From: the human T2T-CHM13v2.0 reference genome, Homo sapiens | Length of the DNA stretch: 64,000 nt | Assembly: GCF_009914755.1 (NCBI RefSeq) | Contig: NC_060926.1 | Reading direction: 5' to 3' (one strand) | Shown here: in pieces, positions 1-64,000 of the stretch | Layout: each line of letters begins with the position of its first letter | Numbering within the stretch: position 1 is the first letter of the stretch | The notes under the pieces: generated by a model | The model's database searches: none | What the model was told of the DNA's origin: nothing | What the model saw: the letters and a program-made list of their open reading frames with translations, nothing else | Made by a program: the position numbers and the translations under genes

Positions 1-232
1 AATGCCCAGAATAGGCAAATCTATAGAAGAAGAAGGTAAATTAGTGGTTGTCAGGGGCTAGGAAGGAAGAGGATGGGAAATGGCTGCAAACAGCGTGAGG
101 TGTTTTGGGTGGTGATGGAAACATTCTGCAGTGACATTGTGGTGATGGCTACACAACTCTATAGTAAAAGCCAACGAGTTGTTTACTTAAAGTGGGTGAA
201 CTTTATGCCATACAAATTATATCTCAATACAG
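1..232 (+). mobile_element. Old L1 (L1MB/L1MC-type) 3' end fragment
   Basis: Typical L1M 3'-end motifs: ataggcaaatctataga...attagtggttgtcagggg...ggtgatggaaacattctg...aaattatatctcaata. Confidence 0.75.
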
Positions 233-792
233 ATTTCTTTAAGTCTTCAAGAAGCCCTCTGGTAAAGAAATCAGCCTAACCCAGCCCTGAACTCATCTGA
301 CCACCAAAGCTTTTCCTCACATTGGCACCCTGAGAAACTGGTATTCTGAAGAACGCGCTTTAGGAAAAACTGCTTTAGACAACAGGAATTTGGTAAGAAG
401 AACTTTGTTTCTGTGAACACATATTTGCATGTCAGGGTACATCCTTTTGTATTTTATTTATATTTAGTGTGTCTATGTCTTGTCTTCTTGGTAGCTTTAC
501 AAGAATTTCGAGGAGAGAAAGTATGATTTTGTCTCTTTGAATTCCTACTTCTCACCACCCATAATGTGGTGCACACATAAATATCTGTAAATATGCAGTT
601 AGAACTTTGCATCACTAATGAGTTAATTAAACTATTCAACAAAGCCAAAAATACATATCATGGACCCTCGAGTGCCAGGCACAGTTTCGGGCACTGGGGA
701 TACAAAAATGAGGGAGCTTACGGTTTAGTCTGAGACCAGGCCAGGAGCCGCGCAGTAGAGGCACCTCTCCCTGGGGTGTCTGAAATCATTCC

Positions 793-1298
793 TGTGAACT
801 CTAAATACCTGAGACAGGGCTCAGTCAATTTAAGAAGTTTACTTTGCCAAAGTTAAGGATGCTCCTGTGACACAGCCTCAGGAGGTCCTGACGACATGCA
901 CCCAAGGAGGTCAGGGTACAGCTTGCTTTTACACATTTGAGGGAGACACGAGCCATCAATCAATATGTGTCACATGTACATTGGTTTGGTCTGGTAGGGT
1001 GGGACAACTCAAAGTTGGGGCTTCCAGGTCAGAAGTAGATAAGAGACAAAAGGTTTCATTATTTTGCATACTCGATCAACCTTCCACTGAATACACAATT
1101 TAGTCTGGCTCAGTGAATCTGCATTTTTACATCAACAATAGGGCAGAGGAAGCAATTAGATATGCATTTGTCTCAGGTGAGCCTCAGAGAGATGACTTTG
1201 AACAGAATGGGAAGTAGGTTTGCCCTAAGCAGTTCCAAGCTTGACTTGTCCCTTTAGCTTAGTGACTTTGAGGTCCCAAGATTTAGTTTCCTTTCACA
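793..1298 (-). mobile_element. MER4A-family solo LTR (ERV1)
   Basis: The reverse complement runs TGTGAAAGGAAAC..CTTGGGACC...GTTCACA like the MER4A consensus. It has TG...CA ends and a 4-bp TSD TTCC (789-792 / 1299-1302). Confidence 0.9.
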
Positions 1299-1876
1299 TT
1301 CCCAAAGCACATTTGTCATGTAGTAGAAATTATTGAACACCTTAATGGAGGCACCGTGTTTGAGATTCACTCCCTTGCTATTGAAAAGCAGACACAACCA
1401 ATTTCTTCTTCATTGTTGGAAAAGGTTGCTTTCCCTTTGGTTGGGCACCAGTGGAAGACTTGCACTGAACAGCTATTTTGGCCAAAACTATGTCTCTCAA
1501 AGGTGAGTCCCACTGGGGCAAATCCAGGTGCTCCTGGTCTGAGCAGCCTGTAGGAAGGACAGGCGCAGATAGAGCAAGGGATGCACCCTCCTCTACCCTC
1601 CACTCCGCATCCACCCTGTGGTATATCTAGGGTGGCACACAGAATGAATGGCACTGCCTAAATGACTTTTTCTTTATTTAAAAAATTTACTGCATTTGCT
1701 TAAGCATGTACGTGAGCTTGTCCTGTGACTCCCCAGTCCCGAAGCTCAGCTGAATATCTGAACACTGGGCTTTGAAAAAAAGAAAGTGACCCTGGAGACC
1801 AAAAGGACAGCTGGCTCATAGGAAAGCTGCTCATGGCAGGCAAAACTGGAGGGCAGAGAAACGCACTAACCTTGGT

Positions 1877-1985
1877 TGATACAGTTTAGATATTTGTTCC
1901 CTCCAAATCTCATATTGAAATGGGATCCCCAGTGTTGGAGGTGGGCCCTGGTGGGAGGTGTTTGGGTCATGGGGGAGGATCCCAC
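1877..1985 (+). mobile_element. MaLR (MST-type) LTR 5' fragment
   Basis: tgatacagtttagatatttgttccctccaaatctcatattgaa...ggaggtgtttgggtcatggggg. Confidence 0.75.
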
Positions 1986-3295
1986 ATTTGGGCATGAAAG
2001 TACAAATGCCTGTTCCCATTTAGGGCTGCGGGTTTCCAGACTTGAGGGTGGGGGCGTTTGCTGGGGAACTGCCCTCTTCCACCCAGTATTTCCTTGACTC
2101 TTGTCTGTATCACCAAGATAACACACTACAAATATGGGAAGGAGCTTGGAAAGAACCATGGGAAGAAACTTGATGTGATCACAGCACCCCCAGTGAGGGC
2201 AGGCGCTCAGCAGGGCAGCTGTCTCTGAGTTAGCAGCATCAGGAAGCCTCCCCTGGAAGACACTGGCTGCAGGACGAGGCTGCCAGCCTCCACCAGGGAC
2301 ATCTGGAAGCCACTCTTGCTGGCTTCTGTGGAGGCCAAGGGCAGCCTTCTTGGCAGGCTGCCAGCTCTCTGGAGGCTCTTGGGGCCCATCCTACCCTCAG
2401 GGGACCTGGCAGGAAGGTCAGCTGACTGCTCCTGGGTCACTCACGGATGCCCCCTTTTTATGCCCCAAAATGAATCTGAAGAGAAGAAATCCTAGCCTCT
2501 GCCAAGCGCTGTCGCCCAGCATTGCAGCCTGAACACATCCAAGGGGCCTGATGAGCAGCACCTGGTCCCCCACTGGCTCAGACGCTTGAAGCTACTGAAT
2601 TTACATGTAATTAAAGACTCGAGTGCAGACCGCATTTCAAAACAGACACTTGGTCAGAGATAGGAGGCCTTCCCCATCAGATGGTTTTGTTTTGCTTTGT
2701 CTCTGCATATGGGCCTTATAATTTGCCAAGGTAAGGTTACAGGGGCCACAGTTGTTTTGTTTGGAGATGAGAAAGCTCAAGAATGACCTAACTCTGTCTT
2801 CAAATATGCGGAGGCATTTATTACAAGGAGGGAATGGCTGGCTGTTTTCTTCTTAAACTGCAAGAAAAGGTGGCTCAGCTGAAATCCTGAAGACCTGCAC
2901 ACATGGCCGCCACACGCAGCCCTTCCCCAGAGCACCTTGCATGTAGGAAGCACTTCTTGCCCTAAAGCCTAGGACTGCCTGCCTTTGAGAAGGAAGCTTA
3001 GGCCTTGACCATGGTTGAGGAAGGAGGCCCCAGTATCTATTTTGGAGAAGTCTAGTAGGTTCTGCCTGGTGGCTGGCAGCCAGGACACTGACTTTATGGC
3101 AGAGGCTTCATTATTTTAAAAAATTAAGGATCCTCAGTGAGGGAGGCCTTATTCATGGCAGGGCCCTTTGTGTGGCTGATAGGTGGGGCATCAAAGCTCT
3201 GGCACAGACGTGGCTGAGCTGAACTCCTCTGAATCATAGAGGTGGGGAATATGGAAGCCTATAGCTATGAGAAAGTCCAGGAGGAGACAGGAGAA

Positions 3296-3452
3296 GCTTT
3301 TACCCGTCCAGAAGGAGGGGCAGCCGAAGGAAGGAGAGAGGGAAGAGGGTGGTCCAGTGCAGGCACAGAAGGTTCCAAACAGGCTGCACCTGCACTGGAC
3401 CACCCTCTTCCCTCCTTCTTTCAGCTGCCCCTCCTTCTGGACAGGTAAAAGC
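3296..3452. repeat. Inverted repeat / stem-loop with ~70-bp arms and a 15-bp spacer
   Basis: 3296-3368 is the reverse complement of 3384-3452, with 5 substitutions and one 4-nt indel. Confidence 0.95.
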
Positions 3453-4144
3453 ACTTCCGTCTTTTCAGTGTCATGGAGGGAGCCCGAGAAGAGCAAACAT
3501 TGACATCACCACCGCTGCCCACAGCAGTGACACCACGGGCACACTTTTAAAAGGGTCGTATCCTGGACCGGCACTTCCTCAACTCTCTCTGTCCTAAAGC
3601 CTCTGGAGAGCCCTTAAATTTGTGGTCCTTGAAGCTATTGTAAAGGTAAGATCTTTTTTCTCCCCAAGTCCTACTCATCCTGACTTTTCAAGTTTGTGGT
3701 GTCTCTGATAATCTCTGCTCCTGTTCTTTGAGACCATCCCCGTCACTCTCCACTCTCCCACGTGACACCTGTAAAGTCTCTTCCAGGGATCTGGGGCTGC
3801 ATTCCAGGGTCTCTTTGCTCTGAGCTCTCTGAGGCCTCAGGCTGTCATAATAAATCAAATGGCAGGGATCTTCTCCAACATCATCCTTCTTCCTTCTGCT
3901 TTCCTACGAGGGTGGCAGGTTCAACGTGTCTGTAGAGGCCTCGCTGTGTGAGGGTCTGAAGGGAATTTCCAATTTGATGCAGGGGAAGGAAGGGAGAGAG
4001 AGACTAAAAATTGGTTGATGGCCACCATGTGCCAGGTGCTCCCAATACAGTCTCAAACTCATGACATCTCCCAGCCAATGGATTCACCCCCTTTACCAGT
4101 TCCACCTGGAGCTCCATCTCCCAGACAAGCAAAGGCCATGTTGG

Positions 4145-4345
4145 GGGGCTTTGGAGTCAGCTGCCTGCCATTTCATCTCAGGTGTTACCGTGGGAAAGTT
4201 GTTTAACCTCTTTGAGCCTCAGTTCCCTCACATGTAAAATGGACCTACGAGTTTCTCACACAGGGTTGCCCTGGGGCCAGGATTGCCAGATAAAATATAG
4301 GATGCCTGGTATAAAAGTTGCATGGGACAGACTTATACTAAATAT
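4145..4345 (+). mobile_element. MIR fragment followed by a MER33/MER3-like DNA-transposon fragment
   Basis: MIR core tttaacctctttgagcctcagttccctcacatgtaaaatgg, then caggattgccagataaaatataggatgcc...catgggacagacttatactaaa. Confidence 0.55.
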
Positions 4346-4676
4346 GCTCCCCAAATTGTTATAGCTCTAAAATATTATGGCTCCAAATCAAATGTCTGAA
4401 CTCTATGAGACAGAGCAAAAAGCACGAACACAAAGAAGTAACAGGGTCAAGAGAAAAGAGCATGCACTTGGAGGGCAGACATCCAGGAACACCATCTCTG
4501 CTCTGTGTCAAGCCAGGCTGTCACTTTAACTGATAATTAAATGCTTCTGTGCCTCGCTGACTCCTCTGTGCCATAGGGACCTAAAGAAAGGCCCTACCTC
4601 CCTCACACGGCACAGCTAAGTACTTTGAAAACATTAAAAGCATGAAAACAGTATGTTTTACTCTCTATCTGGGATG

Positions 4677-5035
<359 letters not shown>

Positions 5036-6038
5036 TCATCTCTCCCTCCTGCACCAAAAAGCAAACTCATCCATCTAAGAGCACTCAAGACTGAAGGAAA
5101 CCTTTACAGAAAAATCTAGCCTGTTCCTTCTAATCAGCAGGACTGCACTGAAACCGTCATGGAGATTGGCATCCTTTTCTCTTTCTGAAGACCTCTGGGG
5201 AGGCAGATTCTACAAACAGCCTTGGCAGCTGATGTGCTAGCACAGTGTAGGATAACTTATAAATACAGTCAGAGCCAAGGAGGGCCTCCAGAATGCAGCC
5301 CAGCATGGTGTGCACTCGTGGAGCCCTGACATACAGCTAAGGAACATTCTGAAAACTCAAGCCATCCCTCTCATCACTCCTCTTCCTTTTAATTGCAATT
5401 GACCCTTCAGAAATCAAGTAAATTAAGGGGGAGGGGAAAGAAGAATTTGTGCTAGTAAGACAGATTCCGAAGAATGTAAAATGAAATAATACCAAACACA
5501 CAGAAATAGAATACTTTAGGCAGAAAGAAAGGGATGAAGAGGTAGAGGGAAGCATTTTTCCTCCCAGTACATAGTAGGTCCTCAATAAACATTTGTTAAA
5601 TGAATGCATTCTTAGGAAGGACAATCTGCTCATCCATATGAATGAGAAATGTTTTGCTGATACACTATTTGGAAGTGACTGTACTACAGCTGATTTAATG
5701 GTAAAGCCATCAAGTCTGCATTTCATCCTTCTACCTGGGTACTGGCTCCAAGAATCTGTTCTCTATCAACACATCAAGACCCTTGACTTAGAGAGCCTCA
5801 TATACACAGCAGGAATAAAAGGAGAGGAGAAATAGAGAATGAAACTCAGCCTAACCTTCCTCATCTAGCCCTTTTCTAATTCATCCGGTACCTTTTCTAA
5901 TTCTTCGCAAAGATACTGCGTAAGTTTTCAGAAGCTTTAGCTGGGCCACACCTCCAGGCTTCCAGGATTTGAAGAATTATGTCAATATAGAAACCAGTTT
6001 CTGGACAGCGAATAGCAAATCCAAAATCACTCTAAATT

Positions 6039-6263
6039 GGTGATTGTCAACCAGGATGGTTTTGCTCCTAGGGGACATTTGGCACCACCTAGAGACATAT
6101 TTTTAAATGGTCACAACTAGCAGTTCTTATTGGCATTTAGTGGGTAGGGGCCAGGGATACTGCCAAAGTGCCTGTAATACACAGGACAGTGGCCCACAAC
6201 AGAGAATTATCTCAATATCTCAGCAAGGAATTATGTCAACAAAGCCACAATTGAGAAGCACTG
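6039..6263 (+). mobile_element. MER20 (hAT-Charlie) element
   Basis: ggggacatttggca...ggcatttagtgggtaggggccagggat...acaacagagaattatc...ttgagaagcactg. Confidence 0.8.
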
Positions 6264-7202
6264 TGCTAGATTCAAATCTCTTCTACCGTGTCTTCTCAGA
6301 CCAAAGTCTTACCCGTGACAACTTATAGTAACCTCTCTGCTTTGGTGTCCACACCTTAATCTACCAAGTCAACAGATATGTACCAAATGCCTATAGCTCT
6401 CTACCAGGCATGCAAGCAAGGAAAAAGCAGCAACTTTCCTCAAAATAAAACCACAGAAGTTAGTCAGAAAAGAAAGCGCAAAACAGTGGGTACCTTCTCA
6501 AGGAAATAAACCAAACAAAAAATCCAGACAGTAGCCAAGCACAGAAATGCATATAGTGTTTTCATCATTTCTGAGGAAATGAGTTAGAATATGGATGGCT
6601 CAGGCCTCCCGGGTTCAATCTGAAGTCTTTTTTTTTTTTTTCTTTTCTTAAGGAAGCTAATAGACAAGAAATTGAGAAAGAATGAGTGGAGGCCGTTTGG
6701 TTTAGTATGTTCTCTGGAACACTGTTGCGTTTCCCCCGTAGAAAGAGTTTACAAATGGTAGTTCAGTTCCAGGTCAGCCCAGAAGAGCTTACTGGACAAT
6801 AGTCCAGCTGAGGTGCCAAAACCACAGGAGTCCGGGGATACACAAGCCCTGAGTTTTCTTGGAAGAAAGAAGGACAAAGGGATTATCTGTTTCTTTTCTC
6901 CTTAGACTCCCTAAGTCCCCTTCTCTACACCACCTCTCTCAGAGGTAAGAGTAATCCTAGAAAACCTTCAACTAGTTTTTTTGTTTTAATTTATAAGTAA
7001 AGTACATACAAATTAAAAATGTGCTCCTGGAAAAAAAAAAATCCCATCTCAGACCCATATCCTCAGGCTCTTTTCAAAGAGACAAAGTCACTGTTTATTA
7101 CATTTCTTCCAGAAATACTCTCTGCATATACTCAAACGTATGCATGCATATATCACCTTTCAAATTATAGGCAGAAATGGAAGCATGCAGTCTGTTGTGT
7201 AC

Positions 7203-9292
7203 TTTTTTTTCAACTATTTTAAGTTCAGAGGTACACGTGCGGAATGTGCAGGTTTGTTACATAGGTAAACGTGTGTCATAGTGGTTTGCTGTATAGATCA
7301 ACCCATTACCTAGGTATTAAGCCCAGCATCTATTAGCTGTTTTTCCTGATGCTCTCCCTTCCCCCACCCCCGTGAAGGCACCAGTGTGTGTTGTTTCCCG
7401 CCCATATGTCCTTGTGTTCTCATCGTTCAGCTCCCACTTATACATGAGAACATGAGGTATTTGGTTTTCTGTTCCTGAATTAGTTTGCTGTGGATAATGG
7501 CTTCCAGCTCCCACCACGTCCCTGCAAAGGTCATGATCTTGTTCCTTTTTATGGCTGCATAGTATTCCATGGGGCATATGTAACACATTTTCTTTATCCA
7601 GTCTATTATTGATGGGCATTTGGGTTGATTCCATGTCCTTGCTATTAGGAATAGTGCTGCAATGAACATACGCGTTCATGTATCTTTATAATAGAATGAT
7701 TTATATTGCTTTGGGTATATACCTAGTAATGGAATTGCTGGGTTAAATGATATTTCTGCTTCTAGATCTTTGAGGAATGGCCATACTGTCTTCCATAATG
7801 GTTGAACTAATTTGCACTCCCACCAACACGTATAAAAGCATTCCTTTTTCATTGCAACCTCTCCAGCATCTGTTGTTTCTGGACGTTTTAATAATTGCCA
7901 TTCTGACTTGGCATGAGATGGTATCTCATTGTGGTTTTTAATTTGCATTTCTCAAATGATCAGTGACGTTGAGCTTTTCTTCATATGTTCGTTGGCTGCA
8001 TAAATGTCTTCTTTTGAGAAGTATCCATTCATGTCGTTTGCCCATTTTTAATATTTTTTTCCTTGTAAATTGGTTTAGGTTCCTTGTAGACCCTGGAAAT
8101 TACACCTTCGTCAGGTGGAAAGATTGCAAAATTTTTTCCCCATTCTGTAGGTTGTCTGTTCACTCTGATGATAGTTTGTATTGCTGTGCAGAAGCTCTTA
8201 AGTTTAATTAGATCCCATTTGTCAGTTTTTGCTTTTGTTGCAATTGTTTTTGGTATTTTTGTCATGAAATCTTTGCCCATGCCTATGTCCTAAATGGAAT
8301 TGCCTAGATTTTCTTCTAGGGTTTTCACAGTTTTGGGTTTTACATTTCAGTCTTTAATTCATCTGGAGTTGATTTTTGTATAAGGTGTAAGGAAGGGGGT
8401 TACAATTTCCCACATATAGCTAGCCAGTTCTCCCAGCACCATTTATTAAATAGGGAGTCCTTTCCCCATTGCTTGTTTTTGTCAGGATTGTTGAAGATCA
8501 GATGGTTGTAGGTGTGTGGTCTTATTTCTGAGTTCTCTATTTTGTTCCATTGGTCTATGTGTTTGTTTTTATACTAATACCATGCTGTTTTGGTCACTGT
8601 GGCTCTGTAGTATAGTTTGGAGCTGGGTAGCATGATGCCTCCAGCTTTGTTGCTTCTGTTAGGATTGTCTTCGCTATTCGGGCTATTTTGTTTTGTTTTG
8701 TTTTGTTTTTTGGTTCTGTATGAATTTTAAAATAGTCTTTTCTAATTCTTTGAAGAATGTCAATGGTAGTTTAATGGGAACAGCATTGAATCTATAAATT
8801 ACTTTGTGCAGTATGGTCATTTTCATGATATTGATTCTTCTTATCTATGAGCATAAAATGTTTTTCCATTTGTTTGTTTCCTCTCTGATTTCCTTGAGCA
8901 GTGGTTTGTAGTTCTCCTTACGGAGGTCCTTCACTTCCCTTGTTATCTGTATTCCTAGGTATTTTATTCTTTTTGTGTCAATTGTGAATGGGACTTCATT
9001 TATGGTTTGGCTCTCTGCTTGCCTGTTGTTGGTATAAAGGAATGCTAGAGATTTTTGTGCATTGATTTTGTAAGTTGAGACTTTGCTGAAGTTGCTTATC
9101 AGCTTAAGAAGCTTTTGGGCTGAGATGATGGGGTTTTCTAAATATAGGACATGTCATCTGCAAACAGGGATAGTTTGCCTTCCTCTCTTCCTATTTGAAT
9201 ACTCTTTATTTCTTTCTCTTGCCTGATTGTCCTGGCCAGAATTTCCAATACTATGTTGAATAGGAGTGGTGAGAGAAGGCATCCTTGTCTTG
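7203..9292 (-). mobile_element. 5'-truncated L1PA (older, about PA10-PA16), 3' UTR plus ORF2 C-terminus
   Basis: T-rich tail at 7203 and 3'UTR with gtttgttacataggtaaac. Broken ORF2 peptides such as [19 protein letters not shown] and WWECKLVQPLWKTVW. Confidence 0.92.
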
Positions 9293-10155
9293 GTACACTT
9301 TCTTTTTACCCATAAATCTACCTTACTTCTTTAACGGCTGCAGAATATCCCATGCTATGAATGTACCATTGGTATCAACATTAGGACAGTGACTAGGAAT
9401 ATTTTGAAAAACCAAAAGTTCATCTTTCTCCTCTTACTTACTACCTCTTGTCCCTACCCTTGTCCTCCATATAGAGCTGCCTTGAACCCTTCACCTTATC
9501 TCTCTTGACTGGTTTTACTCTATCCCCTTTCCCAAAGGAGTCATCCCCCAAAAGCATGGACTTTCTGACTCCAACCCAAAACTCACCTTCTTTCAGAGTG
9601 GCTGGCCTGACTTATTTTATTCCAAAAGAAAGTAATTTGATTCTAACTAATTATTATATGAATTACCACCAACTCCTTAACCCTCACATTTAGAAAGGAG
9701 ATGTTAACTAAGTTGAACTCATCATTGGAATTCCAGAGAGCAACAACTGATTTAAAAAAAAAAACAAAAAAACAGAAGCTGTCAAGAGCATACAATTATG
9801 GGTTGGGATCAGCCATATTGGCTATTATCTCATGTCAGAAAATCTAGGCACAGAGAGCTTCCTCTAACTGATGATATTCTGGGCAATTTCTTCATTTCTT
9901 CTAGCTAAAAGTCCAATTACTTTTCAAAAGCTCTAAGGTTTTCCACAATACTCTTAGTAAGGGGCCTGGAAAGAGCAGGCCAGCTGTCTATAGGTATAGG
10001 CCATTCATAAATGGGTATCCGTAACATATGGACCCACCGTTCTGAGACTGGCCACGAGTCAATTGAGAAAGAGTATGCCATCACTTGCAGATGCCCACAG
10101 GAGAACTTGGACATACAGAAGAGGGATAACTGAGTTGAGACTGGAGTTGTGCAGA

Positions 10156-10159
<4 letters not shown>

Positions 10160-10198
<39 letters not shown>

Positions 10199-10200
10199 TA
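10160..10200. repeat. (TG)n microsatellite
   Basis: Direct reading. Confidence 0.95.
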
Positions 10201-10289
10201 ACTACATAATATATTAATATACGTACAGACATAATTTTAAAAGAGCACAAATGGAAACACATACATAACACAAATGCAGTTACATTAAG

Positions 10290-12247
10290 AGTGGGGGCCA
10301 GAGGGTCCTTTTATCACCTACTGTCAGTGAAGGGATCCAAAATGGTCACAAGAGTCTTCTCCTGCCAGTTTCCAGGCCCTATCCTGACGGCAAACACCAG
10401 GACGGTGTCTTTAATCAGAGCTGGCCCAAGGCCCATCACCCTGTAATGTGAAAGCTGTCTACTTTAGCCAAACTTTTCGATCAGGACAGGTACTCTTCTT
10501 TTGAAAATCCAAGGCGGAGAGGAAAAACGGCTAGGTCTGAACCCTCAGGATGTGCCAGGGCAGTACAAGTGTGGATGGCATCAGATGGTAGGGGGCAGAG
10601 AGAGTACCAGGCCAGGGCGGAACTGCACTGAGGGCCATTAGGGCCTTTTGGGGGCCAGGTAAGTGGCCTCAGATGGTGACAGCTACATGGTCCTGGGTAA
10701 GTCTGTTCTGGTTGGTTTCATTTGGATCTGGAGGGTCCTACAGGGCAGCCCTGAAGAACATCAAACTGGAGGCACACAGAGTACCAGGCTCCAGGGTCTT
10801 TGCCATAAACATAAGAAGCAGGGAAAACAAGAGGCTGACTTTGACAAACTCTTGTGCACTCAAATGTAAAGGGCAGGAGAAGAAAACCAGGTCAGTGGGA
10901 GACAGTTGAACCCTGCCACCCCCGGTGGATGGATGATGCCTGTCACCTAAATAGGGCCTAGCTTGTGGGGTGAGGCCAGTCACCATGGTGGATGTGAATG
11001 GCCCATGTGCAATCTGGAGGCTACAGAGAGAGAGCCCTAGGCACAAGTTTCTCAAACAACAGAAGAAGAAATGACCTGGCATGTGAAGTCCGATGTATAG
11101 ATGCCACTATCCAAGCACCTATTCTTACTGTAACCTTAAGCTATTATAAAAGCATCAGCCATCTTGCCTTTGAGTTCTTATATTTTGTATGCCTCATATA
11201 CATTAATAAATCTGCCTGCCTCTCCTTGTATTCATCTGCCTTTTGTGGGTTGATTTTCAGCATCATTTCACAGGGTGAAGTGGAAGTTGGCTCTTGGCCC
11301 ATGCAACACATCTATTCATAAAGAAATATAGATATATTTAATTACATATATGTATTTATACATATATAAACAACTATATGTACATATAAAACAAACATAA
11401 ATCACAAACACAAACAAACACACTGATGTAAATGCATTTATGCAGGGGCCACTAGGCCCTCTTGCCACCTGCTGACAGGGAAGGGAAATGCGAAAGCTAC
11501 AGGAGTCTTTCTCTGCCATATCCACGTGACCTTACAGTGATGGCAAACACTGGCCCAGCATGTTTTAACCAGACCCAGCCCAGGTGCCACCACCCTCCAG
11601 TGCGAAAGCTGTCCACATCCCTAGAATCTGGCAATCAGGATAGGTGCTCTCCTTCTGAAGACCTTAAGTAAGCACATGCGTGGAGTTCCGGTTCAAGTGG
11701 GTAGAGAAGAGGCTCTCCCCAGAGAGAAAGAAAGGTGAGGTCTGAGACTTCAGGACGTGCTGTGGGACAGTGTAAATATGGCTGAAGTAAGATGGCCAGA
11801 TGCTGGAAGGACAGCGAGGCTGGGGAAGGCCTGCACTGAGGACCATTTATAACTTTCAGGAACCAGGAAAATGGCCTCAGACAATGAAGCCACCCAGTCC
11901 TGAGTAAGCCTGTTCTGGCCTTTTCATCTGGATCTACAGAACCCTACAGGGCAGGCCTAAGGAACACGTAAGTGTCAAGGAGCTGTTTGGGGAGCTAAGT
12001 CTATGAGGCTTCTTCCATCTGTATAAAACATATAGAAAACAGGGTTCTGGCCTTCTACACTCCAAAATAGGTGGCAGGTGAGGAAGAACAAGCCAGAGTA
12101 AGTCTTTTTCACACTGCCACCCAGGTGGACAGATAATGCCTGTCACCAAACTAAACCCTGGCTTGTGCTGTGATGTGGGGCTATTGTGGCAGATGTGAAT
12201 GGTGCGTACACAAGCTGGGAAGCTACAGAGAGCCTTGAGGCCCCAAG
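10290..12247. repeat. Ancient diverged tandem duplication: two copies at about 10290-11045 and 11442-12247
   Basis: Colinear shared blocks at an offset of 1,150-1,210 bp, e.g. ggcaaacac, gaaagctgtc, gtaag.ctgttctgg, cctacagggcag, ctgccaccc..ggtgga, atgcctgtcacc, gatgtgaatgg, gctacagagag. Confidence 0.8.
11100..11310 (+). mobile_element. ERV1 LTR 3' fragment (MER34/MER39-like)
   Basis: TATAAAA, AATAAA, then ctgccttttgt..gttgattttcag...cttggcccc..aca, resembling MER34/39 ends. Confidence 0.55.
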
Positions 12248-13786
12248 CTGGGCATCTGGCCTTGGTCAGAAGCATTGCTAGCTTCTCAGCTGGGCTCTGC
12301 ATTCAAAGGCTAGGCTGAGGAGTGTGTGGCCCTAGAAAAAGCCCTGTGTTTTCTGCTCTTAAAATCTCATGGAAGTAGAGACCAGATAGGACTTGAATGG
12401 AAGGCCACCCGATATTACCTGGTTCCATAGGCTTTTGTCATCCCCATTCTCCCCAGTACAGCCAGCCAACTCTCTCTGCTGTATCCTAGAGCACCAGGAG
12501 GCTAATAATCAGTGCTGGAGTGGGACACAGAGGATAAAACCAAGTCTCAGAGGTAAGTGGCTAGGCAGGCAGTGGCTCTTCTGCCTCATTCCCTCTGCAT
12601 GAACATTGTGGGGAGGTGGTCTGGGTGATAGCCACCCTTTGGAATCTCCCTCCTCCTCACTGAGGAATAGCAAGACCCTGACATCTGTGAGGACCCTACC
12701 AACATGGCCTCTGTGAGCAGTCACTCAGCAACCCACCACCTCTGCTCTGGATCTTTGGTACAAATTTTGATGATTTCTGGGGGTGCTGTAGGGCCATCAC
12801 GTGCCTTCACAGTAAATGTGCAGGAACCAGGTTTTTTTTTGGCAGGAAGAGAAGTATTAATAGCAAGAACTCCTCAGCAGCAAAGCCTCATCAAGAAAGA
12901 ATGAGTTGTGCTCAGGTGTTCCCTTCAAAAGTGCTTCCTCGCTGCTGCTTCTGCACCTCACTTGAGTGGCGAGAATCTTCTGTGAGGCAAGCCTCAGTCC
13001 TGTCTGCGTGGACACTCACCACCCAGCTGTCTCCATCAGAAAGTCTGGCCCAGGCCCTTTCCTGGGAACCAGAGACCCCTCTGCTCTTCTCCTCCAGACC
13101 CTGTGGAATAGCGGGGAAGAGGGGAAGGTGGAACATGAACTCTCTTCCTGCTCCTCCAGGATGCCAAGCCAGCTTCCGCTGCTTTTACCAACCTCACACT
13201 CCACCCCCTTCCTCTCCTTTATAAGCCCCTGGGGCCCTTCAAGAAACAAAACAAAACATTTTTTAAAATGTGCAGGTCCATTTTACTTCCACCCTGCCAT
13301 GTCGCTTCCCTGAAGTAACACTGCATAAGTTCTTCCATCGGCTTGTTGGGGAGGAAGTTTCATCTGCTTGTGGAAAAGACAAGACAAACAAGGGATACCA
13401 TTTAATATTTTAAAGACATACTATTTAAGGAAACCTATCATAAAGACACCGATTTACAAAGCCCACTATTTTGGTATAAATTTGTCAACCTAAAATAATC
13501 AAAGGACAAGAATCCCATTTTGAAGAGTTTATACCAGTGAAATGCTAGGAATGGCTTCTTAGCCTGTAAAGTGTAAGAGTGGAAGAAATAGTGCACTGAA
13601 TTGAGTTCATCATCTCAGTTCGTCATTGGAAATCGCCTCTCATTTTTCTCTATTTTCCACCGTTTTTTACCTCACTTGAATTTTCTAATTTTTCCACATA
13701 GGTTTTTACTGTCATGTGCTTGATATATGGCCCTGGAGATGTCTTTGAAAGTTACATAACGCTGTGCTTTCTGTGCGCATCTTTTA

Positions 13787-14084
13787 TTTTTATTTTTGAG
13801 ACAGGATCATCTCACTTTGTCACCCAGGCTGGAATGCAGTGGCACAATCTCAGTTCACTGCAGCCTCAACTTCACAGGCTCAAGTGATCCTTTCACCTCA
13901 GCCCCCAAAAAGTAGCTGGGACTACAGGCAGGCGCCACCAGGCCTGGCTAATTTTTCTATTTTTAGTAGAGACGGGGTTTCACCATGCTGCCGAGGCTCA
14001 TATTACACTCCTGGACTCAAGTGGTACACCCTCCTCGGTCTCCTGAAGTGCTGAGATTACAAGTGTGAGCCGCTGCACCCGGCC
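13787..14084 (-). mobile_element. Alu (AluJ-like)
   Basis: Diverged reverse Alu with TSD tgtgcg(c/t)atctttta at 13772-13786 / 14086-14100. Confidence 0.92.
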
Positions 14085-14929
14085 ATGTGCGTATCTTTTA
14101 AATATACGTAAGTTATTTATGTCTAGATAGCCATCTGCTTCTTAGAATATGCTTAATGTATTTGCACATCATTTTAAGCCTACCAATGGTGCTTTGTGAG
14201 TATGTATTGTGCACATATGTACATAAATATATATTTCATGTGGAATATATAGTTCATATATGCATATTACATCATGAATTTGTTTATAATAGCTGTTCCA
14301 TGTCTTATGCATGAAATCTCCAAGTAAAGGGCATCTAAATTCAGTACAATTAGAAGTAGAATAAACTGTTGCAAATAAGATCTTTGAAAATGTCCTCTGA
14401 TAGACTTCTGTGGCTGCTTCTCAGGGGAATATACCCAGGATGTGATGGTCAGGACGTAAAGTATACACATAATAATTTTCCCTAAGTACTAAGAAAATAA
14501 TCTCCAAAGGAGTCTGCATCCTTGAAGTAAAACATGAACATGCCCATATCCTCACATTGTCACTAATGTTTGGCGTAATCCAAATTTCTAAAGTTAATAA
14601 ACAAATATAAAGTGTTATTTTGTGTCACTTATTAGGTCACTAATATTTCTGAGTTGCTGTTCACATATTTCTAACCCATTAAAGTTTCCTCTACTTTGAA
14701 TTACCTCTTCATATTGTGTTCAGAGTCTGCATTTCCCAAGTTTTTTCTAGGTAATATAAGAGTACCTTAAAAAGGTATTATTACTGTTGTAGAAGGAGTA
14801 TTATGTGTGTCAAAGGATCCTAGTTTCTTTTTAATATTTATTGAATATTAAATAATAAATATTTAATATTTATTAAATCCCATTTTCCCTTAGAACGCCA
14901 CACAGTCAGCTGAGAACATTATCATTTAC

Positions 14930-15300
14930 GTAAACACTACGTTTCTTAGCCTCCCTTGGAGGTCATTGCGACCATGGAACTAAATTTGGGAAAGTGAGAT
15001 GAAGGCACGATTATTTGCCTGTGACTTCCAGGGTCTTTCCTTACAGGAGGGTATCTTTTGTCCTTTCTACTCCTCTTTCATTACTGCAGCTTGGATGCAC
15101 TTACATTTCCTGGAGCTCCAGCAGCTCTATGTGACTATTAGTAAATGAGACATGCCCTAAGTAAAGCTGGGGGAGTGTGGAGTCCCAGTGGCTCATGAGG
15201 CACAGCTGCCACACCAAACCCGGATGGCCAAGCCTCTGTCTAATTTTGTGTGAGCAAGAAGTATACTAACTTGTTTAGGTGACTGCTATTTGGGAGCTCT
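14930..15300. mobile_element. Possible old ERVL/MaLR LTR remnant
   Basis: ttcttagcctcccttgg...ccatggaactaaatt and gctccagcagctctatgtgac resemble LTR16/LTR33/MLT1 motifs; weak match. Confidence 0.35.
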
Positions 15301-16130
15301 TCTGCCACCTTCAATTGAGCCTCTTTTTTCACAAAATTATTGTTTATTCAATAAGAACACATTTATCTTGAAATACTTTGTTTTTTTTTAAACTTTTATT
15401 TTAAATTCAGGGGTACATGTGCAGGATGTGCAGGTTTGTTACATAGGTAAACGTGTCATAGGAGTTTTTTGTACATATTATTTCATCACCCAGGTATTAA
15501 ACCTAGTATCCATTAGTTATTTTTCCTGATGCTCTCCCTCCTCACCCTCCATCCTCTGGTAGGCCCCAGTGTGCATTGTTCCTTTCTTTGCGTCCATATG
15601 TTCTCATCATTTAGCTCCCACTTATAAGTAAGAACATTTGGTATAATATTTGGATTTCTGTTCCTGCATTACTTTGCTAAGGATAGTGGCCTCCAGCTCC
15701 ATCCATGTCCCTGCAAAGGTCGTGATCTTATTCTTACTTTTTATAACTGCATAGTGTTTCGTGGTGTATATATACCACATTTTCTTTATCCAGTCTATCA
15801 CTGATGGGCATTTAGATTGATTCCACATCTGTGCTATTGTGAATAGTGCTGCAATGGACGTATGCATGCATGTGTCTTTATAATAGAATGATTTACATTC
15901 CTTTGGTTATATACCCAGTAGTAAGATTGCTTGGGTGAATGTTATTTATTTCTCTAGGTCTTTGAGGAATCATCACACTGTTTTCCACAATGGTTGAACT
16001 AATTTATATTCCCATCAACAGTATAAAAGTGCTCCTTTTTCTCCATAACCTTGCCAGCACCTGTTATTTTTGGACTTTTTAATAATCGCCATTCTGACTG
16101 GTGTGAGACTGCATGTATGTCTTCTTTTGA

Positions 16131-16578
<448 letters not shown>

Positions 16579-17556
16579 TAGTTTGCAAAACTTTTCTCTC
16601 ATTCTTTAGGTTGTCCGTTTACTCTGCTGTTAGTTTCTTTTGCTGTGCAGAAGCTCTTTAGTTTAATTGGATCCCATTTGTCAATTTTGGCTTTCGTTGC
16701 AATTGCTTTTGGCATCTTTGTCATGAAATCTTTGCCCATGTCTATGTTCCGAGTGGTATTGCCTAGGCTTTCTTCTAGGATTTTTATAGTCTGGGGTTTT
16801 ACATTTAGGTCTTTAATTCATCTTGAGCTGATTTTTATATAAGGTGTGGGGCTGGAGTCCAGTTTCAATTTGCACATATGGCTAGCCAGCTTTCCCAGCA
16901 CCATTTATTAGAGAATCCTTTCTCCATTGCTTGTTTTTGTCGGGTTTGTGAAATATCAGATTGCTGTAGGGGTGTAGTCTTATTTCTGGGTTCTCTATTC
17001 TGTTCCATTGGTCTATGTGTCTTTTCTTGCACCAGTGCCATGCTGCTTTGGTTACTGTAGACCTGTAGTATAGTTTGAAGTTGAAGAGCATGATGCCTCC
17101 AGATTTTTCTTTTTGCTGAGAATTGCCTTGGCTCTTCAGGCTCTCTTTGGGTTCCACATGAATTTTAAAATATTTTTTTTTCTATTTCTGTGAAGAACTT
17201 CCATGGTAGTTTAATGGGAATAGCATTGGATCAATAAATTATTTTGGGCAGTATGGCCGTTTTCATAATATTGATTCTTCCTATACATGAGCATGGAATG
17301 TTTTTCCATTTGTATCCTCTCTGATTCCTTTGAGCAGTGGTTTGTTGTTCTCTTTGTAAAGGTCCTTCACTTCACTTGTAACCTGAATTACTAGGTACCT
17401 TATTCTTCTTGTAGCAATTGTGAGTGGGAGCTCACTCATGATCTGGCTCTCAGCTTGATTGTTGTTGGTGTATAGAAATGCTATAACAATTTTTGCACAT
17501 TAATTTTGTAACTTGAGACTTTGCTGAAGTTGCTTATCAGCTTAAGAAACTTTGGG

Positions 17557-17915
<359 letters not shown>

Positions 17916-17918
17916 TCA

Positions 17919-18017
<99 letters not shown>

Positions 18018-18916
18018 TCAAGGGGAATGCTTCCAGCTTTGGCCCATTCAGTATGATATTGGCTGTGGGTTTGTCATATATGGCTCTGATTATTTTGAGG
18101 TACGTTCCTTCAATACATAGTTTATTGAGAGTTTTTAACATGAAGGTTGTTAAATTTTATCAAAGCCTTTTCTGCATCTATTGACATAATCCTGTGGCTT
18201 TTGTCTTTAGTTCTGTTTATGTGATGAATCACATTTATTGATTTGTGTATGTTGAACCAACCTTGCATCCCAGGGATGAAGCCTACTTGATCACGGTGGA
18301 TAAGCTTTTTGATGTGCTGCTGGATTCGGTTTGCCAATATTTTATTGAGGATTTTTGCATCAATGTTCATCAAGCATATTGGCCTGAAGTTTTCTTTTTT
18401 TTGTTGTATCTGTGCCTGGTTTTTGGTATCAGGATGATGTTGGCCTCATACAATGTTAGGAAGGAGTCCCTCCTTTTCAATTGTTTTGGAATATTTTCAG
18501 CAGGAATGGTACCAGCTCTTCTTTGTACATTTGGTAGAATTGAGCTGTGAATCTGTGTGGTACTGGGCTTTTTTTTTTTTTTTTTCTGGTTGGTAGGCTA
18601 TTTATTATTGCCTCAATTTCAGAACTCATTATTGGTCTATTCAGGGATTCGATGATTCAATCTTGGAAGGGTGTATGTGTCCAGGAATTTATCCATTTCT
18701 TCTAGATTTTCTAGTTTATGTGCATAGAGATGTTTATAATATTCTCAGATGGTTGTATTTCTGTGGGGTCAGTGGTAATATCACCCTTATTATTTCTGAT
18801 TGTGTTTATTTGAATCTTCTCTCTTTTCTTCCTTATTAGTCTAGCTAGTGGTCAATCTATTTTATTACTTTTTTTCAAGAAACCAGCTCCTCGATTCATT
18901 GATCTTTTGAATGTTT

Positions 18917-18917
<1 letters not shown>

Positions 18918-18954
<37 letters not shown>
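18918..18954. repeat. (GT)n microsatellite
   Basis: Direct reading. Confidence 0.95.
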
Positions 18955-18958
<4 letters not shown>

Positions 18959-20502
18959 ATCTTCTTCAGTTCAACTCTTATTTTGGTTGATTCCTGTCTT
19001 CTAGATTTGAGGTTTGTTTGCTCTTGGTTCTCCAGTTCTTTTAGTTGTGATGTTAGGTTGTTAACTTGAGATTTTTCTAGCTTTTGAATAAGGTCATTTA
19101 GAGGTATAATTTCCCTCTTAACATTGCCTCAACTGTGTCCCAGAGATTCTGGTACATTGTCTCTTTGTTCTCATCGGTTTCAAAGAACTTCTTGATTTCT
19201 GCCTTAATTTCATTATTTAGCCAGGAGTCATTCAGGAGCAGGCTGTTCAATTTCCATGTAGTTGTGGGACACTTCTGAGCTTCATGAGCTCTTGTAAAGT
19301 TGGTCTGGTGGTAACAAATTTTCTCAGCATTTGCTTGTCTGAAAAGGAGCTTATTTCTCCTTTGCTTATGAAGCTTAGTTTGGCTGGATATGAAACTCTG
19401 GCCTGGAGTTTATTTTCACACATTCACTCATCACTTCCCTGCGCAGGCGAAGGGGTTCCCCTTGGCTCTTTGTCGCTTCTGGGTGGGCTGTCACCCTGCC
19501 CGGCTTTTTTCCATTCTCCATGGGTGGAGCTGTTTTCCTGATCAGTTCCAATGTGAGTACTTGGATATTTCAGTTGAAGGTGCTGTGTTTACTCATCCCT
19601 CTCATTCTTTTCTGTGAGAGCCATGCACCATAGCTGCTTCTAGTTGGCCTTCTTGGCCCCCTTCTGGCTGAGCCTAATTCTGTGTAATAGAGGTTGTACA
19701 TAGATATGCCCTAGAAACACAGATTATAGAGAAGGATCATACAATATGATCATACAATATGATCCTTACATATGCACATACACGTGTAATATGGCTTTGC
19801 ATGTGTCATGCATCAGTCAAAATTATTCTGTTTTTTACTTCAGGGTATTTTGACTATAGTGTTTCATATGTGTTTCTATTTTTCTCTGTATCACCATTTT
19901 AGATCATTGAATGGACTGCTGGGCTAGACCTGGAAAATTCTTCTGCCAAGTGTACTATATGTCTAGGTTCATGTCACTGTGTGATATCGGTGTCCTTGTG
20001 ACAACTGTAGGGGGATATAAGAGCAACAGTGAAATAAAGTCATCTCTCACAGCTGGCATGTATATTCCTATAAATTTATGTGAACAGGAAAATAGACACA
20101 AATTGGAACCATGGAATTCAAAAAACGGTCTCTTAAATGAAGTCACAGAAACTACTTGGAAATTTAATTTAAAATGTTGAACTCTGTCCTCAATTGTATG
20201 CACCTCTGCACAACAGGTCTATCTTGTGGAAGGGCAAGGTATTTCTTCTCACATTTTTTTTCCTTCTGTCTTCTAAAGAGCTTCATGTGAAAGCAGAAGA
20301 CTCATGAGAAGACATCTAGAGACTAGCCCTAAAGTGCTTTTCTCCACAGGAATGTCACCCAGGCACTACATCCAGGAGTCTCAGGTGCCACTGGGTTCCC
20401 ATCCTCAGTGAGGCAGAGCTGGGAGAAGGCACGCAGCATTCAAATTTCCTTCAAGTCACTTGCTTAAGGTATACATTGAAGGTTCAAACTAAATTTGAAA
20501 TC

Positions 20503-22739
<2,237 letters not shown>

Positions 22740-23669
22740 TAACAGAAGCATTCAGAACTACATGTCAAGCCCAAGTCACTTTTAGATATTTGAGAATGTG
22801 TACAAACCATATGGGTGTACTTTCCCCAAAAGTGTGTTTTTTGCAGTAGTGGTTAGGAGTATTCTTTTGTGAGATGGTATTTTTCTTAAGCAACCACCAT
22901 TTAGATTCTTAGTTCTCTTAACTTTTAGGTTAACAACTCAATACATCTTCCAAGTGTCCTCGTATACTTTTTCCGGTTTGACTATTAGTTTAGGTGGTGC
23001 CTATGGCCCATTTAAACTCGGAGACTCTGAGGCTCTGATGTGTATCCATCTGGTTAGAGTATGTATGAGTAAAGCCAAGGTCAGTCAATGACTTGACCTC
23101 ACTACCTTTTCCAAAATTTCTAGTTCTAACATTGGCTAGCAATTTTGAATGCTTGTCAGACAAATACCTCAGAGTCCTTGCCCTGCTAATGCAGTCATTA
23201 TTAAGAGTGAAAATTACATTGTGTTGCCTTATTTAATGATGTAATGCTGAGTAAGCATTTATAGAGCACCTATTCTGGGAAAGATTAAAAATATACAAAG
23301 TGATAATAAATGGTCTCGTCTTAAGAAGCTTAAGAGGAAATATGACATATTAACAAGTTGCCATGAATTAAGGCATCATATAATAATACAATAAGAGAGT
23401 ATAAACTATTTTAATAAACATGTTCTACAAAATGGAGCATTTGGATCCTGAAAGGGGGCTAGAATTTAAAAGTATGAGTTGAGAGAGAAAGCATTCCAGT
23501 CAGAGGTACCAGCAGAAAAAGTAGCTCTGAGACAGGCATTGGAATTATCAAATATATTTTTCTTCAGATTTTATGAAAGTATGCTTATCCATGAATGCTG
23601 AAGTGCTTATCTATGTCAACATTTTGTTAAAGAGTTACTCAAGCTCAGAAAATATAGGGAAATTTTATT

Positions 23670-24650
23670 TATATTTTCTCAGAAAATATATTTATTTAAT
23701 TTAATTTTCTCAGAAAATATATTTATTTCTATATTTTCTCAGAAAATATATTTATTTCTATATTTTCTCAGAAAATATATTTATTTCTATATTTTCTCAG
23801 AAAATATATTTATTTCTATATTTTCTCAGAAAATATATTTATTTCTATATTTTCTCAGAAAATATATTTATTTCTATATTTTCTCAGAAAATATATTTAT
23901 TTCTATATTTTCTCAGAAAATATATTTATTTCTATATTTTCTCAGAAAATATATTTATTTCTATATTTTCTCAGAAAATATATTTATTTCTATATTTTCT
24001 CAGAAAATATATTTATTTCTATATTTTCTCAGAAAATATATTTATTTCTATATTTTCTCAGAAAATATATTTATTTCTATATTTTCTCAGAAAATATATT
24101 TATTTCTATATTTTCTCAGAAAATATATTTATTTCTATATTTTCTCAGAAAATATATTTATTTCTATATTTTCTCAGAAAATATATTTATTTCTATATTT
24201 TCTCAGAAAATATATTTATTTCTATATTTTCTCAGAAAATATATTTATTTCTATATTTTCTCAGAAAATATATTTATTTCTATATTTTCTCAGAAAATAT
24301 ATTTATTTCTATATTTTCTCAGAAAATATATTTATTTCTATATTTTCTCAGAAAATATATTTATTTCTATATTTTCTCAGAAAATATATTTATTTCTATA
24401 TTTTCTCAGAAAATATATTTATTTCTATATTTTCTCAGAAAATATATTTATTTCTATATTTTCTCAGAAAATATATTTATTTCTATATTTTCTCAGAAAA
24501 TATATTTATTTCTATATTTTCTCAGAAAATATATTTATTTCTATATTTTCTCAGAAAATATATTTATTTCTATATTTTCTCAGAAAATATATTTATTTCT
24601 ATATTTTCTCAGAAAATATATTTATTTCTATATTTTCTCAGAAAATATAG
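23670..24650. repeat. 29-bp AT-rich minisatellite (TTTTCTCAGAAAATATATTTATTTCTATA)n, 33 copies in exact register plus 1
   Basis: The core C recurs at 23711 + 29k up to 24639, with an extra core at 23680. Confidence 0.98.
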
Positions 24651-25543
24651 AAAATATAGGGAATTTTTAGTTTATATTCTTTGATTTTACCATGAATCTG
24701 AATTTCTGTTATTTAATTGTTTAAATAGTTACTATAATTTTTGTGTTAAAGATAACACATTATAGAATATCTAATTTACTTATCACCTTCAGGAAAATCA
24801 AATAAGCATTTGTGAAGTGTCAACTATTTTCTCTGCAGTGGTGCTTTTCAAACTACCCAGAGTGAAAGACTTTTATTTTTTGTAAAATGTAAAATATTGT
24901 GGCAATGTCAGATTGCTATAAAAGGTTTTCAAATCTGTACTTCCAGGTACTTCAAAATTAGTTTGCAGATTAGTACCAGTGGTCTTAGTACAATTTGAGT
25001 AGCTACAGTAAGTAAGGAGTTGATACAAAAGAAATACAGCATATTGTCACCATCATTGGTATAAGAATGTTGTGGGGAGGACTAGGCTTACCTATGTAAC
25101 CAGTGGAAAATGCAGCATATGGTACAATTACTAAAGATAAATATAGACATAAAGAAGAGCGATGATAAAACTGTTCTGGATCCCAGTTAAAATCTTTGGG
25201 GTTACTGCTTAACTCTCTGGACTCACAGCCCCGACCCACCATCCCCAATGTGCAGTTTCACTCATGGAAAAAAAGTGTCTAGACCAGCAGCTGAGGATGC
25301 ATTTACTCTATGTTCAGCCCACTCAAAATACAGTTCTGTAATCAGAATACAAAAACAACCACCAACAACAACATCAGCCCAACTTTCTTTACTGTGTTTC
25401 ATTTAATGCTGAAATCAGACAATGATTAGAACATGAAACTTTGTTTGAAAAAGTATATTCAATAAATTTTGTATTTAAAACAGAGCTCTTGACCTATAAA
25501 GTATAAAAAGTAATTACAATGAAATATTCTTCAGTAAATCTGA

Positions 25544-25663
25544 CACTTTGGGATTCCAGGCAAAAGGATCGCTTGGGTGCCAAGAGTTCAAGACCAGCCT
25601 GGTCAACATAGTGAGATTCTATCTCTGAAAAAAAAAAAGAACAAAAAACAAAAGTTAAACAAA
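25544..25663 (+). mobile_element. FLAM / Alu monomer, 5'-truncated
   Basis: Left-monomer sequence plus A tail; 13-bp TSD tcagtaaatctga at 25531-25543 / 25664-25676. Confidence 0.85.
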
Positions 25664-26395
25664 TCAGTAAATCTGAGATGCACTGGTATAATTCACTGGC
25701 TTGCCCAGTTGGTACTCTCTTAGCCGTGGCTATTCCTGATGACTAACTGGCAGTAAAAGCCAGGAAATTATGGAGGTCTACTGAGGAGTCCCCTCTCGAA
25801 GTGAAGTTTTCCCATTATTTACACTTAAGAAAAAATTAATGTGAGATTGGATTTTAAACATCCCCATTAAAAACAGAAGAATGGAGGGAAGAAGGTGGGT
25901 GGGGAGGGAGAGAGAGAGCTGAATAAAACATTTACTTTATCATTTATCTTTTAAAGTCACATGGAATGCCAATTCCAAAATCACTTAATTTTTAGAACCA
26001 CTGCAATCTAAACACTGTCATCAGAAACATGCCAAGTGTTGGTTCTCTGTGGTAGGTCTCCCATCTTACTTATATTTTCACTGTATTAAACTTTACCCTT
26101 GCATGGGTTTACCCTCCAGCCTCTGAGCCTTCATTAACTAGGACCCTATCTACCTGCATGTTTTGCTCTCCACTTTCTTTGCCATTCACTGGCCCCTTCT
26201 TTAGTGTTTGGTCTTCAGGTCGCCACTTTCCCTTTTAGCTAATTCCATTACTCTGATTTTCTCTGTTCCTTTAGCTACCCTATCCTAGAACAACTCTCCC
26301 AGGGATGAAAATGGGGACTTCAGAATTGAGAAATAAAAGGGAAGATGTTATGACAACCTTCCTATCTTATTTTTTGGTAAATCCACTCTTTCCCT

Positions 26396-26445
26396 GTCTC
26401 TATCTCTCTCTCACACACACACACACACACACTCACACACACACA
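26396..26445. repeat. (CT)n(CA)n microsatellite
   Basis: Direct reading. Confidence 0.9.
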
Positions 26446-26924
26446 GAAATTTACAGGGTAAGAGAGATTAGGAAGATAATTTTGGTGGTAGAGTCAAGAA
26501 GAGGTTGAAGAGGTGCTAATATTAAAAGAGAGATTTGAATAAAATGTTTTTAGAATTCATAGGCATTATGATATTCTATTGTAAAATGCTATTGGTTAAA
26601 ATTATCTTTGTATGGGCAAACTGAGTCTCTGTCTCCAGCTGTCTGTGAACAAGCTATTCAGTTCACTAAACCTCAGCACCTCATCTGTGGAATGAGCACC
26701 ATAGTAGCTCCTGTCATAAAGGTTAAATGATTTTGTAAAGGACAGATTACAAAGCATATATAAAGTATTTGATTTTTTGTTATTAAAATACTTATAATGT
26801 CTGTAATATTTTTAAAGTAAAGAGGTATAATGATTTATACTTCTGTTTATTCTAGAAACTGATTCTTAGTTGAGCTCGGAGGTTTTTCAACTTTTCTTTC
26901 AAATATTGAGATAAATAACATTGA

Positions 26925-27205
26925 TCTATCTATTTATCTATCTATCTATTTTGAGATAGGATCCTACTTTGTCACCCAGGCTGAAGTGCAGTGGCCTTTG
27001 TCTTCCAGGCTCAGGTAGGATCCTCCTACCTCATCCTCCCAAATATCTGGGACTACCAGTGTGTGACACCACCCCCAGCTAATGTTTTTGATTTTTTTGT
27101 AGAGATGAGGTCTCACTATGCTGACAAAGCTGGTTTTGAACTCAAGTAGTCCTCGTGTCTTGGCCTCCCAAAATGCTGAGATTACAGGCATAAGCCACTG
27201 TGCCT
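26925..27205 (-). mobile_element. Diverged Alu (AluJ-like) with a (TATC)n-derived tail
   Basis: Reverse Alu motifs gtcacccaggctgaagtgcagtgg ... ggcctcccaaaatgctgagattacaggc. Confidence 0.85.
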
Positions 27206-27291
27206 GTACTTTTATTTTATGTAGATCACCATCCCTTACTGAGTATCACATAACTGTTATTATAAATCTTGAATAAGAGATTACATGTTTT

Positions 27292-27611
<320 letters not shown>

Positions 27612-27874
27612 CTACATATTTCATACAGTATTCCAAAACCAAAAACAACACTATGCTTTGCTTTTCGTTACCATGAATCTATAAGTTATTAAGCTTTCAG
27701 TACTGCAAATATTGTCACATATTAACAGTTTGACTTGAAAATACGTGTAATTTCTACTAAAAATAGAAAAGAAAGGCCTTGTCTTTAGAAGCTTCCAAGG
27801 AACATTATAACAGAAGTTATATTTTCCACAATTTGGGTTCAATTAATCTTATATATTGCAATTGACTTAAATAA

Positions 27875-28135
27875 AATTTTAATTTTTGAACACTTTAAGG
27901 TTTACAGAAACATCGTGAAAATAGTATAATATTCCTGGTAAGTACCCAAACTCTGCTTTCTCTATTACTAAAATTTTATATTAGTGTGGTGCATTCATTA
28001 CAATTAAGGCATCAATATTGTCATATTATTATTATCTAAAGACCATACTTGTTCAGAATTCCTCAGTTTTTATTTAGTTTCCATTTTCTGTTCTAGTGTA
28101 CATCCTAGAATCTTATATTACATTTAGTCATTGTG
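27875..28135 (-). mobile_element. Old L1M 3'-end fragment
   Basis: tttaaggtttacagaaa...aatagtata...cattcattacaattaa...tattacatttagtc resembles L1MC ends. Confidence 0.5.
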
Positions 28136-28314
28136 AGACAGACTCCAGGTCAGTAAGTGCTGAAACAGGGGATGTTAAAAAAGAACCAACATAGATTACA
28201 AAAGGAAGACTCAAAGCTTCCAGAATGATTTTCTTTCTATCTAAAATCATTTTCTATCTTTCATCCTATCAGCACTCATAAATTACACACACTCATAACC
28301 TGCCACAATTTACT

Positions 28315-28692
28315 GGCAGATTGTGAAGCGGGAGCAGGCATGTCACACAGTGAAAGCAGGAACAAGAGAGTGAGGGGGGAGATACCACACACTTTTAAAC
28401 AACCAGATCTTTTGAGAGCTCACCTGCTATCATGAGGAGTACCAAGGAGATAGTACTAAACCATTCATGAGAAATCCACCCTCCTAATCCAGTCACCTCC
28501 CTCCAGACCCCACCTACCACACTGGGGATTACAGTTCAACATGAGATTTGGGTGGGGACACAGATCCAAACTATATCACAGGGGTTTCCCTATGTTGCTT
28601 AGGCTGGTCTCAAACTCCTGGCCTCAGGTGATCTTCCTGCCTCAACCTTCCAACGTGCTGGAATTAGAGGTATCAGCCACCATGCCCAGCCA
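28315..28692 (-). mobile_element. MST-type MaLR LTR (28315-28578) adjoining an Alu left-monomer fragment (28580-28692)
   Basis: ccacacacttttaaacaaccagatct...catgagatttgggtggggacacagatccaaactatatca, then aggctggtctcaaactcctggcctcaggtgatc. Confidence 0.8.
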
Positions 28693-29909
28693 GAAATTTC
28701 TTTCTCAAGGGGCTTTTCATCTCACTGGAAATTTTAGTTTAGGGATCTCCCAACTTACAAAGGGTTTGTGTTCCAAAATTTTGTTTCTAAGTCAGGTAGG
28801 CTCACTTTCCTACAGAAAATGAGAAGAAGCCAGTCCCAAAGCAAGCAATAAAAGCCTGTTGCCTCACAAGTGAACTATGATGTTGCTAAATCCATCAGGA
28901 GTAGTTTTACTTTTGCTCTTTGTTGAATGGGCTACTGTGGGCCTGTGGGGGCACCTAACCACCATTTATCTTATTTCTTTGAAGCAGGTCATGCTGTCAC
29001 GTGTGGTCAAAAGGGAATTAGTGATGATAATGGAGCTTTCTCTGCCTCTCTCCCTCTTGACTGCCAAGGTCCAGGGAAGTTCACATCTCAGTGGTCACGG
29101 GCTGGCCAAGTAGATCCCCACCAGTTGCTGGATAATGCCTGTGAACTACTGGCTAGCATCTATTCTGAAAACCTAGCTTCTGGTTTGCTTGTTTATTCAC
29201 CAGTATCTCACATAATTTTCTTATGACCATCTGGCACCTAATATAGATCCCAAAAGAGTTTAAGAGGATTTACCCTTTAGGCAAAAAATACTGGCAGTGT
29301 TTATAATCCCCTCAAAAAGAGAGAGGGAGAAAAAAAGAAAGAAGAAATGTTTTTAAAGGAAGAGATAGCACCATGTAACTATAAATAACTCTCTATATCA
29401 GACTGAAAATAAATTTTTGTTTTTTCTTTATTTTGGCTCATTTGGTAAGCTAACAAACTGGAAGAAAAGAACCAGTTTTAACTAAACAACTCTAAAAGAT
29501 TTCAGAATTTGAAAACTTAGAGTTATGAATAGATTTGATTCACTTAGCCCCAAAACTATCAAAAGAAGTATATAAAATATTAATAGTCACCAAAACCATT
29601 GAGCTATAGAATTCCAGATATTGAAATTCTAAGGAAATGTTGTTTTAGAATCAAATCATGTACTAGGCTGAAATTAAATCAAATACCATTACTGAGTATT
29701 GTTATTAGGATAAACATCTTTCCATACTTTGGTGAAATTGGAAATACTCTTGCAGAAGTGTTTTCATCTCTCACCCAGAAAAAGTAAATAATGACCTTCT
29801 TCCTTCTTCCACTTAATGTAAAATCCTACATTTACATATATTGTGTCATCCCTTGTTTTGTGATTATTTGCTTACAGATTTTCTCTAGGTGCTCTCTAAG
29901 CAGAGAGAA

Positions 29910-30165
29910 CAGGGTACTGGTTAAGATTGTAGATCTAGGGGATCACTGATCTAGGTCCTATTCCAAATTTGATTCCTCACCTGCTAAGCTTGCAAGTGCA
30001 ACTTATTTAAATTCTCTGAAGGTTAAATGTTTCATCTAAATAGGGATAATAATAAACACCTATAGCATAGAGTTGTTTGAGATTAAATGAGATAATACAT
30101 GTAAAATTATGTGCCTGGCATACAGCAAGATTGTTGTTGTTGTTGATGATGATGATGATGATGAT
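29910..30165 (+). mobile_element. MIR followed by a (GTT)n(GAT)n trinucleotide run
   Basis: tcatctaaatagggataataata...agagttgtttgagattaaatgagataatacatgtaaa...gtgcctggcataca. Confidence 0.8.
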
Positions 30166-31720
30166 AATATTTTTCTATCCCCAGTGCACAACTGCTTGAA
30201 CCTATTAGATAATCAATACATGTTTCTTGAACTGAGATCAATTTCCCCATGTTGTCTGACTGATGAAGCCCTACATTTTCTTCTAGAGGAGATGACATTT
30301 GAGCAAGATCTTAAAGAAAATCAGATGCCTTCACCTGACCACTGCTTGGTGATCCCATGGCACTTTGTACATCTCTCCATTAGCTCTCATCTCACCAGCC
30401 CATCATTATTGTATGTGCTGCCTTCTGAAGCTTGCAGCTGGCTACATCAGGTAGAATAAAATCATCCTTTCATAAAATAGTGACCTCCTTTTTTATTTGC
30501 ATTTCCAAAGCCAAGCACGTGGTAGGTAGACAACAAATGCTTGCTCCTGGGCTGCGCTAAAGGCATCTATAACCACTAAGCCCAAAGAGTGTGGTGTCCC
30601 TTCAAAAGGAAGGAGCCAGTGTTTATATCACTTTTTCTTGACCTTCACGGCTCCACTCAAAGCCCACCTCCAGCATGAGGCACTATCCAGTCCAATCCAC
30701 AGTGATCACTCCCTTTCTGAGTCCTTCTAGGAAATCAGACACAGTCATTTGAGGTGTGTGTTAGTAATCTTTCCTCAGATGCCCTGTGAGCTCTTTTGCA
30801 CAGTACCAAGGCATGTAATAGGCAGGAAACGTATTTAATTGCTTGGCTTAGTTCTAGTTTTCAATGTGTACTTCTCCAGAATTATCCAATTAACCCTAAC
30901 TTGAGAAGATAGGCAAACTGGATTTGCACACACTGGAGTCAATTCCTGATATCCCCGGGGGTGTGAATGAACAGAGGTCTTCTTGCTGGCTTCTGTAACA
31001 GTATCTCTCTTTGGCCAGCACCCAATTTTTGGAACCATTATGAGCACACAAAAACAGCATTTTACACAAATCAAGAAATAGCTCCCAACCATGTCTTTGT
31101 GGCATTGTTAAACAACAGTAAATTGTACTTTGAGTTCTATTTCCTCTAATTAAATGAAATGAGAAGTGGGCCCAAGTCCCCCAGAAAGAGACTGGAGGGA
31201 ACCACGATGTTTCCTGTGATTAGATACACCACTAAGGAAATCTGACCCTGAGCAACTGAAAGCTGCCTATTCTCATTAAGAAGAGCTACAGACTGACCCT
31301 TTTCAAAGACTAGTAACTGGACACATTTCTTTCACAAATTATCTTCTTTTCCCTTCTTCATACCAGGAATTCTCAGGGATTATAATCCTCATCAATATAA
31401 CAAGCCTCCAAAGTCATATTTTTTAACTTTGTGAAATGCCCTCCCACCTAACTACCCCATTTGACACCTGCAACCATCCTCTAGAGAGGCAGACAAGATC
31501 GACCGTCTCACTTTACAGAAGTGCAAAGAGTAGCTGGCCTAATGCCACAGCCAATGAACAGATGAAGGAGGCCTACAACCACCTAGTCTTCCCTACTTCT
31601 CCTCACTCCTCCCCTCTGACCTCCTTATGTCACCACTGACCAATGGATCACTGTGTGGCCGTTCAGCATCTTCCTATGCTGTGTCAGGCAAGAGAAATTC
31701 TGGAAAGAGAGCATCTCATG

Positions 31721-31726
31721 TTTATT
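31721..31726 (-). terminator. AATAAA polyadenylation signal of the candidate terminal exon
   Basis: Plus-strand tttatt, 135 nt downstream of the acceptor cattttctttccatatttcag. Confidence 0.45.
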
Positions 31727-33049
31727 AAGGAGACTGGGTGTCCTTGTAGAAAGTCCTGCCATGCACAACCCCGGTCTTAACTGATGTGTTTCACCATACT
31801 GAAGGCAAGTTGCCATCTAACATAGTTGAAGGCGAGCCAGTTGTGGTGATCTTTGTTCCTGCTGAAATATGGAAAGAAAATGAGGAAATGAGCTCATTTT
31901 CAAAGAAAATGAACATTCTTTCACATGAAAGAAATAGGAGCAAAGTGACAGGAGAGAAACAAAGCTTAGGGTTGGTGTGAGATACACAGACAGGGTGTTA
32001 GCCCCACAAACAGTGCTGCTGGGCCAAGTTAACTCCCTGTTTTTCCCTATATATGTGGTGTGGAAAAGCTATTTATAAAATGTGTTTAAATATTTAGGAC
32101 CAAATAAATCAACATTGTTGGGAAACATTGACTCTGACCAGAACTCATTTCCTCACCCTAGTCCAATGTGAATAACAAAATGAAGAATATCAGGATGATT
32201 CGAGACCAGGAATACTACAGATGTCCAACACTTCCACCTGGAATCCCCAAAGAGGCCCGCTTTTAGCCTCCACACTGGTTGGTGACCTGACATGAGAGAA
32301 ATGACAGAAATCTCAGAAGACTGGCCTCATGAATAATCTTCAGTTTCAATGTAACAAAGCAAGCCTTCTAGAAATTACCTGCCTCTGCAGTTCACTCTGC
32401 TGCTTCAGATGAAAATTTTCAGGTCTGTCTGCCACTGTAGTGAAGCACTGCTTTGGGTAGTGTCTGTGGAGAAACTTTTTAAAGGACATAGTTGAAATAT
32501 TGTGCTACAAACCAATTCTTGAACACCACTCATTTTGTCCTACCTCTCTGTGACCGTGAAAGACGGCTGTACTCTTGGCAAAGGTCATCTCTCTGTCATG
32601 AGTCTGGATCTCCTTTTCTTCTCCTGATTATCTGTCACTCAGTTATCCCCACTCTCTTCCACAACTTTAACTTCAGCTTCTCTATTCTAAGAGACTCTTC
32701 TCGCAGGCTCAAGGCTCTCCTACCCTCCATCATTCCTCCCTCTACCCCACACAGCCAGCATGTGTCCAGCTAGTCTATCCTTCAGCCAAACTTCCTTAGA
32801 AAGAGGACTTACCTCACTGTCCCTACCCCTCTACTCTCTGACTCACTTCTTAGCTCCATGACTGGGTTCTGGTTTCTTTCCCTTGCCTGTTGTGACTTCC
32901 TATGGACACAGCCAAAAATCATCACATAGTCCTGTTGTATGGCATCCCCACCATCTTGAAATGTCCTCTCCCTCAGTTCCTATGTGTTACCACACACGCC
33001 TGCCTTGGCTTCTCCCTCTAGTTGTTCCTTCTCTGTCTTCTGTGGGCTT

Positions 33050-33420
33050 CTTATTGTCTGCTCACTCCTTCTTCAGTGTCCTCTCATGGGCTTCCTTCCC
33101 TTCTCAGCTGATGCCATCACCTGGGGAATCACAGTTACTCAGCAGCACTGGGGCCTCTCTATCTCTATGCTGGTCATGCCTATGTGTGAGCTGCAGACCC
33201 AGTGGAATTTCCATTTGTGCATCCCATGCCCAGCCCACCCTCCACCAGCCTCGAATGCAGCTGTTCAGCCCTACCCCAGTCCTCAGAAAAGTTCCTCTCC
33301 CTGGATCCTCTTTTTCCTTCATGAGTGCCCGGTTGCCCAAGTCAAAAACCTGGGAGTGATATAAACTCCCCACACATCCAGTCAGTCACTCATCAACTCT
33401 ATTGATTCTGTCTGCTAAAT
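33050..33420 (+). mobile_element. L2 remnant
   Basis: gttgcccaagtcaaaaacctgggagtga...ccccacacatccagtcagtcac resembles the L2 3' region. Confidence 0.5.
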
Positions 33421-33548
33421 ATATCTCAATTGTATTAACTTAAACATATGCATAATACATCTTCTTCTTCACTGCATTTTTGTGGGCTGCACTTACCTTT
33501 CAGGTAACAACAACACTGGCCCCTCTTGCCCTTCTAGTCAGAAGTGCC

Positions 33549-34257
33549 AAAATGATGAGAGCTAGCCATGACAAACCCACAGCCAACATTACACTGAATG
33601 TGCAAAACTGGAAGGGCATCCAAACAGAGGAGGGAAGAGAGGAATAGACAGGAAGTCAAACTGTCTCTGTTTACAGATGACATGTTTCTATATCTAGAAA
33701 GCCCCATAGTCTTGGCCCCAAAGCTTCTTCTGCTGATAAACTTTAGCAAAGTCTTAGCATACAAAATCAATGTGCAAAAATTACTAGCAGTCCTATACAT
33801 CAAGTCAAGCAGAGAGTCAAATGAAGAACACAATCCCATTCATAATTGCTACACACAGAAAAAATAAGATACCTAGGAATACAGCTAACCAGGGAGGTGA
33901 AAGATCTCTAGGAGATCTCTAGAAGAATTACAAAACACTGCTCAAAGAAATCAGAGAAGACAGAAACAAATGGAAAAACATGTCATGCTCATGGATAGGA
34001 AGAATTAATGTCATTAAAATGGCTATACTGCCCAAAGTAATTTACAGATGCAAGTTATCCCTATTAAATTACCAACGGCATTCCTCACAGAACTAGAGCA
34101 AACTATTTCAAAATTCATATGGAACCAAAAAAAAGAGCCCTAATAGCCAAGCAATCCTCAGCAAAAAGAACGAAGCTGGAGGCATCATGTTACCCAACTT
34201 CAAACCATACTACAGGGCTACAGTAACCAAAACAGCATGATACTGATACAAAAACAG
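33549..34257 (+). mobile_element. Inverted ORF2 segment of old L1 element A
   Basis: ORF2 sense on the plus strand ([19 protein letters not shown], with the RT FADD motif degenerate); continues directly from where the minus-strand part ends. Confidence 0.85.
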
Positions 34258-34562
34258 CTCATCATTTTGAGCTATGTTTCTTCAATACCCAGATTTTTTA
34301 GAGTTTTTAATATGGAGAGGCATTGAATTTTATTGAAAGCCTTTTCTGCTTATATTGAGATAACCACATGGTTTTTATCTTTAGTTTTGTTCATGTGATG
34401 AATCAGATTAATTGATATGTGTATGTTGAGGCAACCTTGCATCCTGGGGATGAAGCATACTTGATCATGATGGATTAACTTTTTGATGTGCTGCTGGATT
34501 TGGTTTGCCAGTATTTTGTTGAGGATTTTTGCATTGATGTTCATCGAGGGTATTGGCCTGAA

Positions 34563-34566
<4 letters not shown>

Positions 34567-34602
<36 letters not shown>
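34567..34602. repeat. (GT)n microsatellite
   Basis: Direct reading. Confidence 0.95.
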
Positions 34603-34604
<2 letters not shown>

Positions 34605-37128
34605 CTGCCAGATTTTGGTATCAAGATGATGTTGGCCTCATAGAATGAGTTGGGGAGGAGTTCCTCCTCCTCAATATTTTCAAATAGTTCCTGTAAAAAT
34701 GGTACCAGCTCTTCTTTGTATTTCTAGTAGAATATGACTGGGAATCCATCATGTTCTGGGCTTTTTTTGGTTGGTAGGTTATTTATTACTGATTCAATTT
34801 CGGAGCTTGTTATTGGTCTGTTTACAGCAAATCAATTTCTTCCTGGCTCAGTTGTGGGAGGGTGTATTTCTCCATGAATTTATCCATCTCTTTGAAGTTT
34901 TCTAGTTTGTATGCATAGAAGTGTTTGCAGTAGTTTCTGATGGCTGTTTCTATTTCTGTGGGGTCAGTGGTAACATTCCCTTTGTCATTTCTAATTGTGT
35001 TTCTTTCAATCATCCTCTGTATTAGTCTGCTAGCAGACTTTCTTATTAATATTTTCAAGAAACCTACCCGGAATTCATAGATCTTTTGAATTTCTTTTTT
35101 TCATGTCTCGGTTTCTTTCAGTTCAGCTCAGATTTTCAGTTATTTCTTGTCTTCCTCTAGCTTTGGGGTTTTGTCTTGCTTCTCTAGTTCTTTCAGTTGT
35201 GATGTTAGGTTATTAATTTGAGTTCTTCCTAACTTTTTGATGTGGGATTTAGTGCTATAAATTTCCCTCCTAACATTGTCTTAGCTGTGTCCAGAGGCTC
35301 TAGTATGTTGTAACTTTGTTCTCATTATTTTCAAAGAGCTTCTTGATTTCTGCCTTAATTTCATTATTTATTAAAAAGTCATTCAGGAGCATGTTGATTG
35401 ATTTCCATGTAATTGCATGATTTTCAGCAATTTTCTTAGTCTTCTATTTTTACTGCACTGTGATCTCAGTATGTATTTGGTATGATTTCAGTTGTTTTGC
35501 ATTTGCTGAGGATTGCTTTATGTCCAATTATGTGGTTGATTTTAGAGTATGTGGCATATGATGATGTGAGGAATGCATATTCTGTTGTTTTTGAGTGCAG
35601 AGTTCTGTAAAGGTCTATCAGATCCATTTGATCCAATGTTGAGTTCAGGTCCTGAATATCTTTGTTCATTTTTTTGCCTCAATCATCTGTCTAATACTGT
35701 CATTGGAGTGTGGAAATCTCCCACTATTACTGTGAAACATACTTTGTAGGTCTCTAAGAACTTTACTTATGAATCTGGGTGCTCCTGCATTGGATGAATA
35801 TATATTTAGGATAGTTAGGTCTTCTCGTTGAATTGAAGCCTTTGCCATTATGTAATATCCTTCTTTGTCTTTTCTATTTTATTTTAAGTTCCAGGATACA
35901 TGTACAGGATGTGCAGGTTTGTTACATAGTTAAACATGTGCCATGGTGGTTTGCTGCACCTATCAACCTATCACCTAGGTATTAAGCCCCACGTGCATTA
36001 GCTATTTATCGTGATGCTCTCCTTCCCCCTACCTTCCCAACAGGCTCCGGTGTGTGTTCTGCCCCTCCCTGTGTCCATGTGTTCTCATTGTTCGGTTCCC
36101 ACTTATGAGAACATGTGGTGTTTGGTTTCCTGTTCCTGTGTTAATTAGCTGAAGTTTATGGCTTCCAGCTTCATCCATGTCCCTGCAAAAGACATGATCT
36201 CATTCCTTTTTATGGCTGCATAGTATTCCATGGTGTATATGTATCACATTTTCTTTATCCAGTCTATCATTGATGGACATTTGGGCTGATTCCATGTCTT
36301 TGCTATTGTGAATAGTGCTGCAATAAACATAAGTGTGCATGTATCTTTAAAACAGAATGATTTATATTTCTTTGGATATAAACCTAGTAATGGGATTGCT
36401 GGGTCAAATGGTATTTCTGCTTCTAGATCCTCCAGGAATTGCCACACTGTCTTCCACAATGGTTGAACTAGTTTACATTCCCACCAACAGTGTAAAAGTG
36501 TTCCTGTTTCTCCACAGCCTCTCTAGCATCTGTTGTTTCTTGACTTTTTAATAATTGCCATTCTGACTGGCATGAGATGGTATCTCATTGTGGTTTTGAT
36601 TTGCATTTCTCTAATAAACACTAGTGTTGAGCTTTTTTTTTCATATGTTTGTCGGACGCATAAATGTCTTCTTTTCAGAATGTCTGTTCGTGACCTTTGC
36701 CCATGTTTTGATGGGGTTGTTATTTTCTTGTAAATTTGTTTAAGTTCCTTGTAGATTCTGGATATTAGACCTTTGTCAGATTGGTAGATTGCAAAAATAT
36801 TCTCCCATTCTGTAGGTTGCTTGTTCACTCTGATGATAGTTTCTTTCCCTGTGCAGAAGTGCTTACGTTTAATTAGATCCCATTTATCAATTTTTGCTTT
36901 TGTTGCAATTGCTATTGATGATTTCATCGTAAAATCTTTGCTCATGCCTATGTCCTGAATGGAACTTCCTAGATTTTCTTCTAGGGTTTTTTACAGTTCG
37001 GGGTTTCACATTTAAGTTTTTAATCCATCTTGAGTTAATTTTTGCATAAGATGTAAGGATGAGGTCCAGTTTCAGTTTTCTGCATATGGCTAGTCAGTTT
37101 TCCCAGCACCATTTAAATAGGGAATCCT

Positions 37129-37659
<531 letters not shown>

Positions 37660-40600
37660 TCAGTCTCTTTTTTGGTTGCATATGAAACTTAAAGTAGTTT
37701 TTTTTTAATTATGTGAAGAATGTCAATGGTAGTTTGATGTGAATAGCACTGAATCTATAAATTACCTTGGGCAGTATGGCCATTTTCATGAGATTGATTC
37801 TTCCCACCCATGAGCATGGAATATTTTTCCATTTGTTTGTGTCCTCTCTTATTTCCTTGAGCAGTGGCTTGTAGTTCTCCTTGAAGAGGTTCTTCACACC
37901 CATCGTTAGCTGTATTCCTAGGTATTTTATTCTCTTTGTAACAATTGTGAATGGGAGTTCATTCATGATTTGGCTCTCTTGCCTATTGTTGGTGTATAGG
38001 AATTGAAGAATATTGTCTATTGCTGGTGTATAAGAATGCTTGTGATTTTTGCACATTGATTTTGTATCTTCAGACTTTGCTGAACTTGCTTATCAGCTTC
38101 AGGAGTTTTTGGGCTGTGACGATGTGGTTTTCTAGATATAGAATCACGTTTTCTGCAAACACAGACAATTTGATTTTATCTCTTGCTATTTGAACATGTT
38201 TTATTTCTTTCTTTTTTTTTGAAGGGTTTTTCATGTCTCTGTCTCCTTCAGTTCCACTTTGATCTTAGTCATTTTTTTTTTTCTCTTCTGCTAACTTTTG
38301 GATTTGTTTGCTCTTGCTTCTCTAGTTCTTTTAGTTGTGATGTTAGGGTGTCAATTTGAGATATGTCTAGCTTTATGATGTGGGCATTTAGTGCTATAAA
38401 TTTACCTCTTAACACTGCTTTAGTTGCCTCCCAGAGATTCTGGTACATTGTCTCTTTGTTCTCATTGGTTTCAAAGAGCTTCTTGATTTCTGCCTTAATT
38501 TTATTATTTACCCAGAAGTCACTCAGGAGCACGTTGTTCAATATCCATGTAGTTGTGTGGTTTTGAGTGAGTTTCTTAATCTTGAGTTCTAATTTGATTG
38601 CACTGTGGTCTGAGAGATTGTTATGATTTCAGTTATTTTGCATTTGCTGAGGAGTGTTTTAATTCTAATTTTGTGATCAATTTTAGAGTGTCATATGCCA
38701 CTAAGAATAATATATAGTCTGTTGTTTCGTGTTGGAGAGTTCTGTAGATATCTATGAGATTCACTTGATCCAGAGCTGTGTTCAAGTCCTTTCTGGTCAA
38801 TTTTCTGCCTAGATGATCCAATATTGACAATGGGGTGTTAATGTCTCCCACTATTGTTGTGTGGTAGCCTGAGTCTCTTTGTAGGTCTCTAAGAACTTGT
38901 TTTGTGAATCTGGGTTCTCCTGTATTGGGTGCATACATATTTAGGATAGTTAGCTCTTCTTGTTGAATTGATTCCTTTATCATTGTGATGTTCTTCTTTG
39001 TCTTTTTTTATCTTTGTTGATTCAAAGTCTGTTTTGTCAGAAACTAAGATTGCAACCCCTGCTTTTTTCTGCTTTCCATTTGCTTGGTAAATTTTCCTCC
39101 ATCGCTTTGAGCCTATGTGTGTCTTTGCACATGAGATAGGAACCCTGAATACAGCACACCTGAATCTTGACTCTTTATATCCAATTTGCTGGTCTGTGTC
39201 TTTTAATTGGTACATTTAGCCCATTGACACTTAAGGTTAATATGGTTATGTGTGAATTTGATCCTGTCACCATGATGCTTGCTGGTTATTTTGCTCACTA
39301 GTTGATGTAGTTTCTTCATAGTGTCATTGGTCTTTGTACTTCAGTACATTTTTGCAGTGGCTGGTACCAGTTTTTCCTTTCCATCTTTAGCACTTCCTTC
39401 AGGAGGTCTTGCAAGGCAGGCCTGGTGGTGATAAATTCCCTCAGCATTTGCTTGTCTGAAAAGGATTTCTCCTTCACTTATGAAGGTTAGTTTGGCCAGA
39501 TATGAAATTCTAGGTTAGAAATTCTTTTCTCTAAGAATGTTGACCATTGGACCCAACTGTCTCCTGGCTTGTGGGGTTTCTGCTGAGAGGCCCACTCTTA
39601 GTCAGATGGGCTTCCCGTTGTAGGTGACCTGCCCTTTGTCTCTGTCTGCCTTTAACATTTTTTCCTTCATTTTGATCTTGGAGAATCTGATGACTATGTG
39701 TCTTGAGGGTTGATCTTCTTGTGGAGTATCTTACTGGGGTTCTCTGGATTTCCTGAATTTGAATGTTGGCCTGTCTTGCTAGGTTGGGGAAGTTCTTCTG
39801 GATGATATCTTGAAGTGTGTTTTCCCAACGTGGCTCCATTCTCCTTGTCTCTTTCAGGTAGTCCAATCAGTCATAGGTTTGGTCTTTTACATAGTTCCAC
39901 AGTTCTTTGAGGTTTTGTTCATTCCTTTTCATTCTTTTTTCTCTAATCTTCTCTGCCTGCCTTATTTTGGCAAGACAGTCTTCAAGCTCTGATATTCTTT
40001 TTTCTGCTTGATCAATTCAGCTGTTGATACTTGTGTTTGCATCACAAAGTTCCCCTTATGTGCTTTACAGCTGGCTCTGGTCATTTATGTTCCTCTCTAA
40101 ACTGGTTATTCTAGTTAGCATCTTCTGTAATCTTTTAACATGGTTCTTAGCTTCTTTGCTGACAGAAGTAGGGTTCAGAAGGTGGGTAATAACAAATTTC
40201 ACAGAGCTAAATGAGCATGTTCTAACCCAATGCATTGATTTCTCCACCTCCCTTTCAGGGATGCCAGTGATTTGTAGAATTGGCCTCTATATATAACCCC
40301 ATACTTATTGGAGGTTTTCTTCCTTCCGTTTTATTCTTTTTTATTTTTGTCTGTCTTATTTTAGAGAACCAATCTTTAAGTTCTGGGATTCGTTCCAATA
40401 TGTTGGGTTAGAGCGTACTCCTTTAGCTCAGTGAAGTTTGCTACTACCCACCTTCTGAAGCCTACTTCTGTCAATTCATCCATCTCAACCTCCACCCAGG
40501 ACTGTGCCCTTGCTGTAGAGGTGTTGTGATCATTTGGAGTAAACAAGTCACTCTGGCCTTTTGAGTTGTTAGGGGTTTTTCATTCCTTTCTCATCTTCAT

Positions 40601-41354
40601 GAGTTTGTCTCATTTTGATCTTTGAGGCTGCTGACCTTTAGATGAGGTTTTCGTGGGGACTTTTTGGTTGATGTTGTTGTTGCTTTCTGTTTTTCTTTCG
40701 ACAGTCAGGTACCTCTTCTGTAGGGCTGCTGTGGTTTGCTGGGGATTCACTTCAAGCCCTATTTATCTGGGTCCCTCCCACACCTGAAGATGTCACCAGA
40801 GGGTGCTGGAGAACAGCAAAGATGGGACCCCACTCCTTCCTCTGGGATCTCTGTCCTTGAGGGGCACCCACCTGATGCCAGTAGAAATGCTCCTGTATAA
40901 GGTGTCTGGTGACCCACTGGGGTGTTTCACCCAGTTGAGGGGCACAGGATCCAGGACTTGCTTAATGAAGCACTTTGATTGTCCCTTTGGGAAGGGGGTA
41001 TGCTGTGCCGGGGAAAATCCCACTCATCTGGGCTGCCTGGAATCCTCAGAGTGAGCAGGGGGAAAGAACAAGTCTTCCGGTTTGTGGAGACAACAGCCAG
41101 CCACCCCTCCCACTAGGGACTCAGACCTAGAGAGATCAGAGTTCTCTCCCTAATTCCCTGGCTTGAGTTGCTGGAGTTCCTGCAGGGAGGCCCCACCCAG
41201 TGAGGAGGGATGGGTCAGGGTCAGCCTAAAGAGGCAGTCTGGCCATGATCTGCCACAGCCAGTATGCTGCGCTGTGGGGAATACCTCTTGGGACCAAGCC
41301 GTCCAGTCTTCCTGGCATCAGCAAAGGAAAAACAGCAGCCTGGATCTGTAGAAA

Positions 41355-41640
41355 TGGCTGCCGCCCTTCCTCCCCAGGAGTTCAGTGTCTTAGGCAGCTA
41401 GCAGCCACAGTGATGGCTGCTGTCCCTTCTTAGGGAGCTCAGTTTCCTCAGGCAGCAGGCAGCTGCAGTGATGATGACTGCCCCTCTCTTGGGAAGCTCA
41501 GTTGTCTTAGGCAGCCAGCAACCACAGTGATGATTGCTCCCCCTCCCCCAGGGAACTCAGAGGGTTTAGGCAGCAGGCAGCCACAGTGATGATGACCACC
41601 CCTCCCCAACTTGGGAACTCGGTAGTTTTAGGCAGACTCC
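41355..41640. repeat. ~60-bp tandem repeat (about 5 copies) in the L1 B 5'UTR
   Basis: Recurrent taggcagc..gcagccacagtgatgatg..ccct...gggaactcag. Confidence 0.8.
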
Positions 41641-44339
41641 AGCTGAGTGGCTGTTGAGAATCTGCATGGCTCTGTGGTTGGCACCCAAGGCCCTCGTGGT
41701 GTGGTCTCATGAGTGGGATCTTCTGATCTGTGGATTGCAAAGATCCATGGAAAAAGCAGTTTCCCAGGCTGGGTAGCATGCTCACTCACTGCCTCCCTTG
41801 GCTGGCTGAGGGTGACGGCTCCCCTTGCCCCATGTGGCTCCCAGGTGGGCCAATCCACCAGCCCATCTTTCCTTGTTCTCTATGGGTCACGGCAACCACC
41901 TAGTCAGTCCTGATCATAGAACCTGGATATGTCAGTTGCTGGTGCAGGATTTGCACACTCTTTTAGTTCTTCTCAGTGGGAGCCTCAAACTGCAGCTGCT
42001 TCTAGTCGGCTATCTTGCCCCTGCCCCCTTGTCCTTTTGAAAAATTATTGTTCATTTGAAATCTGTTTTGTCTGAAATTAGGATTGCAACCTCTGCTTTT
42101 TTTCTGTTTTCTATTTGTCTGGTAGATTTTTCTCCATCCTTTTAGTTTGAGACGATGAGTGTCATTATGTGTGAGATGGGTCTCTTGAAGACGACATACC
42201 ATTGGGTCTCACTTTTTTTTTTTTTAAATCTAGCTTGCCACTCTGTGCCTTTTAAGTGGGGCATTTGCCCATTTACATTCAAGGCTAGTATCGATTTGTG
42301 TAGATTTGATCTTGTCATTGTGCTGTTGGCTGGTTATTATGTTGGCTTTTTTGTGTGGTTGCTTTATAGTGTCACCGGTCTGTGTGTTTAAGTATGTTTT
42401 TGCATTAGCGTGTAGTGGTCTTTCCTTTCTATATTTAGTCCTCCTTTCTAAAATCTCTTGTAAGGCAGATGTGGTGGTAATGAATTACCTCAGAATTTGC
42501 TTGTCTGTAAATGATCTCATTTCTCCTTCATTTAGAAAGCTTAGTTTAGCTGTATATGAAATTCTTGGTTGAAGATTTTCTTTAATAATGTTAAATATAG
42601 TCCCCCAATCCCTTCTGGCTTGTAGGATTTCAGCTGAGAGATCTGCTGTTAGCCTAATGGGGTTCCCTTTGTAGATGGCCTGCCCTTTCTCTCTGGCTGC
42701 CTTTAACATATTTTCCCTCATTTCGACCTTGGAAAACCTGATGTTTATGTGTCTTGAGGATGGTCTTGTGTAGAATCTTGTAGGAGTTCTTTGTATTTCC
42801 TGAATTTGACTGTTGGCCTTTCTAGCAAGGTTAGGGAAGCTTTCAAAGATGATATCCTGAACTACGTTTTCCAAGTTGTTTGATTTCTCCACCTCCCTTT
42901 CAGAGATGCCAGTGATTTGTAGAATTGGCCTCTTTATATAATCCCATCCTCCTTGAAGGTTTTGTTCATTCTTTTTTATTTTTGTCCATCTTATTTTAGA
43001 GAACCAATCTTCAAGTTCTGAGATTCGTTCCTCAGGTTTTTTTTTCTGCTGTTAATACTTGTGATTGCATTGTGGAATTCTTGTATTGTGTTCTTCGGCG
43101 CTTTCAGATCGGTTAGGTTCTTTTTTATTATACCAGCTACTTTATCCTTCAGCTCCTGTAACACTTTACTGTTATTCTTATTTTCCTTGGATTGGGTTTT
43201 GCCATTCTCCTGAGTCTTGATGATTTTTTTTCCTATCCATATTCTGAATTATATTTATGTAATTCCAGACAGTTCATCCAGGTTAAGAACTCTTGTTGGA
43301 GAACTGGTGTGGTTGTTAGAAGGACATATGACACAGAGGCCATTTGAGTTACTGGAGTTCTTGCATTGGTTTCTTCTCATTTCCACCTATGGGTTTTCCT
43401 TTAATTGCAGTGTAGATTGAGTACAGTCCGTAGACTTATTTTCGGATGTTTTCACCAGGCTGAGGCTTTGTGCAGGGTCTTTATTTGAAGCTGACTTCTC
43501 ATTTCTGGTTTCAGAGGGGAGTATATTAGTAAGGTATTTTTGATGCTGAAGCTTTGGGATGTGATCCAGTAGGTGGCACTTGGGCTTACTGGTCAGTTGG
43601 TAGACTCTTGCTTGGTCATGTGGCTCCCCTATGTTTCCTTACAGTTGCAGCCATGTTCCCTCTCAATGATCTGAAAATGTGCTTCTCTCCCCCTTGAGTG
43701 CTGGCTGTAGGTCATGGCTTGGCACTCCTAGGCTGCCCACTGCAGCTCTGGGGCAATCTCAGTGTTTATATTTCTTTCCTAACTTTGAGGCAGAAGAGGA
43801 AGGGACATTAGTAGTGGTTGTAGCCAAGGGTCTTTTGTTTGTCTCCTCAGAGTTCCACCACCCCTGGAGAATACAGCAACTGTTTACTGCAATCAGCAAT
43901 CAGGATGGAGAATTCGTGCTGTGGGGGCCAATCCAGGGGTTCCCTGTCATGAGCAGTGGGGAGTGTGTAGAACCCATGAGAGATGGGCTTTGGTCAATTA
44001 AAGCTTGTTGAAGGTGTAGATAAGGGTGTTAGCTCCTTCATCAGTCTGAGGGTAGCAAGGACAGTTCCACTGCAGAAGCAGTGGCAGAGAGGCTTTCAGT
44101 TGCCCCTGGAGGCTCTCTCCAGGGAGTGGCTGAGTTGCTACTGGCTCAACAGTTCTGGTAGGGGGGGTTAGGTAGAGGTCCAGGCCTGCAAGACTTGCCT
44201 AGTGAGAAGATATAGGAATGGGAACCCAGGTAACAGTCTGGCCACTTTTCCATAGGGCTGCTGCAGTATGCCCAGGGCCCGCTCCAGTCTCTAGTAGCCT
44301 CAGATTTTCCAGTACCTGGAGTTATCATCAGTGAAGCCT

Positions 44340-45210
44340 GTGAAACAGCAAAGATGGCAGCCTACCGCTCCCTTTGGAAGCTTTGCCCTAGGGAGGTATG
44401 AATGAACTTGTTGCTGGCCCAAACACACCTGTAGGAGGTGGCTGGAGACCCCAGTTTGGAGGTTTTGCCCAGTGAGGAGGAATGGCATTGGGAAAGTGCT
44501 TAAAAAAGCAGTCTGGCCTCATTTTTATAGAGCAGCTGTGCTATGCTGAGGGTCCACATCACCCCCTGGTCTCCTTGGACACTCCAAAGACTGAAGGTTG
44601 AAGTGGCTAAGTTGCAAAAACAGCAAAGATGGTGGCCTGCCCCTCCATCAGGGAGCTCCAGCCCAGAAAAAATTGAAATCACTGTCAGCAGGAGAACACC
44701 AGTGGGGGTGGTTGGAGGCCCCAGTTGGGAAGTCCCAAACAGTGAGGAGGAATGAATCCGGGACCTACTTAAAGAAGCAGTCTGGCTATGCTTTTGTACA
44801 GCAGCTGTGCTGTGCTGGGGGGCCATATCCGCCCTAAGTCAGCTGGGACTCCTTAAAGCCCAAAGGCTGGAATGGCTAAGTTGCCAAAACATCAAATATG
44901 GCGGCCCACGCCTCCCTCAGGGCACTCCATCTCAGGGAGAATTCAAATCTCTGTCAGCCTGAGAATACCAGAGTGGGTAGCTAGAGGCCCTGGTTGGGAG
45001 GTCCTGCCCAGTGAGGAGGAATGGGATTGGGGACCTTCTTAAAGCAGTAGTCCGGCCATATTTTGGTAGAGTAGCACTGTGCTGTGCTAATGGATCCCTC
45101 TGTCCCTGGTCCGCTGAGACTCTCCAAATCCCGAAGGCTGGAGCAGCTAAGTTGCCCAAACAGCAAAGATGGTGGCCTACCCCTTCTCTCAGGAGCTCTG
45201 TCTCAGGGAG
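44340..45210 (-). repeat. ~270-bp monomer repeats (about 3 copies) in the L1 A 5'UTR
   Basis: cagcaaagatgg (or a variant) at about 44346, 44621, 44891 and 45161. Confidence 0.85.
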
Positions 45211-46082
45211 GCTCAACACTGTTGCTGGTGGCTGGCTGGAATTCCAAGCCAGTGGCTCTTATCCTGTGAGGTGCTGTGGAAGTGGGGCCTGCAGGCTGTT
45301 GCTGCTCAGCTCCCTGAATTCAGCCTCTTCCCTAGGGATATGTATGAGGGTCTCACCTCCCACTTTGCCACAGTTGCAGCTACTTTTGCAGGAAAGCCCA
45401 GGTACCTAAGGCTCCCAGGTCTCCATGTGTGCCTGAGTGGCTGCTGTGCCAAGATTCCACGTAGCTCTGTCAGACTGAAGGCCCTGGTAAAGTGGGTTCA
45501 TGAGAACTCTCGACCCAAGGATTGCAAAGATCCATGGAAAAAGCATGGGTTTCCAGGGTCACACATTCACTCACTGCTTCCCTGGGTGAGAGAGCTCCCC
45601 CTGGCTCTGTGGTACTCCCAGGTGGGCTGTCGTTTTGCCTTTCTTTTCTTCATTCTCCCTGGGTCAAGTTGTTTCCTTGGTTAGTCCCAATGTGAGTACC
45701 TGGATGTTTCAGTTGAAGGTGCAGTATTGACTCTCCCCTTGTGTTCCTCTCTGTGAGAGCCAAACACACTAGCTGCTTCAACTCGGCCACCTTGGCCAGC
45801 CCACTGCCCCCTCACTGCTATATTTTTACATATAACATTTACAACTCTATAAAGTACTTCATTGTACTCATTTTACAGGCGAAGATAGTTTAGACACACA
45901 AAGACTGAATAAGATCTAAGTCCTTTCCTTGTAAGATGCAAAATCTGGAATTGACAATGTACATAACTGCTACGTGTCTCAAACCTAAGATGTAATTAGG
46001 CATTTCTAAAGCTCACACTTTTTAAATGTTTAAATATTTTGTTAGAGTTTTAAAGAATGATTTAGTTAAAAAATACGATTAT

Positions 46083-46790
46083 GGGGGTGTGTGGCCAAGA
46101 TGACTGACTAGAAGAAGCTAGGGTGCACGGCTCTCATGGAGAGGAATGAAAAGGGCAAGTCAATACAGCACCTTCAACTGAAACAACCAGGTACTCGCAT
46201 TACTCACATAATCAAGGAAACAACTCCAGCCAGCCACCAGCAACAGTGTTTTACCTACCTGAGACTGACTTCCTAGGGGACAGGGCAGGCCACCATCTTT
46301 GTTGTTTGGGTAACTTAGCCATTCCAGCCTGTTGGGCTTTTGAGAACCCAAACCAACTGAGGGCAGAAGGGATCCCCCACGCAGCACAGCTGCTCTACCA
46401 AAATGTGGCCAGACTGCCTCTTTAAGTGGATCCCCAATCCATTCCTCCTCGCTGGGCGGGACCTCCCAACTGGGGCCTGCAGCTACTCCTGCAGGTGCTC
46501 TCAGGCTGACGGAGATTTGAATTCTCCCTGGGATGAGTTCCCTGGGGGAGAAGGGGGCCGCCATCTTTGCTGTTTGGGTGACTCAGTTATTCCAGTCTGT
46601 GGGCTTTGGAGAGTCCAAAGTGACTAGGGTGGAGGGGATCCCCAGAACAGCACAACTGCTCTATCAAATCATGGCAAGATTCTTTAAGTAGATCCCCGAT
46701 CCGTTCCTCACTGGGTGAGACCTCCCAAGTGGGGCTTCCACCCCTTAGTTCTAGAGCTGACAGAGATTTACATTCTCCCTTGGATAGAGT
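46083..46790 (+). mobile_element. 5' end of a second old L1 (element C), head-to-head with element A; 5'UTR only, with ~270-bp monomers
   Basis: ggccaagatgactgactagaagaagct...cagcaccttcaactgaaacaaccaggtactc is the reverse-complement homolog of 45690-45800; monomers at 46290-46785. Confidence 0.85.
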
Positions 46791-46989
46791 TGTCAAGGTC
46801 CTGCCAATTAAGAAGAAATGGGTCAGGAACCTGCTAAAAGAATCTGCCTGACCAAGATTTTGTAGAGTAGCTGTGTTGTGCTGGGAGATCCCTTCTGCCC
46901 CGGTAGGTATGGATTCCACAAAACCCTCAGGCTGGAGTGGCTAAGTTGCACAAACAGCAAAGATGGCAGCTCATCTTTGGCCATTTCAT

Positions 46990-49900
46990 CCCAAGAATTC
47001 AAATATCTTTGGGCCCGAGAACACCAGCAGGAGTGACTGGAGGTCCCAGTGCGGTGATCCCTCACCAGGCAGGACTTTGAGACCGCCATGCCAGGGATAA
47101 TTGAAATCTCTGGCAGCCTGAGGACACTGGAGGAGGGGGTGGGGTGGTGGCTGGGGGCCCGAGTTGAAAGGAACTTCACTGGGCAGGAACTGGAGACCTC
47201 CATGCCAGGGAGAACTCGAATCTCTGTCAGCATGAGAACACAGGTAGGGGTGGCCGGAGGGCCCAGTTAGGAGAACCCTCACTGGGTGGGACCTCAAGAA
47301 CTCCATGCTAGGGAAAATTCAAATCTCTGTCAGCCCCAGGACACTGGCGGGGGTGGCTGGAGGCCCCATATGGGAGGTCCCTCACTGGGTCAGACACCGA
47401 GACCTCCGTGCCAGAGAGAATTCACATCTCTGTCAGCCCCAGAACACTACCGGGGTGGTTGCAGGCCCTAGTTGGGAGGTCCTCACTGGGCGGGACCCCG
47501 AGACCTCCATGCCAGGGAGAATTCAAATCTCTGTCAGCCCCAGAACACTGGCAGGGGTGGCCAGAGACCCCAGTTGGGAGGTCGCTCACTGGGCCAGACC
47601 CCGAGACCTCCATGCCAGGGAGAATTCAAATCTCTGTCAGTCCCAGAATAAAGGCGGGGGTGGCCGGAGGCCCCGGTTGGGAGGTCCCTCACTGGGCGAT
47701 ACCCCAAGACCTCCATGCCAGGGAGAACTCAAATCTCTGTCAGCCTGGGAACACCAGTGGGGGTGGCTGGACACCGCAGCTAAAAGGACCCTCATTGGGT
47801 GGGACCTTGTGAATTACATGCCAGGGAGAATTCAAATCTCTGTCAGCCTGCCTTGTGAATTACATGCCAGGGAGAATTCAAATCTCTCTCAGCATGAGAA
47901 CACCAGTGGGGTTGGCTGGAGGCCCCGCTTGGGAGGTCCCTCACTGGGCAGGACCTCAAGACCTCCACACTAGGGAGAATTCAAATCTCTGTCAGCCCCA
48001 GAACACTGGCGGGGGTGGCTGCAGGCCCCCGTTGGGAGGTCCCTCACTGGGCAGGACCCCGATACCTCGATGCCAGGGAGAATTGAAATCTCTGTCAGCC
48101 CCAGAATATTGGCGGGGGTGGGGGGAGTTGGCTGGAGGCCTGAGTTGGAAGGACCCTCACTGGGCAGGAACCGGAGACCTCCATGCCAGGAAGAATTCAA
48201 ATCTCTTTCAGCATGAGAACACAGGTGTGAGTGGCCAGAGGTCTCAGTTAGGAGAACCCTAACTGGGTGGGACCTCACAAACTCCATGCCTGGGAGAATT
48301 CAAATCTCTGTCAGCCCCAGAACACCAGCGAGGGTGGCTGCAGGCCCCGGTTGGGGGGGTTCCTCACTGGGCAAGACCCCGAGACCTCCATGCCAGGGAG
48401 AACTCAAATCACTGTCAGCCTGAGAACACCAGTGGGATTGGCTGGAGACCCCAGCTAAAAGGACACTCATTGGGCGGGACCTTGAGAACTACGTGCCAGG
48501 GAGAATTCAGATCTCTGTCAGCCCGAGAACACCGGTGGGGGTGGCTGGAGGCCACGGTTGAGAGGTCCCTCACTGGGCAGGACCTCAAGACCTCCATGCC
48601 AGGGAGAATTCAAATTTCTGTCAGCCCCAAAACACTGGCAGGGGTGGCTGGAGGCCGAAGTCCTTCACTGGGCCAGACGCTGAGACCTCCATACCAGGGA
48701 GAATTCAAATCTCTGTCATCCCAAGAACACCGGTGGGGGTGGCTGGAGACCCAATTGGGAGGTCACTCACTTGGCAGGACCTGAAGACCTCCATGCCAGG
48801 GAGAATTCAAATCTCTGTCAGCCCCAGAACACTGGCGGGGTTAGCTGGAGGCCCCAGTTGGGAGGTCCCTCACTGGGCCAGACCCTGAGACCTCCATTCC
48901 AGGGAGAATTCAAACCTCTGTCAGCCCCAGAACACTGGCGAGGGTGGCTGGAAGCCACGGTAGGGAGGTCCCTCACTAAGCAGGACCTAAAGACCTCCAT
49001 GCCAGGGAGAATTCAAATCTCTGTCAGCCCCAGAACACTGGTGGGGTTAGCTGGAGGCCCCAGTTGGGAGGTCCCTCACTGGGCCAGACCCTGAGACCTC
49101 CATTCCAGGGAGAATTCAAATCTCTGTCAGCCCCAGAACACTGGCAGGGGTGGCTGCAGGCCCCAGTTGGGAGGTCCCTCACTGGGCGGGACCCCAAGGC
49201 CGCCATGCCAGGGAGAACTCCAACCTCTGTCAGCCCCAGAACACCAGTGGGGTTGGCTGGAGACCCCAGCTAAAAGGACCCTCATTGGGTAGGACCTCAA
49301 GAACTAAGTGCCAGGGAGAATTCGAATCTCTGTCAGCCTGAGAACACCAGGGGTGGGTGGCTGGAGGCCTGAATTGAAAAGACCCACAGCGGACAGGAAG
49401 TGGAGACCTCCATGTCAGGAAGAGTTCAAATCTCTGTCAGCATGAGAACACAGGTGAGGGTGGCCGGAGGCCCCAGTTAGGAGAACCCTTACTGGGCGGG
49501 ACTTCAAGAACCAAGAACTGCATACCTGGGAGAATTCAAATCTCTGTCAGCCCCAGAACACTGGCGGGGGTGGCTGGAGGCCCCAGTTGGGAGATCCCTC
49601 ACTGGGCAGGACCTAAAGACCTCCATGCCAGGGAGAACTCAAATCACTGTCAGCCTGAGAACACCGGTGGGATTGGCTGGAGACCCCAGCTAAAAGGACC
49701 CTCATTGGGCGGGACTTTGAGAACTAGGTGCCAGGGAGAATTCAGATATCTGTCAGCCCAAGAACACCGGTGGGGGTGGCTGGAGGCCACGGTTGAGAGG
49801 TCCCTCACTGGGCAGGACCTCAAGACCTCCATGCCAGGGAGAATTCAAATCTCTGTCAGCCCCAAAACACTGGCAGGGGTGGCTGGATGCCGAGGTCCTT

Positions 49901-50693
49901 CACTGGGCCAGACCCTGAGACATCCATACCAGGGAGAATTCAAATCTCTGTCAGCCCAAGAACACCGGCGGGGGTGGCTGGAGGCCCGATTGGGAGGTCA
50001 CTCACTTGGCAGGACTTAAAGACCTCCATGCCAGGGAGAATTCGAATCTCTGTCAGTCCCAGAACACTGACAGGGGTGGTTGCAGGCCCCAGTTGGGAGG
50101 TCCCTCACTGGGTGGGACCTGGAGACCTCCATTCCAGGGAGAATTCAAATCTCTGTCAGCCCCAGAACACTGGTGGGGGTGGCTGGAGGCCCCAGTTGGG
50201 AGGCCCCTCACTGGGCCACACCCCAAGACCTCCATGCCAGAGAGAATTCAAATCTCTGTCAGCCCCAGAACACTGGAGGGGGTGGCTGGAGGCCCCAGTT
50301 GGGAGGTCCCTCACTGGGCAAGATCCTGAGACCTCCATGCCAGGGAGAACTCAAATCTCTGTCAGCCTGAGAACACCGGAGGGGGTGGCTGGGGACCCCA
50401 GGTAAAAGGACCCTCATTGGGCAGGACCTTGAGAACTACGTGCCAGGGAGAATTCAGATCTCTGTCAGCCCTGGAACACCAGCGGGGGTGGCTGGAGGCC
50501 ATGGTTGGGAGGTCCCTCACTGGGCCAGACCCTGAGGCCTTCATGGCAGGGAGAATTCAAATCTCTGTCAGCCCCAGAACACTGGCAGGGGTTGCTGGAG
50601 GCCTCGGTTGGGAGGTCCCTCTCTTGGCAGGACCTCAAGACCTCCATGCCAGGGAGAATCCAAATCTGTCATCCTGAGAACACTGGCGGGGTG
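46990..50693 (+). repeat. 103-bp GC-rich satellite, left array (about 37 units)
   Basis: Consensus CCAGGGAGAATTCAAATCTCTGTCAGCCCCAGAACACTGGCGGGGGTGGCTGGAGGCCCCAGTTGGGAGGTCCCTCACTGGGCAGGACCTCAAGACCTCCATG. ORF starts repeat every 103 bp (50053/50156, 50362/50465). Confidence 0.95.
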
Positions 50694-50774
50694 GGCATAG
50701 CAAGGTGCTCTACCAAAATGTGGCCATACTGGGTCTTTAAGAAGGTCTGTGATCCATTCCTCCTCACTGGGCGG

Positions 50775-51768
50775 GACCTCCCAACCAGGGCCTCCAGCCA
50801 CCCCCACCAGTGTTCTCGGGCTGGCAGAGATTTGAATTCTCCCTGGCATGGAGGTCTGGAGGTCCTGCCCAGTGAGGCACCTCCCAACCGGGGCCTCCAG
50901 CCACCCCCACCAGTGTTCTGGGGCTGACAGAGATTTGAATTCTCCCTGGCATGGAGTTCTGGAGGTCCTGCCCAGTGAGGCACCTCCCAACCGGGGCCTC
51001 CAGCCACCCCCGCCAGCGTTCTGGGGCTGACAGAGATTTGAATTCTCCCCAGCATGGAGGTCTCGAGGTCCCGCCCAGTGAGGGACCTCCCAACAGGGGC
51101 CTCCAGCCACCCCCGCTGGTGTTCTCAGGCTGACAGAGATTTGAATTCTCTTTGGGATGGAGGTCTTGAGGTTCCATTCAGCGAGGGACCTCCCAATAGG
51201 GGCCTTGAGACACTCCCGCCAGTGTTCTGGGGCTGACAGAGATTTGAATTCTCTCTGGCATGGAGGTCTTGGGGTCTGGCGCAGTGAGGGACCTCCCAAC
51301 TAGGGCCTCCAGCCACCCCTGCCAGTGTTCTGTGGCTGACAGAGGTTTGAATTCCCCCTGGTATGGAGGTCTTGAGGTCCTGCTTAGTGAGGGACCTCCC
51401 TACCGTGGCTTCCAGCCACCCTCGCCAGTGTTCTGGGGCTGACAGATATTTGAATTATCTTTGGGATGCGGTTCTTGGGGTCCCTTCCAGTGAGGGACCT
51501 CCCAACCGGGGCCTCCAGCCACCCCCACCAGTGTTCTGGGGCTGACAGAGATTTGAATTCTCTCTGGCATGGAGGTCTTGGGGTCTGGCCCAGTGGGGGA
51601 CCTCCCAACTGGGGCCTCCAGCCACCCCCACCAGTGTTCTGGGGCTGACAGAGATTTGAGTTCTCCCTGGCATGGAGGCCTGGAGGTCCAGCCCAATGAG
51701 GGTCCTTTCAGCTGGGGCCTCCAGCCACCCACACCGGTGTTCTCAGGCTGACAGAGATTTGAATTCCT
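50775..51768 (-). repeat. 103-bp satellite, right array in inverted orientation (about 10 units)
   Basis: gagatttgaatt every 103 bp from about 50828 to 51755; ORF starts at 50848, 50951, 51054, 51260, 51363, 51466, 51569 and 51672. Confidence 0.95.
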
Positions 51769-52352
51769 GGAATGAGTTCCCACGCGCAAGAGCAAGGAGC
51801 CATCTTTGCTGTTTGTGCAACTTAGTCGTTACAGCCCACGGGCTCTGGAGAATCCATACCTACCGGGGCAGAAGGGATATATCATCAGCACAGCACAGCT
51901 ACTCTACAAAATCTTAGAAGGCAGATTCTTTTACCAGGTTCCTGATCCATTCCTCCTTACTGGGCAGGACCTCGACAACTCCTTCCCGGGGAGAATGTAA
52001 ATCTCTGTCAGCTCGAGAACACCGGTGGGGTGGTGGAGGCCCCAGGTGGGAGGTCCCACCCAGAGAGGAGGAAAGAATCAGGGATCTGTGTAAAGAATCT
52101 GCCTGGCCACTATTTGGTAGAGCAGTTGTGATGTGCTGGGGGATCCCTTCCACCCCCAGTCATTTGGGACTCTCCAAAGCTGGCCCCATCCTCTCCCCCA
52201 GGCCCCAGTTGGAAGGACTCCCACTGGGCAGGAACTCCAGAACTCCCTCCCAGGGAGAATTCAAATTCCTCTCAGCCCCAGACACCAGTGGGGTAGCTGG
52301 AGGCCCTGGTTGGGAGGAACAGATTGGGAATCCCCTTAAAGATTCTGTCTGG

Positions 52353-52633
52353 GGCCGGCCACGGTGGCTCATGCCTGTAATCCCCATACTTCGGGAGGCC
52401 CAGCAGGGTGGATCACTTGAGGTCAGGAGTTCCAGACCAGCCTGGCCAACATGGTGAAACCCCATCTCTACTAAAAATAAAAAAATTCGCTGTGCGTGGT
52501 GATGGGCACCTGTAGTCCTAGCTACTTGGGAGGCTGAGGCAGAAGAACTGCTTGAACCAGGGCTGTGATGGGTGCTGTAAGCCGAGATCATGCCACTGCA
52601 CTCCAGCCTGGGTGACAGAGCAAGACTCCTTCT

Positions 52634-52667
<34 letters not shown>
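52353..52667 (+). mobile_element. Alu (AluS-like) with a 33-nt poly-A, inserted in the right arm of the palindrome
   Basis: Full dimer flanked on both sides by L1-monomer sequence. Confidence 0.93.
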
Positions 52668-52672
<5 letters not shown>

Positions 52673-53053
52673 TGGGCACATGTTGGGAGAGCAGCTGTGC
52701 TATTCTAGGGATCCCTTCTACCCCACCAGTTTGCACTGTCCAAAGCCCACAGGCTGGAATGGCTGTGTCACCCAAACAGCAAAGATGGCGGCCAGCTCCT
52801 CCCCTGGGAAACTCATCCCAGGGAGCTCCAGCATCCTTGGCACAAGCTGGCAAGTATTGGCTGAAATGACAGGTGCCCTGGAGAAATTTGAAAGGGTTAT
52901 CCACATCCGGCTGCTGATTATTTTCACAATTTTCCTGAGATGTCGTTATCATTCTTTGACTCTCCTTTCTATAGTCAGACATTTGGCTCTCAGAGGTGAC
53001 TTTCTGGCTGAAGAATGTGGATTCGTCACTGTCTTGTGCTCAATGTAGAGGGG

Positions 53054-53235
53054 GCTCTTAATTCCAGAAATGTCCATATCTGATGAAAGAAAGCGAAGAA
53101 TGAAACAAAAAGAGATATGTACCGTATTCATAAGTAGATTCAATGCTCTTAATTCCAGAAATGTCCATATCTGATGAAAGAAAGCGAAGAATGAAACAAA
53201 AAGAGATATGTACCGTATTCATAAGTAGATTCAAT
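53054..53235. repeat. Perfect 91-bp tandem duplication
   Basis: 53054-53144 equals 53145-53235, with GCT microhomology at the junctions. Confidence 0.95.
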
Positions 53236-54165
53236 GCTATTAAGATGTCAGTTCTTTCCAATGTATAGATTCAATGCAATTCTACTCTAAATGAAAATGT
53301 TTATATGGAGAGGCAAAAGACCTTGAATAGCTAACACCATATTGAAGGAGAAGAACAAACTTGGAGGACAGACACTACTCAATTTCAAGACTTACCCTAA
53401 AGCTACAGTAATGGAGACAGTGTGGTATTAGTGAAAGAACAAACGGATAAAATGAGATAGAGAGTTCACAAATAGAAACACATTAATACATTCGATTAAT
53501 TTTTGACAAAAAAGTAAAGGCATTATGATGATGAAACAGTTTTTTCAGGAAGGGCTGCTGGAATACCTGGATATCCACATGCAAAAAAAAAATAAATTGC
53601 AGACCTTACACCCCCACCAAAATTAACTCAAAATGGATCAGCAACATAAATATACAAAAAACTATAAAATTTATAGAAGATAATATAGAAGGAAATACAG
53701 ATTATCTTGGGTTTAATGATGACCTTTAGAAAAAACACCAAAGTTGAAGTCAATAGAAGAAAGAATTGACAAGCTGGACTTGATGAAAATGTAACATTTT
53801 TACACCATTAAAGACACTGAAAGAAAAGAGAAACCACAGATGGAAAAAAATTTGCCAAAACGTATCTGATTAAGAACTATTATTCAAAACATATTAGTAT
53901 TCTTAAAGCTGAGCAGTAAAAGACATGAGCTAAAGACCTTAACAAGTACCTCACCAAGTAAATTATACAAATGGAAAATAAGCATATGTAATGAGGCTAC
54001 ACATAATATTTCCTCAGAGAAATGCAACCATGAGATGCCACTGCACACGTATTAGAATAACCAAAATCTAGAACCACTGACAACATCAAACGCTGGCAAG
54101 GATGTGGAGCAAGAGGAAACTTCATTCATTGCTTGTGGGAATGCAAAATGGTGCAGTCACTTCTT
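53192..54165 (+). mobile_element. Old L1M (L1MC-like) ORF2 3' fragment
   Basis: aagatgtcagttctt...aaagctacagtaat..agacagtgtggtatt...ggatgtggagcaa..ggaa..tcattcattgct.gtgggaatgcaaaatgg. Confidence 0.8.
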
Positions 54166-54179
54166 GAAAGTTGTATTCT

Positions 54180-54860
54180 ATGTACCTCAACAGCATGGCC
54201 TTCACTGTTCATATTCCTATTATCATTTTGGTCGACCACTTAACCAAGGTCTAATTAAGTTCCACAAGTTTCCTCATCTTCCTGTCTTCTTTGCCTATTA
54301 CCCAGTTCCAAAGCAAATTCTGCATTATCAGGTGTTTTTATAGCAAAACCCCACTCCTTGGTACTAATTTCTGTGTTAGCAACACAGAATAACACAGAAA
54401 AGAGCAACACGGAAAAACACAAATTTTTGTGTTGCTATAAAAAAATAGCTGAGACTAGGTAATAAGGTATAAGGAACAGGTATAAGACTAGGTATAAGGA
54501 ACAGAGGTTTGTTTGGCTCACAGTTTTGCAGGCTGTAGAAGAAGAATGGCAGTGGCATCTGCACAGCTTCTGGTCAGGGACCCAGAAGGCTTTTACTTGT
54601 GGCTAAAGGTGAAGAGACAACGGGTATGACACACATGGCTAGAGAGGTAGGAAGAGAGGGGAGAGGTGCCACACTGTTTTAAACAACCACCTTTCGTGTA
54701 ATGCAGTGAGAACTCACTCATTAGTGAAAAAAGGGCAAAAAGCTATCCAGGAGAGATCAACCACCATGACCCAAACACCTCCCACTAGGTCCCACCTCCA
54801 ACATTGGGGATCAAATCTCGACACAATATTTGGAGGGTACAAATTTGCAAACAATATCAC
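54180..54860 (-). mobile_element. MST-type MaLR LTR with adjoining internal sequence
   Basis: attacccagttccaaagc...accccactccttggtactaattt (internal); tttggctcacagttttgcaggctgta...acacctcccactaggtcccacctccaacattgggga (LTR). Confidence 0.8.
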
Positions 54861-55500
54861 TCTCTTTTTGTCTTTAACTTTGGACAATTTGATTATAGTG
54901 TATCTTGTTGTGAGTCCCTGGATTCACCTTATTTGGTTTCCTTTGGGCTTTCTGGATCAGGCTTTCTGTTTTCTTCCCCATGCTTGATAAATTCTCTGTC
55001 ATTATTCCTTTAAACACTTTTCCGTTCCTTTCTTCCTCACTTCTCCTTCAGGCATGCCAATAATGTGTGAGTGGTCCTGCTTGATGGTGTCCCATAACTC
55101 TCTAAAGTTGTCTTCACTCCGTTTGCATTATCTTTTTTTCTGATCCTCAGGTTAGATAATTTCCAGTGACCAGTCTCAAAGTTCACTGATAGATTCTATT
55201 AATGGACACCTCTATTAAATTTTTTCAGTTCAGTTACAGTACACTTTAGATCTATGATTTGTTTGACATTATTGTATAACGTTTTTCCTTTTCTTGAAGT
55301 TCTCAACTTGTTCTTGCAAAGCTATCTTGACCTCAGTGATTATTGTTATGACCATTATTTGGAAATCTCTGTCAGATAAATTACATATCTGCACTTCACT
55401 CAGGTGCTGGAGATTTATCTTGTTTTCTTGCTTTGAATATATTTCCCTGTTTCTTCATTTTTCCTCGACTCTCTCTGTTGGTTCCCGTGCATTTGATAAG
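54860..55500 (-). mobile_element. Old L1M ORF1-region fragment
   Basis: tttttgtctttaactttggacaatttgattatagtgtatcttg...tgatggtgtcccata... antisense ORF1-type sequence. Confidence 0.65.
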
Positions 55501-56186
55501 ACTGGCCTCATGTAGGAAAAGGATCTCACCAAACTTTCCAGCCAGAGATCTTCAGGTACCTCTCAAGTCCTTGTGTGCTCTAGTATTGACTGTTTTTGGT
55601 GGCTCCCTGGAACTTAGGATGTGCCACGCCTTGTCAGTAACCAGAAATTGGTTAAGGTAGGAGCCAGACAATCCAGATGTAGCTAGAAAGTTAGAAGGCT
55701 GGAGGAGTGTTTCAGTTCTTTCTAGCTACATGATGAAGATTAGTATGGACATTTATCTCCCACTCTCTCTCCATTAAGCTTGGTAGAGGATCTGTGACAA
55801 ACACCTATGCACACTCTGGATGCAGCCTCTGATCCTGAGGAGATAGCTTCTGAATGTGGGCCCATTGTATGCTTACTTCTTTGTTTTCTATGGTCTAAAT
55901 ACATTCAAAAATACAAAATCCTGTCGACTCACAGAGCAGAGTTCTTAAGAAAACAGTTCCTTGGGCACTAACCACGGAGGTTGTAGAATTTCAATGCATA
56001 ATCAAGCTCCTTCTGGGAGCTTGATTCAATGCATAATCAAGCTCCTTCCGGGAAGAATGGGTAGGCTTGGATTTATTACTGGGTTGAACCCGACATAAGA
56101 CTGGTAGTGTCAAACTATGGTTCCATCTGCCAGATGAATTATACTTTGTAAGCCACATTAGCCCCCATGATGCCAGTATTTAAATA

Positions 56187-57049
56187 CAAAGCTAGAAATG
56201 ATTAATAGGGTGAGAAAAGCATGTTGAAAGCTCAGATAGGCTGAAAGCTAGGCAACTTACATCAAACAGTAAACTAAGCTGTGAATGCAAAAAAAAAAAA
56301 GTTCTTAAAGGAAATTAAACAGACTACTCCAGTGAATGCACAAATGATAAGTACAATGGTATTATTGCTGATGTGAAGACAGTTTTAGTGGTCTGGATAG
56401 AAAATCAAATGAGCCACAACATTTCGCTAAGCCAAAGCTGAATCCAGAGCTAAGCCTTAGTAACATTCTTTAATTCTATGAAGTCTGACACAGGTGAGGA
56501 GGCTGCAGAAGACAAGTTTAAAGCTAGCAGAGGTTGGTTCATGAGGTTTAAGAAAAGAATCTTCATAACATAAAAGTGCAAGGTAAAGCAGCCAGTGCTG
56601 ATAGAGAAGCTGCAGCAAGTTATCCAGAAGATCTAGCTAAGATCATTGATGAGGGCAGTTATGCTAAATAACAGATTTTCAATGTAGACAAAACAGCATT
56701 ATACTGGAAGAAGAGGATACCTAAAACTTTCACAGCTATAGAGGAGAAGTCAATGCCTGGCTTCTAATCTTCAGAGGACAGGCTGACTCTTTATGTACTG
56801 GCTAATGCAGCTGGTTACATTAAAACATTAAAGGCAGTACTCATTTACCATTCTGCTACATTTTTAAGTTCTTCTAAACCTATGCTACCTATACTCTATA
56901 AATGAAACAACAAAGCCTGGATGAAAACACATCGTTTACAGTATGGTTTACCAAATATCTTAAGCACACTGTTGAGACCTATTGTCCAGAAAACGTGTGT
57001 GTGTGTGTGTTTGTGTGTGTGTATACGTGTATGTGTGTGTATGTATATA

Positions 57050-57084
<35 letters not shown>

Positions 57085-58130
57085 CTTTTAAAATATTACT
57101 GCTCATTGACAATGCACTCATAACCCAAGAGCTCTGATGGAGTTGTACAAATAGATTAATGTTGTTTTCATGCCTGCTAACACAGCATTCATTCTGAAGC
57201 CCATGGATCAAGGACATTTTATTATTTAAGAATACATTTTGTAAGCCTATACCTGCCATAGACAATGATTCTTCTGTGTATCTGCACAAGGCAAATTAAA
57301 AATCATCTGGATTTTTTTAGAAAGCAATCACTATTCTAGATGAAATTAAAGATATTTGTGATTCCTTGGAGGAGGTCAAAATATGAAGTTTGGAAGAAAT
57401 TGATTTCAGCCCTCATAGATAGCTTGCAGGGTTTCAAGACTTCAGTGGAGGAAGTAACTGTGAGTGTGATGGAACTAGGGAGAGAACTAAGAGTAAAACT
57501 GGAGCCTGAGCCTGTGACTGAATTTCTGCAGTTTCATGATCAAACTTGAATGTACTAAAAGTTGTTTCTTATAGCCCATCCATCTGAGATGGAATCTATT
57601 CCTCGTGAAGATACTGTAAACACTGTTGAAATGACAAAAAAACACCTATCTTATTATACAAACTGAGTTGATAAAGCGGTGGCAGCATTAGATAGGATCG
57701 ACTCTCATTTTGAAAGGTGTTCTACTGTGAGGTAAAATGCTATCCAACAGCATGGCACACTACAGATAAACCTTTCATCAAAGGAGTCAAGTGATGCAGC
57801 AAACTTTACTGTTGTTTTATTTTAAGAAATCGCCACAACCACCTCAATCTGCAGCAACCACCACCTTAATCATTCAGCAGCCATCAACACAGAGGAAAGA
57901 CTCTTTATCAGCAAAAATTAAAATTCACTGAAGGCTCAGATGATCATTTGCATTTTTAGCAATAAAGTAGTTTTTAAAGTATGTAATTGTAGACATAAGG
58001 CTATTGCACACTTTATAGACTATGGTATAGTGTAAAAAACTTTTATATGCAGTGTAAAACCAAAAATTCAAGTTCTTATTACATTGTGGTTGCCTGGAAT
58101 CACACCTGCAATATCCCTGAAGTATGCCTG
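56187..58130 (+). mobile_element. Tigger1 DNA transposon, 5'-truncated and decayed; (TG)n(TA)n at 56995-57083
   Basis: aaagctagaaatgattaa...gctgcagcaagttatccagaagatctagctaagatcattgatga...; terminal repeat agtatgcctg followed by TA at 58131-58132. Confidence 0.9.
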
Positions 58131-58814
58131 TACAAGAAATCATGGATAACATACTAAAATAAATTTGGGAAACAATTCATTAACAGAATGATAGTTCTGA
58201 AGTAGAAATAGATATGATAACAAAAAAACAAATAGAAATTCTAGATATAGAGAATACAACAAACTAAAAATTTAATACAATGCTTCAGCAGCTGATTTTA
58301 TTAGCAGAAAAAAAGAATCAGTGAGCTTAAAGAAAAAACATTTGAAATGATTCCATCGGGGAAAAACAACAACAAAAAAGAATAACAAATGCCTATGGCA
58401 ATTATGGGACTCAATCAAACAACCCAACTTTCATATAATATCAGTTTCTGAAGGAGAAGAAAAAGAAAAAGGCCTAGAAAGCATATTTAATGAAATAATG
58501 ACTAAAAATTTCCCAAACATGAAGAATGATGACAACATTGAGGTATGAAAACTGCAGAGGTCATGAATCCATTTCAATCCAAGAGGCATTTATCAACACA
58601 CATCACAATGAAGTTATTAAAAATGAAAAACAAAGAATACTGAAAACAGCAAAAAAACAAGAAATACATCACATTCAAGGGAGCTTCAATATGGCTTTCA
58701 GTGGATTTCTCTGCAGAAAACCCTACAGTCCACGAGAGAGGGATGATGTATTCAAAATGCTAAAGCAAACAAGCAAGCAAACAAACAAAAATGCCAATCA
58801 ACAATACTGTTCCC

Positions 58815-59270
<456 letters not shown>

Positions 59271-61062
59271 CTAAATAGTAAGAAAAAACACATAAAAGTA
59301 AAAAGCGTCAATGCTATCAGTAATACACAGTCATGTTCCAAATGCTCTAATATTCTAAGGGTGGTTTGTAAAGCAATTTTATCCCTACTAGTAGGGTTAG
59401 CAGACAAAGGTATTGAAAATAACTGTAGCTACAATAAATTGCTAAGGTATATAAGTATGAACTAAAAGGGTAAGTTTTGACATAAAATTGTACAATTGTA
59501 AGGGAGAGAGAATGAAAATGTAGACTTTTGGATGCAATTAAAGAGAAGTTGCTATCAGAAGTTGTTAGAGTAGTTTGTTATAAGAATATGATATTTTAGG
59601 TAAGTTTCATGATAACCACAAAACAAAACCTATCATAACTGCACAAAATAAAAAAGTTTATTTTGCAATTTATCCAAAATTTTAAAGCATACCACCACAG
59701 AAAGCCATCAAGCTATAAAATAGTTCAGCAAGAGAGAAAAAGGGAACAAAGAACTCATAAAACAATCAGAAAAAAAATTACAAAGTGGCAGTAGCAAGTC
59801 CTTCCCTATAAATAATTACCTTGATAGTAAGTGCATTACATTGTCAAATAAAAGGACATAGAGCATCTCAATGGATAGAATAAAAAACAAGATTCAATCA
59901 TGTGCTGCCTACAAGAGACTCACTTTACCAGTCAAGACATATATAGGCTGAAACTGAAAAGATGAAAAAAGATATTCCATGCAAATGCAAACTAAAATAG
60001 AGCAGGGGAGCTATACTTACTATTAAAAGAAATAAACTAAGTCAAAACCTATAAAAGAGATAGGGTTCACTGCATAACGATAAAGGAGTTAATTCATCAT
60101 GAAGACATAATACATGTAAATATATATGCACTCAAGGTCACAAGACCTAAATTCATAAAGCAATTATTAAATAATCTCATGAGAAAAATATACTGCAATA
60201 CTATAATAGTAGGAGACCTCAATACTCCAATTTCAACCATGGAAAGATCATTTAGAAAGATAATAAATTAAGAAACATTAGATTTGAATCACACTTTGGA
60301 GCAACTGGATCTAACAGATATACCCAGAACATCCTATCCAACAGCAGAAGTGTACCTGTTCTTCTGAAATGTGGGTGGAACATTCTCCAGTATATGTCAT
60401 ATGTTAGGCCACAAAACAGATCTTAACAAATATTAGAGAATTGAATTATAGAAAGAAAATTTTTGCATCCCAATGGCATAAAGCTAGAAATCCGTAACAG
60501 AAGAAATCTTGAAAAATACATAAAATAGCAAAATTTAACATATTCATAAATGGCCCATGAGTTACAGAAAAAATTTAAAAACATATTTTAAGACACACAA
60601 AAATGAAAACACAACATACCAAAACTTACAGAATGTAGTTAAATCAATCATTATACCTCAATGAACTAGATGAGAAACAAAGCCAAGAATTAGCAGAAAT
60701 AAGAAAATAGCAAAGATTAAAGTGGAAATAAATAAAATAGATATGAGAAACCCAATGGAAAGAATTAATACTGAACTTCTTTTTAAGGCGATAAACAAAA
60801 TCAACCAATCCGTATCTAGACTAACTAGAAAAAGGACTATTCCAACAAATAAGATCAGAAATGAAATAGGAGAAATTACAACTTTTAACTCTAAAATACA
60901 AAGGATTACAATTGTTCATATAATGAACATTTGTATGCCAACAATTTGGATAACATGGAAGAAATAAAAACATTTCCACAAACATACAACTTACCAAGAC
61001 TGAATCAAGAAGAAACAGAAAATCTGAATGGACTAATAAATAATAAGGAAATTGAAGCAGAA

Positions 61063-61358
<296 letters not shown>

Positions 61359-62960
61359 TGAAGCAGAAATTAAAAGCCTCCCATGAAAGAAAAGCATAGG
61401 ACCAGAAGGCTTCACTGCTAAATTCTGACAAACCTTTAAAGAACTAATACTAATTACTCTCAAACTCTTTCAAAAAAGTGAAATAGAGGAAATACTTCCA
61501 AACTCATTTTATTAGGGTACCATCATTCCGATACCAAAGACAGACAAGGACACTACAAGAGACGAAAATACTAGGCCAATGTCAGTAACGAACCCTGATT
61601 CAAAAATCTTCAACAAAACATTAGCAACCAAATTTAAGAATATATGAATGGAATCATTCACCATGATAAAGTGGGATTTATCCTTTGGATGCAAGTTGGT
61701 TTCAACATATGCATATGAATACATGTGATAAAATGCATGAACAAAGTCAAAGACAAAAATCATACGATTCTCTCAATACATGCAGAAAAAGCACATGACA
61801 AAATTTAAAACCCTTTCATGATGAAAGCTCTCAACAAATTAAGTGTAGAGAAAATGTATCTCGACACAAAAAAGAACCGTGTATGACAAGCTCTTAGCTA
61901 ACATTATTCTCAACAGTGAAAAGTGGAAAGCTTTTCCTCCATGTTCAGAGACAAGACAAGGATGACCAGTCTCACCACTTCTTTTCATCGTTAACAGTGG
62001 AATTCCTAGGCAGAACAATTAGACAAGAAAAGAAAAGCATCCTACTCAGAAAAAAGTGAAATTATCTCTAATTGCAGACAACATGATCCTGTATACAGAA
62101 AACCCTAAATATTCCACCAAAAACTGTTAGAACTGATGCATGAATTCGATAAGGTTTCAGGATACAAAATAATCTAACAAAGATCAGAAGTGTTTCTGTA
62201 TACAAATAACAAACTACCTGAAGAAATTTTTTAAAAATCCCAAGTATGATAGCAACAGAAATTAAATACTTAGGTGTAAATTTAAGCAAAAAATTAAAGG
62301 TCCTGTATATGAAAAACTATAAAACACCAATGAACAAAAATTTAAAAACACAAGTAAATGAAAAAAAAATTCATGCTTGTGGATGGGATGAATTAATATT
62401 GTGAAAATGAACAAAATACCAAAAGCAACATATTTGATGCAATCACTATCAAAATTCCAATGCCATTCTTTTACAGAAATGGAAAAAAATCTTGACATTT
62501 GTATTGAACAGACCTAAAATAGACAAAATAATCTTGAGCAAAAAGAACAAAGCTAGAGACAGCATGCTACCTAATTTTATTACATACTGTAAAACAATTG
62601 TAATCATGGTAGTGGCATATAAATGGACAAATTTGCTAAACAAAATGGAAAACCCAGAAATAAATCCACACACGTCAACTTATCTTTGACAAAGGTGCCA
62701 AGGACATACAATGGTTAAAGGATAGTCTGTTCTACAAATGGTGTTGAGAAAACTGAATATCCACAGGAAAAATAAAGTTAGTCCCTTAACTTACACCACA
62801 TACTAATATCAACTCCAAATGAAGATTTAAATAGAAGGCCTGAACTGTAAAATTACTAGAAGAAAACATAGAGTTAAAGCTCCACAACACTGGTCTCAGC
62901 AATACTGTTTTTGATGCAACCCTGATAGCAGTCAACAAAAGCAGAAATAGACAAATTTCT

Positions 62961-64000
62961 TGTGGCTTAGTTTTGAATTTCTGGTCATTTACTCAATCTG
63001 GTCATTACTTTCCCACACTTCATGGTTACAAGTACCAGCCAAGACATGGATCCACCTTCCTACTGCAGTATCTGAAAATCACTGTCTGTTCTATCCTCGG
63101 CCTGACCCTCTCTGGCATTCTCGGGATCTACATTTTGATGGAAATGTAATGCTCTGGAACCCTAGGCATATATGAACCAGAAACATGTATGCAGACTCTA
63201 CTTACCGACAGCAACATAGTTGGAAATACAGTAATCACAGTTGGATAGGAACAAATATTTTATATCTCTTTCTTAGAGATCTGGATTCCACTAAAACGGA
63301 TTCATGGATGTCAGGGCATTAGGGGTGTGGACTGATAACAAACCTCTCCTTTTTCAGTGCCAAACCAACTTAGAAATAAAAACAAAAGGTCAGATCAATA
63401 TCCAAATACATTATTCCTCCTAAAGCTGATTTAGAAACTATGGCTTAATGTTGACCAAAAAAGACTTCTAATATTGCCCCCTAGCCTTGACTTTAGAACC
63501 TGAACAAAAAAAAGTTCATCTGAAGAACAGTCAGTTACCCACCCAGTGCAGGGAGGGTCTTCACCTGCCTTCCAAGTCTCCTGTTCAGAATCCAGAGGAG
63601 AAAGAGAGACTAGATGTACTCATTGATCACTGAGTAAGTTTGCCTTACTAATAGGCAAACGTGGACCAATGGATTTGATGGGACCAATGGATAAGATTTC
63701 CCATCCACCAAATAAGTCACATCTTCTCCTGGCTCTGGGAATGAGCCAGATAAAGGTGAAGAGTTGGCAGTGTTTCTACTCAATATTTGTGAGAAGACCG
63801 AAGGTGTTGTCAATGGGTAGATAGAACTGGAATGAGGTGGGAAAGTTTTACTCGTTTGACCAACTTCTTTTTATTCAAGTTGTATATGCTGAAGGTAGCC
63901 GCTAGAAGAATTGACTTCTGGAAAGATGATTCCCCTCACAATTGCTTGATCTTGAGTATTTTTATTTTTGTGTTAAAGAACTGATGTTGGTTTGTGTACA
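62961..64000 (-). pseudogene. Possible decayed coding exon of an unidentified gene
   Basis: Non-repeat sequence with long, stop-poor, hydrophilic S/P/E/T-rich minus-strand frames; no family recognised. Confidence 0.25.

What the first reader, a model, noticed from the sequence alone, without database searches (positions are those of the whole stretch)
46520..52830. The satellite lies in the arms of a ~6.3-kb asymmetric palindrome
Seen: 46600-46990 is the reverse complement of about 51780-52180, including the private motif ggattc..ccggtaggtatgg / ccatacctaccgg and the same chimeric junction. 46525-46660 matches 52690-52825 inverted, and array orientation flips at about 50695. The arms expanded unequally (about 37 versus 10 units), and only the right arm has an Alu. 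Inference: a foldback inverted duplication followed by independent amplification. If transcribed it would form more than 1 kb of dsRNA (ADAR, endo-siRNA or piRNA substrate); as DNA it could mediate inversion polymorphism and arm-to-arm gene conversion.
Basis: partly seen in the sequence, partly recalled or inferred. Interest (0 to 1): 0.75.

Follow-up and report, generated by a model that had tools for sequence, protein, structure and literature searches.

The report
Edited satellite hairpin behind ANKRD36 genes
Just behind each of the three ANKRD36 genes on human chromosome 2 lies an old mirror-image repeat built from a piece of a jumping gene; its two halves share a freshly copied stretch, and published RNA-editing clusters likely map onto it, so it likely folds these genes' run-on RNA into a very long double-stranded hairpin.

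Summary
The inverted structure is real. The core arms (46603-50696 and 50773-52180) share private changes and a strand-switch junction found only here and in two chr2 paralogues. The outer pair that makes it 6.3 kb is only narrowly supported. The 103-bp unit is the 3' end of an old L1 5'UTR monomer plus a short inverted piece. Amplification was not fully independent: a 72-bp tract with 7 derived changes is identical in both arms and absent from the 4%-diverged paralogue. The right arm is fused into the last ANKRD36B exon about 100 nt before the place where related exons on chr10 carry AATAAA, and no canonical signal follows on that strand. In published THP-1 data (PMC8313407), five intergenic A-to-I regions (19 clusters) lie behind the three genes; using recalled hg19 gene ends, checked by an adenosine test (11 of 20,000 by chance), they fall on the arms and the neighbouring head-to-head L1 ends. 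Predicted duplex: about 860 bp in the array plus 324 bp in the flanks. Verdict: a non-Alu, satellite-built counterpart of inverted-Alu hairpins; function untested.

The parts
46085..46524 (+). 5' end and first 269-bp monomer (m1) of an old L1 5'UTR; host of the structure; the rest of this L1 is missing
   Evidence: matches other L1 5' ends in the window at 69-79%; subfamily label L1PA13-16 type is recalled, not tested
46525..46795 (+). monomer C ending in strand-switch junction J (outer left flank)
46796..46993 (-). monomer D, antisense; inverted copy of E; holds the private 28-mer
46994..50696 (-). left satellite array, about 36-37 units of 103 bp, with variant unit types and a recent 12-unit block duplication
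48917..48988 (-). 72-bp tract identical to right-arm 51375-51446, 7 derived states; likely recipient of an arm-to-arm transfer
50154..50264 (-). second likely transferred unit: 3 differences in 111 bp from right-arm 51540-51650; nearest match in the paralogue's left array has 8
50697..50772 (+). centre: antisense-to-sense junction and 76-bp spacer of ordinary L1 monomer sequence that runs into the first right unit
   Evidence: same junction in the paralogue
50773..51766 (+). right satellite array, 9.7 units
51767..52180 (.). right core flank: monomer E (sense), junction J read backwards, monomer F (antisense)
52181..52350 (-). truncated unit with a third J junction and the 3' part of monomer G
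52351..52667 (+). Alu with 33-A tail and a decayed target-site duplication, inserted in monomer G; antisense on the ANKRD36B transcript
   Evidence: AluS label recalled
52668..52825 (-). 5' part of monomer G, outer end of the right arm
52822..52826 (.). fusion point between L1-derived arm and the ANKRD36B last-exon sequence; about 4 nt of microhomology
   Evidence: three related loci (two chr10, one chr18) diverge from the window here
52887..53079 (-). RefSeq last exon of ANKRD36B; only a weak AATAAT hexamer (52917-52922) before its end
   Evidence: annotation in the finding
44343..45815 (-). second old L1 5'UTR, head-to-head with the first; independent insertion, but extends the predicted duplex by about 440 bp and likely holds edited sites

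Best explanation
This is an old inverted duplication of a locus-specific, L1-derived 103-bp satellite, fused to the last exon of the ANKRD36 genes, that likely arose by microhomology template switching, has likely been patched by arm-to-arm copying, and likely folds read-through RNA into an ADAR-edited hairpin of more than 1 kb. Steps: (1) shown: unit = about 66 nt of monomer end + about 24 nt of the next monomer + about 14 nt inverted, switching at a 4-nt match; inferred: template switching made it. (2) shown: arms descend from one segment (K2P 0.16, younger than the host L1s at 0.21-0.26, four to five times older than the paralogue split at 0.02-0.04); inferred: roughly 40-60 million years old (calibration recalled). 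(3) shown: identical 72-bp tract in both arms; inferred: right-to-left conversion after the paralogue split. (4) shown: fusion upstream of a conserved hexamer and no canonical signal on the strand for 7 kb; inferred: weak 3' end, read-through. (5) published editing clusters mapped here by recalled coordinates plus an adenosine test; inferred: the arms are the duplex. (6) most likely consequence: editing and nuclear retention or decay of read-through RNA, as for inverted Alus; probably a by-product rather than a selected device.
For: Descent. Unit anatomy. Conversion: longest identical left/right run 70 columns against 34.6 in column shuffles, 0 of 3,000; 7 derived states in one run, 1 of 3,000; the tract has 0 mismatches in the other arm and at least 7 everywhere else in four arrays; exact matches of 50 bp or more: 7 within this copy, 1 within the paralogue, 2 and 0 across. 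Fusion: (AATAAA in 2 of 3 related loci, CATAAA in the third). Folding: 2,081 nt across the centre -1,747 kcal/mol against -843 for left array alone and -894 to -910 for 4 shuffles; duplex 855-876 bp, 11% unpaired, longest helix 52-57 bp, beyond the marks that PMC8313407 gives for MDA5-stimulating inverted Alus. Editing: that paper uses ANKRD36C as its example of an intergenic cluster behind a 3'UTR; five regions with 8, 5, 4, 1 and 1 clusters, editing 0.07-0.45 lower without ADAR; 8 of 8 region ends beyond the Alu tail fall on A with shifts 0, -2, -3. Nearest opposite-orientation Alu in the window is 8.4 kb away. ANKRD36/B/C RNAs are as cytosol-poor (-1.19, -0.98, -1.01) as MALAT1 (-0.97).
Against: The hg19 gene ends are recalled (a search for them found nothing), and the adenosine test failed under the two plain conventions and passed only with a fitted width convention and per-locus shifts; individual sites and the figure were not seen. 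My first conversion statistic (largest count of shared derived states) was not significant (P 0.26); the run statistics were chosen afterwards. No conversion in the flanks. A one-step origin of the unit needs a return point upstream of the exit point, a class not seen among 794 human-chimp events (PMC5453318), so at least two steps are likely. Other isoforms end 9.7 kb upstream at a canonical AATAAA (62581), so read-through may be minor; the regions are lowly expressed. Use of the paralogues' hexamer is untested. Low cytosolic level could be decay, since the last exon is non-coding. The only cluster assigned to ANKRD36B itself maps to the neighbouring L1 (45036-44839), not to the satellite; the ANKRD36 copy is 99.97% identical, so reads cannot be told apart.
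Confidence: 0.72

Rival explanations
1. Inert fossil: the palindrome is real but is only rearrangement debris; the editing reflects trace read-through and local or L1/Alu pairing, with no effect on ANKRD36 RNA.
For: CpG depleted (o/e 0.14-0.31); flanks decayed to 84% with no conversion; low expression and almost no response to hnRNPC loss (1 of 20 rows shown flagged significant); upstream canonical poly(A) site; no Rfam match.
Against: 19 editing clusters passed coverage and frequency filters; two right-arm regions are less cytosol-poor (-0.40, -0.54) than MALAT1; arrays still exchange sequence.
Confidence: 0.45
2. Two independent insertions: the arms are separate L1 or composite-element copies that landed head to head and only look like a duplication.
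For: The region is a pile of L1 5'UTRs, and the neighbouring head-to-head L1 pair reaches 77-79% without common local descent; the outer pair lies within the control range.
Against: 32 of 32 junction matches and 6 of 6 private-motif matches are in the three paralogous loci; 31 shared derived states; no dispersed element carries the junction among the candidates scored.
Confidence: 0.04
3. The shared array tracts are not conversion but an old unit kept in both arms and lost twice from the paralogue, or convergence at CpG sites.
For: The paralogue's right array lacks three units, probably by deletion; the second tract rests partly on common variants; the count statistic was not significant.
Against: 0 differences in 72 bp where arms differ by 16-18% and paralogues by 2-4%; 3 of the 7 shared states occur in only these 2 of 42 units; the left copy sits between two units that are 2% apart.
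Confidence: 0.08
4. Selected regulatory module: the hairpin is kept to retain or silence ANKRD36 RNA, or to yield endo-siRNA/piRNA in the germ line, and conversion preserves its pairing.
For: Kept in all three full genes; nuclear-type distribution of the RNAs; long perfect helices come from converted tracts.
Against: It simply travels with the duplicated gene end; no conversion where sequence is unique; listings for ANKRD36 with piRNA or dsRNA gave no title or abstract start on this; no small-RNA data were available.
Confidence: 0.15

Closest known systems
Inverted Alu repeats (irAlu) in extended 3'UTRs and read-through RNA, edited by ADAR1 (PMC8313407)
   Same: Imperfect intramolecular duplex behind a gene's 3' end, ADAR-dependent editing clusters, about 11-14% unpaired; that paper already shows ANKRD36C as an example locus.
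   Different: Built from an L1-derived satellite and L1 monomers, not from two Alus; 855-876 bp with helices of 52-57 bp against 232 bp and 28 bp for an Alu pair from this window; many alternative registers; arms come from one duplication and exchange sequence.
Transposon-derived satellites and minisatellites (table in PMC6947457; T2T repeat catalogue, bioRxiv 10.1101/2021.07.12.451456)
   Same: Tandem array grown from a piece of a retroelement; higher-order blocks; spread only by segmental duplication.
   Different: Each unit carries its own inverted insert and two strand switches; arrays face each other in a palindrome; confined to three loci. The text seen of the T2T preprint does not mention ANKRD; its supplementary list of new arrays could not be seen.
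Sex-chromosome palindromes with arm-to-arm gene conversion (PMC3723533, PMC8327919; listing and abstract start only)
   Same: Inverted arms around a spacer with copying between arms.
   Different: Those exceed 99.9% identity and are far larger; here arms of 4.1 and 1.4 kb are 82-84% identical and conversion is limited to repeat units.
Four-point template-switch mutations and MMBIR-type rearrangements (PMC5453318)
   Same: Short reverse-complement segment copied from nearby sequence at a few matching bases.
   Different: The unit needs a return upstream of the exit point, a class that paper did not observe; here the product was amplified and then duplicated in inverted form.

Membership tests
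Inverted duplication (palindrome by descent) | Arms closer to each other than to any dispersed relative, with shared derived states | tested here: met
   core arms
Inverted duplication (palindrome by descent) | Same for the outer pair that defines the 6.3-kb outline | tested here: inconclusive
   153 against 150 bits; 0.767 within control range
Simple foldback duplication | Two orientation blocks mirrored about one short spacer | tested here: not met
   four orientation blocks, unequal arms, left arm ends inside a unit; later deletion could explain it
Transposon-derived satellite | Head-to-tail units whose sequence traces to a dispersed element | tested here: met
Named human satellite or T2T new array | Match to a Dfam/Repbase or T2T entry | not testable with these tools
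Converting palindrome (X/Y type) | Arm identity above 99% kept by conversion along the arms | tested here: not met
   K2P 0.163; 0 concerted, 48 arm-fixed sites of 364
Converting palindrome (X/Y type) | Recent sequence transfer between arms | tested here: met
   array only; (first statistic not significant)
Inverted Alu pair | Two oppositely oriented Alus close together on one RNA | tested here: not met
   nearest opposite Alu 8.4 kb away
ADAR-edited long dsRNA | Can form a duplex over 300 nt, under 20% mismatched, with a helix of 37 bp or more | tested here: met
   predicted; marks
ADAR-edited long dsRNA | Transcribed and carrying ADAR-dependent editing clusters | tested here: met
   published tables; placement rests on recalled coordinates checked
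MDA5/PKR ligand | Cytosolic access and sensor activation | not testable with these tools
   only relative cytosol levels seen
Endo-siRNA or piRNA source | Small RNAs from both arms | not testable with these tools
   no small-RNA data; listings gave no lead
Four-point single template switch | Order of switch points among those observed in human data | tested here: not met
   unit needs return before exit

The most novel reading that the evidence does not exclude
The rearrangement that built this satellite palindrome also removed the natural poly(A) signal of the ANKRD36 last exon, turning the three genes into standing sources of one of the longest non-Alu double-stranded RNAs in human cells; ADAR1 editing keeps it nuclear and silent, arm-to-arm conversion keeps renewing its perfect helices, and unit number tunes how immunogenic it is when ADAR1 fails.
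Probability: 0.2. Interest if true: 0.85.

Novelty: new variant of a known kind. Interest (0 to 1): 0.6.

Why it matters
Which endogenous RNAs provoke MDA5 or PKR when ADAR1 is lost is an open question, and attention is on inverted Alus (own knowledge; PMC8313407 takes that view). This locus offers a defined non-Alu candidate several times longer than an Alu pair, in three copies, already edited in published data but hidden by multi-mapping, and easy to test by deleting one arm. It also shows conversion between arms only 82-84% identical, confined to repeat units, and a satellite whose unit records a template switch in an L1 promoter. If inert, it still explains an editing hotspot and marks the 3' breakpoint of the ANKRD36 gene family.

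Tried and rejected
Largest count of shared derived states as a conversion test: not significant (P 0.26 here, 0.98 in the paralogue), because divergent unit types dominate it. Conversion in the unique flanks: none. The head-to-head L1 pair (45815/46085) as a larger palindrome by descent: rejected, 79% at the 5' ends against 76% to an unrelated L1, K2P 0.21-0.26. A dispersed element carrying the junction: none. The ancestral sequence beyond the break elsewhere on chr2: only the two chr10 loci found, 2 of 2 candidates, but the search missed the known chr18 relative, so it is weak. Rfam: 0 matches in 43000-56000. PRDM9-type 13-mer (recalled motif) and classic G-quadruplex pattern: 0 in the arrays. 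Adenosine test with plain coordinate conventions: no solution within 40 nt for two of three loci when all ends were forced to one offset. Two papers asked for by recalled id were not held (published T2T repeat paper; L1 subfamily paper), so the L1 subfamily name and ages stay recalled. ANKRD36 mentions in PMC10043753 (a chr1 pseudogene site), PMC11463134 (coding variants) and PMC13308034 (none) do not bear on this locus. The five regions are not among the 197 rows of Data S6.
Full report
Observation. Self-comparison shows two 103-bp arrays in opposite orientation, 46994-50696 and 50773-51766, with inverted matches of 77-84%. A unit search gives 37 hits on the left, some partial, and 10 on the right. 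The flanks 46603-46967 and 51799-52180 are inverted copies (K2P 0.163 over 364 columns). Against 39 control monomers from 16 other L1 loci, the inner pair D/E shares 158 of 194 columns (controls 0.668 +- 0.040, max 0.747) and 31 derived states (control max 20); C/F shares 152 of 187 and 21 states (control max 0.809 and 18). The controls were picked for likeness to the unit, which makes the test conservative. Genome-wide, a query across the junction aligns through it only to the three opposite arms (85-86%, 244-253 bits); dispersed L1s start at query position 49 or later and reach 135 bits; 40 of 289 candidates were scored. The private 28-mer has 6 matches with up to 3 mismatches, all exact, one per arm in three loci. 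The outer pair is weaker: best hit but 153 against 150 bits (40 of 529 scored), and inside the control range over the whole monomer.

Copies. The whole structure occurs three times on chr2: here, at 97.771 Mb (8 mismatches and 1 gap in 28,980 columns) and at 96.494 Mb (93-96%). I take these as ANKRD36B, ANKRD36 and ANKRD36C; the last two names are recalled from position. The diverged copy has 30 and 7 units and the same centre junction, so the flip is no assembly error.

Anatomy. Everything from 46085 to 52825 except the Alu is L1 5'UTR: a 5' end, then 269-bp monomers (subfamily label recalled). Orientation runs sense (46085-46795), antisense (46796-50696), sense (50697-51974), antisense (51975-52825). 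The unit is the last 66 or so nt of a monomer, about 24 nt of the next, then a switch to the opposite strand at a 4-nt match, about 14 nt of inverted copy, and a return. The pattern for this switch has 32 matches in the genome, all in the three loci, control 0. The flank junctions at 46790, 51985 and 52240 are the same switch; in the first two the inverted copy runs on for a whole monomer. Template switching at microhomology is the likely cause. One switch-and-return would need the return point upstream of the exit point, which PMC5453318 (passages and section 6 read) did not see among 794 events, so two or more steps are likely. The order of events cannot be fixed from three copies.

Age. Arms K2P 0.163-0.173, paralogues 0.019-0.038, independent L1 copies 0.21-0.26. 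With recalled primate calibrations the duplication is some 40-60 million years old.

Exchange between arms. 75 of 76 units were aligned (one 46-bp fragment dropped); left and right majorities differ at two polymorphic columns. 48917-48988 and 51375-51446 are identical over 72 bp with 7 derived states, 3 of them seen in only these 2 of 42 units; the best match anywhere else in the four arrays has 7 or more mismatches. My first statistic, the largest count of shared states, was not significant (P 0.26). Run-based statistics, chosen afterwards, gave 0 of 3,000 and 1 of 3,000 here and 105 and 45 of 3,000 in the paralogue. A second unit, 50154-50264, is 3 of 111 from right-arm 51540-51650, whose orthologue exists in the paralogue's right arm (2 differences) but not in its left (8). 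Both point to right-to-left copying. The unique flanks show 48 arm-fixed and 0 concerted sites of 364. Block duplications differ between paralogues, so amplification was partly independent.

Right boundary. Sequence beyond 52825 has three relatives, two on chr10 and one on chr18 (6 of 6 candidates scored). All three diverge from the window at 52822-52826 and continue with non-L1 sequence that holds AATAAA (two) or CATAAA (one) about 100 nt on. The window's minus strand has no AATAAA or ATTAAA from 53100 to 46000; only AATAAT 35 nt before the RefSeq end. The next canonical signal is at 43485; other isoforms end upstream at one (62581). Inference: the rearrangement cut off the exon's poly(A) site and favours read-through. 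Use of the relatives' hexamers is untested.

RNA. Folding 2,081 nt across the centre gives -1,747 kcal/mol, 782 long-range pairs and 5 helices of 30 bp or more, against -843 and none for the left array alone and -894 to -910 for 4 shuffles. Duplex estimates: array 855-876 bp, core flanks 324, outer pair 138, head-to-head L1s 440. PMC8313407 (seen: passages, section 8 part 1 of 2, section 31, searches in Data S5-S8; not seen: figures, Data S1 and S3, single sites) names ANKRD36C as an example of an intergenic editing cluster behind a 3'UTR in control THP-1 cells. Its tables list, padded by 1 kb, hg19 chr2:97929308-97934139 (8 clusters), 97934940-97938703 (5), 96499680-96503581 (4), 96494454-96496519 (1) and 98100074-98102273 (1), with editing 0.07-0.45 higher in hnRNPC-targeted than in ADAR+hnRNPC-targeted cells. 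I found these by searching number prefixes, so others may exist. With recalled gene ends they map to window equivalents 52837-50007 and 47204-45443; to 87-1,984 nt behind the diverged copy (its right arm and centre) and 7,147-7,210 nt (neighbouring L1); and to 45036-44839. Forcing all ends to one offset under plain conventions failed. Allowing a shift beyond the Alu tail and one fitted width convention, 8 of 8 ends fall on A with shifts 0, -2 and -3; random displacement does this in 11 of 20,000 trials. This backs the placement but is not a liftover. The nearest opposite Alu is 8.4 kb away. Negative values mean cytosol-poor (MALAT1 -0.97, ACTB +0.40): the genes score -0.98 to -1.19, far regions -1.17 to -1.67, right-arm regions -0.40 and -0.54. 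Nuclear retention fits; decay of a transcript with a non-coding last exon fits too.

Literature. No paper held ANKRD36, satellite and T2T together. The listings showed no title or abstract start describing this palindrome. The T2T repeat preprint (passages and section 5) has no ANKRD mention, but its closed supplement may list the array. LINE-1-derived satellites are known from other mammals (PMC6947457, table passage). PMC5753468 gave only subfamily names. PMC3723533 and PMC8327919 were seen as listings only.

Verdict. Real, old, locus-specific palindrome; works like an oversized inverted-Alu hairpin but is not one; converts like a palindrome only within its repeats. Editing at the locus is in print as an example, without this explanation as far as I could see. 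New variant of a known kind; interest 0.6; function untested.

Noticed in passing
window 53054-53243: A 91-bp tandem duplication (98% identical) doubles the splice acceptor of the ANKRD36B last exon; two copies here, one in the diverged paralogue. It may give a second acceptor 91 nt upstream.
   Followed up: partly
window 23644-24653: A 29-bp AT-rich array, 33.7 copies at 99% identity, that is about 76% self-complementary; resembles a palindromic AT-rich repeat and is likely variable in length.
   Followed up: no
window 44343-46790: Two independent old L1 5'UTRs lie head to head 270 bp apart and would add about 440 bp of duplex; two or three published editing regions likely map here.
   Followed up: partly
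window 46603-46967 vs 51799-52180: Arm differences have a low transition share (28 transitions, 25 transversions) compared with 41:15 between L1 monomers and 75:36 between paralogues, and are clumped between exact runs of 22-29 bp; error-prone synthesis or old patchy conversion are possible.
   Followed up: no
window 52351-52667: The Alu is antisense on the ANKRD36B transcript with a 33-U tract 220 nt past the annotated end, the arrangement that hnRNPC is said to mask; one right-arm region was flagged significant on one day only.
   Followed up: partly
window 25384-33229: The lncRNA APPAT lies 13 kb further on, on the same strand as ANKRD36B; it might be fed by the same read-through.
   Followed up: no
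G000:C2:96494040-96499700: The diverged copy's gene reads on the + strand of this assembly, while PMC8313407 describes ANKRD36C as minus-strand in hg19; this fits a large inversion between assemblies (recalled).
   Followed up: no
window 41354-41635: A 59-bp repeat, about 4 copies, in a third, older L1 5'UTR into whose body the minus-strand L1 appears nested.
   Followed up: no

What the first reader, a model, noticed from the sequence alone, without database searches (positions are those of the whole stretch)
46990..51768. A 103-bp satellite born from an L1 5'UTR monomer through a strand-switch chimera
Seen: unit positions ~1-72 match the L1 monomer next door (44933-45003, cagggagaattcaaatctctgtcagcc...ggttgggaggtc). 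The next ~19 nt (cctcactgggcaggacctc) are the reverse complement of the overlapping and adjacent parent sequence (gaggtcctgcccagtgagg), followed by a short linker. Each unit therefore holds two orientation switches and a GGAGGTC...GACCTCC hairpin. The parent monomers (44.3-45.2 and 46.3-46.8 kb), a prototype junction (about 46770-46805 and 51955-52000) and the amplified product (about 47 units) all sit side by side, giving a complete fossil record of satellite birth from a retrotransposon promoter. I do not recognise the unit as a named satellite, but it may be listed among T2T-era arrays.
Basis: partly seen in the sequence, partly recalled or inferred. Interest (0 to 1): 0.85.

Follow-up and report, generated by a model that had tools for sequence, protein, structure and literature searches.

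The report
L1-promoter-derived 103-bp repeat array
A 4.8-kb array of 47 copies of a 103-base unit was built long ago from a piece of an old L1 retrotransposon's promoter region with a short flipped segment in every copy; it is a neat but apparently functionless example of how jumping-gene DNA turns into tandem repeats.

Summary
Window 46978-51783 carries 47 units of about 103 bp: 37 in one orientation and 10 inverted. Each unit is about 84 nt of the ~269-bp internal repeat ("monomer") of an old L1 5'UTR, then a 19-nt piece from the opposite strand of the same monomer, then 2-5 unexplained nt. The 19-mer matches the opposite strand with 0-3 edits in 7 of 7 L1 copies, against 5-6 edits on the same strand.

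The same junction, still flanked by full monomer sequence, sits at about 46790 and 51975. Junction-spanning queries hit only three paralogous chr2 loci in this genome. Dispersed L1 copies match only the 84-nt part. So it is neither part of the L1 consensus nor a dispersed satellite.

The array is old: mean pairwise unit identity is 78%. It predates a paralogue with K2P distance 0.036 and has a 12-unit higher-order duplication.

Best reading: fold-back template switching inside one L1 5'UTR, then unequal exchange, with no evidence of function. TE-derived tandem repeats are common (PMC3389668), so this is a clear new member of a known kind. Its Dfam, Repbase or T2T name could not be checked.

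The parts
44231..45796 (-). L1-A: an ordinary neighbouring L1 5'UTR, with a unique head and about 3 monomers of about 269 bp (TRF 44425-45184). It continues into L1 body down to about 42047. It is a comparison copy, not the direct parent.
   Evidence: its identity to L1-B is 77-79%, no higher than to dispersed copies
46094..46789 (+). L1-B: the L1 5'UTR that hosts the array. The head is at 46094-46226, with an internal deletion of reference positions 168-584. Sense-strand monomers run 46231-46789.
   Evidence: (alignment to the dispersed copy L014 in sense orientation)
46770..46810 (.). J1: inversion junction. A sense monomer ends near monomer position 14 and joins an antisense monomer starting at about position 91. 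Full monomer sequence lies on both sides (the 'prototype').
   Evidence: (87% match to J3 on the opposite strand)
46811..46977 (+). Antisense monomer piece (monomer positions 106-269) that bridges J1 to the first unit.
46978..50691 (+). 37 units of about 103 bp, antisense to L1. The units p13-p24 and p25-p36 form a 12-unit higher-order duplication.
50685..50700 (.). J2: a second strand switch. A + unit truncated at unit position 53 joins a monomer in the opposite orientation at about position 176-185.
   Evidence: the same arrangement is present in the 96.49-Mb paralogue
50695..50772 (-). Natural monomer continuation (positions about 176-98) flanking the inverted block.
   Evidence: row 14-176, 50856-50695, minus
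50773..51783 (-). 10 units of 103 bp in the opposite orientation (sense to L1).
51799..51962 (-). Monomer piece (positions 263-101) between the inverted block and J3.
51955..52000 (.). J3: the same junction as J1 in reverse complement (the second 'prototype').
   Evidence: J1rc and J3 are sisters in the tree at 99/96
51999..52180 (+). Antisense monomer (positions 37-220) forming the outer right arm. It mirrors 46603-46790.
   Evidence: arms 46603-48043 vs 52180-50773, 77.5%; non-array part 81.4%
52190..52320 (+). J4: a solitary unit-like copy of the chimeric junction, embedded in monomer sequence.
52683..52833 (-). The last L1 monomer remnant of the right arm. An Alu insertion at about 52340-52670 separates it from J4.

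Best explanation
This is a locus-specific tandem array derived from a transposable element. An old L1 landed with its 5'UTR head at 46094 on the + strand. Like other copies of its family, its 5'UTR has a unique head followed by several ~269-bp monomers.

**Inferred steps.**
1. During replication or break repair, a fold-back template switch inside the monomers joined sense monomer near position 3-14 to antisense monomer at about position 91. This made junction J, which survives with full flanks as J1 and J3.
2. A second fold-back about one monomer further on re-copied J in reverse. That placed two copies of the 84-nt segment A either side of the 19-nt inverted piece B', giving a ready-made 103-bp direct repeat.
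3. Unequal exchange or slippage amplified this repeat, later in blocks of 12 units.
4. A further fold-back (J2, about 50690) copied array, junction and monomers in reverse, giving the 10-unit inverted block and the right arm.
5. The structure then decayed and was carried along by two later segmental duplications.

**Shown versus inferred.** Shown here: the anatomy, the strand of origin of each piece, the restriction to three chr2 loci, and the relative ages. Inferred: the replication-based mechanism and the order of steps 1-4. I see no evidence of function and treat the array as a neutral fossil.
For: **Parent is an L1 5'UTR.** Six dispersed copies (L013-L018) carry the tandem ~270-bp monomers. 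Five of them also align from the start of the unique head; L016 aligns only in part. In L013, Pfam L1 ORF1 domains lie downstream on the same strand (Tnp_22_trimer 4.9e-13, Transposase_22, Tnp_22_dsRBD 6.2e-34).

**Unit composition.** Units match monomer positions 14-97. The 19-mer has 0-3 edits on the opposite strand in 7 of 7 copies, against 5-6 on the same strand.

**One shared junction.** J1 (reverse complement), J3, J4 and the units align through the junction. J1 and J3 then continue into monomer sequence where the units restart.

**Natural flanks.** The flanks of both blocks are natural monomer continuations (46811-46973 = positions 106-269; 50695-50856 = positions 176-14; 51799-51962 = positions 263-101).

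**Palindrome.** The arms 46603-48043 and 52180-50773 are colinear in inverted orientation at 77.5%. Their non-array parts are 81.4% identical.

**Genome distribution.**
- A 70-nt query across both unit junctions gave 97 hits. Of these, 96 lie in three chr2 loci and 1 on chrX covers only query positions 36-70 (22 of 22 candidates scored).
- The J3 query gave 115 hits. The 18 hits outside the three loci never cross the junction (40 of 41 candidates scored).
- Junction 31-mers within 6 edits: 38 (Ja) and 34 (Jb) in the array region, 0 in the rest of the window, and 0 (Ja) and 1 (Jb) across six dispersed L1 loci.

**Tree.** Natural monomers separate from J plus units on one branch (94/65; 96% of bootstrap trees). 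J1rc and J3 are sisters (99/96) and lie at the base of the unit cluster.

**Relative ages (K2P).** Dispersed L1 heads 0.27; units 0.245; arms 0.216; 8-unit block 0.093; the 96.49-Mb paralogue 0.036. The mirror copy is 99.93% identical. The paralogue has the same architecture, with 32 + units, J2 and 7 - units.

**Growth by blocks.** p13-p24 vs p25-p36 are 87.1% identical with 9 gap columns. Template switching and inverted tandem duplication are recognised human rearrangement classes (PMC5829575, passages read).
Against: - The order of the fold-backs is not resolved. The basal placement of J1, J3 and J4 has weak support (forks at 90/66 and 89/76, drawn open; 103 columns for 57 rows).
- Part of the split between natural monomers and units in that tree comes from the non-homologous B' columns.
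- Microhomology at the switch points cannot be shown. The natural sequence upstream of A resembles B' at only about 13 of 19 positions. That equals the best chance same-strand hits (5-6 edits).
- The inverted-block units are 90-94% identical to their best + partners, except m04 (88%), m05 (85%) and m10 (76%). The non-array parts of the arms are only 81% identical. So either gene conversion acted between the blocks or the simple 'one inverted duplication' account is incomplete.
- The solitary J4 unit has no counterpart in the left arm.
- L1-B and the right arm are not colinear outside 46603/52180.
- Absence of function is assumed, not tested.
Confidence: 0.72

Rival explanations
1. One short template switch with an upstream return made A-B'-A directly. 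In this 'four-point' event, the polymerase leaves at monomer position ~14, copies positions 91-110 from the other strand, and returns at position 97. J1 and J3 then arose later, when the 20-nt B piece was extended into inverted monomer sequence by further rearrangement.
For: Both unit blocks are embedded in natural monomer sequence on both sides, as a local duplicating switch predicts. Only 2-5 nt are unexplained at the junction. The basal position of J1 and J3 in the tree is weakly supported.
Against: J1 and J3 share the junction yet carry more than 160 bp of colinear monomer sequence on each side. That is easier to explain if they are ancestral, because the unit is a sub-interval of them. 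Deriving them from a unit needs recombination through only about 20 nt of homology. The two L1 5'UTR arms facing each other are explained directly by a long fold-back.
Confidence: 0.2
2. The 103-mer is a simple internal-deletion derivative of the 269-bp monomer, with no strand switch. On this view the apparent reverse-complement match is chance similarity to the natural monomer boundary.
For: The natural sequence just upstream of segment A loosely resembles B' (6 edits of 19, hit at 44911-44927). A chr6 L1 copy shows that direct short monomers can arise (L016).
Against: B' matches the opposite strand with 0-3 edits in 7 of 7 L1 copies, against 5-6 edits at best on the same strand. J1 and J3 continue for more than 160 bp in inverted monomer sequence.
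Confidence: 0.02
3. The unit is part of a standard L1 subfamily 5'UTR, or is an already catalogued satellite present at many unrelated loci.
For: No repeat library (Dfam or Repbase) could be searched here. The genome search scores only the best candidates (40 of 214 scored), so its counts are lower bounds.
Against: All junction-spanning hits lie in three paralogous chr2 loci (40 of 41 candidates scored; 22 of 22). Six dispersed L1 copies lack the Ja junction (0 of 6) and one has a single borderline Jb hit. The hub's list of the 20 longest masked stretches (shortest 283 bp) has none inside 44-52.8 kb, so NCBI did not mask the array as one block.
Confidence: 0.04
4. The array is a maintained functional element. 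It could be a reiterated promoter or enhancer fragment, a hairpin-forming structure, or a small-RNA source downstream of the ANKRD36-family genes.
For: It derives from an L1 5'UTR (promoter region). It lies about 1.1 kb beyond the annotated ANKRD36B terminal exon (hub table). All three paralogues keep it next to a copy of that exon.
Against: Units are on average 13% from consensus, range 5-32%. Copy number differs between paralogues: 47 vs 39. CpG observed/expected is 0.19. The inverted repeat is intact in 7 of 44 units. Folding is not unusual, with 5 of 6 z-scores no lower than -1.37. Retention in segmental duplications needs no selection.
Confidence: 0.04

Closest known systems
TE-derived minisatellites and satellites of the human genome (Ahmed & Liang 2012, PMC3389668; passages read)
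   Same: The tandem repeat unit is a piece of a transposable element. It started locally and grew by local duplication. That paper notes that L1PA and LTR12 contribute many such arrays through their internal tandem repeats.
   Different: That survey required at least 95% identity between units, so an array this decayed (78%) would have been excluded. Its units are plain TE fragments. Here every unit carries a 19-nt inverted piece, and the junction's precursor survives beside the array.
Monomeric L1 5'UTRs (mouse L1 monomers; PMC9022269, introduction passages read)
   Same: Tandem repeats inside an L1 5'UTR. The 269-bp repeats here are of that kind and travel with every copy examined.
   Different: The 103-mer is not carried by retrotransposed copies. 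It exists only at three paralogous chr2 loci, so it is a genomic rearrangement product and not an L1 feature.
L1-derived satellites in other mammals (common cetacean satellite, PROsat of Phodopus; listed in Table 1 of PMC6947457)
   Same: Conversion of L1 sequence into satellite DNA.
   Different: Those are, as I recall, abundant chromosomal satellites; the table I read gives no copy numbers. This is 4.8 kb (47 units) per locus, with about 133 units in the genome (47 + 47 + 39). I read only the table, not the primary papers.
Template-switch, fold-back and inverted tandem duplication rearrangements (MMBIR/FoSTeS; Frith & Khan 2018, PMC5829575, passages read)
   Same: Local inverted duplications and junctions between opposite strands, attributed to polymerase template switching.
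   Different: Those are single events. Here the product of the switch became the unit of a tandem array.

Membership tests
L1 (LINE-1) 5'UTR internal tandem repeat ('monomer'), for the 269-bp parent | The repeat lies between the L1 5' terminus and ORF1, on the same strand, in independent dispersed copies. | tested here: met
   Six dispersed loci show tandem ~270-bp repeats; five align from the head start and L016 only in part. Pfam L1 ORF1 domains lie downstream on the same strand in L013.
L1 (LINE-1) 5'UTR internal tandem repeat, for the 103-bp unit itself | The unit is carried by retrotransposed copies at unrelated loci. | tested here: not met
   Junction-spanning matches occur only at three paralogous chr2 loci. 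The Ja junction is in 0 of 6 dispersed copies.
TE-derived tandem repeat (minisatellite or small satellite) | A head-to-tail array whose unit is homologous to a TE segment. | tested here: met
   47 units with period 103. 84 nt of each unit align to monomer positions 14-97.
Classical satellite DNA | Long arrays (tens of kb to Mb), usually at many chromosomal sites and homogenised. | tested here: not met
   The array is 4.8 kb at three paralogous loci. Mean pairwise unit identity is 78%.
Named human satellite or composite repeat in Dfam, Repbase or the T2T annotation | The consensus matches a library entry. | not testable with these tools
   No repeat library is available. The main text of the T2T repeat preprint has no occurrence of ANKRD36, chr2 or 103. 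Its supplements are closed.
Fold-back or template-switch rearrangement | A junction joins opposite strands of the same local sequence, with inverted arms. | tested here: met
   J1, J2, J3 and the inverted colinear arms.
Fold-back or template-switch rearrangement | Microhomology at the switch points. | tested here: inconclusive
   The candidate similarity is 13 of 19 positions, no better than chance same-strand hits. The junctions are too decayed to judge.

The most novel reading that the evidence does not exclude
The locus preserves each intermediate of a one-step route from transposon to tandem repeat. A fold-back template switch that re-copies an earlier inversion junction automatically yields two direct copies of a segment separated by a short inverted spacer. 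That is a ready seed for unequal exchange. If this route is general, many TE-derived arrays with no obvious initiating direct repeat should carry an inverted spacer in each unit. Ahmed & Liang state that known mechanisms explain only 6% of such arrays (abstract read). A genome-wide scan could test this.
Probability: 0.3. Interest if true: 0.5.

Novelty: new member of a known kind. Interest (0 to 1): 0.35.

Why it matters
How long-unit tandem repeats get started is poorly understood. PMC3389668 states that proposed mechanisms explain only 6% of TE-derived arrays.

This locus is a clean worked example. The parent repeat, the precursor junction and the amplified chimeric unit lie within 8 kb. Three paralogues give internal time points.

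It suggests a concrete initiating mechanism that can be searched for: a template switch creating direct repeats around an inverted spacer.

It also has a practical side. Repeat annotation would probably shred this array into about 84-bp L1 5'-end fragments; that is my inference. It sits in a segmental-duplication and palindrome region near the ANKRD36 genes, where mapping is difficult. There is no sign that it affects gene function.

Tried and rejected
- **Whole-genome file.** I used genome searches and fetched stretches instead.
- **Naming the L1 subfamily.** Not possible without Dfam or Repbase. Khan et al. 2006 (PMC1356131) is not held. The Repbase review lists only family names. PMC9022269 gives general background. 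I therefore call it an 'old L1'. Any L1PB or L1PA16-like label would be recall, not a result.
- **Literature on this array.** Four searches returned nothing about it: L1PB/UTR/tandem/monomer; LINE-1/primates/UTR/L1PB/L1MA/tandem; ANKRD36/tandem repeat/LINE-1; ANKRD36B/VNTR. The T2T repeat preprint's main text does not mention it.
- **Hairpin as a notable structure.** Rejected.
- **Direct-deletion origin.** Rejected.
- **The 181-nt chr6 hit that seemed to span a unit boundary.** It is an independent direct short monomer with no inverted piece.
- **L1-A as a local duplicate or parent of L1-B.** Not supported: identity is 77-79%, the same range as to dispersed copies.
- **One-to-one pairing of the inverted-block units with + units.** No clear diagonal; the units are too similar to the consensus to order.
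- **Absolute dating.** Not attempted beyond relative K2P values, because calibration would rest on recalled rates.
Full report

Yes. Tandem Repeats Finder reports a 103-bp period at 47146-47848 and 47863-50667 (6.8 and 27.2 copies, 78-80% matches). It reports the reverse-complement consensus at 50773-51766 (9.7 copies, 85%). It also finds a 269-bp period at 44425-45184 (2.8 copies).

Phasing the array by BLAST with one unit gives 47 units. There are 37 on the + strand (46978-50691) and 10 on the - strand (50773-51783). Of the 47, 34 are exactly 103 bp and 34 contain GAATTC.

**2. What is the parent?**

A BLAST map with the 269-bp repeat from 44640-44908 shows that each unit matches positions 14-97 of that repeat.

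The 269-bp repeat is a normal part of an old L1 family's 5'UTR. I fetched six dispersed copies (chrX, 18, 5, 6, 3, 6). All carry tandem ~270-bp repeats. Five align from the start of a unique head of about 550 bp; L016 aligns only in part. In the chrX copy, open stretches downstream on the same strand carry the L1 ORF1 domains: Tnp_22_trimer, Transposase_22 and Tnp_22_dsRBD, with E-values from 4.9e-13 to 6.2e-34.

Relative to L1, the + units are antisense. I could not name the subfamily, because no Dfam or Repbase was available and Khan et al. 2006 is not held.

**3. Is each unit a strand-switch chimera?**

Yes. The 19 nt after the 84-nt segment A have the consensus printed. They match the opposite strand of the monomer with 0, 0, 0, 0, 1, 2 and 3 edits in seven of seven L1 copies (six dispersed copies plus the neighbouring one). 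The best match anywhere on the same strand needs 5-6 edits, which is the chance level for a 19-mer in 1.1-1.9 kb.

This rejects the idea that the unit is a plain deletion derivative. In 41 of 44 full-length units the piece is within 4 edits of its consensus. After allowing for homology of 'CTCCAT' with the natural monomer start, only 2-5 nt at the junction remain unexplained.

**4. The prototypes and the larger structure.**

The junction B'-linker-A recurs outside the array in three places:
- at about 46790 (J1, reverse orientation);
- at about 51975 (J3);
- at 52200-52260 (J4, a solitary unit).

In an alignment, J1rc, J3, J4 and the units agree through the junction. Upstream of it, J1 and J3 continue in inverted monomer sequence, whereas units and J4 restart with the end of A. 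J1 and J3 keep more than 160 bp of monomer on each side. The unit is therefore a 103-bp sub-interval of the J region, which is what 'prototype' should mean.

The whole region is an imperfect palindrome, in this order:
- L1 head at 46094-46226 on +;
- sense monomers to 46789;
- J1;
- antisense monomer 46811-46973;
- 37 antisense units;
- a further strand switch J2 at about 50690;
- sense monomer piece;
- 10 sense units;
- sense monomer 51799-51962;
- J3;
- antisense monomers to 52833, interrupted by J4 and an Alu.

The arms 46603-48043 and 52180-50773 are colinear in inverted orientation at 77.5%. Their non-array parts are 81.4% identical.

That copy runs on into L1 body. It is no closer to the host L1 (77-79%) than dispersed copies are (72-85%).

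**5. Is it locus-specific?**

- *Three-unit query.* Multi-unit matches occur only at chr2 97.945-97.950 Mb (this window), 97.771-97.777 Mb and 96.494-96.499 Mb. Elsewhere only stretches of about 84 bp match. One 181-nt chr6 hit was the exception (40 of 214 candidates scored, so this is a lower bound). That hit is an independent direct short monomer with no inverted piece.
- *J3 query (111 nt).* It gave 115 hits. The 18 outside the three loci stop at the junction from one side or the other.
- *Unit-junction query (70 nt across both junctions).* It gave 97 hits: 96 in the three loci and one on chrX covering only positions 36-70 (all 22 candidates scored).
- *Junction 31-mers within 6 edits.* These occur 38 and 34 times in the array region, 0 times in the rest of the window, and 0 and 1 times in six dispersed L1 loci.

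The 97.77-Mb copy is an inverted duplicate, 99.93% identical over 9,980 bp. The 96.49-Mb copy is about 94% identical in the flanks by BLAST, or 96.5% without gaps. It has the same architecture with 32 + units, J2 and 7 - units. All three loci include a copy of the sequence annotated here as the ANKRD36B terminal exon (and the hub table).

**6. Age and growth.**

Mean pairwise unit identity is 78%. Units are 4.9-32% from their consensus (mean 13.2%), and the edge units are the most diverged.

K2P distances give a relative order:

| Comparison | K2P |
|---|---|
| Dispersed L1 heads | 0.27 |
| Units | 0.245 |
| Arms, non-array part | 0.216 |
| 8-unit block | 0.093 |
| 96.49-Mb paralogue | 0.036 |

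The mirror copy is 99.93% identical, which corresponds to a difference of about 0.0007.

So junction formation, first amplification and the inverted duplication all happened early in the life of this L1 insertion. A 12-unit higher-order duplication came later: p13-p24 vs p25-p36 are 87.1% identical with 9 gap columns, and p15-18 vs p27-30 are 93-97% identical. The segmental duplications came later still.

In a tree, natural monomers separate from J plus units on one branch (94/65; 96% of bootstrap trees). J1rc and J3 are sisters (99/96) and sit at the base of the units. The basal forks are weak, at 90/66 and 89/76. The inverted-block units are interspersed among the + units.

**7. Mechanism.**

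I favour serial fold-back template switching.
- A first fold-back in the monomer array creates J and the two facing L1 arms.
- A second fold-back, one monomer further on, re-copies J in reverse. This automatically gives A-B'-linker-A, that is 1.8 units of a 103-bp direct repeat.
- Unequal exchange then amplifies the repeat.
- J2 is a later fold-back that made the inverted block.

The anatomy is shown. The replication-based mechanism and the order of events are inferred.

The main rival is a single short switch with an upstream return that makes A-B'-A directly. It fits the natural flanks of both blocks equally well, but it must derive J1 and J3 secondarily through only about 20 nt of homology.

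Three points argue against my simple account:
- most inverted-block units are closer to + units (85-94% for 9 of 10; m10 76%) than the arms are to each other;
- J4 has no left-arm counterpart;
- microhomology cannot be demonstrated.

**8. Function.**

None is indicated.
- GC content is 58.9% and CpG observed/expected is 0.19.
- The inverted repeat is intact in 7 of 44 units.
- Single-strand folding of six units gave z-scores of -0.12, +0.22, -1.37, -1.13, -0.22 and -2.51.
- Copy number differs between paralogues.

**9. Known or new?**

TE-derived tandem repeats are common. They make up 23% of human minisatellites and satellites, with L1PA and LTR12 prominent because of their internal repeats. 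Known mechanisms explain only 6% of them (PMC3389668, abstract and passages). L1-derived satellites are listed for cetaceans and Phodopus (PMC6947457, Table 1). Template switching and inverted tandem duplication are recognised rearrangement classes (PMC5829575, passages).

I found nothing in print on this array. The searches were made, plus the main text of the T2T repeat preprint.

The hub's list of the 20 longest masked stretches has none in 44-52.8 kb. The array was therefore not masked as one block.

**Verdict.** This is a well-documented new member of a known kind, with an unusually complete set of intermediates. It is of moderate interest to people who study repeat origins and of little wider consequence.

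Noticed in passing
window 44021-54000 (and probably the whole window): A 99.93% identical inverted copy lies at chr2:97,770,022-97,780,000, about 176 kb away. The symmetry point falls about 37 kb left of the window start. The hub's gene table shows mirrored IGKV orphon pairs around the same point. This suggests a very large near-perfect palindrome.
   Followed up: partly
window 53054-53243: A 91-bp tandem duplication (2.1 copies, 98% matches) begins inside the annotated ANKRD36B terminal exon (52887-53079).
   Followed up: no
L016 (chr6:63,013,031-63,013,340): An unrelated L1 copy has an independent, directly oriented short monomer (about 136-bp spacing) with no inverted piece. So monomer shortening recurs by simpler routes.
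   Followed up: yes
window 45797-46093: Two L1 5' heads of the same family lie head to head about 300 bp apart: L1-A on - ending at 45796 and L1-B on + starting at 46094. Their identity is 77-79%, no closer than to dispersed copies. It is unclear whether these are two insertions or a very old inverted duplication.
   Followed up: partly
window 40445-42026: A more diverged L1 5' head-like stretch on the - strand (64-69% to the reference copy) abuts the end of L1-A. It appears to continue into ORF-bearing L1 sequence at 36179-38161.
   Followed up: no
window 48176-50638: The array has a 12-unit higher-order structure. Blocks p13-p24 and p25-p36 are 87.1% identical with only 9 gap columns. Recurring unit types appear in the same order, visible in the listing.
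   Followed up: yes
window 52340-52670: An Alu with a 33-A tail (row 52635-52667) is inserted into the outer monomer of the right arm.
   Followed up: no
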